A stretch of 64,000 nucleotides of DNA from SAR202 cluster bacterium AG-426-M11. GTDB taxonomy: Bacteria; Chloroflexota; Dehalococcoidia; Lucifugimonadales; UBA826. Numbering within the stretch: position 1 is the first letter of the stretch; each line of letters starts with the position of its first letter. The translations under genes were made by a program, and so were the position numbers. Below are positions 1 through 64,000 of the stretch, one piece after another. The notes under the pieces are model-generated. The model ran no database searches, was not told where the DNA came from, and saw only the letters and a list, made by a program, of their open reading frames with translations. The DNA is taken from NCBI GenBank assembly GCA_003213095.1, contig QCNV01000002.1, positions 6,300-70,299 on the forward strand, written 5' to 3'.

Positions 1-552
1 TGGGGTGAAATTCAAGGAATAGCTAACAGGACTGATTTTGACCTAAAATCTCATTCTGAAATGAGTGGAGAAAAATTAACTTATTTTGATGAACAGAGCC
101 AAGAACACATCATTCCATATGTAATTGAACCATCTTGTGGAGTAGATCGAACTGTAATGGCTCTATTAATAGATGCTTATTCTGAAGAAACTACTATTCA
201 ACCTAACGGAAAATCAGATACACGAGTACTACTAAAACTCAGTCCGAATATAGCACCTGTAAAAGTGGCTGTTTTGCCTTTAAGTAGAAATGAAAAATTA
301 ACTCCTTTAGCAAATAAAATTTATGATCAAGTTAGAAAATCTTCATTAATATCTGGACATGTCCAATTTGACGACTCTCAAAGTATAGGTAGAAGATATC
401 GTCGACAAGATGAAATAGGCACTCCACTATGTGTAACAGTTGATTTTGATTCTTTGGAAGATAATATGGTGACAATAAGAGAAAGAGATTCCATGAATCA
501 AACAAGAGTTCAAATTTCTAAATTACCAGAGATTATTTCTCAAAAATTATAA
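1..552 (+). CDS. glyQS: Glycine--tRNA ligase (dimeric GlyQS type), C-terminal part; 5' end lies outside the window
   Basis: Frame 1 is open from base 1 (WGEIQGIANRTDFDLKSH...). Class II motif-3 region 'YVIEPSCGVDR' is followed by an anticodon-binding domain ('VAVLPL', 'GRRYRRQDEIGTP'). Confidence 0.85.
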   Translation, partial: WGEIQGIANRTDFDLKSHSEMSGEKLTYFDEQSQEHIIPYVIEPSCGVDRTVMALLIDAYSEETTIQPNGKSDTRVLLKLSPNIAPVKVAVLPLSRNEKLTPLANKIYDQVRKSSLISGHVQFDDSQSIGRRYRRQDEIGTPLCVTVDFDSLEDNMVTIRERDSMNQTRVQISKLPEIISQKL

Positions 553-571
553 ACCTCAAAGATGGATATTT

Positions 572-1810
572 ATGAAAATACTTCACACTGCAGATATTCA
601 TATCGGAGTCGAAAATTACGGAAAAATCGATCCTGAAACACGAACATCTACTAGGCTATCTGATTTTCTGCGCAGTTTTGATGAAATAGTTTCTTTTGCT
701 ATACAAGAAACAGTTGACTTAGTCATTATCGCAGGTGACGCTTACAAAAGTCGAAACCCATCTCAAACCCATCAAAGAGAATTCGCAAAACGGATTTCAA
801 AATTATCTACAAATAACATTCCAGTGTTTATTTTAATAGGGAATCATGATTCTCCAAACATTCCAGGTCCAGCAACTGCTTTAGAAATTTTCCCCACACT
901 TGATGTAGAAAAAGTCACAATAGGCGACCAACTATCTAATTATGATATAAGTACAAAATCAGGTCCAATTCAAATAGTTTCAGTCCCTTGGATCAGAAAA
1001 GGGGATTTAAGTGATAGCAAAATTTCTACAACTCAAACTATAGAAGAAATTAATGAAGAAATTCAAAAAATAATTATTTACAGGATTTCAGAACTAGTCG
1101 ACTCTTTAGATCCCAAATTACCAGCTATTTTGGTGGGTCATCTTTCTACTGAATCAGCAATTACAAGTTCAGAAAAATCTATGATGCTGAGCAAAGATTA
1201 TTTAATTCCCACACAAAATCTTGCATTACCTAAATTAGACTATGTTGCGCTAGGACACATACACAGACATCAACAACTAAACCAAAACCCTCGAGTAGTA
1301 TATTCAGGAAGTATAGAAAGAATAGATTTTGGAGAAGAGAATGACACTAAAGGATTTTGCTTATTAGAAATTGATCCTACAAAAAGTTGGGGACAAAGAG
1401 AAGTAGAATTCCAATTCATACCAGTCAACTCTAGAAAATTTAAAACTATTAAAGTTGAAATAGATAATCAAGATTTAGAGCCTACACAAACAATACTGGA
1501 TGAAATTACCCGACATGAAATCAAGGATTCCATAATTCAATTAATAATCGAAATGTCTGCATCTCAATCTAAAAACGTATTTGATAATGAAATCAGAAAA
1601 GCATTATCAGAGGCATACTTAATTGCTGCAGTTAAAAGAAATATTCGCGCCGAAACTCAACCAAGACTCGACACAAATTTCTCAGACAATATTTCTCCGA
1701 TTGAGGTATTGAAAGAATACTTAAACCATAGGGATTTAGATGATACAAAAAAGAATGCCATAATCGATAAAGGCTATGATTTAATTAATCAAATTAATGA
1801 AGAATCATGA
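572..1810 (+). CDS. sbcD: SbcD/Mre11-family DNA repair exonuclease
   Basis: Calcineurin-like phosphoesterase motifs 'HTADIHIG', 'IAGDAY', 'GNHD', 'GHIH' appear in the SbcD/Mre11 order. The 412 aa length fits. Confidence 0.75.
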   Translation: MKILHTADIHIGVENYGKIDPETRTSTRLSDFLRSFDEIVSFAIQETVDLVIIAGDAYKSRNPSQTHQREFAKRISKLSTNNIPVFILIGNHDSPNIPGPATALEIFPTLDVEKVTIGDQLSNYDISTKSGPIQIVSVPWIRKGDLSDSKISTTQTIEEINEEIQKIIIYRISELVDSLDPKLPAILVGHLSTESAITSSEKSMMLSKDYLIPTQNLALPKLDYVALGHIHRHQQLNQNPRVVYSGSIERIDFGEENDTKGFCLLEIDPTKSWGQREVEFQFIPVNSRKFKTIKVEIDNQDLEPTQTILDEITRHEIKDSIIQLIIEMSASQSKNVFDNEIRKALSEAYLIAAVKRNIRAETQPRLDTNFSDNISPIEVLKEYLNHRDLDDTKKNAIIDKGYDLINQINEES

Positions 1811-2340
1811 AAAAATATTTTTTGTTTTTTGTATTAATTAATATTTTCATCACCACATTTTTTTCTTGCCACATATTGCCTGACCAAAAAAAAATAACAA
1901 CGGAGGCATTCGACTTTAAAGAGACTCTAATGAACACAAATTTTTATTCTGAAAATGAATCATTTCAGCTTTCAGAAGAAATCAAAAATCATGACTTCAC
2001 AATTTTAAATTTTTGGTTTCCATCATGTTCTCCATGTAGAGAAGAAATTCCTGATTTAAACAATTTTTATATCAAAAACAAAAACACAATTTCTATGCTA
2101 GGGATACAATTAATTGGTCTAGACTCAAAACGTGAAGGTGAAAAATTCTTAATTAAATACGGAGTTGAATACCCCTCTGTAGCAGATCTAGAAGGAGAAC
2201 TCACTGTTAAATATTTAGTTAAAGTGTTTCCAACAACAATATTTATCAACAATGATGGCAAAATTGTTAAAACCTGGGAAGGCATCATCAATGAATCTAA
2301 TATTCAAGAAATTTTAGACACCAACTCAGGAAATAAATAA
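1807..2340 (+). CDS. TlpA/ResA-like thiol:disulfide oxidoreductase (thioredoxin fold), probably secreted or a lipoprotein
   Basis: Hydrophobic N-terminus ends in 'FFSC'. CxxC active site is 'WFPSCSPCREEIP'. The start overlaps the sbcD stop (ATGA). Confidence 0.7.
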   Translation: MKKYFLFFVLINIFITTFFSCHILPDQKKITTEAFDFKETLMNTNFYSENESFQLSEEIKNHDFTILNFWFPSCSPCREEIPDLNNFYIKNKNTISMLGIQLIGLDSKREGEKFLIKYGVEYPSVADLEGELTVKYLVKVFPTTIFINNDGKIVKTWEGIINESNIQEILDTNSGNK

Positions 2341-2837
2341 TGAATATTGTAAATATTTTTAACATAGCAGTAACTTGGGCTCACTTAATTTCAGCTACTG
2401 CATGGGTGGGAGGTAGTATTTTTTGGCTAATCGTTTTGACTCCCTCAATACAAAAAATCCCTTCTAATCATCAAACGGAAATACTCAGATCCATTTCTCA
2501 TGAATTTAAATCTGTCGTGGATACGAGTATGTTCATTTTACTATTTACTGGAGCAATCCTAACATTCAACAAGATTACACCAGGTCATATTGGCTCACTA
2601 TACGTTTTGATATTGGGAATAAAAATATTATTAGTAAGTTATTTATTCTATTTACTAAGGTCTCGCAGAAATAATTTGAAAACATCTCGATTTTTTGGAA
2701 CAAAAAACACATCTAGAAATAAATTTGTAATTTTGACTAAAAAATCAAACATGATAGTACTCATAGGACTGATAGTTTATTTAATATCAAGCATACTAAG
2801 TTCTATATCCGAAGCATCCATCCATTTACCAATTTAA
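2340..2837 (+). CDS. Small polytopic membrane protein, possibly CopD-like
   Basis: About 4 hydrophobic helices. 'WAHLISATAWVGGSIFW' resembles the CopD-domain first helix. The start overlaps the upstream stop (TAATG). Confidence 0.35.
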   Translation: MNIVNIFNIAVTWAHLISATAWVGGSIFWLIVLTPSIQKIPSNHQTEILRSISHEFKSVVDTSMFILLFTGAILTFNKITPGHIGSLYVLILGIKILLVSYLFYLLRSRRNNLKTSRFFGTKNTSRNKFVILTKKSNMIVLIGLIVYLISSILSSISEASIHLPI

Positions 2838-3282
2838 TATCTTTATACATTTCATATACAGTTTTTTTAGTAACTGGATGTATTAATTCCGGAAGAAGAT
2901 CAATTAAGGGTCTCAAAACAAATTCCCTATCAGAAATTCGAGGGTGGGGCAAGATTAAATTTGGTGTATTAAACACATAATTTCCCCACATCAAAACATC
3001 AATATCAATGGTCCTTGGAGCATTGAGAAAAGATTTGTTTTTACCAAGTTTTTTCTCTATTGAAGAAGTGCAATCAAAAAATTCCCATGGACTTAAATTT
3101 ACTTCTAAAACACAAACGGCATTTACAAAGTTAGGTTGAATTTCAAAACCGTGAGGAAAAGTTTCGTAAAGTGGGGATATTTTGAAATTAGTCCCTAATT
3201 TAGATATCAAATCAGATGCAATAAATATATTTTGTTTTTTATCACCTATATTCGAGCCTAGCCCTAATATTGCTTGAGTCAT
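2803..3282 (-). CDS. folK: 2-amino-4-hydroxy-6-hydroxymethyldihydropteridine pyrophosphokinase (HPPK)
   Basis: HPPK motifs 'LGLGSNIGD', 'SPLYETFP', 'LPHPRISDREFVLRPL'. Confidence 0.9.
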   Translation of the reverse strand: MTQAILGLGSNIGDKKQNIFIASDLISKLGTNFKISPLYETFPHGFEIQPNFVNAVCVLEVNLSPWEFFDCTSSIEKKLGKNKSFLNAPRTIDIDVLMWGNYVFNTPNLILPHPRISDREFVLRPLIDLLPELIHPVTKKTVYEMYKDIKLVNGWMLRI

Positions 3283-4121
3283 GATTTTTTGAAACCATGC
3301 ACCAAAGCATCAGTCATTTTTGCAACTCTTACCATATTTCTGACATCATGAACTCTAACTATATTGGCGCCATTATAAATTGAAACAGCTACAAGTGCTG
3401 ATGTTCCTTCTAAGCGATCTTCTACTGGTAAATCTAAAATTTTTCCTATAGTAGATTTTCGAGAAGGACCAATTAATATTGGAGATTTCAGAAATTTATA
3501 TTCACTCAATCTTCTAATAATTTCAAGATTATGATTAAGATTTTTTGCAAAACCAAAACCGGGATCTACTATAATCTTTGATCTTTCAACTCCATTATTT
3601 TCTGCAAAATCTATACTTTGTTTTAAATCATTTATGGTGTCAGTCACAACATCAGAATAAGTGTCAGACAAAGCATTATGCATAATAACCACACAAACAT
3701 TATTATCAGCTATCACTTTGACCAATTTGGAATCTTTCTTCAAACCCCAAATATCATTAACAATAGTTGCTCCAGCTCTAATAGCTTCAATAGCAACCTC
3801 TGATTTACTTGTATCAATGCTAACGCAAACATCAGATTGACTTCTAATGCCTTCAATAACAGGAATAACTCTTTCTATTTCTTCTGAAACTGAAATTTCC
3901 TTAACATTTTTATAAAGATTTGGAGGGCGAGTTGATTCTCCTCCAACATCAATAATGTCAGCCCCATCTTTCACAAATTGAACGGCTTGAGAAATAGCAG
4001 AATCAAAATTTATCCCAAAACCATCCCCCGAAAATGAATCAGGCGTAACATTGATTATCCCCATAACAGAAGTTTTTGAGTACCATATACTTTTATCCAT
4101 AAGGAAAGTATAAATCAACAA
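3279..4121 (-). CDS. folP: Dihydropteroate synthase
   Basis: 'GIINVTPDSFSGDG', 'DVGGESTRP', 'IVNDIWG', 'DPGFGFAK'. There is a 4-nt overlap with folK. Confidence 0.92.
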   Translation of the reverse strand: MLIYTFLMDKSIWYSKTSVMGIINVTPDSFSGDGFGINFDSAISQAVQFVKDGADIIDVGGESTRPPNLYKNVKEISVSEEIERVIPVIEGIRSQSDVCVSIDTSKSEVAIEAIRAGATIVNDIWGLKKDSKLVKVIADNNVCVVIMHNALSDTYSDVVTDTINDLKQSIDFAENNGVERSKIIVDPGFGFAKNLNHNLEIIRRLSEYKFLKSPILIGPSRKSTIGKILDLPVEDRLEGTSALVAVSIYNGANIVRVHDVRNMVRVAKMTDALVHGFKKS

Positions 4122-4144
4122 ATACTAAAACATTAATATATTAG

Positions 4145-4169
4145 ATATTTTCTACTATCTAGAAAATAT
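4145..4169. promoter_or_regulatory. 10-bp-arm perfect palindrome in the folP / carboxyltransferase divergent region
   Basis: atattttcta-ctatc-tagaaaatat. This is the only long perfect inverted repeat in this 121-nt intergenic region. Confidence 0.25.
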
Positions 4170-4242
4170 AATTCAGATACAATGATTAGGTTGATTTTTA
4201 ATACAACAAATTTTTAAATACAACACAGTTAGGTGGAACTAA

Positions 4243-5796
4243 ATGAACCCCCAACCAACAGAAGATAAAAACAAAAAACTAATCGAAATTAAAGAAACCG
4301 CTAATTTAGGTGGTGGACAGAAAAGAATCGACTCTCAACATGCAAAAGGAAAATTCACTGCACGTGAACGAATTTCATTCCTTTTAGACGAAAATTCATT
4401 TGAAGAAACCGACTCTCTTGTTACTCATAGAAGTAATGAATTTGGATTAGAGGATCAAAAATTTTTTGGCGACGCTGTAGTTACAGGATATGGTTTGATT
4501 AATGGCAGATTAGTTTTTGTGTATGCTCAAGATTTCACTGTTCTAGGAGGATCGTTATCTGAAGCTGTTTCTGAAAAAATATGCAAAGTCATGGATTTAG
4601 CTGTTCAAAATGGCGCCCCAATAATCGGATTAATTGATTCTGGAGGTGCTAGAATTCAAGAGGGCATAGATAGCCTCTCAGGATATGCGAAAATCTTTCA
4701 AAGAAATGTTATAGCATCAGGTGTTGTTCCTCAAATTTCAGTGATGATGGGCCCAGCTGCAGGAGGAGCAACATATTCTCCAGCATTAACTGACTTTATT
4801 TTTATGGTAGAAGGTACCGGACAAATGTACATTACAGGACCAGATGTAATTAGGGCTGTAACTTCTGAAGAAATTTCTCACGAAGAATTGGGGGGATTCC
4901 AAATGCATACCCAATTAAGTGGAGTTGCGCATTTTAGTTTTGAAAAAGAAGAAATAACTCTTCAGAAAGTTCGTGAGTTACTTGAATATATTCCTCAAAA
5001 CAATATGGAAGAACCTCAAGTCGATGAAAACGTAGAAATTCAAAGTTCAGAAATATTAAATCAAATTATTCCCGATAACCCCAATGAACCATACGATATG
5101 TTAACAGTTATCAATGAAATCATTGATGAAGAATCTCTTTTCCAGGTTCATGAAGATTTTGCAAAAAATATTATTGTAGGATTTTCTAGAATAGGAGGAC
5201 AATCTGTTGGAATAGTAGCTCAACAACCTGAACATTTAGCTGGCTCATTAGATGTAAACGCCTCCATAAAAGCCGCAAGATTTGTTAGGTTTTGTGATGC
5301 ATTCAACATACCATTAATTACATTTATTGACGTACCTGGTTTTCTACCTGGAGTTGAACAAGAAAAATTGGGGATTATACGACATGGCGCAAAATTAATT
5401 TTTGCCTATGCAGAAGCAACAGTTCCAAAGATCAGTATTCTTACTAGAAAGGCATATGGGGGCTCATACATAGTGATGAGCAGTAAAAATCTAAATGGAG
5501 ATATTAATTTATCTTGGCCAACTGGAGAGATTGCAGTAATGGGTGCTGAAGGAGCAGTAAATATAATACATAAAAAATCTATTTCGGAATCTGAATCATC
5601 AGAAGATTTAAAAACCCAATTAATTAGTGAATACGAAGAAAAATTCATGAATCCATATGTTGCAGCAAGCAGAGGATTAATAGATGATGTAATTACACCA
5701 TCAGAAACAAGAGTCAAAATTATCAAATCTTTAAAAATGTTGCAGAATAAAAGACAAAATTTTCCTCCTAAAAAACATGGAAGTATCCCATTATGA
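4243..5796 (+). CDS. Acyl-CoA carboxylase carboxyltransferase (beta) subunit, propionyl-CoA/methylmalonyl-CoA type
   Basis: Tandem carboxyl-transferase domains with 'GGARIQEG', 'MGPAAGGATYSPALTDF', 'RKAYGGSYIVM'. Substrate cannot be assigned from sequence alone. Confidence 0.88.
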   Translation: MNPQPTEDKNKKLIEIKETANLGGGQKRIDSQHAKGKFTARERISFLLDENSFEETDSLVTHRSNEFGLEDQKFFGDAVVTGYGLINGRLVFVYAQDFTVLGGSLSEAVSEKICKVMDLAVQNGAPIIGLIDSGGARIQEGIDSLSGYAKIFQRNVIASGVVPQISVMMGPAAGGATYSPALTDFIFMVEGTGQMYITGPDVIRAVTSEEISHEELGGFQMHTQLSGVAHFSFEKEEITLQKVRELLEYIPQNNMEEPQVDENVEIQSSEILNQIIPDNPNEPYDMLTVINEIIDEESLFQVHEDFAKNIIVGFSRIGGQSVGIVAQQPEHLAGSLDVNASIKAARFVRFCDAFNIPLITFIDVPGFLPGVEQEKLGIIRHGAKLIFAYAEATVPKISILTRKAYGGSYIVMSSKNLNGDINLSWPTGEIAVMGAEGAVNIIHKKSISESESSEDLKTQLISEYEEKFMNPYVAASRGLIDDVITPSETRVKIIKSLKMLQNKRQNFPPKKHGSIPL

Positions 5797-6194
5797 ACTC
5801 CCCTAGAAATAAAGTGATTCCGAGTCACAAAACCTTGAACTCTTGGAAATTGCGAAAATTTTCAAATTCTGAAGAAAATGATTTAACTGCAAAAATGGGG
5901 TGGAAAAATATTAAATCATGTAATCAATTCAAAGTGAAACAGGAACTCAATCCAAATTATGTTGAAAATATATATAAAGAAATTTGCACCCCTGTATCAG
6001 GTAAATTGATTAAATTAAATATCAAAATAGGAGATGAAGTGATTTCAGGTCATCCTATTGCAATTTTAGATTCTATGAATATCGACCAAATCATTCCTGC
6101 AAATTGTACTGGCAGAGTTGAATCAATTTCTGTCAAACAAGGCGATTTGGTTGAAAAAGGAAAATCGATAGCTATAATCACATTACCTAATTAA
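5793..6194 (+). CDS. Biotinyl/lipoyl-domain-like protein lacking the biotin-attachment lysine
   Basis: The C-terminal ~70 aa align to the BCCP fold ('[22 protein letters not shown]...[13 protein letters not shown]'). The canonical E-A-M-K-M reads D-S-M-N-I here (AAT codon at about 6078-6080). The ATGA start is coupled to the carboxyltransferase. Confidence 0.6.
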
Positions 6195-6210
6195 TTCACA
6201 GGAAGGTAAT

Positions 6211-7140
6211 ATGAGACAAAAAGTTACAGTAGTTGGTGCAGGAAATGTTGGCGCCACAACAGCTCAAAGAATTTTTGACAAAGGGTATGCAGACGTCACG
6301 TTAGTAGACATAGTAGAAGGGCTACCCCAAGGAAAGGCTTTAGACATATTAGAATCAGGTCCAATTTTAGGTTCTGACGCTAAAATTATCGGATCTAATA
6401 CTTACGAAGAAACTGCAAATTCAGATGTGGTTGTTGTAACTTCCGGAATAGCCAGAAAACCTGGTATGAGTAGAGACGATCTTTTACTAACAAACATGAA
6501 AATTGTATCAAGTGTGGTAGAAGAGACTTCAAAATTTTCCCCTAACAGTATCCATATCATAGTGACTAATCCACTAGATGCAATGGCTCAACAAGCTTTA
6601 AAAATTTCAGGACATTCTCCTGAAAAAATCGTAGGAATGGCAGGAATTTTAGACACCTCAAGGTATCGTACATTTCTTGCGGAAGAATTAAATGTTTCTG
6701 TCGATTCTGTTGCTGCTTATGTTCTCGGGGGGCATGGAGACACCATGGTTCCGGTTGTAGAAAGCACAAATGTAGCTGGGACCCCAATATCTCAATTAAT
6801 TGAACCAAAAAGATTAGAAGAAATTGTTCAAAGAGCTAGAGACGGTGGTGCAGAAATTGTCAATTTCCTAAAAACAGGTAGCGCTTACTATGCTCCATCT
6901 GCTTCCATTGTACAAATGGTAGAAGCTATACTTTTTGATAAAAAAGAGATTCTCCCTTGCACTGCATACCTAAATGGAGAATACGGAATCAACGGACTTT
7001 ATGTTGGAGTGCCAGTTAAACTGGGCGCTGCAGGCGCAGAACAAATCATTGAATTAAAACTTAATGACGAAGAATTGTCTGCATTACAAAAGTCTGCTGA
7101 TTCAGTAAAAGAATTAGTAGATATCATGCAAAAAGCATAA
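6211..7140 (+). CDS. mdh: Malate dehydrogenase (LDH-like family)
   Basis: '[15 protein letters not shown]' Rossmann motif, '[13 protein letters not shown]', 'GGHGDTMVP'. Confidence 0.9.
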
Positions 7141-7143
7141 ATA

Positions 7144-7617
7144 ATGATAGTTTCAGTCATTGGAGAAAGTATCGCTACTCCCTTAAATGAGAAATACGCA
7201 TATGAAGTTGGAAAATTGCTGGCAAAATCCAATTTAACTTTAGCTTGCGGAGGACTAGGAGGTGTTATGGAAGCTGCTTCTGAAGGCTGTAAAAAAGAGG
7301 GTGGGACTACAATAGGAATATTACCAGGATTAAATCCTTCAGAATCTAACCAATGGATTGACATTCCTATATGCACAGGTCTTGGATATGCTAGAAATGT
7401 TATTGTTGCAAGAACTGGCCTAGTTGTAATTGCTATTGGGGGAGCTTATGGGACTTTATCAGAAATAGCATATGCTTTAGCTGAAGATAAACCTGTAATA
7501 GGTCTAAACACTTGGGAAATAATGAAGAATAATTCATTTGATAACAAAATTACCAGAGCCAACAATGCACAAGATGCAGTTCAAAAAACATTAGAAAAAA
7601 TTGCAGGCAAGGGATGA
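7144..7617 (+). CDS. TIGR00725/LOG-family (lysine-decarboxylase-like) protein
   Basis: 'ACGGLGGVMEAASEGC', 'GILPG', 'IAIGGAYGTLSEIA' are typical of the LOG/TIGR00725 Rossmann fold. Confidence 0.65.
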   Translation: MIVSVIGESIATPLNEKYAYEVGKLLAKSNLTLACGGLGGVMEAASEGCKKEGGTTIGILPGLNPSESNQWIDIPICTGLGYARNVIVARTGLVVIAIGGAYGTLSEIAYALAEDKPVIGLNTWEIMKNNSFDNKITRANNAQDAVQKTLEKIAGKG

Positions 7618-7618
7618 A

Positions 7619-8911
7619 ATGGCAAAAATTCAACAAATTAACCCTAGAACTATACTAGACTCTAGAGGTAATCCCACTATAGAAGTGGATATATTTTTGA
7701 CCGATGGTGAATCAGGGACTGCTTCTGCCCCTTCAGGAGCTAGTACAGGTAAATCTGAAGCACATGAGTTAAGAGACTTAGACAAAAATCACTTTCACGG
7801 GAAAGGCGTAAATAAAGCAATAGCTAATATTCAAAATGAAATTGCACCTTCTCTAATAGGAATGAACGCTGACGATCAACAAGCTATTGATGAATGTTTA
7901 ATTTCTTTAGATGGGACTCAAAACAAATCAAGATTAGGTGCGAATTCGATTTTAGCTATTTCATTAGCAAATGCTATAGCAAATGCAAAATCAAAAAAAA
8001 CAAGCTTATTCAAACTAATAAGTCATAACGAAAACTATTCTTTACCTGTTCCAATGTTAAATATTATTAACGGAGGAAAACACGCTAAAAATTCTACTGA
8101 TATTCAAGAATTTATGATCATTCCAGCAGGTTTCGACACTTTTTTTGATGCATTAAAATCAGGATCTGAAATTTTCCACCATTTATCAAAATTATTATCT
8201 GAACAAAAACTTAACACATCAGTAGGAGACGAAGGAGGTTTTGCTCCTTCACTATCATCAAACGAACAAGCTTTAGAGTTGATTTTACAAGCTATTGAAC
8301 TTGCTTCATACCAACCTGGTCAACAAGTTTTTATTGGAATCGATTCAGCAGCTTCTGAAATTTATGACAACCAAAGCTTTAAGTACAATTTTGACAATGA
8401 AAATAAAATATTATCTTCAGAAAACTTAATTCAACTATACAAAAAGTGGGTACAGAATTATCCATTAATAAGCATTGAAGATGGAATAGAAGAAGATTCA
8501 TGGGACGATTGGAACAAATTGAATTCTCAAATTGGAGAAAACTGCCAATTAGTAGGAGACGATCTATTTACAACTAACCCCAATAGAATAGAAAGAGGAA
8601 TAAGAGAAAAAAGCGCTAATTCAGTTTTAATTAAACCTAACCAAATTGGTACTCTTACAGAAACATTAAATGCTATAAAGATAGCAAAATCTGTCAATTG
8701 GGGGACAGTAATCAGCCATAGATCTGGAGAAACTGAAAGTTCTTTCATAGCTGACCTTGCAGTAGCAACAAACGCTGGACAAATAAAATCCGGGGCTCCT
8801 TCAAGAGGTGAAAGAACTGCAAAATACAACCAATTAATCAGAATAGAACAACAACTAGGACAAAAAGCCATTTTTTCAGGCACAACAATTTTTGAAAAAT
8901 TCATCAAATGA
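7619..8911 (+). CDS. eno: Enolase
   Basis: 'SRGNPTIEV', 'GDEGGFAP', 'SHRSGETE'. I prefer the ATG at 7619 (after 'AAGGGA') over the TTG at 7601 in the ORF track. Confidence 0.95.
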   Translation: MAKIQQINPRTILDSRGNPTIEVDIFLTDGESGTASAPSGASTGKSEAHELRDLDKNHFHGKGVNKAIANIQNEIAPSLIGMNADDQQAIDECLISLDGTQNKSRLGANSILAISLANAIANAKSKKTSLFKLISHNENYSLPVPMLNIINGGKHAKNSTDIQEFMIIPAGFDTFFDALKSGSEIFHHLSKLLSEQKLNTSVGDEGGFAPSLSSNEQALELILQAIELASYQPGQQVFIGIDSAASEIYDNQSFKYNFDNENKILSSENLIQLYKKWVQNYPLISIEDGIEEDSWDDWNKLNSQIGENCQLVGDDLFTTNPNRIERGIREKSANSVLIKPNQIGTLTETLNAIKIAKSVNWGTVISHRSGETESSFIADLAVATNAGQIKSGAPSRGERTAKYNQLIRIEQQLGQKAIFSGTTIFEKFIK

Positions 8912-8926
8912 TCTAAGAGGACAAAA

Positions 8927-9946
8927 GTGACAGAAGTAACTAAATTAGGAATCAATGGCTTTGGTAGGATCGGAAGATTAATACTGAGAACTATCATAGA
9001 AGAAAGCTATCCAAATACTATCGTACATGCCATTAATGGGACCGCAGACCCTAAGACTAATGCACATATGTTCAAGTACGACTCTACCTATGGTGTTTTC
9101 AAGGGTGAAGTAGATTGGAGTGATGATGCAATTTTTGTTAATGGGCAAGAAATCAAATGTATTTCTGAAAAATCCCCAGCAGAGATTAATTGGGGAAATT
9201 TTGATGTAGACATAGTTTTAGAATGTACAGGAAAATTTACTAGTAAAGATCAAGCTATCGGTCACTTAAAAAATGGTGCTAAAAAAGTTATCATTTCTGC
9301 CCCAGGTAAAAAAGAAGATGTAACTATAGTAATGGGTGTCAATCATAATGATTATGATCCTTTAAACCACAATATCATCTCTAATGCATCATGTACTACA
9401 AACTGTGCTGCCCCATTAATGAAAGTCCTCCATGACAATTTTGGGGTTTCACAAGGAATGATGACTACTATCCATTCATACACAAATGATCAACAAGTTT
9501 TAGATAAAAGACACAAAGATTTACGTAGAGCTCGAGCAGCAGCTACAAACATCATACCAACAACTACTGGAGCAGCCAAATCTGTTGGAATTGTAATTCC
9601 TGACCTCACGGGCAAAGTACACGGAATGGCATTCAGAGTACCAACTCCTACTGTTTCAGTAGTAGATTTTGTCGCAACACTAGAAAACAAAGTATCAGTT
9701 GATTCAGTTAATCAAGCATATAAAGATGCTTCCAAAAATTATTTGTCTAACATTATAGAATTATCAATGGAACCATTAGTCAGTTCAGATTTTCGAGGAA
9801 GTTCAGTAAGTGCTGTGATAGATGGCTTATCTACAATCACTATTAATGACAATATGGTTAAAGTAGTTGGATGGTACGATAATGAATGGGGTTATTCATG
9901 CAGAACCATAGAATTAGCAAATTTTGTAGCTTCAAAGGGAATATAA
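8927..9946 (+). CDS. gap: Glyceraldehyde-3-phosphate dehydrogenase
   Basis: 'INGFGRIGR', 'SNASCTTNC', 'WYDNEWGYS'. GTG start after 'AAGAGGA'. Confidence 0.95.
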   Translation: MTEVTKLGINGFGRIGRLILRTIIEESYPNTIVHAINGTADPKTNAHMFKYDSTYGVFKGEVDWSDDAIFVNGQEIKCISEKSPAEINWGNFDVDIVLECTGKFTSKDQAIGHLKNGAKKVIISAPGKKEDVTIVMGVNHNDYDPLNHNIISNASCTTNCAAPLMKVLHDNFGVSQGMMTTIHSYTNDQQVLDKRHKDLRRARAAATNIIPTTTGAAKSVGIVIPDLTGKVHGMAFRVPTPTVSVVDFVATLENKVSVDSVNQAYKDASKNYLSNIIELSMEPLVSSDFRGSSVSAVIDGLSTITINDNMVKVVGWYDNEWGYSCRTIELANFVASKGI

Positions 9947-9947
9947 T

Positions 9948-9970
9948 GCTGTTGAGAGACATCTCACAGC
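9948..9970 (+). terminator. Weak hairpin after gap (possible terminator)
   Basis: gctgt(t)gaga-gaca-tctcacagc, a 9-bp stem with one bulge. No clear T-run follows. Confidence 0.25.
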
Positions 9971-10009
9971 AAGATATACTTAATGTATAAATAGATTTGT
10001 GGAGGGTAT

Positions 10010-10909
10010 ATGACTACAGATTCAGACCAAATGACGGGTACTTGGCAAGTAAAAACAGGCCTTGCTCAGATGTTAAAAGGAGGAGTGATTATGGATGTTG
10101 TCACTCCGGAACAAGCTGTAATTGCAGAAAATGCAGGAGCTGTAGCAGTGATGGCACTTGAAAGAGTTCCGTCAGATATCAGAAAAGCTGGTGGAGTAGC
10201 TCGGATGTCTGACCCTAAAATGATTGCCGAAATCATTGAATCTGTATCAATACCAGTTATGGCAAAGGCAAGAATTGGACACTTTGCTGAAGCACAGATT
10301 CTAGAAGCGTTAGGTGTTGATTATATAGATGAATCAGAAGTTTTAACCCCTGCTGATGAAAACAATCATATTAACAAACATGACTACAAAGTACCGTTTG
10401 TATGCGGTTCAAGAGACTTAGGTGAAGCTCTAAGAAGAATCGGTGAAGGCGCTGCGATGATTAGAACCAAAGGAGAAGCTGGTTCTGGAAACATAGTTGA
10501 AGCGGTCAGACATGCTAGAAAAGTCTTAGGCCAAATTAAACATATTCATGGCATGGAACCTGATGAATTGATGGCAACAGCTAGAGACTTGAAAGCTCCA
10601 TTCGCTTTGGTTAAAAAAATTCATGAAACAGGTTCTTTACCAGTAGTAAACTTTGCAGCAGGAGGTATTTCAACCCCTGCAGACGCTGCACTAATGATGC
10701 AAATTGGGGTGGATGGAGTTTTTGTCGGTTCAGGCATATTCAAATCTGAAACTCCTGAAATTATGGCTGACGCAATTGTAAAAGCCACAACTCATTATCA
10801 AGATCCTGCGATCCTTGCTGAAATATCAAAGGGATTAGGATCAGCAATGAAAGGAATTGATTTACGAACCTTACCCGAATCTGAGCAACTTTCAAAACGA
10901 GGTTGGTAA
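10010..10909 (+). CDS. pdxS: Pyridoxal 5'-phosphate synthase, lyase subunit
   Basis: 'GGVIMDV', '[12 protein letters not shown]', '[10 protein letters not shown]', '[10 protein letters not shown]'. Confidence 0.95.
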
Positions 10910-11508
10910 ATTTGCCAGTAATTGGAGTTTTAGCTCTTCAAGGTGATTTTGTTGAACATATAAATATGTTGGACACTTTAGAAGTTAATTCTAAAGAAAT
11001 CAGAAGTAAAAATCAGTTTAAAAATATTGATGGCCTTATAATTCCTGGTGGTGAAAGCACCTCGATTATGCGTCTCATAGAAATATTTGACTTAAAAAAC
11101 GAAATAATTTCCTGTTCTAAAAAAGGAATGCCGATTTGGGGAACTTGTGCTGGAATGATAATTGTTGCTCAAAACATTATTCACAATGAATCTCAAGATA
11201 AAGTACGTAAGTACGACCCATTAAATTTAATTGACATAGATGTAAATAGAAATGCTTTTGGCAGGCAAATAGATAGTTTCGAACATGACATTGATGTTGA
11301 AGGTCTTCATGACCCTTATCATTCTATTTTTATCAGAGCTCCTCAAGTATCTAGAGCAGGTAAAAATGTTGAAATATTAGCATCAATTAACAAAACTAAG
11401 CCTGTAATTCTAAAACAAGACAATATTTTAGTGAGTTCATTTCACCCAGAATTGACCAATGACAACAGAATTCATAATTTGTTTATGCAAATGGTTTTAA
11501 GGAGATAA
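10903..11508 (+). CDS. pdxT: Pyridoxal 5'-phosphate synthase, glutaminase subunit
   Basis: 'GVLALQGDF', 'IPGGESTS', 'GTCAGMI', 'FHPELT'. The start is ambiguous (TTG 10903 or TTG 10912). Confidence 0.9.
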
Positions 11509-11513
11509 AATCA

Positions 11514-13082
11514 GTGCCAGAAAATATAGAAACAAATATTGATGTGCTATTTGAGTCAATGCCTCCTAAAATCTCCAACATACTTATTCAAAAACAAAAC
11601 ATCAATGAGTTACTAGAGGTAGTTTTAGATTTAGGTCGCCAACCTGAGGCACGATTCATAGACTCGAACATATTACTAGAATGTGATGAAATAACACCCA
11701 AAGATTTAGATTTTGTAGTCAACAAAGTCGGTAATTTTGGATCTGATAATAGAGCTGGAATTGAAAGAACATTACACAGAATTTCTGCAATCAGAAATAA
11801 AGACCAAAGAATTGTAGGGATAACATTTAGAGTTGGAAGAGCAGTTTATGGAACTATCAAAATAATTGAAGATCTAATTTTATCTGGAAAAAGTGTCCTA
11901 CTACTCGGGAAGCCTGGAGTGGGTAAAACAACAATGCTAAGAGAAGTAGCAAGAGTCCTTGCAGATGAAGCAAATAAAAGAGTCATTGTAGTAGACACTT
12001 CTAATGAAATCGCAGGTGATGGAGACATCCCACATAAAGCTATTGGCAGAGCAAGACGAATGCAAGTGCATTCTTTAGAAGATCAACATTCAATCATGAT
12101 AGAAGCTGTCCAAAATCACATGCCTGAAGTGATTGTTATTGACGAAATAGGCACTGCTTTGGAAGCAAATGCTGCTAGAACAATTGCTGAACGAGGAGTT
12201 CAACTTGTAGCTACAGCTCATGGAAACACATTGGAAAATTTAGTAATGAACCCTGTTTTATCTGATTTAGTTGGAGGAATTGAATCAGTTACATTAGGAG
12301 ACATAGAAGCTAAAAGAAGAAAATCACAAAAAACTGTACTAGAACGAAAATCATCACCAACTTTTGACATTTTAATAGAAATCCAAAACTGGAATACAGT
12401 AAATGTACACCTCGATGTAGCTACCACACTAGATAAAATATTAAGGGACAAAAACTGTAATTCTGAATTAAGAAAATTAACCATTGATGGAATTGTAGAG
12501 ACTACAAACATCTCATTTTCTCAATCTAAACAAAATAATTCAGGAACAGAAAACCCTCCAACTCCTATTAGAGACTTTTCGAATGACGTGTCTTATACAG
12601 ATGAAAGTCACCTAGAAAAAAAGTATGTTCTACCATATGGAGTCAATAGAGGTAGAATTGATCAGGTTATCAAAAACCTTGGAGCCCCTATTGTTCTAGT
12701 AAGTGACATGAAACAAGCAGAAATAGTTGTAACCACCAAAAATTATCATAGACGTGGGACTCAAGCCCTAAAAGATGCTGAAAAATTAGGAAAGCCTGTA
12801 TTTGTTCTTAGAAAAAATACTATTCTTCAAATTGAACATTTCGTCAAAGCAGTATTAAAAACATCTAATACAGGAATTTCACATGCTGATAGATCTTTAG
12901 CTATTTTAGAAGCTGAACAAGCAGCAAAACGTATTGACAGTGGTGAAACAGAAATTGCTCTTCGTCCACAAAATTCATATCTTAGAAGAATTCAACATCA
13001 AATTGCTGATGATCATGGGTTAGACTCCTCTAGTCAAGGTCAAGAACCATCTCGAAGAGTAATCATATCTGGAAATAATTAG
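11514..13082 (+). CDS. AAA ATPase with C-terminal R3H nucleic-acid-binding domain (SpoIIIAA/Ycf45-like)
   Basis: Walker A 'GKPGVGKTT', 'VVDTSNEIAGDGDIPH', Walker B 'VIVIDEIG'. The C-terminus 'YLRRIQHQIADDHGL' is R3H-like. Confidence 0.7.
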   Translation: MPENIETNIDVLFESMPPKISNILIQKQNINELLEVVLDLGRQPEARFIDSNILLECDEITPKDLDFVVNKVGNFGSDNRAGIERTLHRISAIRNKDQRIVGITFRVGRAVYGTIKIIEDLILSGKSVLLLGKPGVGKTTMLREVARVLADEANKRVIVVDTSNEIAGDGDIPHKAIGRARRMQVHSLEDQHSIMIEAVQNHMPEVIVIDEIGTALEANAARTIAERGVQLVATAHGNTLENLVMNPVLSDLVGGIESVTLGDIEAKRRKSQKTVLERKSSPTFDILIEIQNWNTVNVHLDVATTLDKILRDKNCNSELRKLTIDGIVETTNISFSQSKQNNSGTENPPTPIRDFSNDVSYTDESHLEKKYVLPYGVNRGRIDQVIKNLGAPIVLVSDMKQAEIVVTTKNYHRRGTQALKDAEKLGKPVFVLRKNTILQIEHFVKAVLKTSNTGISHADRSLAILEAEQAAKRIDSGETEIALRPQNSYLRRIQHQIADDHGLDSSSQGQEPSRRVIISGNN

Positions 13083-13714
13083 TGAATCAATTACCGGGAA
13101 AACTTATAGTTTTTGAAGGAGTAGAGGGTTGCGGAAAAACTACTCAATCAGAGCTTTTGTCCAAGTATTTCTATGACAATCAAATAGACCATCTACTTGT
13201 CAGAGAACCTGGTGGAACTGAAACCGGAGAAAAAATCCGATCTATTTTGCTACATTCAGAAGAACTAAATGGATTATCTGAATTATTTTTATTATCTGCC
13301 GCTAGACAAATATTAATTTCTCAAAAGGTTTTGCCTGCACTTGAATCAGGGAAAATAGTAATCAGTGACAGGTTTTACTTTTCATCTCTTTCTTACCAAG
13401 GTCACGCTAGAGGAATTGATCAATCGATAATTTGGGATATTAGCAAAATTGCTGCAATGCAAATTAATCCTGATATAGCATTTCTAATAGATATTTCCCC
13501 TGCTCAATCATTTAGTAGAAAAATTAACGATAAAAAAGATAGATTTGAAAGAGAAAGTTCAGAATTTCATACCGCAGTTAGAGAAGGATATCTATCTATA
13601 GCAAATTCTAACCAAAACCTTTGGAGAATCATTCAAGGGGATAAAAACATTTTAGATGTACATGAAGAAATTATATTTTTGCTGAACGAAAAATTATCTT
13701 TAATTTCCGAATAA
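13082..13714 (+). CDS. tmk: Thymidylate kinase
   Basis: 'FEGVEGCGKTTQ', 'REPGGT', 'DRFYFSSLSYQG'. GTG start overlaps the upstream stop. Confidence 0.9.
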   Translation: MNQLPGKLIVFEGVEGCGKTTQSELLSKYFYDNQIDHLLVREPGGTETGEKIRSILLHSEELNGLSELFLLSAARQILISQKVLPALESGKIVISDRFYFSSLSYQGHARGIDQSIIWDISKIAAMQINPDIAFLIDISPAQSFSRKINDKKDRFERESSEFHTAVREGYLSIANSNQNLWRIIQGDKNILDVHEEIIFLLNEKLSLISE

Positions 13715-14416
13715 CAACATTTCAGGTAATTTTTTAAATAATTTTTCTGCCCGATCTTTTCCATATTTAAACAAAACACATTCATAAGCATCTATTAAAT
13801 CTTGCTCTCTTTTACCTGTTGACATATGTGTATCTGAAGCAATCACGTCTACTAAATCTAAATCTAATAACTCATTTGAAAAAGTTTTTACTTCTGCACC
13901 AAATTTTCCTAAGACACTTCCTGAAGTAATTTGCATTAAGTTACCGTGATTTTTTAAAGTTTCAATTAAATTGGGATTATTATCAAAACCTTTCATTCTT
14001 TCAGGATGGGCAATTAAAGGAATTAAGCCGTTAGCTTGTAATTCTTTCAACTGAAAATAAAAATCATCATCAAAATTATCCGTATATGGAGGCTCAACCA
14101 AAATATATGATCCATAATTTATAGTAAAAGCAATTCCTTTCATCGCTAACTCACATAAAGTCGTATCTAGATGATTTTCCATACCTACATACACTTCAAT
14201 ATGCAATTCAGATTGAATTGCATATTGATTTAATAATTCCACTTGATCGATCAATGATTGGGATGCTTGATTTTCAATAACATCTTTTCTGTGGGGAGTA
14301 GCTAATATTCTATTAATTCCTTGTTTAGAGCTTTTTTCCAAAATGATTTTGGATTCAGAAAAAGTCTTAGGACCATCATCTAAGCCTGATAATAAATGGT
14401 TGTGTAAATCTATCAT
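13700..14416 (-). CDS. PHP-domain metal-dependent phosphatase (CpsB/YwqE-like)
   Basis: 'MIDLHNHLLSGLDDGP', 'ATPH', 'IAHPER', 'ASDTH' match the CpsB/CapC PHP phosphoesterase pattern. Confidence 0.75.
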   Translation of the reverse strand: MIDLHNHLLSGLDDGPKTFSESKIILEKSSKQGINRILATPHRKDVIENQASQSLIDQVELLNQYAIQSELHIEVYVGMENHLDTTLCELAMKGIAFTINYGSYILVEPPYTDNFDDDFYFQLKELQANGLIPLIAHPERMKGFDNNPNLIETLKNHGNLMQITSGSVLGKFGAEVKTFSNELLDLDLVDVIASDTHMSTGKREQDLIDAYECVLFKYGKDRAEKLFKKLPEMLLFGN

Positions 14417-14484
14417 TTTATTTTCAATATAGTAAATTCATATCATATTTTCTGTTAGAATTTCGTTTTGATTTTGGTATAACT

Positions 14485-15378
14485 ATGGATATTAATATAA
14501 CAAACTTTAAACCTGAATACTCTCAAAAAATTTTGAGTTTAATCAACTCTCAAGATTCAAATTTCATTCAAGATAATGTAATTAGTGAAACCCTATTTAC
14601 TCAAATGATTTCAATTCCCGATTCAAATCCTGAAAAAGACTGTTATGTAATTTCTAATGAGGAAGACATAATCGGATTTGTACAATTAATACATGAATCC
14701 CCAATTTCAAGAACGGTACTGAAATTTTGGATTTCAGAAAATATAGAAAAAAATCAAATTTTTACAATGATCATTAAAAAGATTGAGCTAAAGTTCAGGT
14801 CATTAGATTCAAAATTTTTACACATTCAAATCCCTGAAAATTCTTATGAATCTATACTTGTGAAAAATAATTGGAATAGAATCAAAACATACATCACATT
14901 AAAATTACCCTTAAGTTCTAGTCCTATTTTTAAAATTGACCCTCAACTTAAAATTACTAACTTAAAATTTGAATCAGACGAAACAGATTTAACTAATCTC
15001 CAAAATATATGTTTCGAAAATAATTGGGGATTCTCTCCAAATAGTGTAAATCAAATCTCCTATAGAATCAGAATGGAAAATTGTTCTCCTCAAGGGATTG
15101 TGTTCATAGAATCTGAAAACAAAAAAATTGCTTATAACTGGACTCTATTGAATGAAAACAACAAAACCGGTTTAATTTCAATGATAGGAGTTCATCCTGA
15201 ATTTCAAGGAAAAGGCATAGGTAAGCAAATTTTATTAGCAGGATTAAAATCACTTTATAACCGAGGAGCAAAAATAGTAAGTTTAGAAGTAGATTCAGAA
15301 AACAAAAATGCAGTGGATTTATATAAAAAAATAGGATTTGCAGAAGATCAAAAAAACATTTGGTTCGAGTTTATTTAA
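14485..15378 (+). CDS. Tandem-GNAT acetyltransferase (MshD-like architecture)
   Basis: The C-terminal domain has GNAT motif A ('VHPEFQGKGIGKQIL') and 'LEVDSENKNAVDLYKKIGF'. The N-terminal half is a degenerate GNAT-sized domain. Confidence 0.65.
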   Translation: MDINITNFKPEYSQKILSLINSQDSNFIQDNVISETLFTQMISIPDSNPEKDCYVISNEEDIIGFVQLIHESPISRTVLKFWISENIEKNQIFTMIIKKIELKFRSLDSKFLHIQIPENSYESILVKNNWNRIKTYITLKLPLSSSPIFKIDPQLKITNLKFESDETDLTNLQNICFENNWGFSPNSVNQISYRIRMENCSPQGIVFIESENKKIAYNWTLLNENNKTGLISMIGVHPEFQGKGIGKQILLAGLKSLYNRGAKIVSLEVDSENKNAVDLYKKIGFAEDQKNIWFEFI

Positions 15379-16564
15379 TGGTTTTCTCAAAAAAATCAAC
15401 CATTTGAGTGGTCATATTTATCCAGCTCATTGATCTAGCTTTTTTCAAACCTTCAAGACCCATTTTATTATTCAAATTATTATTATCTAATAATTCACCT
15501 ACCTTTTCAGCAAAACTTTCTGCATTGTTTCCATCGATTAAAAACCCGTTAACAGTATCTTGTACTATAGTTGGAATACCTCCAACGTTTGATGCTACTA
15601 CAGGAGTAGCACATGCCATTGATTCAAGTAATACAAAACCTAAGCTTTCATAAAATGAAGTTAAAACAAACACATCTACTGCACTATAAAAAAATTTTAA
15701 TTGTTGATGAGGGACTGAACCAATCAATTCAACATAATTTGATAATCCATTTATGCATATCTTAGTTTTTAATTCTATTAGTTCTTTAGAATTTATACTT
15801 CCTCCACCCACAATTAATAATTTATATTGAAATTTCACCTTAAGTATTTTTGCCATTTCTAATAAAATTTCAATACCTTTAATTGGATCGATTCTTCCAA
15901 CAAATAAAACGTTTTTTTCATTTTTCATTGACAATTTTTGTTTTGCTAAAGATTTATTAACAGGAGAAAAACTTGTCAAATCCACCCCGGGAGGAAATAC
16001 CATAATTTTCTTTTGTGAAATTTGGTACATATCACGTATATCTATACTTTCAGTATTGCTTAGAGCAATAATAAAATCAGCGCTCTCCATAACCATTTTT
16101 TCATTTACTTCTCTTTGTGGATGTTCTAAGTTATTTGGAGAATATTTTGATTTAGTCTTAGCCATAGTATGAAATGTTACAAAATGTGGGATATTAAATA
16201 ACTGAGTTAATTTTTGCCCAACAATTCCAGACAACCAGTAATGAGAGTAAACCAAGTCGATCTCTAAAGAATTAATATTTACAAAATCAAAAATTAAATT
16301 AGAAAATTCTTCGGTATAATTGAACAAGTCTGATTTATCTGTTTTAGATTCTCCAATTGAAAAATGAACAAGTTTGATTTGGTCATAGTATTCTTGAGTG
16401 TTATAAGTACATCCTTCATGTGATTTCGTGAAAATCCATACATTATGACCTAGCTGAACAAGATTGCTAGCTAAATTATATAAATAAATATTCATACCCC
16501 CAACATCAGACGATCCAGGAGTACCCATGGGGCAACTGTGCATACTGACAATTACAATATTCAT
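15371..16564 (-). CDS. GT4 retaining glycosyltransferase, strongly MshA-like (D-inositol-3-phosphate glycosyltransferase family)
   Basis: 'VSMHSCPMGTPGSSDVGGMNIY', 'DLVYSHYWLSG', 'FHTMAKTK', 'SFYESLGFVLLESMACATPVVAS..GG' align by eye along the whole length with MshA. Confidence 0.8.
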   Translation of the reverse strand: MNIVIVSMHSCPMGTPGSSDVGGMNIYLYNLASNLVQLGHNVWIFTKSHEGCTYNTQEYYDQIKLVHFSIGESKTDKSDLFNYTEEFSNLIFDFVNINSLEIDLVYSHYWLSGIVGQKLTQLFNIPHFVTFHTMAKTKSKYSPNNLEHPQREVNEKMVMESADFIIALSNTESIDIRDMYQISQKKIMVFPPGVDLTSFSPVNKSLAKQKLSMKNEKNVLFVGRIDPIKGIEILLEMAKILKVKFQYKLLIVGGGSINSKELIELKTKICINGLSNYVELIGSVPHQQLKFFYSAVDVFVLTSFYESLGFVLLESMACATPVVASNVGGIPTIVQDTVNGFLIDGNNAESFAEKVGELLDNNNLNNKMGLEGLKKARSMSWINMTTQMVDFFEKTIK

Positions 16565-16568
16565 AAGA

Positions 16569-17543
16569 TTAAAGTCTAGTAATTGATAAATCCATTACCA
16601 ACTTGTCTTGAGCACCCAAATGATATTTATATCGTTCTGTACCTCGCAAAAAATTATAAACTTTCATTTCATTTTCTATAGATTCTTTAATGGTAAATGC
16701 TTTATTGATCAAACCCACACTTAAACTTGAAAATTCAGGATTATATCCACTGTTATACAATAAAACTTGGTCTTCATATTCAAAACATATACAAGCTGCA
16801 ACTATTTGCTCATCAAGCTCTAGAAAATACAAATTAAAAGAGTCTTGATAAGAAAATATTTTTGCTAATTCTTTAAAAAAAGATTTATTGAGATCCGACA
16901 AAAATTCCCCTTTGTCTTCTCTACTTTGAGCCATCAAATTAAAAAAAGTATTCATATACATCTCTAAAGAATTCGAATTCAGATCACATCTAAATTGTTT
17001 AAATGAATGACTTGATTCCAATCTACGGATTTTTCTCCTTAACTCATGACGGTCTTTTTTACGCAAATTCAATTGATAGTCATCCCAATTGTTAGGGAGC
17101 TGTAACAATGGAGTACAATCAGATTCAGTAATAGAAACATCAAAATTATTTGGACCAAAAAACTGTGGAAGTAATTTTAAGGTTGGAGAATCTTCAGGAA
17201 TAGATTCCAATTTGATATTTTCCCATTTTAATGATTGAATCATTTCAGCTGCTGACTCATAAAATAGAGATTCATACCCATTCAATACTGGGAAATCCAT
17301 ATAATCATAAACATCAGAATCCCCAATAAAACTCAATCTTCCATTTGTGTCCATTAACGGAACAACTCCAAGGTCAATCCCGTCTTTTTGAACAATTTCA
17401 AGATAAATGTCTGATTGTGGTTTGTAATTATTTACCCATATTTCCTGCCATGTTGGGGTAATAAAGATCGTACCGGTAGAGGAGTTTTTCAAAATCCTAT
17501 TCCAAGAAGCAATTTTTTCTAAATCATCGAATTTACTTGTCAT
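16569..17543 (-). CDS. FemAB-like/CelD-like GNAT-fold acyltransferase (Acetyltransf_6-type)
   Basis: The 324 aa length fits. 'KKDRHELRRKIRRLE' and the C-terminal 'YNSGYNPEF...YNFLRG.ERYKYHLGA' resemble the BioF2-like/CelD family. The start shares a base with the thrC stop (TAATG). Confidence 0.5.
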   Translation of the reverse strand: MTSKFDDLEKIASWNRILKNSSTGTIFITPTWQEIWVNNYKPQSDIYLEIVQKDGIDLGVVPLMDTNGRLSFIGDSDVYDYMDFPVLNGYESLFYESAAEMIQSLKWENIKLESIPEDSPTLKLLPQFFGPNNFDVSITESDCTPLLQLPNNWDDYQLNLRKKDRHELRRKIRRLESSHSFKQFRCDLNSNSLEMYMNTFFNLMAQSREDKGEFLSDLNKSFFKELAKIFSYQDSFNLYFLELDEQIVAACICFEYEDQVLLYNSGYNPEFSSLSVGLINKAFTIKESIENEMKVYNFLRGTERYKYHLGAQDKLVMDLSITRL

Positions 17544-18595
17544 TAATTTACTAATACTTTCTCTACAGATTCATAGTCATTTTGATATTCCCCATATGAT
17601 GCAGGAGAAATTTTGATAGCATTTTCAGGATCTTTCAATCCGTTTCCAGTCACTATACATACAATAGTTTTATCATGAAAATCAGATCCATTTTTCTTTT
17701 CTAGAATTAGTCCTGCCAAAGATGCAGCTGATGCGGGTTCACAAAAAATACCTTCATTAGATGCTAACAATTGATATGCACTAATAATTTCTTCATCAGT
17801 CACACTTTGAATCAACCCACCAGATTCATCTCTAGCTTTAATTGCATTTTCCCAACTTGCTGGATTACCTATACGAATAGCAGATGCTATAGTTTCTGGA
17901 TTTTCAACAACTTTGCCAGTGACTAAGGGAGAAGCTCCAGCAGCTTGATAACCATGAAATTCAGGTAGCTCTTTAGAAAAACCTAATTCAAAATATTCTT
18001 TAAATCCTTTCCAATAGGCTGAAATATTACCTGCATTTCCAACAGGTATAAAAAGTAATTCTGGAGCTCGCTTTATATCGTCAACAATTTCAAATGCAGC
18101 AGTTTTTTGTCCCTCTATCCTATTTGGATTAATGGAATTAACCAATTCTATAGGATGCTTACTAGACAATTCCCTTGCAATACTTAATGCAGAATCAAAA
18201 TTACCTTTAATCACTGCTATATGAGCACCATATGCAATAGCTTGAGCCAATTTACCACTAGCAACTTTACCTTGAGGAACAATTATTGTAGTTTTCAAAC
18301 CTAAATATGCCCCATAGGCAGCAGCAGATGCACTTGTATTGCCAGTAGAAGCACAAACTATATTAGTAACCCCTTTTTCAAGTGCTTTTGCTACTGCAAG
18401 TACCATGCCTCGATCTTTGAATGATCCCGTAGGGTTACATCCTTCAAATTTAAAATATAATTCTCGACAACCAATAATTTTCACAATGTTTCTTGATTTA
18501 ATCAATGGAGTTTGACCCTCACCTAAACTAAAAATGGGGGTATTTTCATTGATTGGTAAAAACTGTTTATAAGAAGTTAAAACTCCTTGCGGCAT
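17543..18595 (-). CDS. thrC: Threonine synthase
   Basis: PLP-lysine motif 'NPTGSFKDRG', 'STGNTSASAAAY', 'GNAGNISA'. Confidence 0.92.
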   Translation of the reverse strand: MPQGVLTSYKQFLPINENTPIFSLGEGQTPLIKSRNIVKIIGCRELYFKFEGCNPTGSFKDRGMVLAVAKALEKGVTNIVCASTGNTSASAAAYGAYLGLKTTIIVPQGKVASGKLAQAIAYGAHIAVIKGNFDSALSIARELSSKHPIELVNSINPNRIEGQKTAAFEIVDDIKRAPELLFIPVGNAGNISAYWKGFKEYFELGFSKELPEFHGYQAAGASPLVTGKVVENPETIASAIRIGNPASWENAIKARDESGGLIQSVTDEEIISAYQLLASNEGIFCEPASAASLAGLILEKKNGSDFHDKTIVCIVTGNGLKDPENAIKISPASYGEYQNDYESVEKVLVN

Positions 18596-18748
18596 ATTGT
18601 CATCTCACTTACAAATTCAACCATCTCACTTTACTTGAGATATATTTCAGTGGCAAGAGAAACAAGCATTAGTTTGAATTTACCTTATATATAAATATAC
18701 AATATATTGTGCCTACAAATATTACAGTCCCTATATAGAAGGAGAACC

Positions 18749-19990
18749 ATGTTACTTCAAGATACTGATCCTGAAATTTACGATGCAATTTCTAATGAAT
18801 CTACTCGACAGATCAATAATATCAATCTTATAGCATCAGAAAATTATGCAAGTAAGGCAGTTTTAACAGCTCAAGGTTCGATTTTCACTAACAAATATGC
18901 TGAAGGATATCCTGGAAGACGTTACTACGGTGGGTGTGAATTCGTAGACGTAGTTGAACAAACAGCAATAGACAGGGCAAAAGATCTATACCAATGCGAA
19001 TATGTAAATGTCCAACCTCATAGTGGTGCTCAAGCAAATATGGCTGCATACTTTGCAACATTATCCCCCGGCGATGTTGTTATGGGTATGAGCCTTGATC
19101 ATGGTGGACATTTAACTCATGGGAGTAATGTGAATTTCTCAGCAAAAATTTATAATTTTGTCTCATATGGATTACATCCCGTCACAGAAACTATCGACTT
19201 TGATGAACTCGAAAAAAAAGTAAGGGTACATTCTCCCAAACTGATCGTAGCAGGAGCATCTGCATATAGCCAGATAATAGATTTTAAAAAATTTAAAGAA
19301 ATTGCTGATTTAGTTGGGGCTAAATTAATGGTAGATATGGCTCATATTTCTGGTTTAGTAGCAGGAAAAGTGCACCCATCTCCAGTTGGAATTGCCGACA
19401 TTATCACTTCTACAACACATAAAACACTAAGAGGTCCAAGAGGTGGAATGATATTAGCAAATAAAGAATTTGCAAAAAGTCTTAACAGCGCTGTTTTTCC
19501 TAATATGCAAGGAGGCCCACTTGAACACATCATAGCTGCTAAAGCTGTGGCTTTCAAAGAAGCCCAATCAGTAAATTTCAAAAAATACCAAGAGCAGATT
19601 GTCAAAAACGCTAAATCATTAGCAAAAACATTATCAGAAGGAGGCCTACGCATAGTATCAGGCGGTACTGAAAATCATCTAGTACTGGTAGACCTTACTC
19701 CGATTAATTTATCTGGCAAACAAGCTGAAGAAGCTTTAGGTAAAGCGAATATAGTTATCAACAGAAATGCCATCCCTTTTGACAAAAGGCCACCTAGAGA
19801 AGCTAGTGGGATGAGATTAGGCACTCCATCTATTACATCTAGAGAGATGGAAGAGAAAGATTGTGAAATAATTGGTAAATTCATATTAGAAGTACTCAAA
19901 AATCCACAACATGAGCAAACAATTTCAAATATCAAAAATCAAATCATAGAATTTACAAATTCTTTCCCTGTACCTGGAATCACTCAGTAG
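18749..19990 (+). CDS. glyA: Serine hydroxymethyltransferase
   Basis: 'NLIASENY', 'HSGAQAN', '[12 protein letters not shown]'. The ATG at 18749 follows 'AAGGAGAA'. The track's upstream TTG start is unlikely. Confidence 0.95.
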
Positions 19991-20681
19991 ATTTGTCCTT
20001 AATAAATAACAACATTTTTTCTGCAGCATCGTTTTCTGCTAGTGATTTATTTTTACCTGTACCAAACATTAATTTGCCATCAGAAAGACTAAGTTGGATT
20101 TCAAATATAGGAGAATGATCAGGACCTTTCTTAGATATTATTTTGTATTCAGGTAAAGTGCCTAATTGAGATTGAGTATACATTTGTAATTCAGTTTTTG
20201 GATGTTGAAATCTTGAATATCCTATTTTCGCCAATTTTGGGTTAAAAATTTTAATTACAACCTTTTCTGTTTCAGTTAGTCCTCTATCAAGAAAAATACT
20301 ACCTACAATTGCTTCAAATAAACCTGCCAAATTTGATTGTTTTTGTCTTCCTCCTGATTTTTCCTCACCATGACCCAAAAACAAGAAATCATGCAAATCT
20401 AAAGTTTTCGTAATTTCTGCTAGAGTCTCACCCTTTACTAACTGTGACCTATAAAAAGTCATATCTCCTTCTGAAAACGCAGGATATTTAACAAAAAGGT
20501 AATTTGAAATAATGAAATCAATTACCGTATCTCCTAAAAATTCTAGCCTTTCATTATGAGGAGTGTCAGGGATTTCATTTGCCATTGAACTATGAGTCAA
20601 TGCTTCTAATAAAATCTGCTTATTAATAAATTCTATTCCTAATATATTCTCGATCTTTTTAATTTTTGAAACGTCGAGCAT
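19980..20681 (-). CDS. rnc: Ribonuclease III
   Basis: Signature '[13 protein letters not shown]' plus a C-terminal dsRBD ('GPDHSPIFE...[14 protein letters not shown]'). Confidence 0.9.
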
Positions 20682-21307
20682 TAAAGTGCGCCTTTAGGCC
20701 AGGGAGGTTGAGGTCTTTTTAGTTCTCCAAAATAATTTCTTTTCCCAAACAACGCTATGAAATCTTCAAATGCCTCTACTGCTTCATTTTCAGGAGGAAT
20801 AAACATTTTTACAAATGAACCCTGCCCGTTTTCAAATATATAGGTAGGGGTTCCAAATGTTCCATGATTTTTAACAGCTTCTTCGTGATCTTTACGAATA
20901 ATTTCTATAATAGAAGAATCGCTTAAATCATTAGAAAACTTTTCGATATCCAAACCACATTCTTCAGCGATTCTTTTAAAAACTTCGTTATCATTCAGTG
21001 GGACTCTATTCGGACCGTTTCTTTCTATCAATAACTTAAATAAAAATTCTTGAAACAATTTTTCGCCTTGCCTTCTAGCAGCTTCTCCGGCTATAGCAGC
21101 CATTAAAGATCTAGTAGACTTCAAGTCTTGAGTTTCCCAAACCTGAAACCCTTCTTCAGTAGAAGCATTTTGTTGCAAAGAAAAATGCTTCCATAAAATC
21201 TCAATTTTTTTATCACTATTTTTCTGAACCATGTCTAACCAAACTGCAGTGTTATAGACAAATGGACAAGCAAAATCGAAATAAATTGTCAGTTTTATAT
21301 TTGACAT
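20681..21307 (-). CDS. DsbA-family thioredoxin-fold protein (monothiol 'CPFV')
   Basis: 'IYFDFACPFVY' and 'FGTPTYIF' are typical of the DSBA-like domain. The ATG at 21307 is preceded by 'TAGGAGG', so I prefer it to the track start at 21325. Confidence 0.65.
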   Translation of the reverse strand: MSNIKLTIYFDFACPFVYNTAVWLDMVQKNSDKKIEILWKHFSLQQNASTEEGFQVWETQDLKSTRSLMAAIAGEAARRQGEKLFQEFLFKLLIERNGPNRVPLNDNEVFKRIAEECGLDIEKFSNDLSDSSIIEIIRKDHEEAVKNHGTFGTPTYIFENGQGSFVKMFIPPENEAVEAFEDFIALFGKRNYFGELKRPQPPWPKGAL

Positions 21308-21484
21308 TTCGCCTCCTAAAATCATCGAACCTTACCGTACATTTTTCTCAAAAAAAAGAAAAGTCTTAGTTTTCTATACAAAAATGTAACATTCTATTAA
21401 CATTTGGAAGCTCTAATTAGAGTAATTAGCTGAAATAATCTATTATCCAATATATAAAATTATATTAAGAAAGGAGAATTCGTA

Positions 21485-22918
21485 ATGGCTAACGAATCTG
21501 CAGAAATTTTAAAACTAATGAAAGACAATGGATGTGACATCCTAGACTTGAAATTTACCGACCTACCAGGTACGTGGCAACATTTTTCAATTCCGATTAG
21601 TGAAGTAGATGACTCTTTGATATCAAATGGGGCAGGATTTGACGGGTCAAGTATCAGAGGATTTCAATCAATCGATGAATCTGACATGCTTATTGTCCCT
21701 GATCCATCTACAGCTGTAGTCGATCCTTTTTTCAAAGGAACTATTTCCTGTATTGCAGACATCAAAGATCCCGTATCTGGTGATAACTACAGTAGAGACC
21801 CCAGAAATATTGCTAGAAAAGCTGAGAATTACTTAAAATCTACAGGCGTGGGAACTGATTCTTTTTGGGGACCAGAAGTTGAATTTTTTATTTTTGATTC
21901 TGTCAGGTTCAGCTATGGGTCAAACCATGGTTTTCACGAGGTCAATTCTGACGAAGGTATTTGGAATTCAGGAAATGAATTTATGTTAGACGGAGTAACT
22001 CTAAATAAAGGTAGTCGCCCTCCTCACAAAGGAGGATACTTCCCTGCACCACCTATTGACACAGCTCATGATTTACGAAGTGAAATGGTCAGAACCCTTG
22101 TAAACGACTTTGGCATTAGAATTGAAGCACAACATCATGAAGTAGCCACAGGTGGACAAGCTGAAATTGATATGAGGTTTGGTCCGTTATTAGAAACAGC
22201 TGATAAAGTAATGACTTACAAATATGCTGTTAGAAATGTAGCTTCAAAAAATGGTAAAACAGTAACATTTATGCCAAAACCTCTTTTTGAAGATAATGGA
22301 ACTGGAATGCATACGCACCAATCAATTTGGAAAGATGGAGTCCCACTTTTTGCTGGTGATCAATATGCTGGATTATCTGAAATGGCCTTGCATTACATTG
22401 GTGGTCTAATCAAACACGGTAAAGCTTTAATGGCTTTAGCCGCACCTACTACTAACTCTTACAAAAGGTTAACACCAGGATTCGAAGCTCCTACTATTTT
22501 GGCTCTATCAGCTCGTAATCGTTCAGCTGCTTGCAGAATTCCAATGTATTTCAACAACCCAGAAGCTAAAAGAGTAGAGTTCAGATCTGCTGACCCTACA
22601 TGTAATCCTTACCTTACTTTTTCAGCTATGTTAATGGCAGGACTAGACGGAATAGAAAACGGATATTCTCCTGGAGAGCCATTAAGCCAAGATTTATTTG
22701 AATTATCTGCTGAAGAAACTTCTAAATTCCCACAAGTACCCAGTAGTCTAGAAGAAGCACTACAAGCTCTTGAGGATGATCATGATTTCCTACTTAAAGG
22801 TGGAGTTTTCACAGAAGATGTTATCAAAACATGGATTGATTTTAAAAGAACAAATGATGTTGACGCTATCAGACTTCGACCCCATCCATACGAGTTCTTT
22901 TTGTCTTTTGACGCTTAA
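21485..22918 (+). CDS. glnA: Glutamine synthetase type I (477 aa paralog)
   Basis: 'FDGSSIRGF', 'MPKPLFEDNGTGMHTHQS', 'NSYKRL', 'RVEFRSADPTCNPYL'. The adenylylation-site Tyr appears replaced ('QDLFEL'). Confidence 0.93.
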   Translation: MANESAEILKLMKDNGCDILDLKFTDLPGTWQHFSIPISEVDDSLISNGAGFDGSSIRGFQSIDESDMLIVPDPSTAVVDPFFKGTISCIADIKDPVSGDNYSRDPRNIARKAENYLKSTGVGTDSFWGPEVEFFIFDSVRFSYGSNHGFHEVNSDEGIWNSGNEFMLDGVTLNKGSRPPHKGGYFPAPPIDTAHDLRSEMVRTLVNDFGIRIEAQHHEVATGGQAEIDMRFGPLLETADKVMTYKYAVRNVASKNGKTVTFMPKPLFEDNGTGMHTHQSIWKDGVPLFAGDQYAGLSEMALHYIGGLIKHGKALMALAAPTTNSYKRLTPGFEAPTILALSARNRSAACRIPMYFNNPEAKRVEFRSADPTCNPYLTFSAMLMAGLDGIENGYSPGEPLSQDLFELSAEETSKFPQVPSSLEEALQALEDDHDFLLKGGVFTEDVIKTWIDFKRTNDVDAIRLRPHPYEFFLSFDA

Positions 22919-22924
22919 TTAATT

Positions 22925-22960
22925 AATTGAGTCGGATTAATTAAATTTTCCGACTCAATT
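22925..22960 (+). terminator. Perfect 11-bp stem hairpin after glnA
   Basis: aattgagtcgg (22925-22935) and ccgactcaatt (22950-22960) with a 14-nt AT loop. No strong 3' T-run. Confidence 0.45.
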
Positions 22961-23065
22961 ATACTCATTCATTATTACAATATTGATTGACACTTTTTTG
23001 ACAAAACTATAGTCTATTGTTCCCCATATTTAGTTTTAATCAATCCAAATAATTCAGATAAATTT

Positions 23066-24400
23066 ATGTCGACAAATCAGGAAGCAATTGAATATATAAA
23101 AGCAACTGCAAAAGATAATGAAGTAAAGTTTATTCGGCTTTGGTTCACAGATATTTTAGGAAATCTTAAAGGGTTTGCTATAACTTACGAAGAATTAGAC
23201 AACACTTTGAATAGAGGAATGGGATTTGATGGGTCATCGATTGAAGGTTACGCTAGAGTAGATGAAAGAGATTTATATGTCTTGCCCGATCCTAATACAT
23301 TCACTATCCTACCTTGGAGACCAAAACCAAACGCTGTAGCTAGAATGTTCTGCGACATAATCACTCCCGATGAAAAACCATTTGAAGGGGATTCTAGAAA
23401 TGTGTTGAGATCGAATCTCAAAAAAGCATCAGATTTAGGTTTCACTTTTTATGTGGCACCTGAACTAGAACATTTTTATTTTCATTCTGCTCAATCAACG
23501 AAATTAATTGATTCAGGCGGATATTTTGATCAACACACATCAGAATCAGGAACTGAACTAAGACGGGAAACAATCCTCACTTTAGAAGCCCTAGGAATAC
23601 CTGTAGAATCAAGTCATCACGAGGCTGCCCCAAGCCAACATGAGATAGATTTAAGATATACCGATGCATTCACAATGGCAGATACAGTAATGACATATAA
23701 GTCAGTAGTTAAAGAAATTGCTGCAACCCACGGATTTTATGCTTCATTCATGCCTAAGCCTATTTTTGGAGAAAACGGCAACGGAATGCACACTCACATG
23801 TCTTTATTTAACGGGGATGAAAATGCTTTTTTAAATAAAAATAATCCCAATCAACTATCCGACATAGGAAAACAATTTTGTGCAGGATTATTAAAACATG
23901 CTCGAGAAATAACATTGGTAACAAATCAGTGGGTAAACTCATACAAAAGACTAGTACCGAGCTATGAAGCTCCAACATATATTTCTTGGGCAGAAGTAAA
24001 TAGATCAGATTTAATTAGAATTCCGTCGTACAAAAAAGATAGGCCTAATTCAAGAAGGATTGAATACCGGGCACCTGACCCAGCATGCAATCCATATCTA
24101 ACTTTTAGTGTTATATTAGCTGCAGGGCTAGAAGGAATCCAAAATGAATATATTTTACCCGAGTCACCTCATATTAGCGTAGATTTAATGACAAACAATC
24201 AACGTAAGGAAGCAGGAATAGAAACTTTACCGACGAATCTTTGGGAAGCAATCCAAATCACAGAAAATAGCGAATTGGTTAGAAACACATTAGGCGAAAC
24301 AGCTTTTAATGTATTTATAGAAAACAAAAAAATTGAATGGGAATCGTATAGTGCTCAAATTTCAGACTTTGAAATACGAAAGTACTTACCGTCTCTATAG
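23066..24400 (+). CDS. Glutamine synthetase type I, second paralog (444 aa, GSI-alpha-like)
   Basis: 'FDGSSIEGY', 'MPKPIFGENGNGMHTHMS', 'NSYKRL', 'RIEYRAPDPACNPYL'. Confidence 0.9.
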   Translation: MSTNQEAIEYIKATAKDNEVKFIRLWFTDILGNLKGFAITYEELDNTLNRGMGFDGSSIEGYARVDERDLYVLPDPNTFTILPWRPKPNAVARMFCDIITPDEKPFEGDSRNVLRSNLKKASDLGFTFYVAPELEHFYFHSAQSTKLIDSGGYFDQHTSESGTELRRETILTLEALGIPVESSHHEAAPSQHEIDLRYTDAFTMADTVMTYKSVVKEIAATHGFYASFMPKPIFGENGNGMHTHMSLFNGDENAFLNKNNPNQLSDIGKQFCAGLLKHAREITLVTNQWVNSYKRLVPSYEAPTYISWAEVNRSDLIRIPSYKKDRPNSRRIEYRAPDPACNPYLTFSVILAAGLEGIQNEYILPESPHISVDLMTNNQRKEAGIETLPTNLWEAIQITENSELVRNTLGETAFNVFIENKKIEWESYSAQISDFEIRKYLPSL

Positions 24401-24414
24401 TATAAAATTAGATA

Positions 24415-27400
24415 ATGAACACTGATAAACACATTCCAAATATAAAACAACAAGGGTTATATTCACCAGAATTTGAGCATGATGCTTGTGGTGTTGGTAT
24501 GGTAGCCAACATCAAGGGTAACAAATCTCATGACATAATCTTTCGGGGATTAGATGCTCTTTGTCATTTAGGACATAGGGGTGCCTCCGGTGCAGACCCA
24601 GAAACAGGTGATGGAGCTGGAATAATTTGTCAAATTCCTCATGATTTTTTCAAACAACAATCACTTTCAGAAAATATTCCATTACCTAAATCAGGTGATT
24701 ATGGAGTAGGAATGGTATTTATTCCTCAAAATAATTCCATCTCACTTGATGAATATAAAACAACAATTTTAAACTCAATTGAAGAAGAAAATTTTGAATT
24801 GATATGGTGGCGCGAAGTACCAGTAGACCCAACCAAAATCGGAAGTGCCGCTAATATAGTGAGACCACATATCGTTCAGTTTTTTGTGACTAAAAGACAA
24901 CAGAATTTAAATCAAAGTTTAGATTTATCACTTTATATTTTAAGAAAGAATATAGAAAAACAAGTCACATCTTCCAAACTAAATTCCGATGATTTTTACA
25001 TTTGCTCACTATCATCCTCAACTATTGTTTACAAAGGATTATTGGTTCCAGAGCAAGTTTCAGATTTTTTTATTGATTTAAATGATCAAGCTTTTCAGAG
25101 TTCATTTGCATTAGTTCACTCTAGATTCAGTACTAACACATTGGGTAGTTGGAAACTAGCACACCCTTACAGATTTGTAGTTCATAATGGTGAAATTAAT
25201 ACCGTAAAAGGAAACATTAATTGGATGTTATCTAGGGAAAATGCATTTCAATCTAACCAATTTGGTGACGACCTAGATAAAATCAAACCAATTACAATAC
25301 ATGGACAAAGTGATACTGCTGCCTTAGATAATGCACTTGAATTACTTTTAGCTACAGGAAGGTCAATAGAACACTCAATGATGATGTTGGTTCCTGAAGC
25401 CTGGGGGGACCATATTAATATGTCCCCAGAAAAACGTTCATTTTATGATTATCACTCAAGCATGATGGAACCTTGGGATGGCCCAGCTTTAGTAGTGGGA
25501 ACTGATGGGAAAAAAGTGTGTGCTGTACTAGACAGAAATGGACTGAGGCCTTGTAGGTATTTGGTCACTAAAGATGATTTACTCATCATGGGGTCAGAAA
25601 CAGGAGTAATTGAAGTACCTCCTGAAGATGTATTGTACAAAGAAAGAATATACCCAGGACGAATGTTTTTATTAGATACTGAATCAGGAAAAATTATTAA
25701 TGATGCTGAATTAAAAAGCTCAGTTTCAAAACAACAACCTTATGGTAAATGGTTAGAAGAGAACAGAATTTCTATTGATAATTTGAAAAATTCTAAAGAT
25801 TTGTTAATTGAACCAAAATCAACTTTCATTAATAGACAAAACACATTCGGATACACTTTAGAGGAGTTACGAATGTTAATTGACCCCATGGCAACTACTG
25901 CTTACGAACCAACTGGTTCTATGGGAAATGACGCTGCTCTAGCTTTTTTATCCGACCATAATCCATTGCTTTTTAATTACTTTAAACAACTATTTGCACA
26001 AGTCAGCAACCCTCCATTAGATGCTATTAGAGAAGAATTAGTAACATCACTTAGAGCAACAATAGGTGAAGAAAGAAACCTTTTTGAAGAAACCCCATTA
26101 CATGCAAGGCAAATTACAATACCCTATCCCATTATTAATAACGAAGATTTAGGTAAACTCAGGGAATGTAAACAACAGGGAATCAAATCCGAAACAATCA
26201 AATGTCTATTTAATCCATCCCATGAAAACGGAATTGAAACTGCTCTTGAGGAGATCCAAACAAGTGCAGAGAAGGCAATCAATAAAGGAGCATCCGTCTT
26301 AATTCTTTCAGACAGAGGAGTTGATAAAAACCATGCTCCTATTCCTTCATTGCTTTACACTTCAGCGATACATCATCATCTTATTTCCATTGGATTAAGA
26401 TCTAAGGTTGGATTAGTCATTGAAACAGGTGAAGCTAGAGAAGTGGGGCATTTTGCTTTACTCATAGGATATGGTGCAGGAGCAATCAATCCTTATTTTG
26501 CTATAGAGATAATTCAAAAACTTGCCAACGAAAATGATCTATCGATTCCTATTTCTGAAGAAAATGCCATAATCAACTATCTTAATGCTGCCCATAAAGG
26601 TATTTTAAAAATCATGTCAAAAATGGGGATTTCGACGATACAAAGCTATCGAGGAGCTCAAATTTTTGAAGCAATCGGTTTAAATCAAGAATTTATTAAT
26701 AAGTACTTTAATAGAACAATTTCTAGAATTGGTGGCATTGGCTTACAAGAAATCCAAACTGAATCCATTAATAGGCATAGTAGAGGGTTCAATGAAACGG
26801 GAATTCATGCCAATTTAGATATATTGCCCGGAGGAGAATATCAATGGCGTCGTGATGGGGTCTACCATATGTGGAATCCTAATACTATTACGTCTCTACA
26901 ACATGCCGTCAAAACAAATAATTGGGAAACATATCAGCAATTTGCTAGTTTTGTTGATGAAGAAAATATTAGATTATCTACAATTAGAGGGTTATTAGAC
27001 TTTAAAAATTCTAAAAATAAAATCTCTTTAGATCAGGTAGAACCTGCAAAAGAAATAGTTAAAAGATTTGCTACTGGTGCAATTTCTCTGGGATCAATAA
27101 GCAGAGAAGCTCATGAAACACTAGCTATAGCGATGAATAGAATTAATGCTAGAAGTAACACTGGAGAAGGTGGAGAAGATTCAATCAGATTTAATTTAGA
27201 CAAAAACGGAGATTCTAGAAACAGTGCTATAAAACAGGTAGCTTCAGGAAGATTTGGGGTTACAATCAACTACCTTACCAATTCTACTGATATTCAAATC
27301 AAAATGGCACAAGGAGCTAAGCCAGGAGAAGGGGGGCAATTACCTGGTCATAAAATTGATGAATATATCGGATCTGTTCGCCACTCTACCCCAGGAGTTG

Positions 27401-28950
27401 AATTAATTTCTCCCCCACCTCATCATGACATATATTCTATTGAAGATTTAGCTCAATTAATTCATGACCTTAAAAATGCTAACCCTGAATCTAGAATTCA
27501 CGTGAAACTTGTAGCTGAAGCAGGAGTAGGAACAATTGCTGCAGGAGTATCAAAGGGACATGCAGATGTTGTTTTAATCAGCGGGTCTAGCGGTGGAACT
27601 GGTGCTGCTGCCGAAACGTCAATAAAGCACGCTGGATTACCCTGGGAACTAGGAGTTGCTGAAGCTCAACAAGTCCTAGTGATGAATGATTTAAGAGGAA
27701 GAATTGTTCTCCAAGCAGACGGGCAACTTAAAACTGGTAGAGACGTAGCAATTGCATGCTTACTTGGAGCAGAAGAATTCGGATTAGCTACCGGCCCATT
27801 AATAGCTATGGGATGCATTATGCTGAGAAAATGCCACATGAACACCTGTTCAGTAGGAATAGCCACACAAGATCCTGAATTAAGAAAAAAATTTTCAGGT
27901 AAACCTGAGCATGTAATTAATTATTTTTTCTTTATTGCAGAACAATTAAGAGAAATTATGGCTGATTTAGGAATAAAATCTATTAACGAAATGATAGGTA
28001 GGGTTGATCTACTTGAACCAAGAAAAGACATATCACACTGGAAGACAAAAGATGTAGATTTCTCTCAAATACTTTTTAATCCTCCAGTTCCAAAAGAATA
28101 TTCTAGATTCTGTATTCAAGATCAAGACCATGGTCTTGAAAAATCTCTTGACCAACAACTTATAAAAGAAGCTAAAGACGCTTTGATAAATAGTAAACAA
28201 ATATCAATCAATAAAAAAATTAACAACTCTTTCAGAACTATAGGCACAACACTTAGTCATGAAATTGCAAAGTTGCATGGTGAAAAAGGGCTTCCTGATG
28301 AAACAATCAAATTAAATTTAAATGGATCAGCTGGACAAAGTTTTGGTGCATTTCTTAATAAAGGAATTTCTGTAAATCTTGAAGGAGATGCAAATGATTA
28401 TTTTTGTAAAGGACTTTCAGGAGGAAAAGTAATAGTAAAGCCCCCGCAAAATTCATCTTTCACTCCTGAAGAAAATATAATTATAGGAAATGTCGCTCTT
28501 TACGGTGCTACAGGTGGAGACGTTTATATTAATGGAATAGCTGGAGAAAGATTTGCTGTAAGAAACAGTGGTGCCCGAGCAGTTGTAGAGGGAGTTGGAG
28601 ATCACGGGTGCGAATACATGACTAGAGGAAAGGTTGTAATTTTGGGAAACACCGGTAGGAATTTTGCAGCTGGAATGAGTGGCGGTGAAGCATATGTTTT
28701 TGACCCACATAAACAATTTGAATCAAAATGTAATACGGGACTAGTCAGCTTAGAAAAAGTAACTGATGAAGATGAGTCTGATTTGTTAAAACTCATATCA
28801 AATCATTTCAAATATACTAATAGTTCTACGGCTGAAAAAATAATAAATAATTGGAAAAATTCATTATCGTCATTTATTAAAGTTATGCCAAATGACTACA
28901 AGAGAGTACTAGAAGAATTAAAAAACAAAAAGGTTTCAGTTAATGGGTAA
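24415..28950 (+). CDS. gltB: Glutamate synthase large subunit
   Basis: 1511 aa. N-terminal Ntn-amidotransferase 'CGVGMVA', FMN/3Fe-4S central domains ('GEGGED', 'KMAQGAKPGEGGQLPG', 'SGSSGGTGAA') and a C-terminal GXGXG domain. Confidence 0.97.
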   Translation: MNTDKHIPNIKQQGLYSPEFEHDACGVGMVANIKGNKSHDIIFRGLDALCHLGHRGASGADPETGDGAGIICQIPHDFFKQQSLSENIPLPKSGDYGVGMVFIPQNNSISLDEYKTTILNSIEEENFELIWWREVPVDPTKIGSAANIVRPHIVQFFVTKRQQNLNQSLDLSLYILRKNIEKQVTSSKLNSDDFYICSLSSSTIVYKGLLVPEQVSDFFIDLNDQAFQSSFALVHSRFSTNTLGSWKLAHPYRFVVHNGEINTVKGNINWMLSRENAFQSNQFGDDLDKIKPITIHGQSDTAALDNALELLLATGRSIEHSMMMLVPEAWGDHINMSPEKRSFYDYHSSMMEPWDGPALVVGTDGKKVCAVLDRNGLRPCRYLVTKDDLLIMGSETGVIEVPPEDVLYKERIYPGRMFLLDTESGKIINDAELKSSVSKQQPYGKWLEENRISIDNLKNSKDLLIEPKSTFINRQNTFGYTLEELRMLIDPMATTAYEPTGSMGNDAALAFLSDHNPLLFNYFKQLFAQVSNPPLDAIREELVTSLRATIGEERNLFEETPLHARQITIPYPIINNEDLGKLRECKQQGIKSETIKCLFNPSHENGIETALEEIQTSAEKAINKGASVLILSDRGVDKNHAPIPSLLYTSAIHHHLISIGLRSKVGLVIETGEAREVGHFALLIGYGAGAINPYFAIEIIQKLANENDLSIPISEENAIINYLNAAHKGILKIMSKMGISTIQSYRGAQIFEAIGLNQEFINKYFNRTISRIGGIGLQEIQTESINRHSRGFNETGIHANLDILPGGEYQWRRDGVYHMWNPNTITSLQHAVKTNNWETYQQFASFVDEENIRLSTIRGLLDFKNSKNKISLDQVEPAKEIVKRFATGAISLGSISREAHETLAIAMNRINARSNTGEGGEDSIRFNLDKNGDSRNSAIKQVASGRFGVTINYLTNSTDIQIKMAQGAKPGEGGQLPGHKIDEYIGSVRHSTPGVELISPPPHHDIYSIEDLAQLIHDLKNANPESRIHVKLVAEAGVGTIAAGVSKGHADVVLISGSSGGTGAAAETSIKHAGLPWELGVAEAQQVLVMNDLRGRIVLQADGQLKTGRDVAIACLLGAEEFGLATGPLIAMGCIMLRKCHMNTCSVGIATQDPELRKKFSGKPEHVINYFFFIAEQLREIMADLGIKSINEMIGRVDLLEPRKDISHWKTKDVDFSQILFNPPVPKEYSRFCIQDQDHGLEKSLDQQLIKEAKDALINSKQISINKKINNSFRTIGTTLSHEIAKLHGEKGLPDETIKLNLNGSAGQSFGAFLNKGISVNLEGDANDYFCKGLSGGKVIVKPPQNSSFTPEENIIIGNVALYGATGGDVYINGIAGERFAVRNSGARAVVEGVGDHGCEYMTRGKVVILGNTGRNFAAGMSGGEAYVFDPHKQFESKCNTGLVSLEKVTDEDESDLLKLISNHFKYTNSSTAEKIINNWKNSLSSFIKVMPNDYKRVLEELKNKKVSVNG

Positions 28951-30409
28951 AGCAACAGGTTTTAAAGAATTTACCAGGGAAACCCCCAATAGGTTCCCAG
29001 TAGATTTAAGATTAAATAATTTTAATGAATTTTATGAGGATCTAGATACTACTACCGCGGGAACACAGGGGGCTAGATGCATGAATTGCGCTGTACCTTT
29101 TTGTATGAGCGGATGTCCTCTAGGTAACATTATCCCTGATTTCAACCACTTAGTTTACCAAGGCAAATGGCAAGAAGCATTACAAGAATTACATTCTACT
29201 AACAATTTTCCCGAATTTACTGGAAGGATTTGTCCTGCCCCTTGTGAAGCTTCATGTGTATTAAACATCAATGATGATCCAGTAACAATAGAATTTATTG
29301 AAAAAACTATTGTTGACAGAGGATGGAAGGAAGGAATTATTAAACCAAATCCTCCTTCCTATAGAACTAATAAAAGTGTTGCAGTAGTAGGATCAGGGCC
29401 TTCTGGTTTAGCCGCATCTCAACAATTAAATTCTGCTGGTCATACAGTCACAGTTTATGAAAGAGCTGACTATTTAGGAGGATTATTAAGATTAGGTATC
29501 CCGGATTTCAAACTTGAAAAATCCGTAGTTCAACGAAGAATCGACCAAATGACTGAAGAAGGAATTACTTTTGTAACTGGTGCCCATATTGGGCAAAATT
29601 TTCCTGTTCAAGACCTAAAAGAAAATTTTGATTGCATATTACTAACAGGCGGTTCTACTATACCTAGAAATTTGCCCATACCCGGTAGAGAACTTAATGG
29701 AGTCCATTTTGCTATGGATTTCTTAACTCAGCAAAACAAGCTCAACTCTGGAGAATCTATACCCTCAGAAACAATAATTAATGCTGAAGGTAAAAAAGTA
29801 GTAATTCTCGGTGGAGGTGATACAGGATCTGATTGCTTAGGAACTTCTCTGAGGCAAGGAGCAGAGATTGTTTACCAATTAGAACTGTTACCAGAACCTC
29901 CCACAACTAGAAGAGCGAATGATTTATGGCCCAACTGGCCTATGATACTTAGGACTTCATCATCTCACGAAGAAGGTGGTAATAGAGATTATAATATTTT
30001 GACAAAATCATTTAATGGCATTAACGGACAATTAACTTCTTTAACAGCAGTCAAGGTAGATTGGGGAGCTCCAGATGAAAATGGCAGACCTACAATGATA
30101 GAAGTTCCTGATAGCGAATTCGTTTTAGAGGTTGATTTAGTACTTCTAGCCATGGGTTTCTTACACCCTGATAAAAATGGAATGTTGGAACAATTACAAG
30201 TTGAACTAGATCAAAGAGGTAACGTCAAAACGGACTCCAACAAAATGACCAATATACCGGGGGTATTTGCAGCTGGGGATATGTCGAGAGGACAATCTTT
30301 AGTTGTGTGGGCTATTGCAGAAGGAAGAGAAGCTGCCCGAGGAATTGACAAATACTTAATGGGAGATACCCTACTCCCAAAATCCGCAAGCAGTTATATA
30401 GCTAGATAA
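28943..30409 (+). CDS. gltD: Glutamate synthase small subunit (NADPH)
   Basis: 'RCMNCAVPFC', 'CPAPCE', 'VAVVGSGPSGLAA', 'FAAGD'. There is an 8-nt overlap with gltB. Confidence 0.95.
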   Translation: MGKATGFKEFTRETPNRFPVDLRLNNFNEFYEDLDTTTAGTQGARCMNCAVPFCMSGCPLGNIIPDFNHLVYQGKWQEALQELHSTNNFPEFTGRICPAPCEASCVLNINDDPVTIEFIEKTIVDRGWKEGIIKPNPPSYRTNKSVAVVGSGPSGLAASQQLNSAGHTVTVYERADYLGGLLRLGIPDFKLEKSVVQRRIDQMTEEGITFVTGAHIGQNFPVQDLKENFDCILLTGGSTIPRNLPIPGRELNGVHFAMDFLTQQNKLNSGESIPSETIINAEGKKVVILGGGDTGSDCLGTSLRQGAEIVYQLELLPEPPTTRRANDLWPNWPMILRTSSSHEEGGNRDYNILTKSFNGINGQLTSLTAVKVDWGAPDENGRPTMIEVPDSEFVLEVDLVLLAMGFLHPDKNGMLEQLQVELDQRGNVKTDSNKMTNIPGVFAAGDMSRGQSLVVWAIAEGREAARGIDKYLMGDTLLPKSASSYIAR

Positions 30410-30422
30410 CTAGGAGAAAGAT

Positions 30423-31436
30423 ATGGCAGACTTAAAAATCGCAATGATAGCTAGAAGTGAACCTGATACTGAATTAGTCAAAAAACAACTCCAAGGAATT
30501 GATTACGATTTTGATGTTTATGTGTGTAACAGTGAAGGAGAAGCTATGGAAGCTGTTAAAGGTGTTGATTTAATTATAAATCAAGGAGTCAAAATGCCTA
30601 AAACAGTTATTGACGAGATAGATTCTGCTAAGGCTATTGTAAGCTTTGCGCATGGTTTTGATCATATTGACCATGAAGCTGCAACAGATAATTCCGTAAT
30701 GGTAGTTAATACTGCAGGATTTTGTACTGAGGAAGTTTCAAACCACGCAATTATGATGGTGTTAGCTTGTGCAAAAAAACTAGTAATTTTAGATAAGCTA
30801 ACTCGTGCTGGTAAATGGGGAGAAGAAACAAGGCAAGTCATGAATAATATGGTTCCTGTAACTGATCAAACTTTAGGATTAGTTGGATTGGGTAATATCG
30901 GACGTGCAGTAGCTAGAAAAGCTCAAGCATTAGGTATTTCTGTTATTGCATACGACCCTTTCGTAGCTCCATGGTTAGCTCGAGAGTACCGCGTAGAATT
31001 GGTAGGAAGCTTAAATGAGCTAGCTGGTAGATCTGATTTTGTTTCAATGCATACTCCATTAAATAATCAAACCAAAAAACTTGTTGGAGAAAACTTTTTT
31101 AATTCTATGAAAGAAACAGCGTATTTTATAAATACGTGCAGAGGTGGGACAGTAGATGAAATTGCTTTAATTAATGCATTAAATTCTCAAAAAATTTCGG
31201 GGGCAGGAATTGATGTTTTTGACGTAGAGCCTACTGCAACAGATAACCCATTGTTTAAAATGGATAACGTAATTGTCACTCCACACTCTGCCGGCACTTC
31301 AAACAGAGCAAGAATTGCAGCCCAAATACAAGTAGGACAAGAAGCTGCTCGCCTGCTAAACGGAACATGGCCAATGTCATTAGTAAACCCAGAAGTCAGA
31401 GCACAAATTGATGTAAGACCACTTGCTACTAGTTAA
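30423..31436 (+). CDS. D-isomer-specific 2-hydroxyacid dehydrogenase (PGDH/CtBP family)
   Basis: 'GLVGLGNIGRAVARKA' NAD-binding motif, 'NTCRGG', 'DVF..EP', 'VTPHSAG'. Confidence 0.8.
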   Translation: MADLKIAMIARSEPDTELVKKQLQGIDYDFDVYVCNSEGEAMEAVKGVDLIINQGVKMPKTVIDEIDSAKAIVSFAHGFDHIDHEAATDNSVMVVNTAGFCTEEVSNHAIMMVLACAKKLVILDKLTRAGKWGEETRQVMNNMVPVTDQTLGLVGLGNIGRAVARKAQALGISVIAYDPFVAPWLAREYRVELVGSLNELAGRSDFVSMHTPLNNQTKKLVGENFFNSMKETAYFINTCRGGTVDEIALINALNSQKISGAGIDVFDVEPTATDNPLFKMDNVIVTPHSAGTSNRARIAAQIQVGQEAARLLNGTWPMSLVNPEVRAQIDVRPLATS

Positions 31437-31480
31437 ATTTAACTAATTCTTACAAATCAAGATTTCAAGATAGGTTAAGT

Positions 31481-32317
31481 TTGATAGATTTTCACACACA
31501 TATTCTTCCATCGGAAATCATAAAGAATTTAGATCAATACACACAAAAAGATAACACACTAAAAATCTTATTTGATCATCCCAAAAGTAAGTTTGCCACT
31601 GCAGAATTACTTATAGAAAAGATGAGCGAGTATCAAATTTGTAAATCTGTAGTTTTAGGAATGGGGTGGACTGATCCTGGATTAAATTCATTTATCAACG
31701 ATTATATTCTTGATTCAGCTAATAATTCTAAAGGAAAAATTATCCCTTTTACTGGAATTAATCCATCTAATTTAAAATCTGGAATTAATGAAGCAATAAG
31801 ATGCATTGAATTGGGAAGTAAAGGTTTAGGAGAAATTCATAGTGATTTTCAAAACTTCAATATTAATGACAAAGAATTAATGGAACCATATATGAGAATT
31901 TTAGAAGAATCTAATCTACCAATAGTCATTCATGCTTCAGAACCCGTGGGTCATATTTACCCAGGAAAAGGATCTACTACACCTGAAAAACTATTAAAAA
32001 CCATAGAATACTTCCCAAAAAATATTTTTGTTCTATCTCATTGGGGAGGTGGATTATTTTTCTATGAATTGATGCCTGAAATTGCAAAATCACTTAAAAA
32101 TGTATTTTATGACTGTTCTGCTTCACCATTGTTATATGATTCTAGAATTTACGAAATAGCTTTGAAAATCATAGATTCCAAAAAATTACTTTTTGGATCA
32201 GATTTCCCACTGATAGAGCCATCTAGAATAACTAAATATATAGATAATCTTGAGATAGACAAAAAACAATTAGATAATATTTACTGGAAAAATGCTCAAA
32301 AGATTCTATCTGTTTAA
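31481..32317 (+). CDS. Amidohydrolase-2 (TIM-barrel metal-dependent hydrolase) family protein
   Basis: 'IDFHTHILP' HxH metal site, 'IHA', 'SHWGGG', 'LFGSDFPL'. TTG start. Confidence 0.65.
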   Translation: MIDFHTHILPSEIIKNLDQYTQKDNTLKILFDHPKSKFATAELLIEKMSEYQICKSVVLGMGWTDPGLNSFINDYILDSANNSKGKIIPFTGINPSNLKSGINEAIRCIELGSKGLGEIHSDFQNFNINDKELMEPYMRILEESNLPIVIHASEPVGHIYPGKGSTTPEKLLKTIEYFPKNIFVLSHWGGGLFFYELMPEIAKSLKNVFYDCSASPLLYDSRIYEIALKIIDSKKLLFGSDFPLIEPSRITKYIDNLEIDKKQLDNIYWKNAQKILSV

Positions 32318-32393
32318 GTCGTTAAATTAATCACAAACCTATGCTATACTCAAACTTAGATTAAAAACCCGGTGGTGGGAAAAGAGGTAAAAA

Positions 32394-32606
32394 ATGTCAG
32401 AAAATTCATGGCCTGAATGTCAAGAATGCTCCTCAGGAAGTTTGCTTCCATTGTCAGATTTTGGTAGCCAAGGGGCACCAATTCATTATAAAGCGTGGGT
32501 GTGTACTGCATCTTCATGCGGTTACAATATTAAAATTCGAAATGGTGATGTCTATATTAACGAACCTATCGCAAGTGGGGCATCTCATTCTCCAAGGCCA
32601 AGATAA
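32394..32606 (+). CDS. Small zinc-ribbon protein (70 aa), function unknown
   Basis: CxxC (CQEC) and CTASSC pairs about 24 aa apart. Strong SD 'AAGAGG' lies 7 nt upstream of the ATG. Confidence 0.5.
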   Translation: MSENSWPECQECSSGSLLPLSDFGSQGAPIHYKAWVCTASSCGYNIKIRNGDVYINEPIASGASHSPRPR

Positions 32607-32627
32607 GTTCTTTCATAAACCATATCT

Positions 32628-32647
32628 ATCCCTAAAGGGGATTTTTT
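32628..32647 (+). terminator. Short hairpin plus T6 between the zinc-ribbon ORF and the sortase gene
   Basis: atccc-taaag-gggat followed by tttttt, ending 1 nt before the sortase ATG. The stem is only 5 bp. Confidence 0.25.
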
Positions 32648-32648
32648 A

Positions 32649-33446
32649 ATGGGATTATTGATTCGTAATAAGATTGTTATTCTGCCCTTAATTGTAGGCA
32701 TAGTTTTGCTATTAATAGGATTTTTAATACTATCGCTAAACTTTAATTCTAGAAATGGAAATAACCTTCTCAATATTTCAAAATCAATTAACTCCGATTT
32801 CACTGATCAAAAAAACATCTTAATTACTAACAACATTATTACAAATTATTCCAATAATTCATTAATTAATGTTTATCACCCCAAATCGTGGCTTACATCT
32901 AGATGGATGAATTTAAACTATGATAATTTTTACATATATAATCATGATAAATTTTCTTCAGAAATACTTTCAAATTTATCTATATCAAAATTATCTGGAA
33001 CCCCTATTCAAATAGTCATACCACACATAAAAGTAAATTCTGCTGTAGAAAACCTAAAAGTAATCTCTATAGACGGGATTAAATCTTTTGATTCTCCTAA
33101 AAATATAGTTGGCAGGATTCCTAATGAATTTTTGGGATCCACAGATGCAACAGGATGGTATTTCGGACATTTAGAAAGCCCTATAAAAGGTGAAGGAAAT
33201 GTGTTTCAAGAATTACCCAATATTGCAAATGCAATTAAAAATGGAGATGTAGTTTATGTTTATTTAATCGGAGAAAATTATCAGTTAGTTTATGAAGCAT
33301 ACTCTTCTGAAGAAATTCACGAGGATGACCTAATAATTTTTAATCCGGGATTAGACATTATCAAGCTAGTCACATGTTCAAACAGGCCATTTTATGACTA
33401 CAGATTCATAGTTTCAGCAAAACTTATCGGAGAAATCAAAAAGTAA
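32649..33446 (+). CDS. Sortase-family transpeptidase, N-terminally membrane-anchored
   Basis: TM helix 'IVILPLIVGIVLLLIGFLILSL'. 'IVIPHIKVNSAV', catalytic-type 'FGH', 'KLVTCS' (TLxTC) and 'YRFIVSA' (Arg) are in sortase order. Confidence 0.7.
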   Translation: MGLLIRNKIVILPLIVGIVLLLIGFLILSLNFNSRNGNNLLNISKSINSDFTDQKNILITNNIITNYSNNSLINVYHPKSWLTSRWMNLNYDNFYIYNHDKFSSEILSNLSISKLSGTPIQIVIPHIKVNSAVENLKVISIDGIKSFDSPKNIVGRIPNEFLGSTDATGWYFGHLESPIKGEGNVFQELPNIANAIKNGDVVYVYLIGENYQLVYEAYSSEEIHEDDLIIFNPGLDIIKLVTCSNRPFYDYRFIVSAKLIGEIKK

Positions 33447-34322
33447 TTATGCTAATACTTCCCTCATCACATCAAAAAACTGATTTGATGGGGTGGAAAA
33501 GCTTTTTCCCGGCAATGTAAGTAATCCTGCTTGATCTACGGGTAAATAATTAGCAAGTGACAACACTTCTAATTCTTCTAAATCATCTTCTTCAATTGCT
33601 AATTTGGGACCAACAGATATCCCCATGCCTAAAGCCACAAATTTCTTAATCATATCCATACTTTCTAATTCCATCACTACATCATAAGCAATATTTTTTT
33701 TCTGAAATTGCTCCTCAACAATTTCTCTAGTATATGTCCCTTTAGCCATCATAATTAAAGGAAATTTTGCTACATCTTCCAAGTCAATAAACTCTTTAGT
33801 TAACAACTCATGATTTTTAGGGGCAATGAGAACTCTTTCATATAAAAACAGTGGCTCGAAATGTAAATCAGTTCCTCTATCTGGATGCTGAATAATTCCA
33901 GCATCTGCATCGCCTGTTTTCACCATGTTAGTTACTTCTGTTCGATTGCCAGAAATGATTTTAATAAAAACATCAGGAAATCGAATATTAAACTCTTTGA
34001 CTACCGTAAGCAGGGTGTGAGGAATAATATCAGGAGTAGCTGCAATAATCACAGGACCTTTTTCTTCTGCTGCAGAAGTCTTAGCTGCTAGAGAATCTAA
34101 TCCGTCTAAAAGTGGTTTAATCAGATCATAAATCATTTGACCCGACAAAGTCACACCAATTGGTCTAGTAACTCTATCGAATAAAACCATAGATAATTCT
34201 TGTTCTAGTTTTTTAATATGAGTAGTAACTGTTGGTTGCCCACAACCCAGCTCATGTGCAGCCTTAGAAATACTTCTATTTCTAGCTGCAGACTCAAAAC
34301 TTCTCAAATCTCTTATTTCCAA
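33447..34322 (-). CDS. LysR-family transcriptional regulator
   Basis: N-terminal wHTH 'ISKAAHELGCGQPTVTTHIKKLE' plus a LysR substrate-binding domain. TTG start preceded by 'AAGGTGGG'. Confidence 0.88.
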   Translation of the reverse strand: MEIRDLRSFESAARNRSISKAAHELGCGQPTVTTHIKKLEQELSMVLFDRVTRPIGVTLSGQMIYDLIKPLLDGLDSLAAKTSAAEEKGPVIIAATPDIIPHTLLTVVKEFNIRFPDVFIKIISGNRTEVTNMVKTGDADAGIIQHPDRGTDLHFEPLFLYERVLIAPKNHELLTKEFIDLEDVAKFPLIMMAKGTYTREIVEEQFQKKNIAYDVVMELESMDMIKKFVALGMGISVGPKLAIEEDDLEELEVLSLANYLPVDQAGLLTLPGKSFSTPSNQFFDVMREVLA

Positions 34323-34334
34323 AAGCCCACCTTG

Positions 34335-34353
34335 TTATTTGTTTTAAAGATAA
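34335..34353. promoter_or_regulatory. Candidate LysR T-N11-A box (TTAT-N11-ATAA)
   Basis: ttat-ttgttttaaag-ataa lies 13 nt upstream of the LysR start, in the divergent region toward ftsY. Such motifs arise easily by chance in AT-rich DNA. Confidence 0.3.
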
Positions 34354-34422
34354 TTGTAAATAGTTTTATTACCCCTGTAAATACTTATAATGAGATGATA
34401 AATTAATCACTGAGAAAAAAAT

Positions 34423-35337
34423 ATGTATAGAAATAAAAATAAAAACTTAAGTACTGCTTTTTCAAAAACCAAAAATTCTTTATTTGGGCAAATCCCCTCA
34501 CTGTTCAAATCTTCACAACTTACATCAAGTGATTTAGAAGAATTAGAAGATATATTAATCAGTTCAGATGTTGGAATGAATTCAACTCAAAAAATCATTG
34601 AATCTATTCAAACAACTATAAATAAAAACAAACAGAATACGGGCAATTTAAGCACTCTAATTCAAAATGAAATCCTAAACATATTAAAATCATCTAAAAA
34701 TGACGATATTTCTAAACAAGATAACTTTCCTAAAATACTAATAATGGCAGGAGTCAACGGAGTTGGTAAAACCACTGCTATTGCAAAAATTTCTAATTTT
34801 TTTCAACAACAAGGAAAAACTATTTTATGTGGCGCCGCTGATACTTATAGAGCTGCAGCAATAGATCAAATCAAAGTATGGGGCGAGAAAGAAAACTTTG
34901 ATGTAATATCTCATCAACCTGGAAGCGATCCTAGCGCAGTAGCTTTTGACACAATATCTGCAGCAAAAAAAAGAAATATTGATTTAGTTCTCATAGATAC
35001 AGCAGGAAGATTACATGAAAATTCAAATTTAATGGATGAATTTAAAAAAATTCATAGAGTCCTAAATCAAGCTAAAGAGAATTTCAAATTAAATGTCTTA
35101 TTAACCTTAGACGCAACTACCGGACAAAATGGGCTCTTACAAGCAAAGGCATTTAATGAAACTGTTAAATGCGATGGCATTTTTTTAACAAAATTAGACG
35201 GGACATCTAAGGCTGGAATTATTATACCGATCATTGAAGAACTAAATATACCTATTTCGTTTATTGGAACAGGAGAACAATCATCTGACATATCTATATT
35301 CAACCCTAACTTATTTTCCAAATATGTCTTTAACTAA
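34423..35337 (+). CDS. ftsY: Signal recognition particle receptor FtsY
   Basis: SRP GTPase motifs 'GVNGVGKTT', 'DTAGRL', 'TKLDGTSKAG'. Confidence 0.93.
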   Translation: MYRNKNKNLSTAFSKTKNSLFGQIPSLFKSSQLTSSDLEELEDILISSDVGMNSTQKIIESIQTTINKNKQNTGNLSTLIQNEILNILKSSKNDDISKQDNFPKILIMAGVNGVGKTTAIAKISNFFQQQGKTILCGAADTYRAAAIDQIKVWGEKENFDVISHQPGSDPSAVAFDTISAAKKRNIDLVLIDTAGRLHENSNLMDEFKKIHRVLNQAKENFKLNVLLTLDATTGQNGLLQAKAFNETVKCDGIFLTKLDGTSKAGIIIPIIEELNIPISFIGTGEQSSDISIFNPNLFSKYVFN

Positions 35338-35351
35338 ATAGAAATTTAATC

Positions 35352-37643
35352 ATGAGCATTATTCTGTGGATCTTAACACTAGAAATTTTAGGCATAATTA
35401 CCCATCTATTAATATTTAATTTATTTAAAAATTTCTCATATCTAGGATTCTCTATAGCTAAGCCATTATTTTTACTTTTGTTTGGTGGACTGACATGGTC
35501 ATTACACGCATTAACTCCTATTGAGATATCACCTATAACATTAATAGGTTTGGTATTTGTATACGTGGCATTTTGCATATATTTTAGTAGGCGGTTTATA
35601 GTTTCATACATTAATTCAATAAAATCGAATTCACTGATAATTGGTTATATATTTTGTAGTTCTCTAATCATATTTGGTATTTTTTTACTCATAAAATCAT
35701 TAGATCCTTCAATTTCTCACACAGAACAACCAATGGATTTTGCTTTTTTAAATGCAATTTACAACACTTATATTAACCTACCCATGGACCCTTGGTTCAA
35801 AGGAGAAGTAATACATTATTATTACTTTGGATATTGGATTTTCGGCAAATACGGAACACTACTTTATATACCATCACAAATAACTTACAACTTAGCGATA
35901 ATTTCAATTCCATACCTATCTTTCAGTGCAATTTCCGGAATATTAATATACTTAATTAATCTGAAGTCTGTCAGATTTAAAAAATTATTAGTTCCCACTA
36001 TTTTTGCATCTTCTAGTTTAGTTTTCTTAGGAAATCTATATACCCCACTAAAAATGCTTCAAGAAAATTTCAAAATGCCTAAAACATTTTGGGATTTCTG
36101 GTGTGTAGAAGGGCTCTCAAGCTCAGAAATCTCTATAAATCCTAGTTTATTTCCTCAAGAATTTTGGTGGTGGTTCAAAAGTACTAGAATAATTAACCAT
36201 TTTGGAAACAAATGCGATCAGCCCGGAGTTGATTACACAATCAATGAATTTCCATTTTTTAGTTTCTTATTAGGAGATTTACACCCTCATGTAATGAGCA
36301 TCCCATTCGTTGTCACTTATATAATTTTTGCAGTTATTATTGCAAAAAACCCTACAATTGATCCAATTAAAAACATTGTTTATTTCATCTTATTAGGATT
36401 AATAGGATGGAGTATTACTTTCCTTAGTGTATGGAATATTTCAATAATTACATTGATTATTATAGGGATTTCCCTATTAAAAATATTGAATTATCAAAAT
36501 TATTCAAAAAACCAATTAATTGTATTCATTTCATTATTAGCGGCAATATCAGCAATACTGATATTGCCGCTAATAAATTCATTTGGATCTTCAATTCATG
36601 GAATTTATGCAACAAATATACAAAGTGATTTTTCACAAGAGGTAATTATTTGGTTTCCATTTTTATTAATCCATTTTATTTATTTAAGCCTAATAATCTG
36701 TAGACATCCTATAGGTAAAAACTGGAAAAAATCTTTATTGGTATCAGTAACAGTTGTAATTTCCCCAATATTTATTGCATTATTTTTACCATCAATCAAT
36801 CCAGAACTCACTAACAAAACATTTACTGGATTTTTATTTTTATTTTTTTCTGCCACCAGTATTTTTTACACGTTTTCTTTAAATCAAAATTATTTAAACC
36901 ACAAATCGGTCATTCCACTTGCATTAATTGGAGTGGCGTTCTTCATGTTAGCTATCCCAGAATTCGTATTTATAGGTGATATTTTTAATAACAGAATGAA
37001 TACAATATTTAAATCTTATTATCTAGCATGGATTTTATTATCAATTACAAGCGGAATATGTTTATATGAAGTACAGAATGTTTTGATTAAAAAAACAATA
37101 GTTAAAAAAATCTCATTAATGTCAGTAATCTTGATCCCATTTTTGTTAGGACTTTTATACATTCCTGCTACAGTTCAAAATATTATGCCAAATTCATATA
37201 AATTCTCAATAGATGGCTTTTCTCACATCAAAAAGTATAGTCCTCATACCCATAATGCTATCTTTTATGCAAAAAAACATATCCCACCCGAAGAAGGAAT
37301 TTTAGAGTCTGTGGGTGAATGGAATAATTTTGGAGTCATTTCTAGTAATACTGGAATCAGTAATATTATCAATTGGCCTGACCATGAAAAACAATGGAGA
37401 GGAAACAATTTAGAAATTCAATCTAGAGTAAAAAACGTAGACATTATTTTCAAAACAACTAATCTCAATGAAGCCAGGCAACTTTTAGACCTATATGGCA
37501 TCAGTTTTATATTCATAGGACAAAATGAATCAATTAAATATAATCCAGTATCATTAAAAAAATTCAACTTAATGGCAACTACAATATTTTCAGAAACATA
37601 TAATGGGCAAGAAATTAAAATCATGAAACTAAATAATGAATAA
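35352..37643 (+). CDS. DUF2298 / TIGR03662 'Chlor_Arch_YYY' polytopic membrane protein
   Basis: 763 aa, more than 15 hydrophobic segments, and the family-defining YYYxG motif ('EVIHYYYFGYW'). Confidence 0.75.
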   Translation: MSIILWILTLEILGIITHLLIFNLFKNFSYLGFSIAKPLFLLLFGGLTWSLHALTPIEISPITLIGLVFVYVAFCIYFSRRFIVSYINSIKSNSLIIGYIFCSSLIIFGIFLLIKSLDPSISHTEQPMDFAFLNAIYNTYINLPMDPWFKGEVIHYYYFGYWIFGKYGTLLYIPSQITYNLAIISIPYLSFSAISGILIYLINLKSVRFKKLLVPTIFASSSLVFLGNLYTPLKMLQENFKMPKTFWDFWCVEGLSSSEISINPSLFPQEFWWWFKSTRIINHFGNKCDQPGVDYTINEFPFFSFLLGDLHPHVMSIPFVVTYIIFAVIIAKNPTIDPIKNIVYFILLGLIGWSITFLSVWNISIITLIIIGISLLKILNYQNYSKNQLIVFISLLAAISAILILPLINSFGSSIHGIYATNIQSDFSQEVIIWFPFLLIHFIYLSLIICRHPIGKNWKKSLLVSVTVVISPIFIALFLPSINPELTNKTFTGFLFLFFSATSIFYTFSLNQNYLNHKSVIPLALIGVAFFMLAIPEFVFIGDIFNNRMNTIFKSYYLAWILLSITSGICLYEVQNVLIKKTIVKKISLMSVILIPFLLGLLYIPATVQNIMPNSYKFSIDGFSHIKKYSPHTHNAIFYAKKHIPPEEGILESVGEWNNFGVISSNTGISNIINWPDHEKQWRGNNLEIQSRVKNVDIIFKTTNLNEARQLLDLYGISFIFIGQNESIKYNPVSLKKFNLMATTIFSETYNGQEIKIMKLNNE

Positions 37644-39606
37644 ATATCTTAAGAATTCATCATTTATAAAAAAAGAATTTATTATATTCCCTTCAATATT
37701 TTTTATAGCTTTAGTTTTACGCCTATATGACCTTTCATCTAGAGCAATGCATCACGATGAAAGTTTACATGTTTTTTATTCTTGGAAATTATTTAAGGGG
37801 CTAGGGTATGAGCACAACCCTATGATGCATGGCCCATTACAAATGGAACTAACATCCATAATTTTTTCATTTTTAGGAGACTCTGACTTTTCTAGTCGAT
37901 TACTTTATGCAATTTGTGGAAGTATTTTAGTTTTGATGCCATATTTTTTCATCAAACACATGAATTTAATATCATGCATATTAATAAGTCTGTTTCTCGC
38001 GGTGTCCCCCACAGTTGTATATTTCAGCAGATTTGCTAGAAATGATGTTTTAATGAATTTATTTTCAATAATATTGATCCTTCTAATTTGGAAATATTTT
38101 TCGAATAAAGATTCAAAATACTTATATCTAATTTCAATAGTTTTAGCATTGATTTTTGGAACTAAAGAATCTTCATATTTACTGATATTTATGCTCGTAT
38201 CCTTCAATTTACTAAATATTGGATATATTGGTGTATCACAATTTAAATTACGCATGTATTCAAATTATTTAACATTTTCTGAACTAACTATCGCTCAAAT
38301 AGTTGCGGGTGTTTTAACAGAAACACTTAGCATATTCAAACGTTCTTCACAAAGAATCACTGATAATAAATTTGTGTCAATGAGCGTATTTTTAATCACA
38401 CTCACTCTCCCTCTTTGGGCAGCTTTTTCAGGAATACTTTTTAATTTTTTACCTATAGAAACCATCTTGATATCTTCGGATACCAATTCAGAAATTGGAA
38501 TGCCTGCTGATAAAAGTAATTTATTAGCTATTCTAATCACATCATGTTTGTTTTTTTTATCTGTTCTTATTGGATTCAAATGGGGTAAATTATTGTGGCT
38601 AAAATGTTCAATGTTTTTTTGGGTAATATGGGCATCAATCTACACTACATTATTTACCAATATGCCTGATGGGATTTACAAAGGATTGTGGCAATCTTTG
38701 GGATATTGGATAGTTCAACAAGGAGAGGGTAGAGGCAATCAACCTTTTTATTACTATTTTGTTTTGAGTTCTATTTATGAATTAGCAATACTAATATTGA
38801 GTTTAATTGCAATCATTTACTATATAAAAATCAAAAAAATCAAACCCAATGATTTCACTTTTTTTTTAATTTTTTGGGTAATTACATCTTGGATAATTTA
38901 CACATTAGCCAGCGAAAAAATGCCATGGTTACTATTTAATTTATCTGTTCCTATGATATTTTTATCAGGCAAATTTTTAGGTGACACCTTAACATCGTTA
39001 AGTTTAAAAGGAACACTGAAATATCAATCAATAGTTTTATCAGGTATTAGTTTGATTTTAATTTTCAATTTATGGGTCACTTATAGAGTAAATTTTATTA
39101 ATAGTGATATTCCAAGAGAAATGTTAATTTACACACAAACATCCCCCGATTTGAAATCAATAAGTGATGCAATCAATATTTACCAAAATCCTTCCAACAA
39201 ACAACAAAACATTTTAATTGATACAACTAGCGGATTTGTTTGGCCATGGGTTTGGTACCTAAGAAACAATGAAAATATTTTGTATCAAAACTTAACATCG
39301 CAGCCTATAGCACAATCTGATTTGGACGTTTTGATTATACATTCTACAAATATTTCAAAAGTACCTTCTGAAATAACTAAAAAATATCATGAACCTATTA
39401 TTTTCCCTCACAGATGGTGGTTTCCTGAATCAACATACAGAAATTTAAATTTTCAAATGATTTTAGAACCTCAAAAAATTATAAGATTATTTGACTACCT
39501 AATCTTCACTAATGGAATATCTTCAAAAATTGGCAGTGAGGATGCCTATTTGTTTATCAAGTCAGACTTCCCTGATTTAAAAATGATTTCTGAAAATTTC
39601 AAATAA
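37636..39606 (+). CDS. TIGR03663-family polytopic membrane protein, GT-C/PMT_2-like putative glycosyltransferase
   Basis: 656 aa. After TM1 it carries the family-invariant DE ('MHHDESLH') and HGP ('MMHGPLQ') with flanking Arg residues. It overlaps the upstream gene by 8 nt. Confidence 0.75.
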   Translation: MNKYLKNSSFIKKEFIIFPSIFFIALVLRLYDLSSRAMHHDESLHVFYSWKLFKGLGYEHNPMMHGPLQMELTSIIFSFLGDSDFSSRLLYAICGSILVLMPYFFIKHMNLISCILISLFLAVSPTVVYFSRFARNDVLMNLFSIILILLIWKYFSNKDSKYLYLISIVLALIFGTKESSYLLIFMLVSFNLLNIGYIGVSQFKLRMYSNYLTFSELTIAQIVAGVLTETLSIFKRSSQRITDNKFVSMSVFLITLTLPLWAAFSGILFNFLPIETILISSDTNSEIGMPADKSNLLAILITSCLFFLSVLIGFKWGKLLWLKCSMFFWVIWASIYTTLFTNMPDGIYKGLWQSLGYWIVQQGEGRGNQPFYYYFVLSSIYELAILILSLIAIIYYIKIKKIKPNDFTFFLIFWVITSWIIYTLASEKMPWLLFNLSVPMIFLSGKFLGDTLTSLSLKGTLKYQSIVLSGISLILIFNLWVTYRVNFINSDIPREMLIYTQTSPDLKSISDAINIYQNPSNKQQNILIDTTSGFVWPWVWYLRNNENILYQNLTSQPIAQSDLDVLIIHSTNISKVPSEITKKYHEPIIFPHRWWFPESTYRNLNFQMILEPQKIIRLFDYLIFTNGISSKIGSEDAYLFIKSDFPDLKMISENFK

Positions 39607-39623
39607 CTAATATGGAATAAATA

Positions 39624-40667
39624 ATGATAAAAACTTTTTTAATGATTTTTTCAGGGATATTACTTTTAGTTTTTTTTATTTGGACTTCTGATATTTCTAA
39701 AATGCTAGAACACCTAGAACAATCTAACTATTACATATTAATTCCTGGATTAGTATGTTATTTCATTAGCTTATGGGTCAGGACAATTCGATGGAAATAT
39801 CTGATAGGCACACAACACAAACTTAAAAATAAAACTTTATTTCCAATGGTTGTTATAGGGTATATGGCAAACAATATTTTACCCTTAAGAGCTGGGGAAT
39901 TTATAAGGAGCTATTTGCTATCTCAAAAATCATCAATCAAGTTGGCAACTGGAATTAGCACCATTTTTGTAGAAAGAATTATGGATGCTCTAGCATTGAT
40001 ATTTCTAGTAATAACAATGTCATTCTTCATACCAATTTCAGACATTCTTGACCATTTTGAAAATCTAACAAAAATTAATTCTTTAATCCTTATTTTAATT
40101 TTTTCGATACCTTTTTTATTAATCTTTACCCTATTATTAATTTCAGCTTTTCTCCCGAAAATAACGTTAAATTTCGTAGGATTTTCTTCTCAATTTCTTC
40201 CAAACAAAATCTCTAAAATATACTTAGAATTGTTTAATCAATTCTTCGATGGGTTCAAATATTTAAATAACAGAAAAACTTTAACTGTCACCTTATTTCT
40301 GTCAGTACCTATTTGGATCCTTGAATCACTATTGTTTTATTTTGTTTGTGTCAGTATAGGAATAGATCATAATTTTGAATCACACCTTTATTTAATCGAA
40401 TCCTCTATTATGATTACAGGGATAGTTAATTTAGGAGCTTCTATACCTATCACTCCTGGAGGGATTGGGCTATTTGAAATTATTGCACGAGAAACATTAC
40501 TACTCATCCCATATTCCAATACTTCCAGGTCTGAAGCAGCAGTTTTTGCTGGAATGACTCATGCATTATTAATTATTCCAGTAGTAATTTTGGGGCAGTT
40601 TTTTCTATGGAAAAATGGATTGTCTATCAAAAACATTAAATTAAATAAGGGAAATTCAAACAAATAA
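39624..40667 (+). CDS. UPF0104 / LPG-synthase-TM (MprF flippase-like) family membrane protein
   Basis: 'RTIRWKYL', 'VVIGYMANNILPLRAGEFIRSYLL' and about 8 TM helices are typical of PF03706-type proteins. Confidence 0.75.
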   Translation: MIKTFLMIFSGILLLVFFIWTSDISKMLEHLEQSNYYILIPGLVCYFISLWVRTIRWKYLIGTQHKLKNKTLFPMVVIGYMANNILPLRAGEFIRSYLLSQKSSIKLATGISTIFVERIMDALALIFLVITMSFFIPISDILDHFENLTKINSLILILIFSIPFLLIFTLLLISAFLPKITLNFVGFSSQFLPNKISKIYLELFNQFFDGFKYLNNRKTLTVTLFLSVPIWILESLLFYFVCVSIGIDHNFESHLYLIESSIMITGIVNLGASIPITPGGIGLFEIIARETLLLIPYSNTSRSEAAVFAGMTHALLIIPVVILGQFFLWKNGLSIKNIKLNKGNSNK

Positions 40668-40668
40668 A

Positions 40669-41985
40669 ATGAAAATTGCCATCCTTGGAGCAGGCGCTAC
40701 TGGACTAACTACAGCCTTAAGACTTGCTCAAAAAACATCATCTGAAATTACCGTTTTTGAAAAAGACTCTTTTTTAGGGGGACATGCTTCAACATTCCAA
40801 GTTAACAGCACTCCAATAGAAAAAGGATATCATCACTGGTTCACTAGCGATAATAAAATCATAGAATTAATGAGTGAATTAGGATTACAAAATCACATTG
40901 GATGGTATGAATCTTCTGTAGGGACTGTTTTTAATTCAAAAATTTATGATTTCATGACTCCTATAGACCTACTAAGATACAAACCTCTTTCTATAATTAA
41001 CAGAATTTCCTTAGGATTATCTAGCTTAAAAATTAGTAAAATAAAAAACTGGCATGATCTTGAAAACTTTACCGCCGTTGATTGGTTAAACAAAAACGTC
41101 AAGCCTCAAATTTATCACGCATTTTGGGAACCAATGTTGATAGGAAAATTTGGCGAAGAACACTATAAAGAAGTAGGAATGCCGTGGCTATGGGGAAAAA
41201 TGAATACTAGATTCAAATCTAGAGAAGGGTTCTTGTCCAAGGAAAAACTTGGATACCCAATTGGAAGTTTTGATATTCTTTTCAATTCTTTGTCACAAAA
41301 ATGCGAAAATTTAGGAGTAAAAATCCACTTAAATTCTCAGGTCAATCAAATAAAAAACAACCACGGAAGTCTTGAAGTATCTATTAGTGATGCAGAAACA
41401 TTAAATTTCGACGCAGTAATTGCTACGGTCCCTTCTAATGTTTTTCATAGAATCACCACTGGGTTAGAGGAATCTTATATAGAAAAACTTCAAAATACAC
41501 GCTATATGTCAGCTGTACAAATAATACTAGAATTAAAGCACCAGCTTTCAAAATATTATTGGCTAAACATCGCTGATAGAAGTTTCCCATTTGTAGGAGT
41601 AATTGAACACACAAATTTGGTTAATGAATCAATTTACGGAAATAGTCATATAGTTTATTTATCAAATTATCTTACTCCTAAAAACTCACTGTATCATCTT
41701 AATAAAACTGAATTGCTAGAAAAATATCTCCCATTTCTGTATCAAATCAACAATAAATTTTCAGAAAATTGGATTATAAAATCTCATTATCAAAAAATCC
41801 CTGGAGCGCAACCAATTATTGAATCACAATATTCAAACAAAATGCCCACACACGAAACAGGTATCAAAAATTTATATTTGGGAAACACTTCTCAAATATA
41901 CCCTGAAGATAGAGGAACAAATTACAGTGTAGAACTTGGAGAAAAATTAGCTGAATTGCTAATAAAAAAATCAATAAACAATTGA
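40669..41985 (+). CDS. FAD-dependent oxidoreductase (amine-oxidase/phytoene-desaturase/PPO superfamily)
   Basis: N-terminal dinucleotide fold 'KIAILGAGATGLTTALRLA...VFEKDSFLGGHA'. 438 aa. The start lies 1 nt after the upstream stop. Confidence 0.7.
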   Translation: MKIAILGAGATGLTTALRLAQKTSSEITVFEKDSFLGGHASTFQVNSTPIEKGYHHWFTSDNKIIELMSELGLQNHIGWYESSVGTVFNSKIYDFMTPIDLLRYKPLSIINRISLGLSSLKISKIKNWHDLENFTAVDWLNKNVKPQIYHAFWEPMLIGKFGEEHYKEVGMPWLWGKMNTRFKSREGFLSKEKLGYPIGSFDILFNSLSQKCENLGVKIHLNSQVNQIKNNHGSLEVSISDAETLNFDAVIATVPSNVFHRITTGLEESYIEKLQNTRYMSAVQIILELKHQLSKYYWLNIADRSFPFVGVIEHTNLVNESIYGNSHIVYLSNYLTPKNSLYHLNKTELLEKYLPFLYQINNKFSENWIIKSHYQKIPGAQPIIESQYSNKMPTHETGIKNLYLGNTSQIYPEDRGTNYSVELGEKLAELLIKKSINN

Positions 41986-42031
41986 TTGAGAGTATATAAA
42001 CCCTATGATATGCTTGTTTTAGTTTACAAAG

Positions 42032-42538
42032 ATGAGGAGTACATCTTTGCCCGCTGATAACGACACTTTAAGAAAACAAATTATTGAAGCTATTGCTTCC
42101 CAACATAGACCTACTGTAACCGTTTTGTCTTCTTTACTTGCAATTCAAGACTCTATTGGTTACATACCCGATGAAGCAATTGAAGAAGTTGCAGTGCAGC
42201 AAAATACCACAGTGAACGCTGTATTTGGTGTTGCTTCATTTTACCCTAACTTTCGATTTAGTCCGCCCAATAAGCATTCGATTGAAGTATGTTGGGGACC
42301 TACCTGTCATTTACAAGGGTCATCCAACATTTTACAAGCAGTACTAAATTATCTAGAGCTAAAAGAAGAAGGAGATACTGAAGATGGAGAATTCTCTTTT
42401 AGGTTCAATACTTGCTTAGGAGCTTGCTCTCAAGCTCCGGTAATCAGCGTAAATCACGAGTTGTTTGGAAAAATTTCTCCAGATGAGTCTATTAACATAA
42501 TAAATAAAATTAAATCATCGGACCCACATCACAAATAA
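42032..42538 (+). CDS. NuoE/FdsG-like [2Fe-2S] subunit
   Basis: 'CWGPTCHLQG' and 'CLGACSQAPV' provide the four-Cys thioredoxin-like ferredoxin pattern of NuoE. Confidence 0.85.
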   Translation: MRSTSLPADNDTLRKQIIEAIASQHRPTVTVLSSLLAIQDSIGYIPDEAIEEVAVQQNTTVNAVFGVASFYPNFRFSPPNKHSIEVCWGPTCHLQGSSNILQAVLNYLELKEEGDTEDGEFSFRFNTCLGACSQAPVISVNHELFGKISPDESINIINKIKSSDPHHK

Positions 42539-44283
42539 TGAATTTTGAAGAATTAAAAAATCAAGCAGATGAAAAATGGAATCAATTAAATGACTCCCCT
42601 ACTCCTGTAATTAGGGTTGGTACCGCTATGTGTGGACATGCTTCTGGAGCATTTAGAGTAATCCAAGCGTTAAAAACTTTATTGGCCGAGAAAAAAATTG
42701 ATGCAATTATTGAAGAAGTGGGATGTATAGGATTATGTTATGCAGAACCCTTAATTGATATCAAAAAACAAGGTAAATCAAGACTGTTCTTCAATAACGT
42801 CAGTGTAAATAATATAGAAGAAATTGTTGAAGAATATTTAGTCAACAATAAGATTAAAAATGCTTCAACATTAGGATATCTTGGAAAAGAAGGGTCAGTT
42901 TTCAATGAGCCAGACTTAAACACTCTCCCAGGAATAGCATTACAAGAAAGAATTGCACTTAGAAATGCTGGACACACAGCCCCTGGAGACATATTTCAAT
43001 ATATTGCTAACGGGGGTTACAGTGGGCTCAACAAAGCTTTATCAACTATGGAACCATCAGACGTAATAGAAGAAGTCAAAAATTCTGGATTAAGGGGACG
43101 TGGGGGAGCTGCATTTCCTACAGGAATCAAATGGAGTTTTTTGGTTGGGTCACCAGGACCTACAAAATATATTCTTTGCAATTGTGAAGAAGGTGACCCA
43201 GGAGCTTTTAATGACAAAGGTATATTAGAAAGTGACCCACACACTCTATTAGAAGGCTTATTGATCGCTGGATACGCAACAGGAGCAAGTAACGGAATCG
43301 TATTTATCAGACACGGACATGACGGACCTATCAACAGAACAGAAGAAGCCATCAAACAAGCAAAAGAATTAGGCATATTAGGTAAAGATATATTTGGTTC
43401 AGGTTTTGATTTTGACATTGAAGTGTCTTTAACTGGAGAGTCTTACGTTGCAGGAGAAGAAACAGCCTTAATGGAAGCTGTTGAAGGAAAAAGATCTATG
43501 CCTAGGTATCGTCCACCATTCCCGGCTGCATTTGGGGTATGGGGTAAGCCAAGTAATATTAATAATGTGAAATCTTTATCTTATGCTCCCGAAATTATAT
43601 CAAAAGGTGCAGATTGGTTCTCATCAATCGGAGTGAATAAAAGTACTGGAACTGCTATTGTGTGTTTAAGTGGTGATGTTAATCAACCAGGTTTATACGA
43701 AGTTCCAATGGGACTTACACTGCAACAAGTAATCAATGATTTAGGTGGCGGAATGAAGAAAGACCAAACCCTAAAGCTACTACAAACTGGAGGCCCTTTG
43801 GGTGGTGTCCTTGGTCCTGACAGCACAGATATCCATATTGATTTTGATGAGATGAGAGCTGCTGGAGCTATATTCGGATCTGGTGGAATCATTGTTGGAA
43901 GTAATAAAGTTTGTGCAGTGGATCTAACAAGAATTCTTGTCGCATTTTGTCAATTTGAATCTTGTGGAAAATGCTTCCCATGTAGATTAGGAATGGAGCA
44001 TCTTCTTGAGATTGTCGAAAGGATTTCTAATTTTGAAAGCCAGCCGGGAGATATGGATTTAATGAAAAGTGTGGGAGGAACAATGGAATCTGGATCACTT
44101 TGTGGTCATGGGCAATTAGGTTTTGGACCAATTCGATCTGCAATTACTCACTTTGAAGAAGACTTTCGTTTACACATAGAGGAAAGGATATGCCCGACGG
44201 GATCTTGTAACAACCCAAAAATTGTCCCAAAAAATACACGTCCATATGCTCAAGACTTTGTCGCAGGAGTGAAAAATGACTGA
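42538..44283 (+). CDS. NuoF/FdsB-like NAD(H)- and FMN-binding subunit with ~140-aa N-terminal extension
   Basis: 'GLRGRGGAAFPTGIKW' (FMN/NADH site), 'CNCEEGDPGAF' and the [4Fe-4S] motif 'ESCGKCFPCRLG...CGHG'. At 581 aa it is longer than canonical NuoF as I recall it. Confidence 0.85.
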   Translation: MNFEELKNQADEKWNQLNDSPTPVIRVGTAMCGHASGAFRVIQALKTLLAEKKIDAIIEEVGCIGLCYAEPLIDIKKQGKSRLFFNNVSVNNIEEIVEEYLVNNKIKNASTLGYLGKEGSVFNEPDLNTLPGIALQERIALRNAGHTAPGDIFQYIANGGYSGLNKALSTMEPSDVIEEVKNSGLRGRGGAAFPTGIKWSFLVGSPGPTKYILCNCEEGDPGAFNDKGILESDPHTLLEGLLIAGYATGASNGIVFIRHGHDGPINRTEEAIKQAKELGILGKDIFGSGFDFDIEVSLTGESYVAGEETALMEAVEGKRSMPRYRPPFPAAFGVWGKPSNINNVKSLSYAPEIISKGADWFSSIGVNKSTGTAIVCLSGDVNQPGLYEVPMGLTLQQVINDLGGGMKKDQTLKLLQTGGPLGGVLGPDSTDIHIDFDEMRAAGAIFGSGGIIVGSNKVCAVDLTRILVAFCQFESCGKCFPCRLGMEHLLEIVERISNFESQPGDMDLMKSVGGTMESGSLCGHGQLGFGPIRSAITHFEEDFRLHIEERICPTGSCNNPKIVPKNTRPYAQDFVAGVKND

Positions 44284-46945
44284 AAAGATAAACTTGATTA
44301 TTGATGGTAAAGAAATACAAGCTGAACCAGGAAGCATGATAATTCAAGCTGCTATGGACAATGGGATGTACATCCCATATCTATGCTATTATCCAGGAAT
44401 GAAACCTTACGGCGCGTGTCGAATGTGCGTTGTAAAAGCTGAAACACCAACACCCGACGGTTCCTACAGGTCGTTACCAGGAAATCCTGCTTCCTGCACT
44501 ACGCCCATTTCTGAAGGAATGCGTGTAGAGACAAACACTGACGAATTAATTTCTCTTCGTAAAGGAATAATGGAATTACTTATTTCTGAGCATCCTCACG
44601 GATGTTTGAATTGTCACAGAATTGATCTTTGTGGACCTACAGATGTCTGCCTAAGACATGTAACAGTAAATGACAGGTGTGTCACTTGTCCTAAAAATGA
44701 AAGATGTGAACTAAAAGATACTGTTAGATACATGGAAATGGAATTGACTACACCATTAACTTACAACAATAGACATTTACCATTAGAAGTTAAAGATCCT
44801 TACTGGGATATGGATATGAACTTGTGTATTGTTTGTTCAAGATGCGTGAGAGCGTGTGATGAAGTTAGAGTTGATCAAGCTATCACATTAAAAGATAGAT
44901 CTGGAAGAAGTATTATTGGAACGTCAAATGGAATCTCATTATTAGAATCCGGTTGTGAATTTTGCGGTGCATGTATAGATGTATGCCCAACAGGTGCTAT
45001 AGTCGAACGAGATTATAAATGGGATAAAGCAGAAACCAAAACCACTACAACCTGCCCTCATTGCCCAGTGGGATGCCAAACATCATTGGATATTAATAAA
45101 CGAAATAAATTAATTCGCTCAATTCCAGTTCGCGAAGCAGAAGCAAATCAAGGCATGACTTGCTTTAAAGGTAAATTTGGACTTGATTACGTCAATAATA
45201 GGAATAGAATCAAAACTCCTTTAATCAAAAAAAATGGACAATTAACTGAATCTTCTTGGCCAGAAGCCTTAGATTTAGTAGCTTCTAAATTTTCTCAATA
45301 TAAAGGAAATTCGTACTCATTAATCTCTTCTGACAGAGGAACTAATGAAGATCATTTCATTGCTCAAAAATTTGCTAGACAAGTCATGGATTCAAATAAC
45401 ATAGATTTCTCTTCCAACACTAATACTGAGATATTCGATAATTTGTCAGATATGATTGGGCATCCATCCGCTACAAATACAATTTGGAACTTATTAAAAT
45501 CTGAATTGTTTGTGATAATTTCTTCGAATATAACAGAACAACACAACGTATTAGGAGTTCCTATAAAACAAGCTATATCTAAGGGAGCAAAAGCAATAAT
45601 TATAGACCCTAGAGAAACAGACCTTTCAAGATTCTCTGACAATTGGATTAAACCCAATATCAACACAGAACACATATTAATTGGCGGAATCATTCGGTCA
45701 GTAATAGACCAATCATTAGAAGATCATGATTTTTCAACTAAATCATGCGAAAACTTTGACGAGTTTCGAAACAGTATTTGGGACTTCGATCTTTCTAGAG
45801 TTTCTACAGAAACAGGAATTGCTCAAGATGAAATTCAAAATTTAGCAAAACTAATTGCTGAATCTCAATCTACATCATTTTTATATTCATTAGATACAAT
45901 ATCTTCAGAATTGAAATCTTCAGCATCAACATCAATAATAAATTTGGCTCTATTAACTGGAAATACAGACAAACCTGGTGCTGGTATTTACCCATTATTC
46001 TCAGGGCCTAATGAACAAGGAGCTAGAGACATAGGCTGCACACCCAATTTCATGCCTGGGTACAATCACAATCCTACAAGTGGAATAGGTTTGAAACAAT
46101 TAAATGAATCTATCAATCGAGGTGATATTAAGGCTTTACACATTTTAGGAAATCAAGCTTCAATAGGTTCTGAATCAGGCAAAACTATTAAAAACATAGT
46201 CGATAAAGTAGAATTTCTTGTAGTACATGAAAGTTTCGAAAATGAATTCACTGACTGTGCAGACGTAGTTTTTCCGTCCAGTTTATTTGCAGAAAAAGAT
46301 GGAACTTTTACTAACCTCGAGCGACGAATCCATAAGGTCAATCCTGCACTTGGGAGTAAATTTGACGAAGACGAGGATTGGCGAATTCTCTGTCAAATAG
46401 CCTTACGAATGGGATCAAATGCATTCAATTACAATACGTCCCATGAAGTATTCACTGAGCTTTCAACATTTATCCAAACTACTGATGAAATTAGTTTTGA
46501 TAAAATTTCTGAAAGTGGTCAAATTTATGGAGTTGAAAGAAATTATAAATTTAAACCTTTAAGCATGACTCTATCTAAAGGATCTATTGCGACTGACACA
46601 TTCCCTATGATACTAACACGAGGAAGAATTTTAGAAGAATCAACAGTAGATGCAAAAATCGAATTAGTGAATGATAAAAACTCTATTACAAGAAACGAAA
46701 TAATTGAATTAAACTCTCAAGATGCTGCCGATATCAATATTTTGGAGGGTGATCCCGTAAAAATTATTGGAGAAAATTTCGAACTTTCTGGTGTAGCTCA
46801 CCTCAACGGAATAAACAGTGGGACTGTTTCCACAACTCAACTTTTTGGATCGCTTATAGAAAAAGTTCAAGAGCATAAAACTGAAGATCCTATGTTGTAT
46901 TTCGACGAGTTGACTTTAATTCCTGTGAGAATAGAGAAACCTTAA
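44276..46945 (+). CDS. NuoG/FdsA-like Fe-S plus molybdopterin-oxidoreductase-domain subunit, FDH catalytic dyad absent
   Basis: 2Fe-2S 'CYYPGMKPYGACRMC'; H-x3-C-x2-C-x5-C 'HPHGCLNCHRIDLC'; two 4Fe-4S motifs ('CIVCSRCVRAC', 'CEFCGACIDVCP'); MopB 4Fe-4S 'CPHCPVGC...C'. Where FDHs have '..C/U-H..', this reads 'NNIDFSSNTNTE'. Confidence 0.75.
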   Translation: MTEKINLIIDGKEIQAEPGSMIIQAAMDNGMYIPYLCYYPGMKPYGACRMCVVKAETPTPDGSYRSLPGNPASCTTPISEGMRVETNTDELISLRKGIMELLISEHPHGCLNCHRIDLCGPTDVCLRHVTVNDRCVTCPKNERCELKDTVRYMEMELTTPLTYNNRHLPLEVKDPYWDMDMNLCIVCSRCVRACDEVRVDQAITLKDRSGRSIIGTSNGISLLESGCEFCGACIDVCPTGAIVERDYKWDKAETKTTTTCPHCPVGCQTSLDINKRNKLIRSIPVREAEANQGMTCFKGKFGLDYVNNRNRIKTPLIKKNGQLTESSWPEALDLVASKFSQYKGNSYSLISSDRGTNEDHFIAQKFARQVMDSNNIDFSSNTNTEIFDNLSDMIGHPSATNTIWNLLKSELFVIISSNITEQHNVLGVPIKQAISKGAKAIIIDPRETDLSRFSDNWIKPNINTEHILIGGIIRSVIDQSLEDHDFSTKSCENFDEFRNSIWDFDLSRVSTETGIAQDEIQNLAKLIAESQSTSFLYSLDTISSELKSSASTSIINLALLTGNTDKPGAGIYPLFSGPNEQGARDIGCTPNFMPGYNHNPTSGIGLKQLNESINRGDIKALHILGNQASIGSESGKTIKNIVDKVEFLVVHESFENEFTDCADVVFPSSLFAEKDGTFTNLERRIHKVNPALGSKFDEDEDWRILCQIALRMGSNAFNYNTSHEVFTELSTFIQTTDEISFDKISESGQIYGVERNYKFKPLSMTLSKGSIATDTFPMILTRGRILEESTVDAKIELVNDKNSITRNEIIELNSQDAADINILEGDPVKIIGENFELSGVAHLNGINSGTVSTTQLFGSLIEKVQEHKTEDPMLYFDELTLIPVRIEKP

Positions 46946-47129
46946 ATATTCTTGTTGGAGATAATTTGACTAAATCAAATCCTTCAATCTTTCTCCATGA
47001 AACACAATGGTATATGCTTGCGGGCATCTTGAAATGATAGCAGATATAAAAATAATGATCTAAATTTATATCTTTAATTCTAGAAAAAATATTTCGAAAA
47101 AGAGATTAAGTGATATCAGTGGAGTCTAT

Positions 47130-48179
47130 ATGAAAAAGATCAAAGTTGGCATTGTAGGTTGTGGAGCAATTTCACAATTAAATGTACCAGGATATTTAGA
47201 AAATTCTAACTGTGAAATAATCAGTTTGTGTGACACTCAACATGCACGAGCTGAATCTCGATCTGAACAATGGGGAATCAGTCCTAAAATATATACAAAT
47301 TTTGATGAATTTATCTCTGATAAAGAAATGGACGCAATAGAGATATTAACTCCAACTTTTCTTCATTCAGAACAAATTATTAAATCATTAAATCAAAAAA
47401 AACACGTATCTTGCCAAAAACCCTTATGCACAACATTAGATGAAGCTGAAAAAATCAAAACAACATTAAATGAATCAAAATCAAAATTTCGAATTACTGA
47501 AAATTATTTATATTACCCTCCCATAATTAAAGCAAAACAGCTCATCGATTCAGGAGCAATCGGAGAGCCTAACATGATTAGAATTAGGCATCTTCGAGGA
47601 AAATCTTCAAATTCATATAGACTAGAAGATGACACAAATGTATGGCGTAGAGACTCTAATAAAAACCCTGGTGGAGGACTATATGATGGTGGTTGGCATC
47701 ATTATGCGACTGCTGTACATTTAGCAGGTGAAATATCTAAAATTTCCGCTTTTGTTTCAAAAAATGAAGATTTTATTGATGAAACTCCTAGCTCTACAAT
47801 CTTTGAAGTAAAAAATCAAAAATGTCTTGTATCCATTGATTATGCATCATCTCCTGAAATGTATCTAAGATCAAAATATTACTCGGTAGACGAATTCTTT
47901 GAAATCATTGGAAGTGAAGGAACAATTTGGATTACTAGATGTACTGGCGAGATGTTAGATTTACCTCCTTTAATGATATTTAATGGAAATAAATCGACAC
48001 ACTATCAAATTGATTCAGATTGGATTTCAGGATTTAAGGGAGCAGCACACGCGTTTATAGAATCAATAAATAATGACTCTCCAATCGACATGAATATAGA
48101 TTTTTCTACTCACGTTTTAAAAATAGCATTAGGGGTATACGAATCTTCAAATACCCTCCAAACTGTCACAATCAGCTAA
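47130..48179 (+). CDS. Gfo/Idh/MocA-family NAD(P)-dependent oxidoreductase
   Basis: 'KVGIVGCGAIS' N-terminal Rossmann fold, 'EKP'-like 'CQKPL', and a C-terminal alpha/beta domain. Confidence 0.8.
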   Translation: MKKIKVGIVGCGAISQLNVPGYLENSNCEIISLCDTQHARAESRSEQWGISPKIYTNFDEFISDKEMDAIEILTPTFLHSEQIIKSLNQKKHVSCQKPLCTTLDEAEKIKTTLNESKSKFRITENYLYYPPIIKAKQLIDSGAIGEPNMIRIRHLRGKSSNSYRLEDDTNVWRRDSNKNPGGGLYDGGWHHYATAVHLAGEISKISAFVSKNEDFIDETPSSTIFEVKNQKCLVSIDYASSPEMYLRSKYYSVDEFFEIIGSEGTIWITRCTGEMLDLPPLMIFNGNKSTHYQIDSDWISGFKGAAHAFIESINNDSPIDMNIDFSTHVLKIALGVYESSNTLQTVTIS

Positions 48180-48183
48180 CATT

Positions 48184-50739
48184 ATGACCACACCTGCTAG
48201 AGTTCAATATCTTAAAATCAAAGAAAAATATCAAAATGAGATTCTGTTTTTTAGGATGGGGGACTTTTACGAGACATTTGACAATGATGCAAAAATTTTA
48301 TCTAAAGAATTACAAATTGCATTAACCTCAAAAGAAATGGGCAAGGGCAACAAAGTACCATTAGCAGGAATTCCTTATCACGCGATAAATAACTATTTAC
48401 CTAAATTAATTAATAACGGATACAGGGTCGCTATTTGTGAACAAACTAGTGACCCTAAAGATTCAAAAGGAATTGTTGACAGGTCTGTGGTTCGAGTTGT
48501 GACTGCAGGAACTGTCACTGAGGACAATTTAATTGATAAAAACCTAAATAATTTTCTAATGTGCTTAGTCGCTGACAACAAATCTGCTGGACTAGCGTAT
48601 ATAGATATCACTACATGTGAATTTTTCACAACAGAACTTCCATTAGAATATTTGCACGCAGAAATAGCTAGAATTAATCCTAAAGAAATTTTAGTTTCAA
48701 ATAAATCATTACTAAATCCCCAAAACAAATCTTCATTTGTAATTCAAGAAGATTCTTCAATGATCCCATATTTGGAATCTGCAGAACAAATCTTAAAAAC
48801 CCATTTTCAAGTGAAATCTCTTGAACCATTTGGGTGCTCTAAATTACATTTAGCAATTAGAGCTTCTGCTGGAATAATTTCATATGTACAGAAAAATCAA
48901 CCTTTATCTATTCCCAACATCACAAATTTAAAAACATTTTCAACTAATTCTTTTATGACTTTAGACAGTCAGACTATAAATAACCTTGAGCTATTTAAGG
49001 CAGGACGATCAGAATCTAAAAACTCTTCTTTGTTTAATATTCTAAATTTCACTCAAACTCCCATGGGTAGTAGGCTTTTAAGAAATTGGATTAGTCAACC
49101 ATTGTTAGATATTAAAGAAATATCTCAAAGAGCAGATTCGATTACAGAATTTAAAAATAATCCTGAAACTTTTAAAAAAATTTCAGATCACTTAGAAAAT
49201 ATTTCTGACCTAGAAAGATTGATTACAAAAGTAAACTCAGGAACAGCTAATCCTCGAGATCTAATATCAATATCAAGTAGTTTAGAACAGATAACTCATA
49301 TAAAAACTATTCTTAAAAAATCTAATATTTCAAAATTGAAATGGCTCGAATCTCCTATTAAAACTCACTTAAAAACAATCAGTTTAATTAACTCAGCTAT
49401 TAATATTGATTCATCAACATTGGTAGGAAACGGAAAAACAATACAAAAAGGGTATTCAAAAAATTTAGACAGCTTAATAGAACTTTCTCAAAACTCTCAA
49501 ATATCTATAGCAAATCTAGAAAATAAAGAAAAAGAAAACAGTGGCATAAAATCTTTAAAAATAGGATTTAATAGAGTGTTTGGGTACTATATCGAAATCA
49601 GCAAAAGTAACCTTGCGCAAATACCAGAAGGGTATATTCGAAAACAAACTTTAACAGGTGCAGAAAGGTTTATTACTGAAGAATTAAAACAACTTGAAGA
49701 CGAAATTCTTACAGCAAAAGAAAAAATAGAAATCATAGAAAATGAGATTTTTCAAAAAATTTGCCATCAAATTTCATTGTCTATTAACTCAATCATTATT
49801 TCGGCAAATACTATTGCAATTGTAGATGTCATATCGAGTTTGACCATTGCAGCACAAGAGAATAATTATATCCGACCCAATATTTCCAATAATCTGAATA
49901 CAGAAGTCATTGACAGTCGGCATCCAGTAGTTGAAAAAATTCTCTCTAAAAATGACTACATTCCCAATGATATTAAAATTGGAAATCCTGAAAATAAAAT
50001 TAATGTTTTAACAGGACCTAACATGGCAGGTAAGTCCACTTATTTGAGACAAATCGGATTAATTAATCTAATGGCACAAATAGGGAGTTTTGTTCCAGCT
50101 TCATCTGCAGAAATCAGTTTAGTAGATAGAATTTTTACTAGAGTTGGACTTCAAGATGACTTAAGTATTGGACAATCAACATTCATGGTTGAAATGGTTG
50201 AAACAGCAACAATTCTGAATAACGCTACTTCTAAATCTCTAATTTTATTGGACGAAATTGGTAGAGGAACTAGTACCTATGATGGACTAGCTATTGCCCA
50301 ATCAGTTGTGGAATTTATCCATAATCACCCTAAACTACAAAGCAAAACAATTTTTGCGACTCATTATCATGAAATGATAGATGTAGCCGATCAACTTGAA
50401 AATGCTAACAATTTACATGTTACTGTAGAGGAAAATTTTGGTGACATAATATTTTTAAGAAAAATAGATCAAGGTGGTGCAGGTAAAAGTTATGGCATTC
50501 ACGTTGCTGATTTAGCTGGAATACCCAAAGACATTATCGACAGAGCTAGAAAGTTACTAAATGAATTTGAAAACTCAACTGCGACAAAAATAAATCCAGA
50601 ATCGTCCAAACAATTATCGTTGATACCATCAAAAAATCAGGAAATCAAACAATTACTTTCAAGAATCAACATTGACGAAATCACTCCATTAGAAGCATTA
50701 ACCATCCTAGATGATCTAAAACGAAAAATAATCGACTGA
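48184..50739 (+). CDS. mutS: DNA mismatch repair protein MutS
   Basis: 'FFRMGDFYETF', Walker A 'GPNMAGKST', 'DEIGRGTSTYDG', 'ATHYHE'. Confidence 0.95.
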   Translation: MTTPARVQYLKIKEKYQNEILFFRMGDFYETFDNDAKILSKELQIALTSKEMGKGNKVPLAGIPYHAINNYLPKLINNGYRVAICEQTSDPKDSKGIVDRSVVRVVTAGTVTEDNLIDKNLNNFLMCLVADNKSAGLAYIDITTCEFFTTELPLEYLHAEIARINPKEILVSNKSLLNPQNKSSFVIQEDSSMIPYLESAEQILKTHFQVKSLEPFGCSKLHLAIRASAGIISYVQKNQPLSIPNITNLKTFSTNSFMTLDSQTINNLELFKAGRSESKNSSLFNILNFTQTPMGSRLLRNWISQPLLDIKEISQRADSITEFKNNPETFKKISDHLENISDLERLITKVNSGTANPRDLISISSSLEQITHIKTILKKSNISKLKWLESPIKTHLKTISLINSAINIDSSTLVGNGKTIQKGYSKNLDSLIELSQNSQISIANLENKEKENSGIKSLKIGFNRVFGYYIEISKSNLAQIPEGYIRKQTLTGAERFITEELKQLEDEILTAKEKIEIIENEIFQKICHQISLSINSIIISANTIAIVDVISSLTIAAQENNYIRPNISNNLNTEVIDSRHPVVEKILSKNDYIPNDIKIGNPENKINVLTGPNMAGKSTYLRQIGLINLMAQIGSFVPASSAEISLVDRIFTRVGLQDDLSIGQSTFMVEMVETATILNNATSKSLILLDEIGRGTSTYDGLAIAQSVVEFIHNHPKLQSKTIFATHYHEMIDVADQLENANNLHVTVEENFGDIIFLRKIDQGGAGKSYGIHVADLAGIPKDIIDRARKLLNEFENSTATKINPESSKQLSLIPSKNQEIKQLLSRINIDEITPLEALTILDDLKRKIID

Positions 50740-50742
50740 AAA

Positions 50743-51642
50743 TCAACCGAGAGATTTGAAATGTTCCATAGCTTTTTGATACATATTCTGAACAGGAGCA
50801 GATTTACCTGTCCATAATTCAAATGAATCTACTCCTTGAAAAATTAACATCCATAACCCTTGGATTATTTCAGCTCCAGCTTCTTGAGCATTTTTTAAAA
50901 GAGGTGTGATTAAAGGGTTATAAACTATGTCATACACAACACAATTTACAGGAATTTGATCTGGACTCAATAATGATTCAAATTCCATTGAGGAATGCTT
51001 CATTCCTACGGATGTAGCATTAATTATCAAGTCAGATCTAAGAGAAATTTCTGAAATTTTTTCATCATAAATTGAAAGAATACTAAAAATTTCTTGGTTT
51101 ACTCCAAAATCGTTTATCAGTTTTACAGCCCTGTCTACAGTTCTATTAGCTATAGTAATTGAATTTACTTTTTCATTGACTAACCCAAAAATAGCAGCTC
51201 TAGCAGCTCCTCCAGCACCTAAAATTAAAACATTTTTCCCTATAGGATCAAAAGATGCTATTTCCTTCAAAGATCGAATAAATCCTGAAACATCAGTGTT
51301 ATAACCTTTTAACTTTCCTGAATTATTGACTATGGTATTAATAGCACCAATTTGTTTTGCAGTTCCATCCAATTCATCAACCATACCATAAGCTAATTCT
51401 TTATATGGAATAGTAACGTTTGCTCCCAAACTATTAGGTTTCCTTAACAAATTTACTCTTTCGTGCAATTCATCCTTAGAGAATTCCCAAACTTCATACA
51501 ATGCAGGTATTTGACAATATTTAAAAGCTACATTTTGAAAAACAGGCGAAAGAGAATGCGAAAGCTTTTCCCCAAAAATTCCGACTTGATACAAATCATT
51601 CCTCTTATAGTTGATTTCAAACTTTTTGACTGTTAGGATCAA
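50743..51642 (-). CDS. aroE: Shikimate dehydrogenase
   Basis: 'SHSLSPVFQN', 'NVTIPYK', 'GAGGAARA'. An internal TTG at 51594 preceded by 'AAGAGGA' is an equally good or better start. Confidence 0.88.
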   Translation of the reverse strand: MILTVKKFEINYKRNDLYQVGIFGEKLSHSLSPVFQNVAFKYCQIPALYEVWEFSKDELHERVNLLRKPNSLGANVTIPYKELAYGMVDELDGTAKQIGAINTIVNNSGKLKGYNTDVSGFIRSLKEIASFDPIGKNVLILGAGGAARAAIFGLVNEKVNSITIANRTVDRAVKLINDFGVNQEIFSILSIYDEKISEISLRSDLIINATSVGMKHSSMEFESLLSPDQIPVNCVVYDIVYNPLITPLLKNAQEAGAEIIQGLWMLIFQGVDSFELWTGKSAPVQNMYQKAMEHFKSLG

Positions 51643-51668
51643 TTTAAGTTAGTTACTAGGATTTTATC

Positions 51669-52271
51669 ATTCATCTACAATCTTCATCCCAAAAAATCGA
51701 ACGAATAGCTCACTATATCTCAAATTGCACTAACTGCCCTCTAAATAAATACAGAACCAAAACAGTCCCAGGGCAAGGCAATCCAAATGCAGACATACTT
51801 TTGATTGGTGAAGCTCCAGGAGCAAAAGAAGATCTAGAGGGAAGCCCGTTTATTGGGAGAGCAGGCAAAGTTCTTGACGAACTTTTAAATCACATCAACT
51901 TATCTAGAGAAGATATTTTTATTACTAATATGGTTAAGTGCAGACCTCCTAAAAATAGAGATCCTTTTAAATCAGAAATTTTGCAATGTAACACTTTTTT
52001 GGATCAACAAATTGCATATATAAATCCTAAATTGATAATCACATTAGGTAAATTTGCATTCAAAAAGTTCTTCCCAATTCAATCGATGAGTGATAATAGA
52101 GGAGCCCCTCAAAAATGGAATGATTTAATGATTTTTCCGGTATACCACCCGGCTGCAGCTTTATATAACCCCAATCTAAAGACAAAAATGTTGAGTGATT
52201 TTGAACAAATCCAAAATATCCTTAATGAAGTTGTCTTAGATAACAAACTCAAACAAATAAATTTATTATGA
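51669..52271 (+). CDS. Family-4 (Fe-S) uracil-DNA glycosylase, apparently with a non-canonical start
   Basis: 'GEAPG..ED..G.PF.GRAG', 'VKCRPP', 'HPAA'. The conserved N-terminal 'CTNCPL...R' is in frame upstream of the first canonical start (TTG 51801). Only ATC/ATT/ATA codons are available between the in-frame TAG at 51657 and 51801. Confidence 0.7.
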   Translation: MHLQSSSQKIERIAHYISNCTNCPLNKYRTKTVPGQGNPNADILLIGEAPGAKEDLEGSPFIGRAGKVLDELLNHINLSREDIFITNMVKCRPPKNRDPFKSEILQCNTFLDQQIAYINPKLIITLGKFAFKKFFPIQSMSDNRGAPQKWNDLMIFPVYHPAAALYNPNLKTKMLSDFEQIQNILNEVVLDNKLKQINLL

Positions 52272-53923
52272 ATAATGATTCGAAAATCAAAATTATTCAC
52301 TTGGGCGGACTAGGCGAAATCGGCCGAAACATGATGTTAATTGGATTCGAAGAAGAATATCTAATCATAGATTGCGGAATTTCTTTTCCTCCTTCTGATC
52401 TATTAGGGGTAGATTTAGGAATTCCTGACATGACATTTATTGACAAAATTTCCAACAAAATCAAAGGTATTCTTATTACGCATGGACATGAAGATCATAT
52501 AGGAGGTCTTCCGTTCTTATTAAATCACACAAACGCACCTATTTTTTCTTCAAAACTAACACACGGATTGATAAGTGTGAAATTAAAAGAATTTGGAGCA
52601 ATTTCCAAAACTAGTTTAAATATTATTCAACCATTTAAAAATATAAATATTTCCAAATTTTCTGTCCAATTTTTCAACGTATGCCACTCAATCCCCGATG
52701 CGATGGGTATTACAGTAAACACTCCGTTAGGTATGATTGTGCATACTGGAGACTTTAAAATTGACCACTCTCCTACGGATGGCAAATTAATAGATTTTCA
52801 AGCTCTCGGATCATTATTTTCAAGTGGCGTTTTAGCACTCTGTTCCGATTCAACCTATGCTGAACTCAAAGGATTTACGCCATCTGAGTCTCAAGTCACT
52901 CGCACTTTATATGATGAAATCAGAGAATCTAAGGGAAGAGTAATTATTTCTACTTTTGCTTCTCAGATTTATAGAATTCAGCAAATTATTGATGCCTGCA
53001 AAATGACTGATAAAAAAGTCTCAATCGTTGGAAGAAAAATGAGTACTAATATCAAAATGGCATTAAAGTTAGGCTACTTACAAGATTCAAAAAATTGTAT
53101 TACTGATATCAATTCTTTATTAAAATTACCTGATAAAAAATGTGTATTAATTACTACAGGATCACAAGGTGAACCCACTTCAGTAATGACACAAATTGCA
53201 AATCAAATTCACCCTAGAATTATCGTTAAAAATGGAGACAAATTCATTTTTTCGTCCTCTCCTATTCCAGGAAATGAGCTTCAAGTTGTAAAGAATATCG
53301 ACAAACTTTTTAAACAAGGAGCTGATGTAATTTACAACAAAATTGCAAAAGTTCATGTCAGAGGGCACGGGAGTCAAGAAGATTTAAAATTAATGATTGG
53401 AATAGCAAAACCTAAATATTTTATCCCTGTTCACGGAGAACACAGACATTTAATTGCACACTCTAAATTAGCACAACAAATGGGAATCTCAAGTGAAAAC
53501 AACTTTGTCATGCAAAATGGAGATATACTGGAAATTGATTCAGTAAAAGCATCAATAGTTGATCAAGTCCCAGCTGAAAACCTATATTTTGACGGTAAAA
53601 CAATCAGAAATGTAAAAAGTCATTTGATTTCTGACAGAAAAGATCTTTCACGTAACGGCATAATTTATATTCATATTTCCTCTTTAACAAATACTCGATC
53701 GCAGAAATCTTTTACTTTAAATTCTCATGGATTATTTGAGCATGTAACTGATACTGAAATCCTAGAAAATACTAAAAATTATGTACAAACACTGCTAGCC
53801 AATTCCACTTCTAAAGATATAAATTTAGATAACATAAAAAGTAAAATAATTACAGAAGTGAAGTCATTTGTTTCAAAAAATACTGGGAAAAAACCAGTAG
53901 TCATAGTTGAAATCCAACACTAA
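52268..53923 (+). CDS. rnj: Ribonuclease J
   Basis: Metallo-beta-lactamase 'ITHGHEDHIGG', beta-CASP region, 'VRGHGSQEDL', 'PVHGEHRH'. Confidence 0.9.
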   Translation: MNNDSKIKIIHLGGLGEIGRNMMLIGFEEEYLIIDCGISFPPSDLLGVDLGIPDMTFIDKISNKIKGILITHGHEDHIGGLPFLLNHTNAPIFSSKLTHGLISVKLKEFGAISKTSLNIIQPFKNINISKFSVQFFNVCHSIPDAMGITVNTPLGMIVHTGDFKIDHSPTDGKLIDFQALGSLFSSGVLALCSDSTYAELKGFTPSESQVTRTLYDEIRESKGRVIISTFASQIYRIQQIIDACKMTDKKVSIVGRKMSTNIKMALKLGYLQDSKNCITDINSLLKLPDKKCVLITTGSQGEPTSVMTQIANQIHPRIIVKNGDKFIFSSSPIPGNELQVVKNIDKLFKQGADVIYNKIAKVHVRGHGSQEDLKLMIGIAKPKYFIPVHGEHRHLIAHSKLAQQMGISSENNFVMQNGDILEIDSVKASIVDQVPAENLYFDGKTIRNVKSHLISDRKDLSRNGIIYIHISSLTNTRSQKSFTLNSHGLFEHVTDTEILENTKNYVQTLLANSTSKDINLDNIKSKIITEVKSFVSKNTGKKPVVIVEIQH

Positions 53924-56237
53924 ATTAGGGACAAAAATAGTGACCAGTCTAATTGAAAGTATAGAAAAAATTTTTATGATTGGGGGATTAGGAATTTTCT
54001 TAATCACAGCTTGGATATTTTACTTTTTAGGTGCTTTAAAATTTAAGTCAATTAGAGAATTTTTGTTATTTAGATATCAAGTGATTCTAGGATTTATAAT
54101 TTTTACCGTAGCTATATGGGGATTATTTAGTCTAATTAATCCTCCAAACGGATTTCCTGGATGGACAAAACAATCCATAAACTCCAACTTGGGAGGATCA
54201 ATAGGATCAATGATCTTAGGGGATTCTCTAATTAATCAAATTTTAAGAATCTCTAGTTTGATTTTTCTGACCCTAATTGTAATTAAACCTAAATCTTCAA
54301 TTTTAATAGTTAAATTTATTAAAATTATTTTCCAATTACTTCGAATTATGTTTAAGAAGATTATTTCAAATTACTGGTCTAAAAACTCAACAAACAAGTC
54401 AACACCAATTCCTGAATACTCAACAAACAAATCAACACTAATTCCTGAAAACTCCCCACTAATTACTAAAACTGTTGATGACAGGAGTAGGAGTACCTCA
54501 AAATCATCTTGGGGCTCAGCAGCAAATAACCTAGGATATTTTGTTGTTAACGAAAAAGAAGAACAAAAACCTCATCAAGAAATTTTATCGGAGGAAAAAT
54601 CTGAGGGAACAGTCTCAGATTTCAATAATCAACATAATGCTCGATTCAGTGACCCTAATGAGGTAGACACTGATCCCAAACGCCAAAACCAATTTTGGGA
54701 AACTTCTCCTATGAAGGATCCAATTAAAAATACTGAGGAAATCACCACAACAAATACTTCAAAAAAAAAATGGGCTTTACCTGACGTATCACTTCTATCT
54801 TCAGCATCTCACGGAGGCATTAGCCCTGAAGAAATTTCTGAAACATCCCAAATAATTAAAAAGACCTTCGCTGAATATAAAGTAGAAATTGAGGTTGAAA
54901 AAGTTCGGCCTGGGCCTACAGTAACTATGTATGGGATTCAGCCAGGTTGGGTCAGAAAAAACAGAAACGAAAAAACTAAAGATGAAAATGGGAATCAAAT
55001 CATCTCAAAGGTTGAAGAAAAAACTAGGGTAAGCGTTGACAATATTTTAAGACGAGAGAAAGACCTTGCCCTTGCACTAAAAACTCCTAGCCTTAGAATA
55101 GAAACTCCTGTAATGGGGGAATCATTATTAGGGATTGAAGTCCCAAACCCCAATCCTAGCTTAGTTGCTCTAAGAAATGTAATGGAAAGCAAAATTTATA
55201 AAGATTTTGAATCTAAAGCGGCCTTACCTATAGCTCTTGGCAAGGGCTCTGATGGAGATGAAGTAGTATTTGATCTCACTAAAATGCCTCACTTACTAAT
55301 AGCTGGGGCAACAGGAAGCGGGAAAAGTGTATGTATAAATGCAATAATTTCTTGCTTGATAATGGAAAGAACTCCAGAACAACTTCAAATGGTATTGGTA
55401 GATCCAAAAAGAGTAGAACTGACACCATATAATCAAATACCGCACCTAATAGAGCCAGTAATAGTTGAAACTGATCAAGTTGTGAATACTTTAAAAGGGA
55501 TTATTCGCGAAATGATGGACAGGTATCGACAAATGGAAGAAATAGGAGCAAGAAATATAGAATCTTACAATCAAAAATCATCTTCAAAGTTTCCTTACAT
55601 TGTCGTTGCTATAGATGAATTGGCTGATTTAATGATGACTGCAGCATTTGATGTAGAACAATCCATTTGTAGGCTAGCACAGTTAGGTAGAGCTACTGGC
55701 ATCCATCTGATAATTGCTACTCAACGACCATCCGTAGATGTAATCACAGGCTTAATCAAAGCAAATTTCCCTAGTAGAATCAGTTTTGCTGTAACTTCTC
55801 AAATCGATTCTAGAACTATTATGGATACTTCTGGAGCAGAAAAATTATTGGGAAGAGGCGACATGTTATACCAACCTATTGATGGAACAAGACCTTCTAG
55901 GGTTCAAAATGTATTTATAAGTGATGATGAAATTAAAAATTTAGTCTCACATTGGAAAAACAATCCTAAAGGGTTTAAACCTCAAATCGATATTCACACA
56001 ATAGGCGACCCTATAGGTTTACAATCTAATATAGATGCATCTTCAAAGTCGGATCAATTGATTGATCAAGCAATTGCAGTAGCACAAAAAAACAACAAAA
56101 TATCCACATCTCTGTTACAAAGAAGGCTGAGGATAGGTTATCCAAGAGCTGCTAGGCTTATGGACGAACTTGAAGATATGGGAATTGTCAGCGCTAGCGA
56201 TGGATCAAAATCAAGAGATGTTTTAATCAGTTCCTAA
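53907..56237 (+). CDS. ftsK: DNA translocase FtsK
   Basis: N-terminal TM helices and a low-complexity linker. Walker A 'GATGSGKS', Walker B 'VVAIDELADL', and gamma domain 'LLQRRLRIGYPRAARLMDELE'. The start is uncertain (TTG 53907 or GTG 53940). Confidence 0.92.
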   Translation: MKSNTKLGTKIVTSLIESIEKIFMIGGLGIFLITAWIFYFLGALKFKSIREFLLFRYQVILGFIIFTVAIWGLFSLINPPNGFPGWTKQSINSNLGGSIGSMILGDSLINQILRISSLIFLTLIVIKPKSSILIVKFIKIIFQLLRIMFKKIISNYWSKNSTNKSTPIPEYSTNKSTLIPENSPLITKTVDDRSRSTSKSSWGSAANNLGYFVVNEKEEQKPHQEILSEEKSEGTVSDFNNQHNARFSDPNEVDTDPKRQNQFWETSPMKDPIKNTEEITTTNTSKKKWALPDVSLLSSASHGGISPEEISETSQIIKKTFAEYKVEIEVEKVRPGPTVTMYGIQPGWVRKNRNEKTKDENGNQIISKVEEKTRVSVDNILRREKDLALALKTPSLRIETPVMGESLLGIEVPNPNPSLVALRNVMESKIYKDFESKAALPIALGKGSDGDEVVFDLTKMPHLLIAGATGSGKSVCINAIISCLIMERTPEQLQMVLVDPKRVELTPYNQIPHLIEPVIVETDQVVNTLKGIIREMMDRYRQMEEIGARNIESYNQKSSSKFPYIVVAIDELADLMMTAAFDVEQSICRLAQLGRATGIHLIIATQRPSVDVITGLIKANFPSRISFAVTSQIDSRTIMDTSGAEKLLGRGDMLYQPIDGTRPSRVQNVFISDDEIKNLVSHWKNNPKGFKPQIDIHTIGDPIGLQSNIDASSKSDQLIDQAIAVAQKNNKISTSLLQRRLRIGYPRAARLMDELEDMGIVSASDGSKSRDVLISS
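54385..54455 (+). repeat. In-frame 33-bp tandem duplication (~2.2 copies) in the ftsK linker
   Basis: actcaacaaacaagtcaacaccaattcctgaat (54385-54417) and actcaacaaacaaatcaacactaattcctgaaa (54418-50), then actcc. They encode STNKSTPIPEY/STNKSTLIPEN. Confidence 0.85.
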
Positions 56238-56846
56238 CTATAACACTCCTCCATACTGCGATCTGCTAGACTCAAATGAATTAATACTATCCTCTTCTTC
56301 TAACGTTAACCCTATATCATCTAGTCCATTTAATAGACAATGTCTACGAAATGGCTCAATATCAAAATCCAATACAATTTCTTCATTAGAGTCCCATATT
56401 TGTTGCGACTCTAAATCTATTGAAAGACTGTAATTTCCGTCTAATTCTGAGTTAGATATAATTTTTTTCACAACTTCTTCAGGAAGAACTATAGGTAAAA
56501 CACCATTTTGAAAGCAATTGTTATAAAAAATATCTGCAAAACTAGGAGCAAGAATACATTTAATACCAAAATCTTGTAAGGCCCAAGGAGCATGCTCTCT
56601 TGAAGAACCTGAACCAAAATTCCTACCGCTAACTAATATACTTGCATCTGTGTATGGCTTTTGATTTAAAATAAAATCCGGATTTTCAGACCCGTCTTCT
56701 AAGTACCTCCAATCGTAAAACAGAAATTCTCCAAACCCAGTCCTTTCCACTCGTTTAAGGAATTGTTTAGGGATAATTTGATCCGTATCTACATTCACTC
56801 TGTCTAATGGAGCAACATTGCCTTCAATTACTCTAATAGGTTCCAT
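56238..56846 (-). CDS. leuD: 3-isopropylmalate dehydratase small subunit
   Basis: '[15 protein letters not shown]', 'IAPSFADIF'. Confidence 0.92.
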
Positions 56847-56868
56847 TATTTCCTCTCATTTTTGATGT

Positions 56869-58272
56869 TTACCAATTACGAATATCAACAAAATGGCCTT
56901 CAATTGCTGCTGCTGCTGCCATTTCAGGACTCACCAAATGAGTCCTTCCACCTTTTCCTTGCCTACCTTCAAAATTTCTATTAGAAGTCGACGCACATCT
57001 TTCCCCAGGCTGAAGAATATCAGGGTTCATTCCTAAACACATAGAGCATCCAGCTTCACGCCAATCAAATCCCGCTTCGGTCAAAATTTTATCTAGACCT
57101 TCATTCTCTGCTTGTCTTTTTACAGCCACAGATCCTGGCACTACCATTGCATACACATCATCACTAACTTTTTTTCCTTCAGCAATTTTTGCTACAGCCC
57201 GTAAATCCTCAATCCTAGAATTAGTACATGACCCAATAAATACTCTATCTATAAAAATATCTTCGAATTTGGTACCGGGTTCTAAATCCATATACTCTAA
57301 AGCTCTTTCTACAGATTCTTTTTCACTAGGATCATCATAATCCATAGGATTGGGTACTTCAGAATTAACGGGTAAAACCATTCCAGGGTTTGTTCCCCAT
57401 GTAACATGAGGTTCAATTTCACTACCTTTAATTATAATAACTTGATCGTATTTTGCGTCTTTGTCAGAAACTAATTGAGCCCATTTCTCAGTAGCGATAT
57501 CAAAATCAGTTCCTTGCGGAACAAATTCTTTCCCTTTCATATATTCAAAAGTTTTATGATCTGGTGCCACCATCCCGGCTCTAGCTCCTGCTTCTATGCT
57601 CATATTGCATACTGTCATGCGACCTTCCATTGAAAGAGATGTAATGGCTTCACCTGTATATTCAACAGCAAATCCTGTAGCACCCGCAGTCCCTATTTTT
57701 CCTATAATAGCCAAAATTATATCTTTAGCAGTAACCCCTTCCGAGACCGATCCTTCCACTCTGATTTCCATAGTTTTAGGTTTAAATTGTCTCAATGTTT
57801 GAGTTGCCAAAACATGTTCCACTTCAGATGTACCTATTCCCATAGCAAATGCACCAAAAGCACCATGAGTAGAAGTATGACTATCACCACAAACAATAAT
57901 TTTCCCAGGTTGGGTATGCCCTTGTTCAGGTCCAATTACATGGACTATACCTTGCATAGCACTAAATCTATCATATAAAGTGACTCCAAATTCATCACAA
58001 TTATTAGACAAAGTATCCAGTTGCTGTTGTGCAATAGGATCAGTAATAGGCAAAGACAAATCCCATGTAGGGGTATTATGGTCAGCGACAGCAACGGTCA
58101 AATCTGGCCTTCTAACTTTACGACCTGACATCCTTAAACCATCAAAAGCCTGAGGTGAAGTTACTTCGTGCACCAAATGTAAATCAACATACAACAGTGA
58201 AGGCTTACCTTCTTCTTCTTTGATGACATGTGAATCCCAAATTTTTTCAAATAATGTGCGAGGCCTCATCAA
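56869..58272 (-). CDS. leuC: 3-isopropylmalate dehydratase large subunit
   Basis: 'CGDSHT', 'GSCTNSR', 'CSMCLGMN', '[10 protein letters not shown]'. Confidence 0.95.
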
Positions 58273-58287
58273 TTAAATACTCCTTAT

Positions 58288-59826
58288 TTAATCTTGAAAT
58301 TTTTCATCTATACTTACAGCTCTATTCAAAGCATTCATATAAGCTTTAGCGCTAGCTACGATAATATCAGTATCACTTCCTCTACCAACAAAAATATTCT
58401 CATCTTTTTCTATTCTAATAGTCACATCACCGATAGCATCTATACCTTCAGTAACAGAATCAACTCTAAATTCTGTAAGAACATTTTCAACAGCTATAAT
58501 TCGATTAATTGCTTGGTATACAGCATCTACTGGGCCAGTGCCTGTAGCAGCATCAGTAAACTCAGTTCCATCTCGATCAATTAATTTGACAGTAGCAGTG
58601 GGTATACCTTGATCACCTGTTGATACTTGGACATGTTGCAATTGATATAAATTAGGGACATCAGAAGTTCGTCTAGAATTAGACATCAAAGCTTCTAAAT
58701 CTTGATCATTAATTTCTCTTTTTCTATCAGCTAAAAGCTTAAATTCTTCAAAAACTTCACTTAGCTCTTCTTGATCTAAATGAAATCCTAACTCTTCAAG
58801 CCGAGAACGCAAGCCTGCCCTACCGCTTAATTTACCCAAAACTAATGAATTACTTGGCCATCCTACTTTTTGGGGATCAATCAATTCAAAAGTAGTTTTA
58901 TCCTTAAGAACTCCATCTTGATGTATCCCTGAAGCATGACGAAATGCGTTGGCTCCAACAATTGCTTTATTTGGCTGAACGGGAAAGCCTGTAATGTCAC
59001 TTACCAGTCTACTAGTTCTATAAATTTGTGTAGTGTCAATATCAGTAGATACATTAAACAAATCTTCTCTTGTATCAATAGCCATGATGATTTCTTCCAA
59101 AGAAGCATTCCCAGCCCTCTCTCCTAAACCATTAATACAACCTTCTACTTGTCTTACACCAGAACCAATAGCAGCTAAACTATTTGCAACAGAAAGCCCT
59201 AAATCATTATGACAATGTACACTTAATACTGCTTTAGATATATTTGGAACATTAGATTTAATATCCTCTATTCTTTTTGCAAATTCTGAAGGAATCGTGT
59301 ATCCAACTGTATCAGCAATATTCACAGTCGTAGCACCAGCATCAATTACTGCTTCTAATAATTGATATAAATATTCAGGATCAGTTCTAGTAGCATCCAT
59401 AGGAGAAAACTCAACATCTTCGCAATATGATTTTGCCCTTTCTACAGAGGATACAGCGATGTCTAATACCTCTTCAGGATTTTTTCTAAGTTGATTCATT
59501 ATTTGAATATCTGAACTAGATATGAATACATGGATTCTAGGTGATTGTGCATCCTTTACACCTTCCCATGCTTTATCAACATCGTCTATATAACATCTAG
59601 CTAATGAGGCAATGATAGGTTTACGTACTTCGGAAGCAATAGTTTTAACTGCCTCTAAGTCTCCAGGAGAACTAGCAGCAAACCCAGCCTCAATAACATC
59701 AACTCCTAGCTTTTCTAATTGCTTAGCAATTTCTAGTTTTTCAGCAGTAGTCAAACCTATGCCTGCAGATTGCTCTCCATCTCTTAATGTAGTATCAAAA
59801 ATGATCACCTTATCTTTTCCCATCAT
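58288..59826 (-). CDS. leuA: 2-isopropylmalate synthase (LeuA/CimA family)
   Basis: 'FDTTLRDGEQS', 'HCHNDLGLSVAN', and a C-terminal LeuA-dimer regulatory domain. Confidence 0.9.
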   Translation of the reverse strand: MMGKDKVIIFDTTLRDGEQSAGIGLTTAEKLEIAKQLEKLGVDVIEAGFAASSPGDLEAVKTIASEVRKPIIASLARCYIDDVDKAWEGVKDAQSPRIHVFISSSDIQIMNQLRKNPEEVLDIAVSSVERAKSYCEDVEFSPMDATRTDPEYLYQLLEAVIDAGATTVNIADTVGYTIPSEFAKRIEDIKSNVPNISKAVLSVHCHNDLGLSVANSLAAIGSGVRQVEGCINGLGERAGNASLEEIIMAIDTREDLFNVSTDIDTTQIYRTSRLVSDITGFPVQPNKAIVGANAFRHASGIHQDGVLKDKTTFELIDPQKVGWPSNSLVLGKLSGRAGLRSRLEELGFHLDQEELSEVFEEFKLLADRKREINDQDLEALMSNSRRTSDVPNLYQLQHVQVSTGDQGIPTATVKLIDRDGTEFTDAATGTGPVDAVYQAINRIIAVENVLTEFRVDSVTEGIDAIGDVTIRIEKDENIFVGRGSDTDIIVASAKAYMNALNRAVSIDEKFQD

Positions 59827-59838
59827 AATCTCCTCTTA

Positions 59839-60837
59839 TTAGTCGGTATCAGCAAGAAAAGTCATCATTCCTCTAAGTTCTTTTCCAACTTTTTCAATCG
59901 GATGACCTGCATTTTCTTCCCTCAATTTGTTAAATGTATGCCGACCTTCATCGTTTTCAGCAATCCATTCTCTGGCAAAAGTACCGTCTTGAATCTGCGC
60001 CAAAACATTTTTCATGTTTGCTTTCACATTCTTATCCACTACTTGTGGACCTCTAGTGTAATCTCCATATTCGGCAGTATCACTAATAGAATATCGCATG
60101 TACTCCATACCACCTTCATAAAACAAATCAACAATCAATTTTAATTCATGCATACATTCAAAATATGCCGACTCAGGTTGATATCCTGCCTCTACTAAAG
60201 TCTCAAATGCTGCTTTAACTAGTTCAGCTACTCCACCACATAAAACTGCTTGCTCTCCAAACAAATCTGTTTCAGTTTCTTCCTTAAATGTAGTATCTAA
60301 AACTCCTGCTCTAGTACACCCAACACCTCTTGCGTAAGCTAACCCAATTTGATGTGCTTCTCCAGAAGCATCTTGATGGACTGCTAATAAGCCTGGTACT
60401 CCAGAATTTTTGGTGTAGACTTCTCTCATTCGATGACCAGGAGCTTTGGGGGCTACCATAGAAACATCTACTCCATTAGGAGCTACTATTGCTTCGTAAT
60501 GAATATTGAACCCATGTGCAAACATCAGGGTTTTTCCAGGTAGCATATGCTGTTGAATAGATTCTTTATAAACGCTTGCTTGTAAATGATCAGGAAGTAA
60601 CATCATAATCACATCAGATTTTTCAGCTACTTCTGAAACAATCGCTACTTCTAAATCATCACTTTCAGCTTTGGCCCAACTTTTACTTCCATCATACAAT
60701 CCAACCATCACATTCAAACCCGAATCTCTCAAATTCAAAGCATGTGCATGACCTTGGCTTCCATATCCAATAATCCCTATAATTTTATCTTCTAAAACAC
60801 TTAAATCCGCATCTGTTTCATAGTACATTTCTGCCAT
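59839..60837 (-). CDS. ilvC: Ketol-acid reductoisomerase
   Basis: '[13 protein letters not shown]', 'FAHGF', '[11 protein letters not shown]'. Confidence 0.95.
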
Positions 60838-60862
60838 TTCTTTACTCCTTAAATCTTATCAA

Positions 60863-61384
60863 TTAATTTTCTGGACCACTAAGAGACTCAAAGGCAACTC
60901 CTCTACTCATAGCCACCGTGCCTGTCCTCATGACTTCATGAACACCAAATGTAGCTAATAAATCTACTAAAGAATCTACTTTATCTTCATCTCCAGTCAC
61001 TTCTACCATCAATGTATCTTTAGAAACATCTACAATTTTTGCTCTAAAAATCTCTACTATCTGCATTATTTCTCCGCGATTAGAAACATCGGAATTGACT
61101 CTAATTAATGCTAATTCTCTAGAAACAGCATTTTCATCAGAAATATCTAGTACTTTAATAACTTCAACCAATTTATTTAAATTTTTAGCTACCATTTCAA
61201 CAGTTTTAGTATCACCTTGAACTACAAATGTCATCCTAGACAATCCTGATGTTTCACTTTGACCAACAGCTAGACTAGATATGTTATAACCTCTCCGGCG
61301 AAACATACTCGAAATCCGATTCAATACTCCAGGACGATCTTCAACCAATGCTGTAATTGTGTGCTTTTCAGAAAAAGAACTCAT
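60863..61384 (-). CDS. ilvN: Acetolactate synthase small (regulatory) subunit
   Basis: ACT domain 'HTITALVEDRPGVLNRISSMFRRRGYNISSL' plus the C-terminal ALS_ss_C domain. Confidence 0.92.
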   Translation of the reverse strand: MSSFSEKHTITALVEDRPGVLNRISSMFRRRGYNISSLAVGQSETSGLSRMTFVVQGDTKTVEMVAKNLNKLVEVIKVLDISDENAVSRELALIRVNSDVSNRGEIMQIVEIFRAKIVDVSKDTLMVEVTGDEDKVDSLVDLLATFGVHEVMRTGTVAMSRGVAFESLSGPEN

Positions 61385-63078
61385 TATGAAGTCACCTTTT
61401 GGTCAAGATTTTCTTCAATAATTTCATTAACTGTCATACCTGAAGGAATCATGGGATAAACATTGTCTTCTTGTTCAACAATAAAATCTATTAAAACTGG
61501 TCCATCGTGATCCATCGCCTCAGTAATAGCAGGTTTAACTTGAGTTTTATCAGTCACGCGAATTCCTTTAATTCCATATGCTTCTGCTAATTTCACGAAG
61601 TCTGGATTACCTGAATAACCTGTAGACACATATGAACTCTCAAAAAATATTTCTTGCCATTGACGAACCATTCCTAAAAATCCATTATTCAAAATAGCAA
61701 ATTTAACAGGAAGTCTGTTTTCAACAATCGTCGCTAGTTCAGACATAGTCATCTGAAATCCTCCATCTCCACAAATAGACCAAACTGTTGCATCAGGATC
61801 TGCAACTTGAGCACCCATAGCCGCAGGGACCTCATACCCCATAGTACCTGAACCCCCTGAAGTCAAAAAGGAGCACAGTTTTTTGAATCTATAATGTTGA
61901 GCTGCCCACATTTGATGTTGGCCTACTCCAGTAACTAAAGTAGCTTGACCATCAGTAATTTCTGAAATGTCTTTAATTACTTGGCGTGCCAATAACTTAT
62001 CAGTCTGAGGAAGCTTCAATGAAGGATGTTCTATTTTTAATTGATCAATTCTCTTTAACCATTCAGGATGAACCGATTCCTCAATAATAGGATTCAACTC
62101 TAGTAGTATTTCTTTTACGTCTCCCACAATAGGAACATCAACAGATATATTTTTTCCTATTTCTGAGGGATCAATATCAATATGAATTTTCCGAGAATTA
62201 ACAGCAAATTTCTGAGGATTACCTGTAATCCTGTCGTCAAACCTCATTCCTAAAGCAATTATTAAGTCAGCTTCATCTAAGGCTAAACTAGAGTATGCCA
62301 TCCCATGCATACCAGGCCATCCAGTCCAAAGAACATGATCTTCTGGAAAACAACTAATTCCCAAAAGAGTAGTTATTACAGGAATTTGGGCTTTCTCTGC
62401 TAAATTTCTCAGCTCATCATATGCTTTAGAAATAATTATTCCATGACCTGCTATAATCACTGGCTTTTCAGCTTGAGATATTAATTTTGCAGCTCTTTTG
62501 ATTTGGCGATTATTTCCTTTTATGCTAGGAGAATATCCAGGTAAATCAATAGACGGCTCATCAGAATAATCTACCTGCTGAATAAAAGCATCTCTAGGTA
62601 TATCCACAAGGACCGGACCTGGTCGTCCAGAATTAGCAATATAAAAGGCTTCTTTAATTGTGTCTGCTATATCTCTAGCATCCATAACTAAAAAATTATG
62701 TTTAGTTATAGGTAAGGTAATTCCAGTAATATCTGTTTCTTGAAATGCGTCAGTACCTAAAGTCCAACTATTAACTTGTCCTGTCACTATAACTAATGGA
62801 ACAGAATCCATCTGAGCTGAAGCAATTCCTGTCACTAAGTTCGTAGCACCAGGCCCAGATGTAGCAAATGCTACTCCTGGCTTTCCGGTAATTCGTGCAT
62901 ATGCATCTGCAGCTAAAGAAGCCCCCTGTTCATGCCTTACTAAAATATGCCTCAATTCCGGGTATTCAGGCAAAGTTTGATAAAGGGGCAAAATTGCTCC
63001 TCCAGGAATACCAAAAACCACATCACACCCCTCTCTTAACAAACTTTCGCAAACTATCTGTGACCCTTTTTTGATCAT
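61384..63078 (-). CDS. ilvB: Acetolactate synthase large subunit
   Basis: 'GIPGGAILP', 'SGPGATN', and the ThDP motif 'GDGGFQM...NNG'. The ATG at 63078 (after 'AGGGGA') is preferred over the adjacent TTG at 63081. Confidence 0.95.
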   Translation of the reverse strand: MIKKGSQIVCESLLREGCDVVFGIPGGAILPLYQTLPEYPELRHILVRHEQGASLAADAYARITGKPGVAFATSGPGATNLVTGIASAQMDSVPLVIVTGQVNSWTLGTDAFQETDITGITLPITKHNFLVMDARDIADTIKEAFYIANSGRPGPVLVDIPRDAFIQQVDYSDEPSIDLPGYSPSIKGNNRQIKRAAKLISQAEKPVIIAGHGIIISKAYDELRNLAEKAQIPVITTLLGISCFPEDHVLWTGWPGMHGMAYSSLALDEADLIIALGMRFDDRITGNPQKFAVNSRKIHIDIDPSEIGKNISVDVPIVGDVKEILLELNPIIEESVHPEWLKRIDQLKIEHPSLKLPQTDKLLARQVIKDISEITDGQATLVTGVGQHQMWAAQHYRFKKLCSFLTSGGSGTMGYEVPAAMGAQVADPDATVWSICGDGGFQMTMSELATIVENRLPVKFAILNNGFLGMVRQWQEIFFESSYVSTGYSGNPDFVKLAEAYGIKGIRVTDKTQVKPAITEAMDHDGPVLIDFIVEQEDNVYPMIPSGMTVNEIIEENLDQKVTS

Positions 63079-63121
63079 CAATTTCCCCTAATAAATATTA
63101 ATAAAATTTTTATTTTTTAAA

Positions 63122-63163
63122 CCCAAAAAATAATCCCGCCCAAATTTCATAAGGGACGGGATT
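63122..63163 (-). terminator. Intrinsic terminator of the T-box leader
   Basis: Minus-strand RNA forms AAUCCCGUCC...GGGCGGGAUU (10 bp, one G-U pair) followed by AUUUUUUGGG. The 5' arm can alternatively pair with the T-box as an antiterminator. Confidence 0.8.
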
Positions 63164-63360
63164 TAAATTGGTACATTTTCCCGCGGTACCACCCAAATTG
63201 TCATAAATGACCACTTAATTAAGCTTTTACGAAGCTAACGTCTAGATCTAATTATTCCTGTTCAAACTAGAAGCTCACGGGCGAGTTCACTGTTCAAGAT
63301 GTAAGGAGTTTCAGCCTTGCTCCTATTCTCTATAATATCTCTAAGTAGTTACTACTCCCG
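63122..63360 (-). promoter_or_regulatory. T-box riboswitch leader of the ilv-leu operon (candidate Leu CUC specifier)
   Basis: The minus strand reads AATTTGGGTGGTACCGCG (canonical T-box, 63181-63199). Stem I elements are present: 'AGTA', 'AGAGA' and distal loop 'GCTGAAA'. The specifier-loop context is 'GAA-CTC-G'. A terminator hairpin with U-run lies immediately 5' of ilvB. Confidence 0.85.
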
Positions 63361-63396
63361 GTCTAAGCAATTAAATTATTCAGTTTTAGGAGTGAA

Positions 63397-63426
63397 ATAT
63401 TAGCATTATCGCCACAATATGGTCAA
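63397..63426 (-). promoter_or_regulatory. Candidate sigma-70-type promoter for the T-box leader
   Basis: The minus strand reads TTGACC, then 18 nt ending in TGC, then TAATAT. This lies about 35 nt upstream of Stem I. Confidence 0.35.
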
Positions 63427-63525
63427 TAAAATTTAACAACATTTCAACACTGACTATAATTATCCAAGGCATCGCCAGCCAAGAATCTGTATTATAATAA
63501 TAATTATTGAGAGGTAATAAAGCAT

Positions 63526-64000
63526 ATGATTGACCACGACGTATTAATTATTGGCGCAGGATTAGCTGGATTGAGAGCAGCTCTTTCAGCAAAAGAAGCT
63601 GGAGCAGATGTAGCGGTAGTCACTAAAGTGCATCCTGTAAGAAGTCACTCAAACGCCGCTCAAGGAGGAATCAACGCAGCCTTAACTGATAGAGGTGATG
63701 ACTGGAGAGACCATGCATATGACACTATCAAAGGAAGCGATTTTCTCGGAGATCAAGACGCTATTGAAGTCATGTGTCGTGAAGCTGGTGATGAAGTTAT
63801 TTCCATGGAAAACATGGGAGCTATATTCAACAGGGATGAAAACGGTAAATTAGGAACAAGAAGTTTTGGCGGACAAAGAGAAGCTAGGACATTTTTTGTA
63901 GCTGACTTCACTGGACAAGCATTATTACATGTACTTTACGAACAAATTGTTAAAGCTGGAGCTTTTGTATACGAAGAATGGTTCGTACTTTCGCTCATAG
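63526..64000 (+). CDS. sdhA: Succinate dehydrogenase/fumarate reductase flavoprotein subunit, N-terminal part (runs off the window)
   Basis: 'VLIIGAGLAGLRAAL' FAD fold and 'RSHSNAAQGGINAAL' (covalent-FAD His region). The frame is open to base 64000. Confidence 0.9.
   Translation, partial: MIDHDVLIIGAGLAGLRAALSAKEAGADVAVVTKVHPVRSHSNAAQGGINAALTDRGDDWRDHAYDTIKGSDFLGDQDAIEVMCREAGDEVISMENMGAIFNRDENGKLGTRSFGGQREARTFFVADFTGQALLHVLYEQIVKAGAFVYEEWFVLSLI

Follow-up and report, generated by a model that had tools for sequence, protein, structure and literature searches.

The closest described counterparts of the genes analyzed here belong to the pathways of mycothiol and bacillithiol. Mycothiol synthesis in Actinobacteria proceeds via Ino1, MshA, the still unidentified phosphatase MshA2, MshB, MshC and MshD, whereas bacillithiol is made by BshA, BshB and BshC on malate as the acceptor. 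A related arrangement is the pseudodisaccharide module of aminoglycosides, in which an MshA-like GT4 attaches GlcNAc to a cyclitol before the acetyl group is removed by a PIG-L/LmbE enzyme; this module belongs to actinobacterial secondary metabolism and, unlike the pathway considered here, has neither a Fem-type step nor a phosphorylated acceptor. Precedent for the transfer of an amino acid from tRNA to an amino-sugar amine comes from Orf11, a FemX-like enzyme of BD-12 biosynthesis that uses Gly-tRNA for the glycylation of streptothrisamine (PMC12945691). We report here that the marine Dehalococcoidia (Chloroflexota) genome of SAR202 cluster bacterium AG-426-M11, which is 78% complete (the scope of all genome-wide absences given below), carries a conserved gene set resembling the mycothiol pathway, most of it lying in a window of 64,000 nucleotides. 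We consider it fairly probable that these genes encode a soluble pathway on the mycothiol/bacillithiol plan, in which a Fem-like enzyme replaces the ligase. No publication on the module formed by this enzyme and its neighboring glycosyltransferase was found in the literature.

Three genes follow each other on the minus strand, namely thrC for threonine synthase (positions 17543-18595), the gene for a Fem-like double-GNAT transferase (16569-17543) and that for an MshA-like GT4 glycosyltransferase (15371-16564). The stop of thrC and the start of the Fem gene have one base in common within TAATG, while 4 nt separate the Fem gene from that of GT4. The latter overlaps by 8 nt the convergent gene of a tandem-GNAT acetyltransferase with MshD-like architecture (14485-15378, plus strand), which in turn diverges from the gene of a CpsB/YwqE-like PHP phosphoesterase (13700-14416, minus strand). 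The 68-nt spacer between these last two genes (14417-14484) may be a shared control region; a scan of it for consensus promoters returned nothing exceeding shuffle expectation, and in relatives the equivalent spacer stands between the GNAT gene and a PIG-L-PHP pair. ORF coordinates and profile searches thus confirmed the gene order, overlaps and domain calls of the first-pass annotation throughout.

The best family for the GT4 protein is MshA (TIGR03449), matched along the full length with 283 bits, all other families scoring at most 155 bits; the match falls below the MshA equivalog cut-off of 462.5 bits, so that the acceptor could differ. Residues 1-393 align to MshA of C. glutamicum (3c4q, 191 bits), in agreement with the full-length similarity previously noted by eye, and equivalents of N25, K78, Y110, H133, T134, R154, R231, K236, E316 and E324 of that enzyme are retained. 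Across the family each of them is either invariant or conserved to 90% or more, except for the K78 equivalent, which is the majority residue only. Judged from this alignment, the enzyme is specifically MshA-like in keeping the residues for the donor and for the acceptor phosphate, and it probably makes GlcNAc-Ins-P from UDP-GlcNAc and 1D-myo-inositol-3-phosphate. The suggested kinship with MshA holds insofar as MshA is the nearest family, but the sub-threshold score makes the protein MshA-like rather than a proven MshA.

The genome also contains an inositol-phosphate synthase gene, ino1 (contig C29), which was found in 41 of 41 relatives and encodes an Ino1 of actinobacterial type (TIGR03450, 550 bits, under the equivalog cut-off). 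Since ino1 is nearly universal in Chloroflexota (274/301), finding it is weak evidence; a search for it gave no match in a few genomes with Fem, for instance G071 (98% completeness). The PHP protein belongs to the CpsB family (PF19567, 172 bits) and matches YwqE (3qy6) with 104 bits, retaining the metal motifs HxH5, TPH40, HPER137 and SDTH194. As already remarked for the window, it has no BY-kinase partner there, and none was found in the 78%-complete genome either. In relatives the PHP gene lies directly after that of a PIG-L deacetylase, with a 1-nt overlap in one locus (L040). This pairing and the missing kinase support the earlier idea that the PHP enzyme performs the phosphatase step, making it a candidate for the dephosphorylation of the GlcNAc-inositol-phosphate intermediate, analogous to the MshA2 step of mycothiol synthesis. 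The deacetylase, which is of the MshB/BshB type, has its gene flanked by those of the tandem GNAT and the PHP protein in approximately 40% of related loci; in the host genus it has been relocated to another contig (C6) and is the single PIG-L of the genome. The PIG-L-PHP pair remains joined after relocation in L057, L059, L062 and L117. The protein retains the zinc motifs AHADD and HPDH and, in contrast to the mycothiol enzyme, is nearer to BshB1 (101 bits, its best NCBIfam match) than to MshB (38 bits).

The tandem GNAT is matched by Pfam GNAT profiles only in its C-terminal half (residues 169-291), which holds the sole motif A (QGKGIG at 241), and by the MshD profile TIGR03448 across residues 136-291 (57.6 bits); like GT4 and Ino1, it lies under the mycothiol equivalog cut-off. 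Its AF2 model (pLDDT 92.7) has two GNAT domains, as the two-half architecture proposed initially had implied, and through this model the protein matches the MAB_4324 tandem GNAT (Z 29.9) and MshD (2c27, Z 26.9, rmsd 2.9 over 276 residues). It is the candidate enzyme for acetylating the amine of the added amino acid at the end, a step by which the pathway would differ from that of bacillithiol.

Ligase genes of the known pathways (MshC and BshC, as well as GshA and GshB) were not found in the 78%-complete genome, and the place of MshC would be taken by the Fem-like protein. This protein belongs to PF13480 (87 bits) and matches no solved structure at the sequence level, nor has it detectable sequence similarity to Orf11 and Sbb17/Sba18. 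By way of its AF2 model (pLDDT 95) it resembles FemX/FemA (Z 21-23), then Sbb17/Sba18 (PDB 9wqw-9wqy, Z 20.4-20.5), the structures of which contain the bound amino-sugar compound streptothrisamine, and the synthase domains of MprF (Z 17.7-18.3). Orf11 and Sbb17/Sba18, which share the double-GNAT fold, derive from antibiotic clusters of Streptomyces, whereas the Fem-like gene belongs to the core of an entire bacterial class (single-copy in 39 of 41 relatives) and its tRNA dependence is predicted. The enzyme probably uses aminoacyl-tRNA as the donor to aminoacylate the glucosamine amine that deacetylation leaves free, even if a FemX-like fold in a model falls short of proving tRNA dependence.

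Neighborhoods in related Dehalococcoidia show these genes to be kept together across the class. The Fem and GT4 genes are same-strand neighbors in 76 of the 77 loci with room for both, an arrangement far exceeding chance; the tandem GNAT is convergent after GT4 in 55/77, while PIG-L is present at 32/75 and PHP at 30/74 loci. In the cultured Dehalococcoides mccartyi and Dehalogenimonas WBC-2, the Fem, GT4 and PIG-L genes run in one direction as an operon set among other neighbors, and both organisms lack the tandem GNAT and PHP; these two steps are thus accessory or performed by other enzymes there.

From homology, fold and gene context, we infer the following sequence of steps. The GT4 enzyme would couple GlcNAc to inositol-3-phosphate supplied by Ino1, the PHP phosphoesterase would strip the phosphate and the PIG-L deacetylase would expose the sugar amine; the Fem-like enzyme, replacing MshC and BshC, which are ATP-dependent ligases, would then attach the amino acid, the new alpha-amine of which would be acetylated by the tandem GNAT. 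This order would parallel that of mycothiol, in a chloroflexotal host, and in its GT4, deacetylase and amino acid steps also that of bacillithiol, although the GT4 matches BshA weakly (113 bits) and its acceptor is probably a phosphorylated cyclitol. The variant glycoside route of the first-pass annotation is upheld by comparative and fold evidence in its mycothiol logic and its PHP and Fem steps, but not as regards thrC, which most likely lies outside it.

The predicted product could be the missing small protective molecule of Dehalococcoidia. Were the added amino acid cysteine, the pathway would lead by a non-orthologous route to mycothiol or a close relative of it. Such a thiol (mycothiol, or a desacetyl or other variant, acting as redox buffer) is possible, and we hold this narrower form of the pathway only tentatively. 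It is favored by the failure to find ligase genes for glutathione, bacillithiol and canonical mycothiol, the parallel with MshA, MshA2, MshB and MshD, one DinB/MDMPI_N-family protein in the genome and a cytoplasmic single-cysteine DsbA-like protein syntenic with the cluster. However, the genome is incomplete, no sequence feature points to cysteine specificity, a mycothione-reductase equivalog was not recovered (best match 241 bits, cut-off 636), and the occurrence of the second CysRS, which carries a fused GT2-like domain, does not follow that of the Fem gene.

Alternatively, the Fem-like protein might be an acyl-CoA-dependent N-acyltransferase using no tRNA and yielding an N-acylated glucosaminyl glycoside (compatible solute or lipid precursor), as its membership of the GNAT clan via PF13480 and database labels such as 'GNAT family N-acetyltransferase' or 'CelD/BcsL' would suggest. 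CoA-dependent tandem GNATs do fit its model at Z 15-16 (at most 16.4, rmsd 4.8-6.8), but the top 23 structure matches are all aminoacyl-tRNA-dependent enzymes or DUF2156 kin, with Z values 4-6 units higher and rmsd of 3.2-3.9. Moreover, inspection of the alignment by eye found no Q/RxxGxG/A CoA motif, which the tandem GNAT possesses, and the cluster already holds that separate CoA-type enzyme. This alternative is unlikely, and the fold matches support the proposal that the Fem-like enzyme adds an amino acid. Neither GNAT-fold protein matched an unrelated characterized family.

Slightly more doubtful still is the decoration of an envelope molecule, for example a GPI-like (PIG-A/PIG-L) glucosaminyl-phosphatidylinositol lipid, the aminoacylation of which would alter surface charge as MprF does. 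The GPI deacetylase gave the PIG-L family its name, MprF domains are among the Fem matches, and the genome has a cluster of ino1, GT4 and CDP-alcohol phosphatidyltransferase genes for inositol lipids; yet this cluster has its own GT4, and that of our locus is far nearer to soluble MshA than to the lipid GT4 GlcNAc-PG synthase (74 bits) and retains what we take to be the residues binding free inositol-phosphate in the MshA structure. A two-helix DUF502 membrane protein following GT4 in 39 of 80 loci could hint at an envelope role, but it was not found in the host genome and no membrane helix is predicted for any of the five proteins.

A soluble glycoside pathway remains our preferred reading, with thrC (TIGR00260, 301 bits, exceeding the cut-off) most likely a housekeeping neighbor. 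That it serves the Fem step, by supplying threonine or acting on a phospho-intermediate, is very improbable despite the TAATG overlap, the fact that it precedes Fem in 54 of 74 loci and a second ThrC-like gene on contig C34 (251 bits), because in 38 of 80 loci folE comes between thrC and Fem, and neither the Dehalococcoides nor the Dehalogenimonas operon includes thrC. The suspicion that the coupling reflects mere compaction is thus borne out. In 13 of the 80 loci hom precedes thrC, the usual context of a threonine operon, and identity across relatives is 57-87% for thrC versus 36-74% for Fem, as expected of a housekeeping enzyme.

A small set of genes, encoding a double-GNAT protein of family PF13480 (hereafter Fem-like or Fem), an MshA-like glycosyltransferase (GT4) and an MshB/BshB-type deacetylase (PIG-L), recurs across Dehalococcoidia, in most loci with additional partners. 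The source genome, whose contig C2 is the window, is a metagenome-assembled genome of marine Dehalococcoidia (Chloroflexota; 1.16 Mb, 78% complete, approximately 33% G+C), in which ORF calls place a CpsB/YwqE-like phosphoesterase (PHP) at 13700-14416 on the minus strand, an MshD-like tandem acetyltransferase (tandem GNAT) at 14485-15378 on the plus strand and then, all on the minus strand, GT4 at 15371-16564, Fem at 16569-17543 and threonine synthase, thrC, at 17543-18595. The stop codon of thrC overlaps the start of Fem in the sequence TAATG, 4 nt separate Fem from GT4, and the convergent GT4 and GNAT genes overlap by 8 nt; these boundaries and junctions agree exactly with those of the first-pass annotation, and family scans returned each of the domain identities that it had assigned. 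The 3' ends of tmk (plus strand) and PHP (minus strand) share a further 15 nt (13700-13714), which, added to the overlaps already named, shows how extreme the gene packing is here. A scan for promoters and terminators gave no signal exceeding the expectation from shuffled sequence, and membrane segments are predicted in none of the five cluster proteins.

The neighbourhood from which a candidate pathway had been proposed is conserved in relatives, as judged from 30 loci from the relatives' genomes and 80 further loci of Dehalococcoidia and other Chloroflexota. The Fem-like gene occurs exactly once per genome in 39 of 41 relatives, a set that represents 17 families of the order, and GT4 lies on the same strand directly 3' of it in 76 of the 77 loci with room for the comparison. 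In 55/77 loci a tandem GNAT gene faces this pair in convergent orientation, and in 32/75 PIG-L sits between GNAT and PHP, immediately before PHP, an arrangement unseen in the window. The order in such loci is Fem, GT4, GNAT (reverse), PIG-L, PHP and tmk (reverse). One locus (L040) shows a one-base overlap of PIG-L with PHP, and the two genes have been relocated yet remain together in four others (L057, L059, L062 and L117). Dehalococcoides mccartyi and Dehalogenimonas sp. WBC-2 (genomes G073 and G097) both carry a co-directional Fem-GT4-PIG-L operon, which in D. mccartyi adjoins tuf and shows an 8-nt overlap between Fem and GT4; the depositors of the Dehalogenimonas genome labelled its GT4 'glycosyltransferase MshA' and its Fem 'cellulose biosynthesis protein'. 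The tandem GNAT and PHP are both missing from these two genomes, so that the invariant core consists of Fem, GT4 and PIG-L. A DUF502 protein (PF04367) with two N-terminal membrane helices follows GT4 directly on the same strand in 39/80 related loci (for example L100:8197-8931, plus strand) but a search of the 78%-complete genome of the window did not recover it; it leaves an envelope or export role open and might serve the pathway as exporter or as membrane partner.

MshA transfers GlcNAc from UDP-GlcNAc to 1D-myo-inositol-3-phosphate. The placement of our GT4, which is based on HMM scores and scores against PDB sequences, upholds the earlier proposal of an MshA-like enzyme as far as family is concerned: MshA is its best family by a wide margin (TIGR03449, 283 bits, against 155 bits for the second-best family and 113 for BshA), and its residues 1-393 align end to end with Corynebacterium glutamicum (Cg) MshA, 3c4q, at 191 bits, compared with 150 bits for sucrose-phosphate synthase, 102 for GlgM and 94 for BshA. 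The score remains under the equivalog cut-off of 462.5, as does that of the D. mccartyi orthologue (344 bits). Cg MshA residues K78, Y110, T134 and R154 were reportedly found by Vetting et al. in 2008 to bind the phosphate of the inositol-phosphate acceptor. Their equivalents K77, Y109, T133 and R151 are all present in GT4; the last three are invariant or nearly so among 33 family members, K77 being the majority residue only. Also invariant or nearly so in this set are H132, R224, K229, E306 and E314, which correspond to Cg H133, R231, K236, E316 and E324. Catalytic or UDP-binding roles have been described for H133, K236, E316 and E324 (PMC4506291) and for R231 and E324 (PMC2628429).

The genome has a single PIG-L gene, which lies outside the window on another contig (C6:35644-36375). 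Its product matches PF02585 with 111 bits and retains the zinc motifs AHADD (residues 20-24) and HPDH (133-136), while falling under the equivalog cut-offs of both BshB1 (101 vs. 182 bits) and MshB (38 vs. 224 bits). It overlaps by 8 nt a gene for a 172-aa GNAT protein (C6:35644-36886 for the pair, locus L038:5644-6886), which has no NCBIfam match at E <=1e-8 and only weak matches to RimI and AAC(3)-I; the pairing was not seen among 80 related loci.

FemABX enzymes use aminoacyl-tRNA as donor, and Sbb17 and Sba18, whose structures contain the amino-sugar compound streptothrisamine, are aminoacyl-tRNA-dependent peptide synthases. The AlphaFold model of the Fem-like protein (pLDDT 95) shows two GNAT domains in FemX topology and superimposes best on FemX and FemA (Z 21-23, rmsd 3.2-3.4 over 271-288 residues), followed by Sbb17/Sba18 (Z 20.4-20.5) and the aminoacyl-phosphatidylglycerol synthase domains of MprF (Z 17.7-18.3); CoA-dependent tandem GNATs, including MshD, reach Z values of 16.4 at most, with a much worse rmsd. 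At the level of sequence the protein matches PF13480 only among Pfam families, and not FemAB PF02388; it scores 38 bits on TIGR03019 (cut-off 260), and searches of PDB sequences gave no match for the protein itself and only noise for a 60-sequence profile. The motif G301-x-E-R-Y-K306-Y-x-L-G310 near the C-terminus is invariant across the family alignment, and its K306 is putatively equivalent to Lys305, the catalytic residue of FemX (FemX-Wv) according to a 2026 review (PMC12945691). The same review describes Orf11, which resembles FemX and attaches glycine from Gly-tRNA to streptothrisamine, a precedent for FemX-like transfer from a charged tRNA to an amino-sugar compound.

The MshD architecture claimed for the tandem GNAT, namely two GNAT domains of which only the C-terminal one has the acetyl-CoA motif (motif A), is confirmed by its model (pLDDT 92.7) and by the sole such motif at residue 241. 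The closest structures include a mycobacterial tandem GNAT (Z 29.9) and MshD bound to desacetylmycothiol (2c27; Z 26.9), and the MshD model TIGR03448 is matched with 57.6 bits over residues 136-291 only, short of the equivalog cut-off of 163. The PHP protein matches PF19567 (172 bits), keeps all the metal motifs of YwqE/CpsB (HxH, TPH, HPER and SDTH) and scores 125 bits on the Cps4B equivalog (cut-off 400). It had been described as lacking a BY-kinase partner in the window, and this extends to the whole of the 78%-complete genome, in which no BY-kinase of the CpsC/CpsD type was found, TIGR01007 yielding only a 22-bit P-loop match.

Among the genes whose presence would bear on such a pathway, Ino1 is present (TIGR03450, 550 bits) alongside the single PIG-L that misses the MshB equivalog, while MshC was not found, nor were BshC, GshA, GshB and the mycothione-reductase equivalog, in a genome that is 78% complete. 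One DinB/MDMPI_N protein is encoded. The ino1 gene lies outside the window (C29:6949-10712, locus L035) with genes for a class IV aminotransferase-like protein, a 381-aa PimA-like GT4 and a CDP-alcohol phosphatidyltransferase, in what looks like a cluster for phosphatidylinositol or PIM-type lipids with its own glycosyltransferase. A proteome study of D. mccartyi lists Ino1 in a group of acetylated proteins whose mean abundance was higher, and assumes that it acts in phospholipid synthesis (PMC7918482). We dropped ino1 as a discriminator of the pathway, since it occurs in 274/301 Chloroflexota genomes (and in 41/41 relatives) and therefore has no discriminating power; a few Fem-positive genomes are without an ino1 match. 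Two of the phylum-level tallies include the unpublished genomes G185 and G267, and one of the two, that of ino1, also G078, G213 and G312; no specific claim rests on unpublished genomes alone.

The proposed pathway is of the mycothiol/bacillithiol kind in a variant form, and the first-pass interpretation, a variant route to an inositol or amino-sugar glycoside, is supported in outline and here extended; its product, its acceptor, the dependence on tRNA and the amino acid transferred are at the level of inference. It is conceivable, though we consider it rather unlikely, that Dehalococcoidia including D. mccartyi make their main low-molecular-weight thiol via Cys-tRNA, with the FemX-like enzyme taking over from the ATP-dependent ligases MshC/BshC and, in marine lineages, PHP acting as the phosphatase. 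To our knowledge, no enzyme has yet been assigned to the phosphatase step of mycothiol synthesis in Actinobacteria, and the cluster nominates the PHP enzyme for it. A tRNA-dependent Fem-type step, if confirmed, would mean that charged tRNA is used in the synthesis of a core metabolite by a conserved single-copy module. Chloroflexota abound in oceans, in sediments and in the dechlorinating cultures used for bioremediation, and the gene set makes the question of their small-molecule redox buffer testable; in the present genome none of the recognised ligation routes to glutathione, bacillithiol or mycothiol is apparent. Full-text literature searches retrieved no paper linking Dehalococcoidia, Dehalococcoides, SAR202 or Chloroflexi to a mycothiol-like pathway. 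The core operon being present in cultured D. mccartyi and Dehalogenimonas, the pathway is directly testable and hence of good interest.

A further candidate was a second, complete CysRS of 728 aa outside the window (C12:22788-24974, locus L037:4788-6974, minus strand; TIGR00435, 413 bits), which is fused at its C-terminus to a GT2-like domain some 260 aa long, a fusion (~730-800 aa) kept in 27/41 relatives. As a substitute for MshC it was rejected, for across 301 genomes its distribution does not follow that of the Fem cluster; the GT2-like domain, free or fused, occurs in 70/301 Chloroflexota genomes, chiefly of families negative for Fem, and in neither Dehalococcoides nor Dehalogenimonas, so that the link to the pathway was dropped. 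Within the window, a DsbA-like protein without signal peptide (20681-21325, minus strand) has one active-site cysteine (ACPFV replacing CxxC) and scores 26.6 bits on the Rv2466c-like family of mycothiol-dependent reductases, with a cut-off of 27; such a protein might depend on a small thiol. The synteny dsbA-rnc-glyA-thrC-Fem recurs in many relatives.

The coupling of thrC (TIGR00260, 301 bits, over the cut-off of 167) to Fem had been suspected to be mere compaction, and the comparison of loci favours this view. The gene folE (GTP cyclohydrolase I) separates thrC from Fem in 38/80 loci, a homoserine dehydrogenase gene lies upstream of thrC in 13 loci and the Dehalococcoides operon is devoid of thrC, which together argue that the coupling in this genus reflects genome compaction. 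A second ThrC-like gene lies outside the window at C34:969-2309 (locus L036); its product, 446 aa long and extended at the N-terminus, scores 251 bits on TIGR00260 and 285 bits on PRK08197. For a streamlined genome of ~1.4 Mb it is unusual to encode two proteins of the threonine-synthase type, and either could be the working enzyme.

Follow-up and report, generated by a model that had tools for sequence, protein, structure and literature searches.

Agl23 of Haloarcula hispanica, a member of the TIGR03663 family, is reportedly the subject of Lu et al. 2020 (doi 10.1111/mmi.14577). Genetic and in vitro evidence indicates that this protein flips dolichol-linked glycans; in proteoliposomes, M5GN2-PP-Dol was translocated by the purified protein (HhAgl23), which also suppressed the yeast rft1 deletion (PMC11182771). 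Three-component extracytoplasmic glycosylation systems have been described as GtrA/GtrB/GtrC, ArnC/ArnEF/ArnT, AglD/AglR/AglS and C. youngae ORF15/ORF14/ORF12 (PMC11127046, PMC3871713). Additionally, Makarova et al. 2015 (PMC5898192) predicted a glycosylation system from an archaeal neighbourhood comprised of arCOG00899 (UPF0104), arCOG00563 (PMT/STT3-like) and arCOG00897 (AglD-like GT2). Those UPF0104 members for which there is experimental or genetic support act on Lys-PG, with GpgF predicted for GlcN-PG (PMC5898192, PMC12713373).

This study compared these systems with four tightly packed forward-strand genes of a marine SAR202-type Chloroflexota bacterium, located in a 64,000-nucleotide stretch of DNA (the window).

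Results and Discussion

The four genes, their motifs and the upstream neighbour are located in the window as follows.

34423 to 35337, forward strand: ftsY (SRP receptor), TIGR00064 at 320.6 bits (cutoff 260.7)
35352 to 37643, forward strand: gene 1, DUF2298 / Chlor_Arch_YYY polytopic membrane protein of 763 aa (PF10060, TIGR03662)
35814 to 35837, forward strand: HYYYFGYW motif, gene 1 residues 155-162, the YYYxG signature of TIGR03662
37636 to 39606, forward strand: gene 2, TIGR03663 (Agl23-family) PMT/STT3-like membrane protein of 656 aa (TIGR03663, PMT_2)
37750 to 37764, forward strand: HHDES, gene 2 residues 39-43, following TM1 in the predicted first external loop, at the PMT-type "DE" motif position
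37825 to 37836, forward strand: MHGP, gene 2 residues 64-67, the HGP signature of TIGR03663
39624 to 40667, forward strand: gene 3, stand-alone UPF0104 / LPG_synthase_TM (MprF-type) flippase-like membrane protein of 347 aa (PF03706, TIGR00374)
40669 to 41985, forward strand: gene 4, PRK07233-family FAD-dependent oxidoreductase of 438 aa, predicted soluble (NF005560, PF01593)

The gene calls were reproduced exactly by an open reading frame listing and by direct translation, in full agreement with the coordinates, junctions and motifs of the original prediction. A 14-nt gap separates ftsY from gene 1, genes 1 and 2 overlap by 8 nt (ATGAATAA), and gaps of 17 nt and 1 nt precede genes 3 and 4, respectively. 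The family assignments likewise held, above every curated cutoff: PF10060 (240 bits, cutoff 27.8) and TIGR03662 (344, cutoff 300) for gene 1; PF13231 (PMT_2; 37.8, cutoff 26.1) and TIGR03663 (255, cutoff 126) for gene 2; PF03706 (157, cutoff 33.4) and TIGR00374 (107, cutoff 43) for gene 3; and PF01593 (98, cutoff 19.8) and NF005560/PRK07233 (447, cutoff 252) for gene 4. At about 30% G+C, open reading frames of this length (347-763 codons) whose HMM E-values range from 1e-9 (PF13231/PMT_2, the weakest) to 1e-134 are far beyond chance.

The cluster is conserved in Dehalococcoidia of the SAR202 type. All 80 related loci belong to this class, and all four genes are present in 42 of the 68 Dehalococcoidia/SAR202 loci with both flanks, so that the YYY/TIGR03663 pair is accompanied by the flippase-like and FAD genes in genomes beyond this one. 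The order does not hold wherever the pair occurs, a point that the original prediction had put forward for testing; gene 2 is found alone in 15 of the 68 loci, and three haloarchaeal chromosomal Agl23 genes, unlike gene 2 of this cluster, are solitary and without any partner gene. Genes 3 and 4 remain paired where mobile or defence genes part them from gene 2, and they overlap or lie at most 30 nt apart in 25 of 41 loci (a 4-nt overlap in 12 of these 25). The gene ftsY is a conserved neighbour: of 52 related loci, 48 have it next to gene 1, and 13 have it on the opposite strand. The housekeeping neighbours (sortase, LysR, ftsY, nuoE/F and fdhA) are likewise syntenic.

Whether both large proteins share a GT-C fold had been posed as a question for structure prediction, and the AF2 models (pLDDT 88.2 and pTM 0.92 for gene 1; 88.4 and 0.91 for gene 2) suggest that they do, with AglB, STT3, PglB, DPY19, ALG9 and ArnT as the nearest structures. 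Foldseek TM-scores are modest (0.31-0.49, and only 0.33-0.48 for the STT3/AglB/PglB oligosaccharyltransferases and the DPY19 C-mannosyltransferase), with predicted models as queries. Neither a PF02516 (STT3) sequence match nor a WWDYG motif was found in either protein, and the sequence profiles of genes 1 and 2 have no detectable similarity to each other. Common to both are conserved acidic and histidine residues in predicted outward-facing loops and a C-terminal globular domain predicted to be external.

For gene 1, the eight matches at E<=1e-3 are AglB (top, 6.8e-7), DPY19 (1.5e-5), STT3 (6.2e-5) and AftA structures, followed by PglB (2.5e-3) and ArnT (0.17) as weaker matches. The model predicts a GT-C fold followed by a C-terminal extracytoplasmic globular domain, which in Foldseek resembles the C-terminal domain of AglB (3vu0). 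Among 60 homologues, Y156, Y157, Y158, F159, G160 and W162 of the YYY motif are invariant, and the invariant residues predicted to face outward comprise D118, D129, D146, Y156-G160, W273/W274, D294, T296, I297, E299, H311 and H313. In gene 1, T296-I297-x-E299 and D309-x-H311, both invariant, are reminiscent of the TIXE and DxH motifs of AglB, but in another order and loop, and the resemblance is therefore taken only as a lead. A sequence-level link of gene 1 to any GT-C family was not found, which counts against the transferase role proposed below. A DUF2298 gene of Pseudobutyrivibrio is located in a surface-glycan cluster, which supports the glycosylation reading.

For gene 2, all 28 matches at E<=1e-3 are GT-C enzymes (STT3, AglB, PglB, ALG9, ALG12, ArnT and Pmt4), with the best STT3 match at 8e-8, and the model predicts a GT-C fold with a lineage-specific C-terminal globular domain. 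In 66 homologues H39, H40, D41, E42 and S43 are invariant, as are H65, G66 and P67, a motif also conserved in haloarchaeal Agl23. The HHDES loop would lie outside, since the five K/R residues of the N-terminus suggest that this end is cytoplasmic; the GT-C enzymes treated in PMC11127046 carry their catalytic Asp at this position, directly after TM1.

An unlikely alternative makes gene 2, like Agl23 of H. hispanica, a flippase or scramblase, or else a cofactor of a flippase, with polyprenyl-(di)phosphate-linked glycans as the cargo, leaving gene 1 as the sole transferase and gene 3 to flip a second lipid. TIGR03663, which gene 2 passes at 255 bits, is now labelled "flippase activity-associated protein Agl23" in NCBIfam, and the proteoliposome and rft1 results (PMC11182771) make outdated the earlier statement that no member of the YYY/TIGR03663 pair has an assigned function. 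Both proteins are polytopic, tied to lipid-linked sugars and alike in the DE, HGP and Arg signatures and the PMT_2-type N-terminal core; against a transferase role for gene 2 stands the report of flipping, not transfer, for the one protein of TIGR03663 that has been characterised. However, the alignment to haloarchaeal (Halogeometricum) Agl23 is limited to about the N-terminal 177 residues (residues 6-179) at 32% identity, and PF26681 (Agl23_C), carried by the archaeal Agl23 proteins, is absent from the gene 2 relatives, which have in its place a C-terminal domain conserved in Chloroflexota (motifs YTQTSPD, WPWxWYLR and HRWWFPE); gene 2 is therefore only a distant member of the family. Every significant structural match of gene 2 is a transferase, and its invariant DE, HGP and Arg residues occupy predicted GT-C active-site positions. 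A dedicated flippase-like gene 3 also adjoins, an adjacency mirrored on a Halogeometricum plasmid where Agl23 itself overlaps a GtrA gene. Pairing of a GT-C enzyme with a flippase is the simpler account of both arrangements, which counts against flipping by gene 2, and its fold and motifs likewise point to transfer rather than flipping.

Gene 3 carries LPLRAGE from residue 86, and gene 4 carries GAGATG from residue 7. The fold class of gene 4 (amine oxidase / phytoene desaturase) is common to phytoene desaturase, HpnE and protoporphyrinogen oxidase, and the best PDB match of its profile is plant phytoene desaturase 5mog over the full length (E 2.7e-19). That profile scores 72 bits with phytoene desaturase over the full length vs. 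38 bits with UGM, so of the activities offered earlier for gene 4 the UGM-like one is less well supported. HpnE is the second-best NCBIfam match; as an HpnE, PPO or CrtI family member, gene 4 falls far below the cutoffs (80 vs. 283, 51 vs. 98 and 39 vs. 238, respectively). All PRK07233 members are named simply "hypothetical protein".

The best 150 PRK07233-like representatives include one UPF0104+PRK07233 fusion (P0451), which in turn overlaps a GT2 gene, four GtrA-PRK07233 fusions in both domain orders and one GtrA+PRK07233+2xGT2 protein. On Agrobacterium, Burkholderia and Rhodobacteraceae plasmids an unfused PRK07233 gene overlaps a GtrA gene, in a cassette that also holds UbiA-like phosphoribosyltransferase, DprE1-like, DprE2-like and SDR genes; in Embleya the overlap is with a GT2 gene. 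PRK07233 adjoins PMT_2, TIGR03663, UPF0104 or GT2 genes in 3 of 4 sampled metagenome loci, and the TIGR03663-PRK07233 adjacency was seen again on an unrelated metagenome contig. DprE1 can be regarded as a functional analogue, since both occur in lipid-linked-sugar gene clusters, but its fold is unrelated to that of gene 4.

Less probable still is remodelling of membrane lipids in place of proteins or glycans, whereby gene 3 would flip a modified phospholipid or glycolipid (cf. MprF, GpgF), gene 4 would saturate or desaturate an isoprenoid or acyl lipid, and the GT-C proteins would decorate a lipid head group (cf. ArnT on lipid A). The lipids handled by supported UPF0104 members, Lys-PG and (as predicted for GpgF) GlcN-PG (PMC5898192, PMC12713373), fit this proposal; that experimentally supported UPF0104 proteins flip modified phospholipids instead of polyprenyl-phosphate sugars counts against such a sugar donor as the substrate of gene 3. 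The nearest solved or named relatives of gene 4 (phytoene desaturase, HpnE) act on isoprenoid hydrocarbons, and both large proteins have ArnT among their structural matches. Against it, gene 3 falls far under the GlcN-PG flippase model NF053789 (25.7 bits, cutoff 320), the cluster is without an aminoacyl-PG synthase or lipid glycosyltransferase, the GtrA/GT2 fusions and DPA-like cassettes of PRK07233 are polyprenyl-phosphate-sugar contexts, and the enzymes that genes 1 and 2 match best in structure glycosylate proteins (AglB, STT3, DPY19, PMT). That the four genes are merely syntenic neighbours held by genome history, without a common pathway, is very improbable: the single class behind all 80 loci, the syntenic housekeeping neighbours and the solitary gene 2 loci would suit it, but unrelated phyla also have pairs and fusions of the gene 3-gene 4 type, TIGR03663 and PRK07233 meet on an unrelated contig, start/stop overlaps are seen, and all four products are membrane or lipid-carrier-related.

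Conclusions

The cluster shares with the three-component systems a flippase-type membrane protein and predicted GT-C-fold enzymes with outward catalytic loops; DprE1/E2 and ORF13 are precedents for cytoplasmic tailoring of a lipid-linked donor. It differs in having two unrelated GT-C proteins instead of one, a flippase candidate of the UPF0104/MprF type instead of GtrA, SMR, MATE or Wzx, no synthase gene, and an accessory PRK07233 amine-oxidase-fold flavoprotein that is absent from every described system. The arCOG00899 neighbourhood similarly places a stand-alone UPF0104 protein, there too predicted to be a glycosylation flippase, beside a PMT/STT3-like polytopic enzyme, but the SAR202 cluster is bacterial (Dehalococcoidia), without a GT2 gene, and adds DUF2298 and the flavoenzyme. 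A search of the cluster, of the window genes scanned from 13.7 to 53.9 kb and of the inserts seen in related loci gave no GT2 or other polyprenyl-phosphate-sugar synthase; contrary to the original prediction, the system is therefore not self-contained. This lack, together with the modest TM-scores and the solitary gene 2 and chromosomal Agl23 loci, weighs against the glycosylation reading.

Overall, the evidence agrees in broad outline with the envelope module for lipid-linked sugars put forward in the original prediction. On balance, the cluster probably forms the membrane side of an extracytoplasmic glycosylation system that depends on a lipid carrier and is of the three-component type; it would combine two GT-C enzymes with an accessory flavoenzyme that acts on the lipid-linked donor. 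The roles that we infer for the four products, and for carrier, sugar and acceptor, are as follows. A cytoplasmic synthase encoded outside the cluster would put a sugar on polyprenyl phosphate; at the inner face gene 4, in concert with gene 3, would oxidize or reduce the polyprenyl chain or the lipid-linked sugar; gene 3 would carry the donor into the outer leaflet; and genes 1 and 2, acting sequentially or as a pair, would pass the sugar(s) on to a surface protein or a glycan as the acceptor in the envelope. As far as we can tell, it is a new observation that flavoenzymes of the PRK07233 family, in different phyla, repeatedly overlap or are fused with GT2 enzymes and proteins of the flippase type (UPF0104, GtrA).

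Results and Discussion

The four genes lie directly downstream of ftsY on the forward strand, and the gene calls and junctions of the original prediction were matched exactly by the six-frame ORF list and direct translation, from which the following coordinates were taken:

34423-35337, + strand, ftsY (304 aa)
35352-37643, + strand, gene 1, DUF2298 'YYY' protein (763 aa)
37636-39606, + strand, gene 2, TIGR03663/Agl23-family protein (656 aa)
39624-40667, + strand, gene 3, UPF0104 flippase-like protein (347 aa)
40669-41985, + strand, gene 4, PRK07233 flavoenzyme (438 aa)

A 14-nt gap separates ftsY from gene 1, genes 1 and 2 overlap by 8 nt, and gaps of 17 nt and 1 nt follow between genes 2/3 and 3/4. 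Promoter and terminator scans were uninformative (matches were rarer than in shuffled sequence), so the operon structure was inferred from spacing alone. All of the quoted motifs were present in the direct translations: HYYYFGYW at residues 155-162 of gene 1, HHDES and MHGP in gene 2, LPLRAGE in gene 3 and, at residues 7-12 of gene 4, the GAGATG of an N-terminal GxGxxG FAD fold. In HMM searches, every family proposed for genes 1-4 scored above its curated cutoff. Gene 3 scored 25.7 bits against the equivalog HMM for the GlcN-PG flippase GpgF (NF053789), below the cutoff of 320.

Table. HMM scores of genes 1-4 (bits; curated cutoff)
Gene 1, DUF2298 (PF10060): 240.4; 27.8
Gene 1, TIGR03662 Chlor_Arch_YYY: 344.1; 300.25
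Gene 2, PMT_2 (PF13231): 37.8; 26.1
Gene 2, TIGR03663: 255.2; 126.25
Gene 3, UPF0104/LPG_synthase_TM (PF03706): 157.1; 33.4
Gene 3, TIGR00374: 107.2; 43.2
Gene 4, PF01593: 98; 19.8
Gene 4, NF005560/PRK07233 (equivalog): 447.1; 252

The G+C content is 28-31% across ftsY to gene 4 (window positions 34001-42000) versus 36-38% in the flanks. Recent horizontal transfer was rejected as the cause of this 34-42 kb dip because relatives keep the synteny and the genes encode hydrophobic, AT-codon-rich membrane proteins.

Conservation of the gene cluster

The locus survey drew on one genome per GTDB species and yielded 570 confirmed relatives, the best 80 of which were used and all belonged to Dehalococcoidia/SAR202/Chloroflexota; within the Chloroflexota, linkage was surveyed for Dehalococcoidia, and within the archaea for halophiles. 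Gene content was assigned by searching the ORFs of related loci with the window proteins (BLASTP) and counted on the 68 loci with both flanks.

Table. Gene content of the 68 loci
Genes 1+2+3+4: 42
Genes 1+2: 5
Genes 1+2+3: 3
Genes 1+2+4: 2
Genes 2+3+4: 1
Gene 2 alone: 15

The expected four-gene linkage is present at 42 of 68 loci within Dehalococcoidia, but not at the haloarchaeal and Pseudobutyrivibrio loci from outside the class. Gene 3 directly follows gene 2 (17 nt downstream here), and this arrangement of flippase-type and GT-C genes is kept in 45 of the 68 loci. The tightest pair is formed by genes 3 and 4, which overlap or lie no more than 30 nt apart in 25 of 41 loci, 12 of these 25 having an ATGA-type 4-nt overlap (with approximate start codons). 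The same two genes also remain paired at loci in which insertions of transposase, restriction-modification or STAND genes follow gene 2. The one solo gene 2 locus that was scanned, L012, has unrelated neighbors (amidohydrolase, DAO and enolase-family genes). At the flanks, ftsY adjoins gene 1 in 48 of 52 loci, 13 of which have it on the opposite strand, and nuoE follows in 27 of 52; both look like synteny rather than components of the module.

Mobile or defense inserts, comprising an Eco57I-type methylase, SNF2/PLD helicase, IS605 OrfB and STAND/AAA NTPases, were observed between genes 2/3 or 3/4 at four related loci (L047, 12817-19682; L079, 12540-13730; L060, 13303-14538; L077, 12942-15323), and the region of these two junctions looks like a recurrent insertion point.

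Among haloarchaea, three chromosomal Agl23 genes are solitary. On plasmid pHBOR02 of Halogeometricum borinquense (L081, 11995-14366), an Agl23 gene has a 4-nt overlap with a GtrA-family gene, and the pair adjoins two GH18 chitinase-like genes and PKD-domain genes. A DUF2298 gene on a Pseudobutyrivibrio plasmid is found amid GtrII-type GT-C, GT2, O-antigen-ligase and sugar-epimerase genes.

Predicted GT-C fold of the two large proteins

The original prediction had raised the question of whether both large proteins have GT-C folds, and the AlphaFold models point to such a fold in each, every significant Foldseek match being a GT-C protein. Between them, the two models matched AglB, STT3, PglB, DPY19, AftA, ALG9, ALG12 and Pmt4 with a Foldseek probability of 1.00, at modest TM-scores of 0.31-0.49 against the PDB. 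Against PDB chains, neither the sequences of genes 1, 2 and 3 nor profiles of 23 and 60 homologues gave anything meaningful, and the gene 1 and gene 2 profiles were unrelated to each other in hhalign (probability 7.7%). PF02516 and the WWDYG motif belong to the STT3/AglB/PglB oligosaccharyltransferases, whereas genes 1 and 2 are without both: STT3 (PF02516) gave no match in either gene or in 60 gene 1 homologues even at E<=1, and the string WWD(Y/W)G is absent from both.

With 763 aa and about 17 hydrophobic helices in its AlphaFold2 model, gene 1 fits the description of the YYYxG family (approximately 700-900 aa, highly hydrophobic), and Y156-G160 of its motif are invariant in 60 homologues. 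The model, built from a 60-sequence alignment, is confident (pLDDT 88.2, pTM 0.92), and its top PDB matches are Archaeoglobus fulgidus AglB (E 6.8e-7) and the DPY19 C-mannosyltransferase (E 1.5e-5), followed by yeast STT3 and AftA, with PglB and ArnT weaker (ArnT probability 0.80). Additionally, the C-terminal globular domain of the predicted model separately matches the AglB C-terminal domain (3vu0). Residues D118, D129, D146, D294, E299, H311 and H313 are invariant and D309 nearly so; these conserved acidic and histidine residues are located in two long loops, which the positive-inside rule assigns to the outside. The first three are in the first long external loop, but past the fourth helix rather than TM1. 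Gene 1 also has TIxE-like and DxH-like motifs, which may correspond to those of AglB. A relaxed Pfam scan of the 60 homologues returned DUF2298 only, and no functional literature was found for this family. DUF2298, a family without function or structure, may on the basis of these models now be treated as a predicted GT-C enzyme with an AglB-like external domain.

Within the gene 1 coding sequence, a transmembrane segment contains a perfect inverted repeat of 19 bp around a 5-nt loop (window positions 36534-36576); it is single-copy in the window and not conserved in the two closest relatives (L001 and L041).

For gene 2, residues D41-E42, H65-G66-P67, R88, R132 and R135 are invariant in 66 homologues. 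D41 and E42 come right after TM1, placing an acidic residue in the predicted first extracytoplasmic loop as in GT-C enzymes; from the K/R-rich N-terminus, both HHDES and HGP, which are invariant, are predicted to be in this external loop, the site of the catalytic residues in GT-C enzymes. The AlphaFold2 model from a 66-sequence alignment is confident (pLDDT 88.4, pTM 0.91), and all 28 PDB matches at E<=1e-3 are GT-C proteins (STT3, AglB, PglB, ALG9, ALG12, ArnT and Pmt4), ArnT with a Foldseek probability of 1.00.

The window is of bacterial origin, and SAR202-cluster/Dehalococcoidia MAGs are its nearest relatives (gene 2 is 71-72% identical in L001 and L041). The Agl23 chosen for comparison was the Halogeometricum borinquense plasmid protein (319 bits on TIGR03663), to which gene 2 aligns in residues 6-179 (32% identity) and, weakly, in a second segment. 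Agl23_C (PF26681) occurs in 120 of 120 haloarchaeal relatives, whereas precomputed Pfam assignments place it in none of 120 gene 2 relatives, including one that is 97% identical; these carry PF13231 and, in some, also PF02366. Unlike haloarchaeal Agl23, gene 2 has a Chloroflexota-conserved C-terminal domain with invariant YTQTSPD, WPWxWYLR and HRWWFPE. Judged by its HMM score and N-terminal signature, gene 2 is a TIGR03663 member but a divergent one, for which functional equivalence to Agl23 is not to be assumed. At one groundwater Chloroflexi locus (L072, 5667-12898), gene 1 is followed by two tandem gene 2 paralogues, in agreement with the TIGRFAMs note of up to three TIGR03663 copies per genome.

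The earlier statement that no member of this family has an assigned function is outdated, as NCBIfam now names TIGR03663 'flippase activity-associated protein Agl23' after the Haloarcula hispanica protein (HhAgl23), called a putative hexose-P-dolichol flippase (PMC11182771). Purified HhAgl23 was able to suppress an rft1 deletion in yeast, and in proteoliposomes it translocated M5GN2-PP-dolichol (PMC11182771). The main rival to a transferase role is that gene 2 is itself a flippase, as reported for HhAgl23. This is made less likely by the predicted GT-C fold, by invariant residues resembling an active site and by the finding that Agl23-family genes are repeatedly paired with dedicated flippase-type genes. 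For the Agl23 family more widely, such pairing fits a role as transferase rather than flippase.

The PRK07233 flavoenzyme family

PRK07233 is an NCBIfam equivalog model whose sole name is 'hypothetical protein', and no functional literature was found for it. A profile of 26 members gave its best, full-length PDB match to plant phytoene desaturase (5mog, E 2.7e-19), followed by two structural-genomics archaeal proteins and then protoporphyrinogen oxidase; UDP-galactopyranose mutase was a weak match (37.8 bits). Gene 4 scored below the cutoffs of the named families HpnE (80.3 vs 283), CrtI (39 vs 238) and PPO (50.8 vs 97.85).

An exhaustive phmmer search against 1.84 billion representatives returned 935 relatives (representative clusters) at E<=1e-30. 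Among the best 150 of these, fusions were found in the orders GtrA+PRK07233 (three proteins), PRK07233+GtrA, GtrA+PRK07233+GT2+GT2 and PRK07233+methyltransferase (one protein each). A UPF0104+PRK07233 fusion protein, also among these 150 (P0451, 461 bits on PRK07233), is a correct translation from its contig, and its gene overlaps an upstream GT2 gene. Four unfused members were sampled arbitrarily: one is immediately downstream of a full-length TIGR03663 gene (300 bits), a second is found in the order GT2 - UPF0104 - x - PRK07233 - GT2, a third is in a large cluster with PMT_2, GT2 and DegT genes, and the fourth has no comparable neighbors. The Embleya PRK07233 gene (460 bits) shows an overlap with a GT2 gene, itself preceded by a DegT aminotransferase gene. 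On plasmids of Agrobacterium, Burkholderia and Rhodobacteraceae, the PRK07233 gene ends a cassette and overlaps a GtrA gene; the two scored, from Agrobacterium and Burkholderia, reached 510 and 548 bits.

The cassette on these plasmids has six genes (L082, 2458-8640; L083, 2446-8685; L085, 3430-9597), encoding a UbiA-like phosphoribosyltransferase, DprE1-like and DprE2-like proteins, an SDR epimerase, the PRK07233 flavoenzyme and GtrA, and resembles the decaprenyl-phospho-arabinose pathway, with two redox enzymes added.

Overlaps and fusions thus tie PRK07233 to GtrA/UPF0104 flippase-type proteins and GT2 in Chloroflexota, Proteobacteria and Actinomycetota, and together with the gene contexts they provide strong evidence that the enzyme works with flippase-type proteins on a lipid-linked sugar or its carrier, suggesting an unrecognized redox step on such donors or carriers. 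Since the contexts are mixed (pentose-type, hexose-type GT2, amino-sugar DegT) and the relatives act on isoprenoids, we lean slightly towards the polyprenyl moiety rather than the sugar as the site of action, with a DprE1-like sugar oxidation being nearly as likely.

Donor synthase and genomic neighborhood

It had been suggested that the four genes could form a self-contained system, a description that does not hold, as neither the cluster nor the scanned part of the window (ORFs from 13.7 to 53.9 kb) contains a GT2 or UbiA-like gene; the sole other glycosyltransferase among these ORFs is a GT4 (15371-16564). A hidden GT2 was also sought, and none was found, in the gaps that part genes 3 and 4 from gene 2 at some related loci; these gaps hold SDR, molybdopterin oxidoreductase, IS605 TnpB and restriction-modification genes and STAND NTPases. 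The wider neighborhood in the window includes:

13700-17543, CpsB/CapC-type phosphatase, two GNAT acetyltransferases and the GT4 glycosyltransferase, grouped, perhaps as a small locus for surface polysaccharide
21485-30409, two glutamine synthetase paralogues, then glutamate synthase large and small subunits, a compact nitrogen-assimilation block
32649-34322, sortase-domain gene (+) and LysR regulator (-) just upstream of ftsY, syntenic in many SAR202 loci
42032-46945, NuoE-like, NuoF-like and formate-dehydrogenase-alpha/NuoG-like trio, 46 nt past gene 4, which probably encodes an NAD-linked formate dehydrogenase and has no relation to the module
63149-63374, - strand, T-box leader (110.7 bits vs a gathering score of 93), upstream of a 565-aa ORF (61384-63081, -)

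Proposed function of the module

Systems combining a synthase, a flippase and a GT-C enzyme, in which the lipid-linked donor may also be tailored, are well established (PMC11127046, PMC3871713). UPF0104 proteins were already predicted as flippases of archaeal glycosylation by Makarova et al. 2015 (PMC5898192), who also described a conserved neighborhood in which archaeal UPF0104 is accompanied by a PMT/STT3-like enzyme and an AglD-like GT2. The cluster shares with three-component extracytoplasmic glycosylation a flippase-type protein beside a GT-C protein, but lacks a gene for a polyprenyl-phosphate-sugar synthase. A module of this three-component type is the best-supported reading, in which genes 1 and 2 would be the two GT-C enzymes, gene 3 the UPF0104 flippase candidate and gene 4 a flippase-coupled flavoenzyme, with the donor synthase presumably encoded elsewhere. 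The original interpretation as an envelope glycan module is thus partly supported, without its claims of self-containment and of lacking any assigned function. The main rival is a flippase role for gene 2; a module for lipid remodelling, or four genes brought together by mere synteny, is less likely. Protein-glycosylating enzymes head the structural matches, and sortase and ftsY are among the conserved neighbors, which hints, speculatively, at surface proteins as the acceptor.

Conclusions

The module is of interest mainly for assigning DUF2298 to the GT-C enzymes, on predicted structure, and for its PRK07233 flavoenzyme coupled to a flippase candidate; both points are directly testable. A further-reaching proposal, which we consider unlikely as a whole, is that DUF2298 represents an unrecognized STT3/AglB-like GT-C class that glycosylates Chloroflexota surface proteins with its Agl23-family partner, and that PRK07233 is a widespread, undescribed, flippase-coupled fourth component modifying the polyprenyl carrier. 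If true, PRK07233 could, for example, saturate the carrier to a dolichol-like form, which would imply a dedicated carrier pool in bacteria. Although abundant in the ocean and subsurface, the uncultivated SAR202 bacteria and other Dehalococcoidia have envelopes that are almost unstudied; a conserved two-GT-C cluster would open a way into the surface glycobiology of these organisms.
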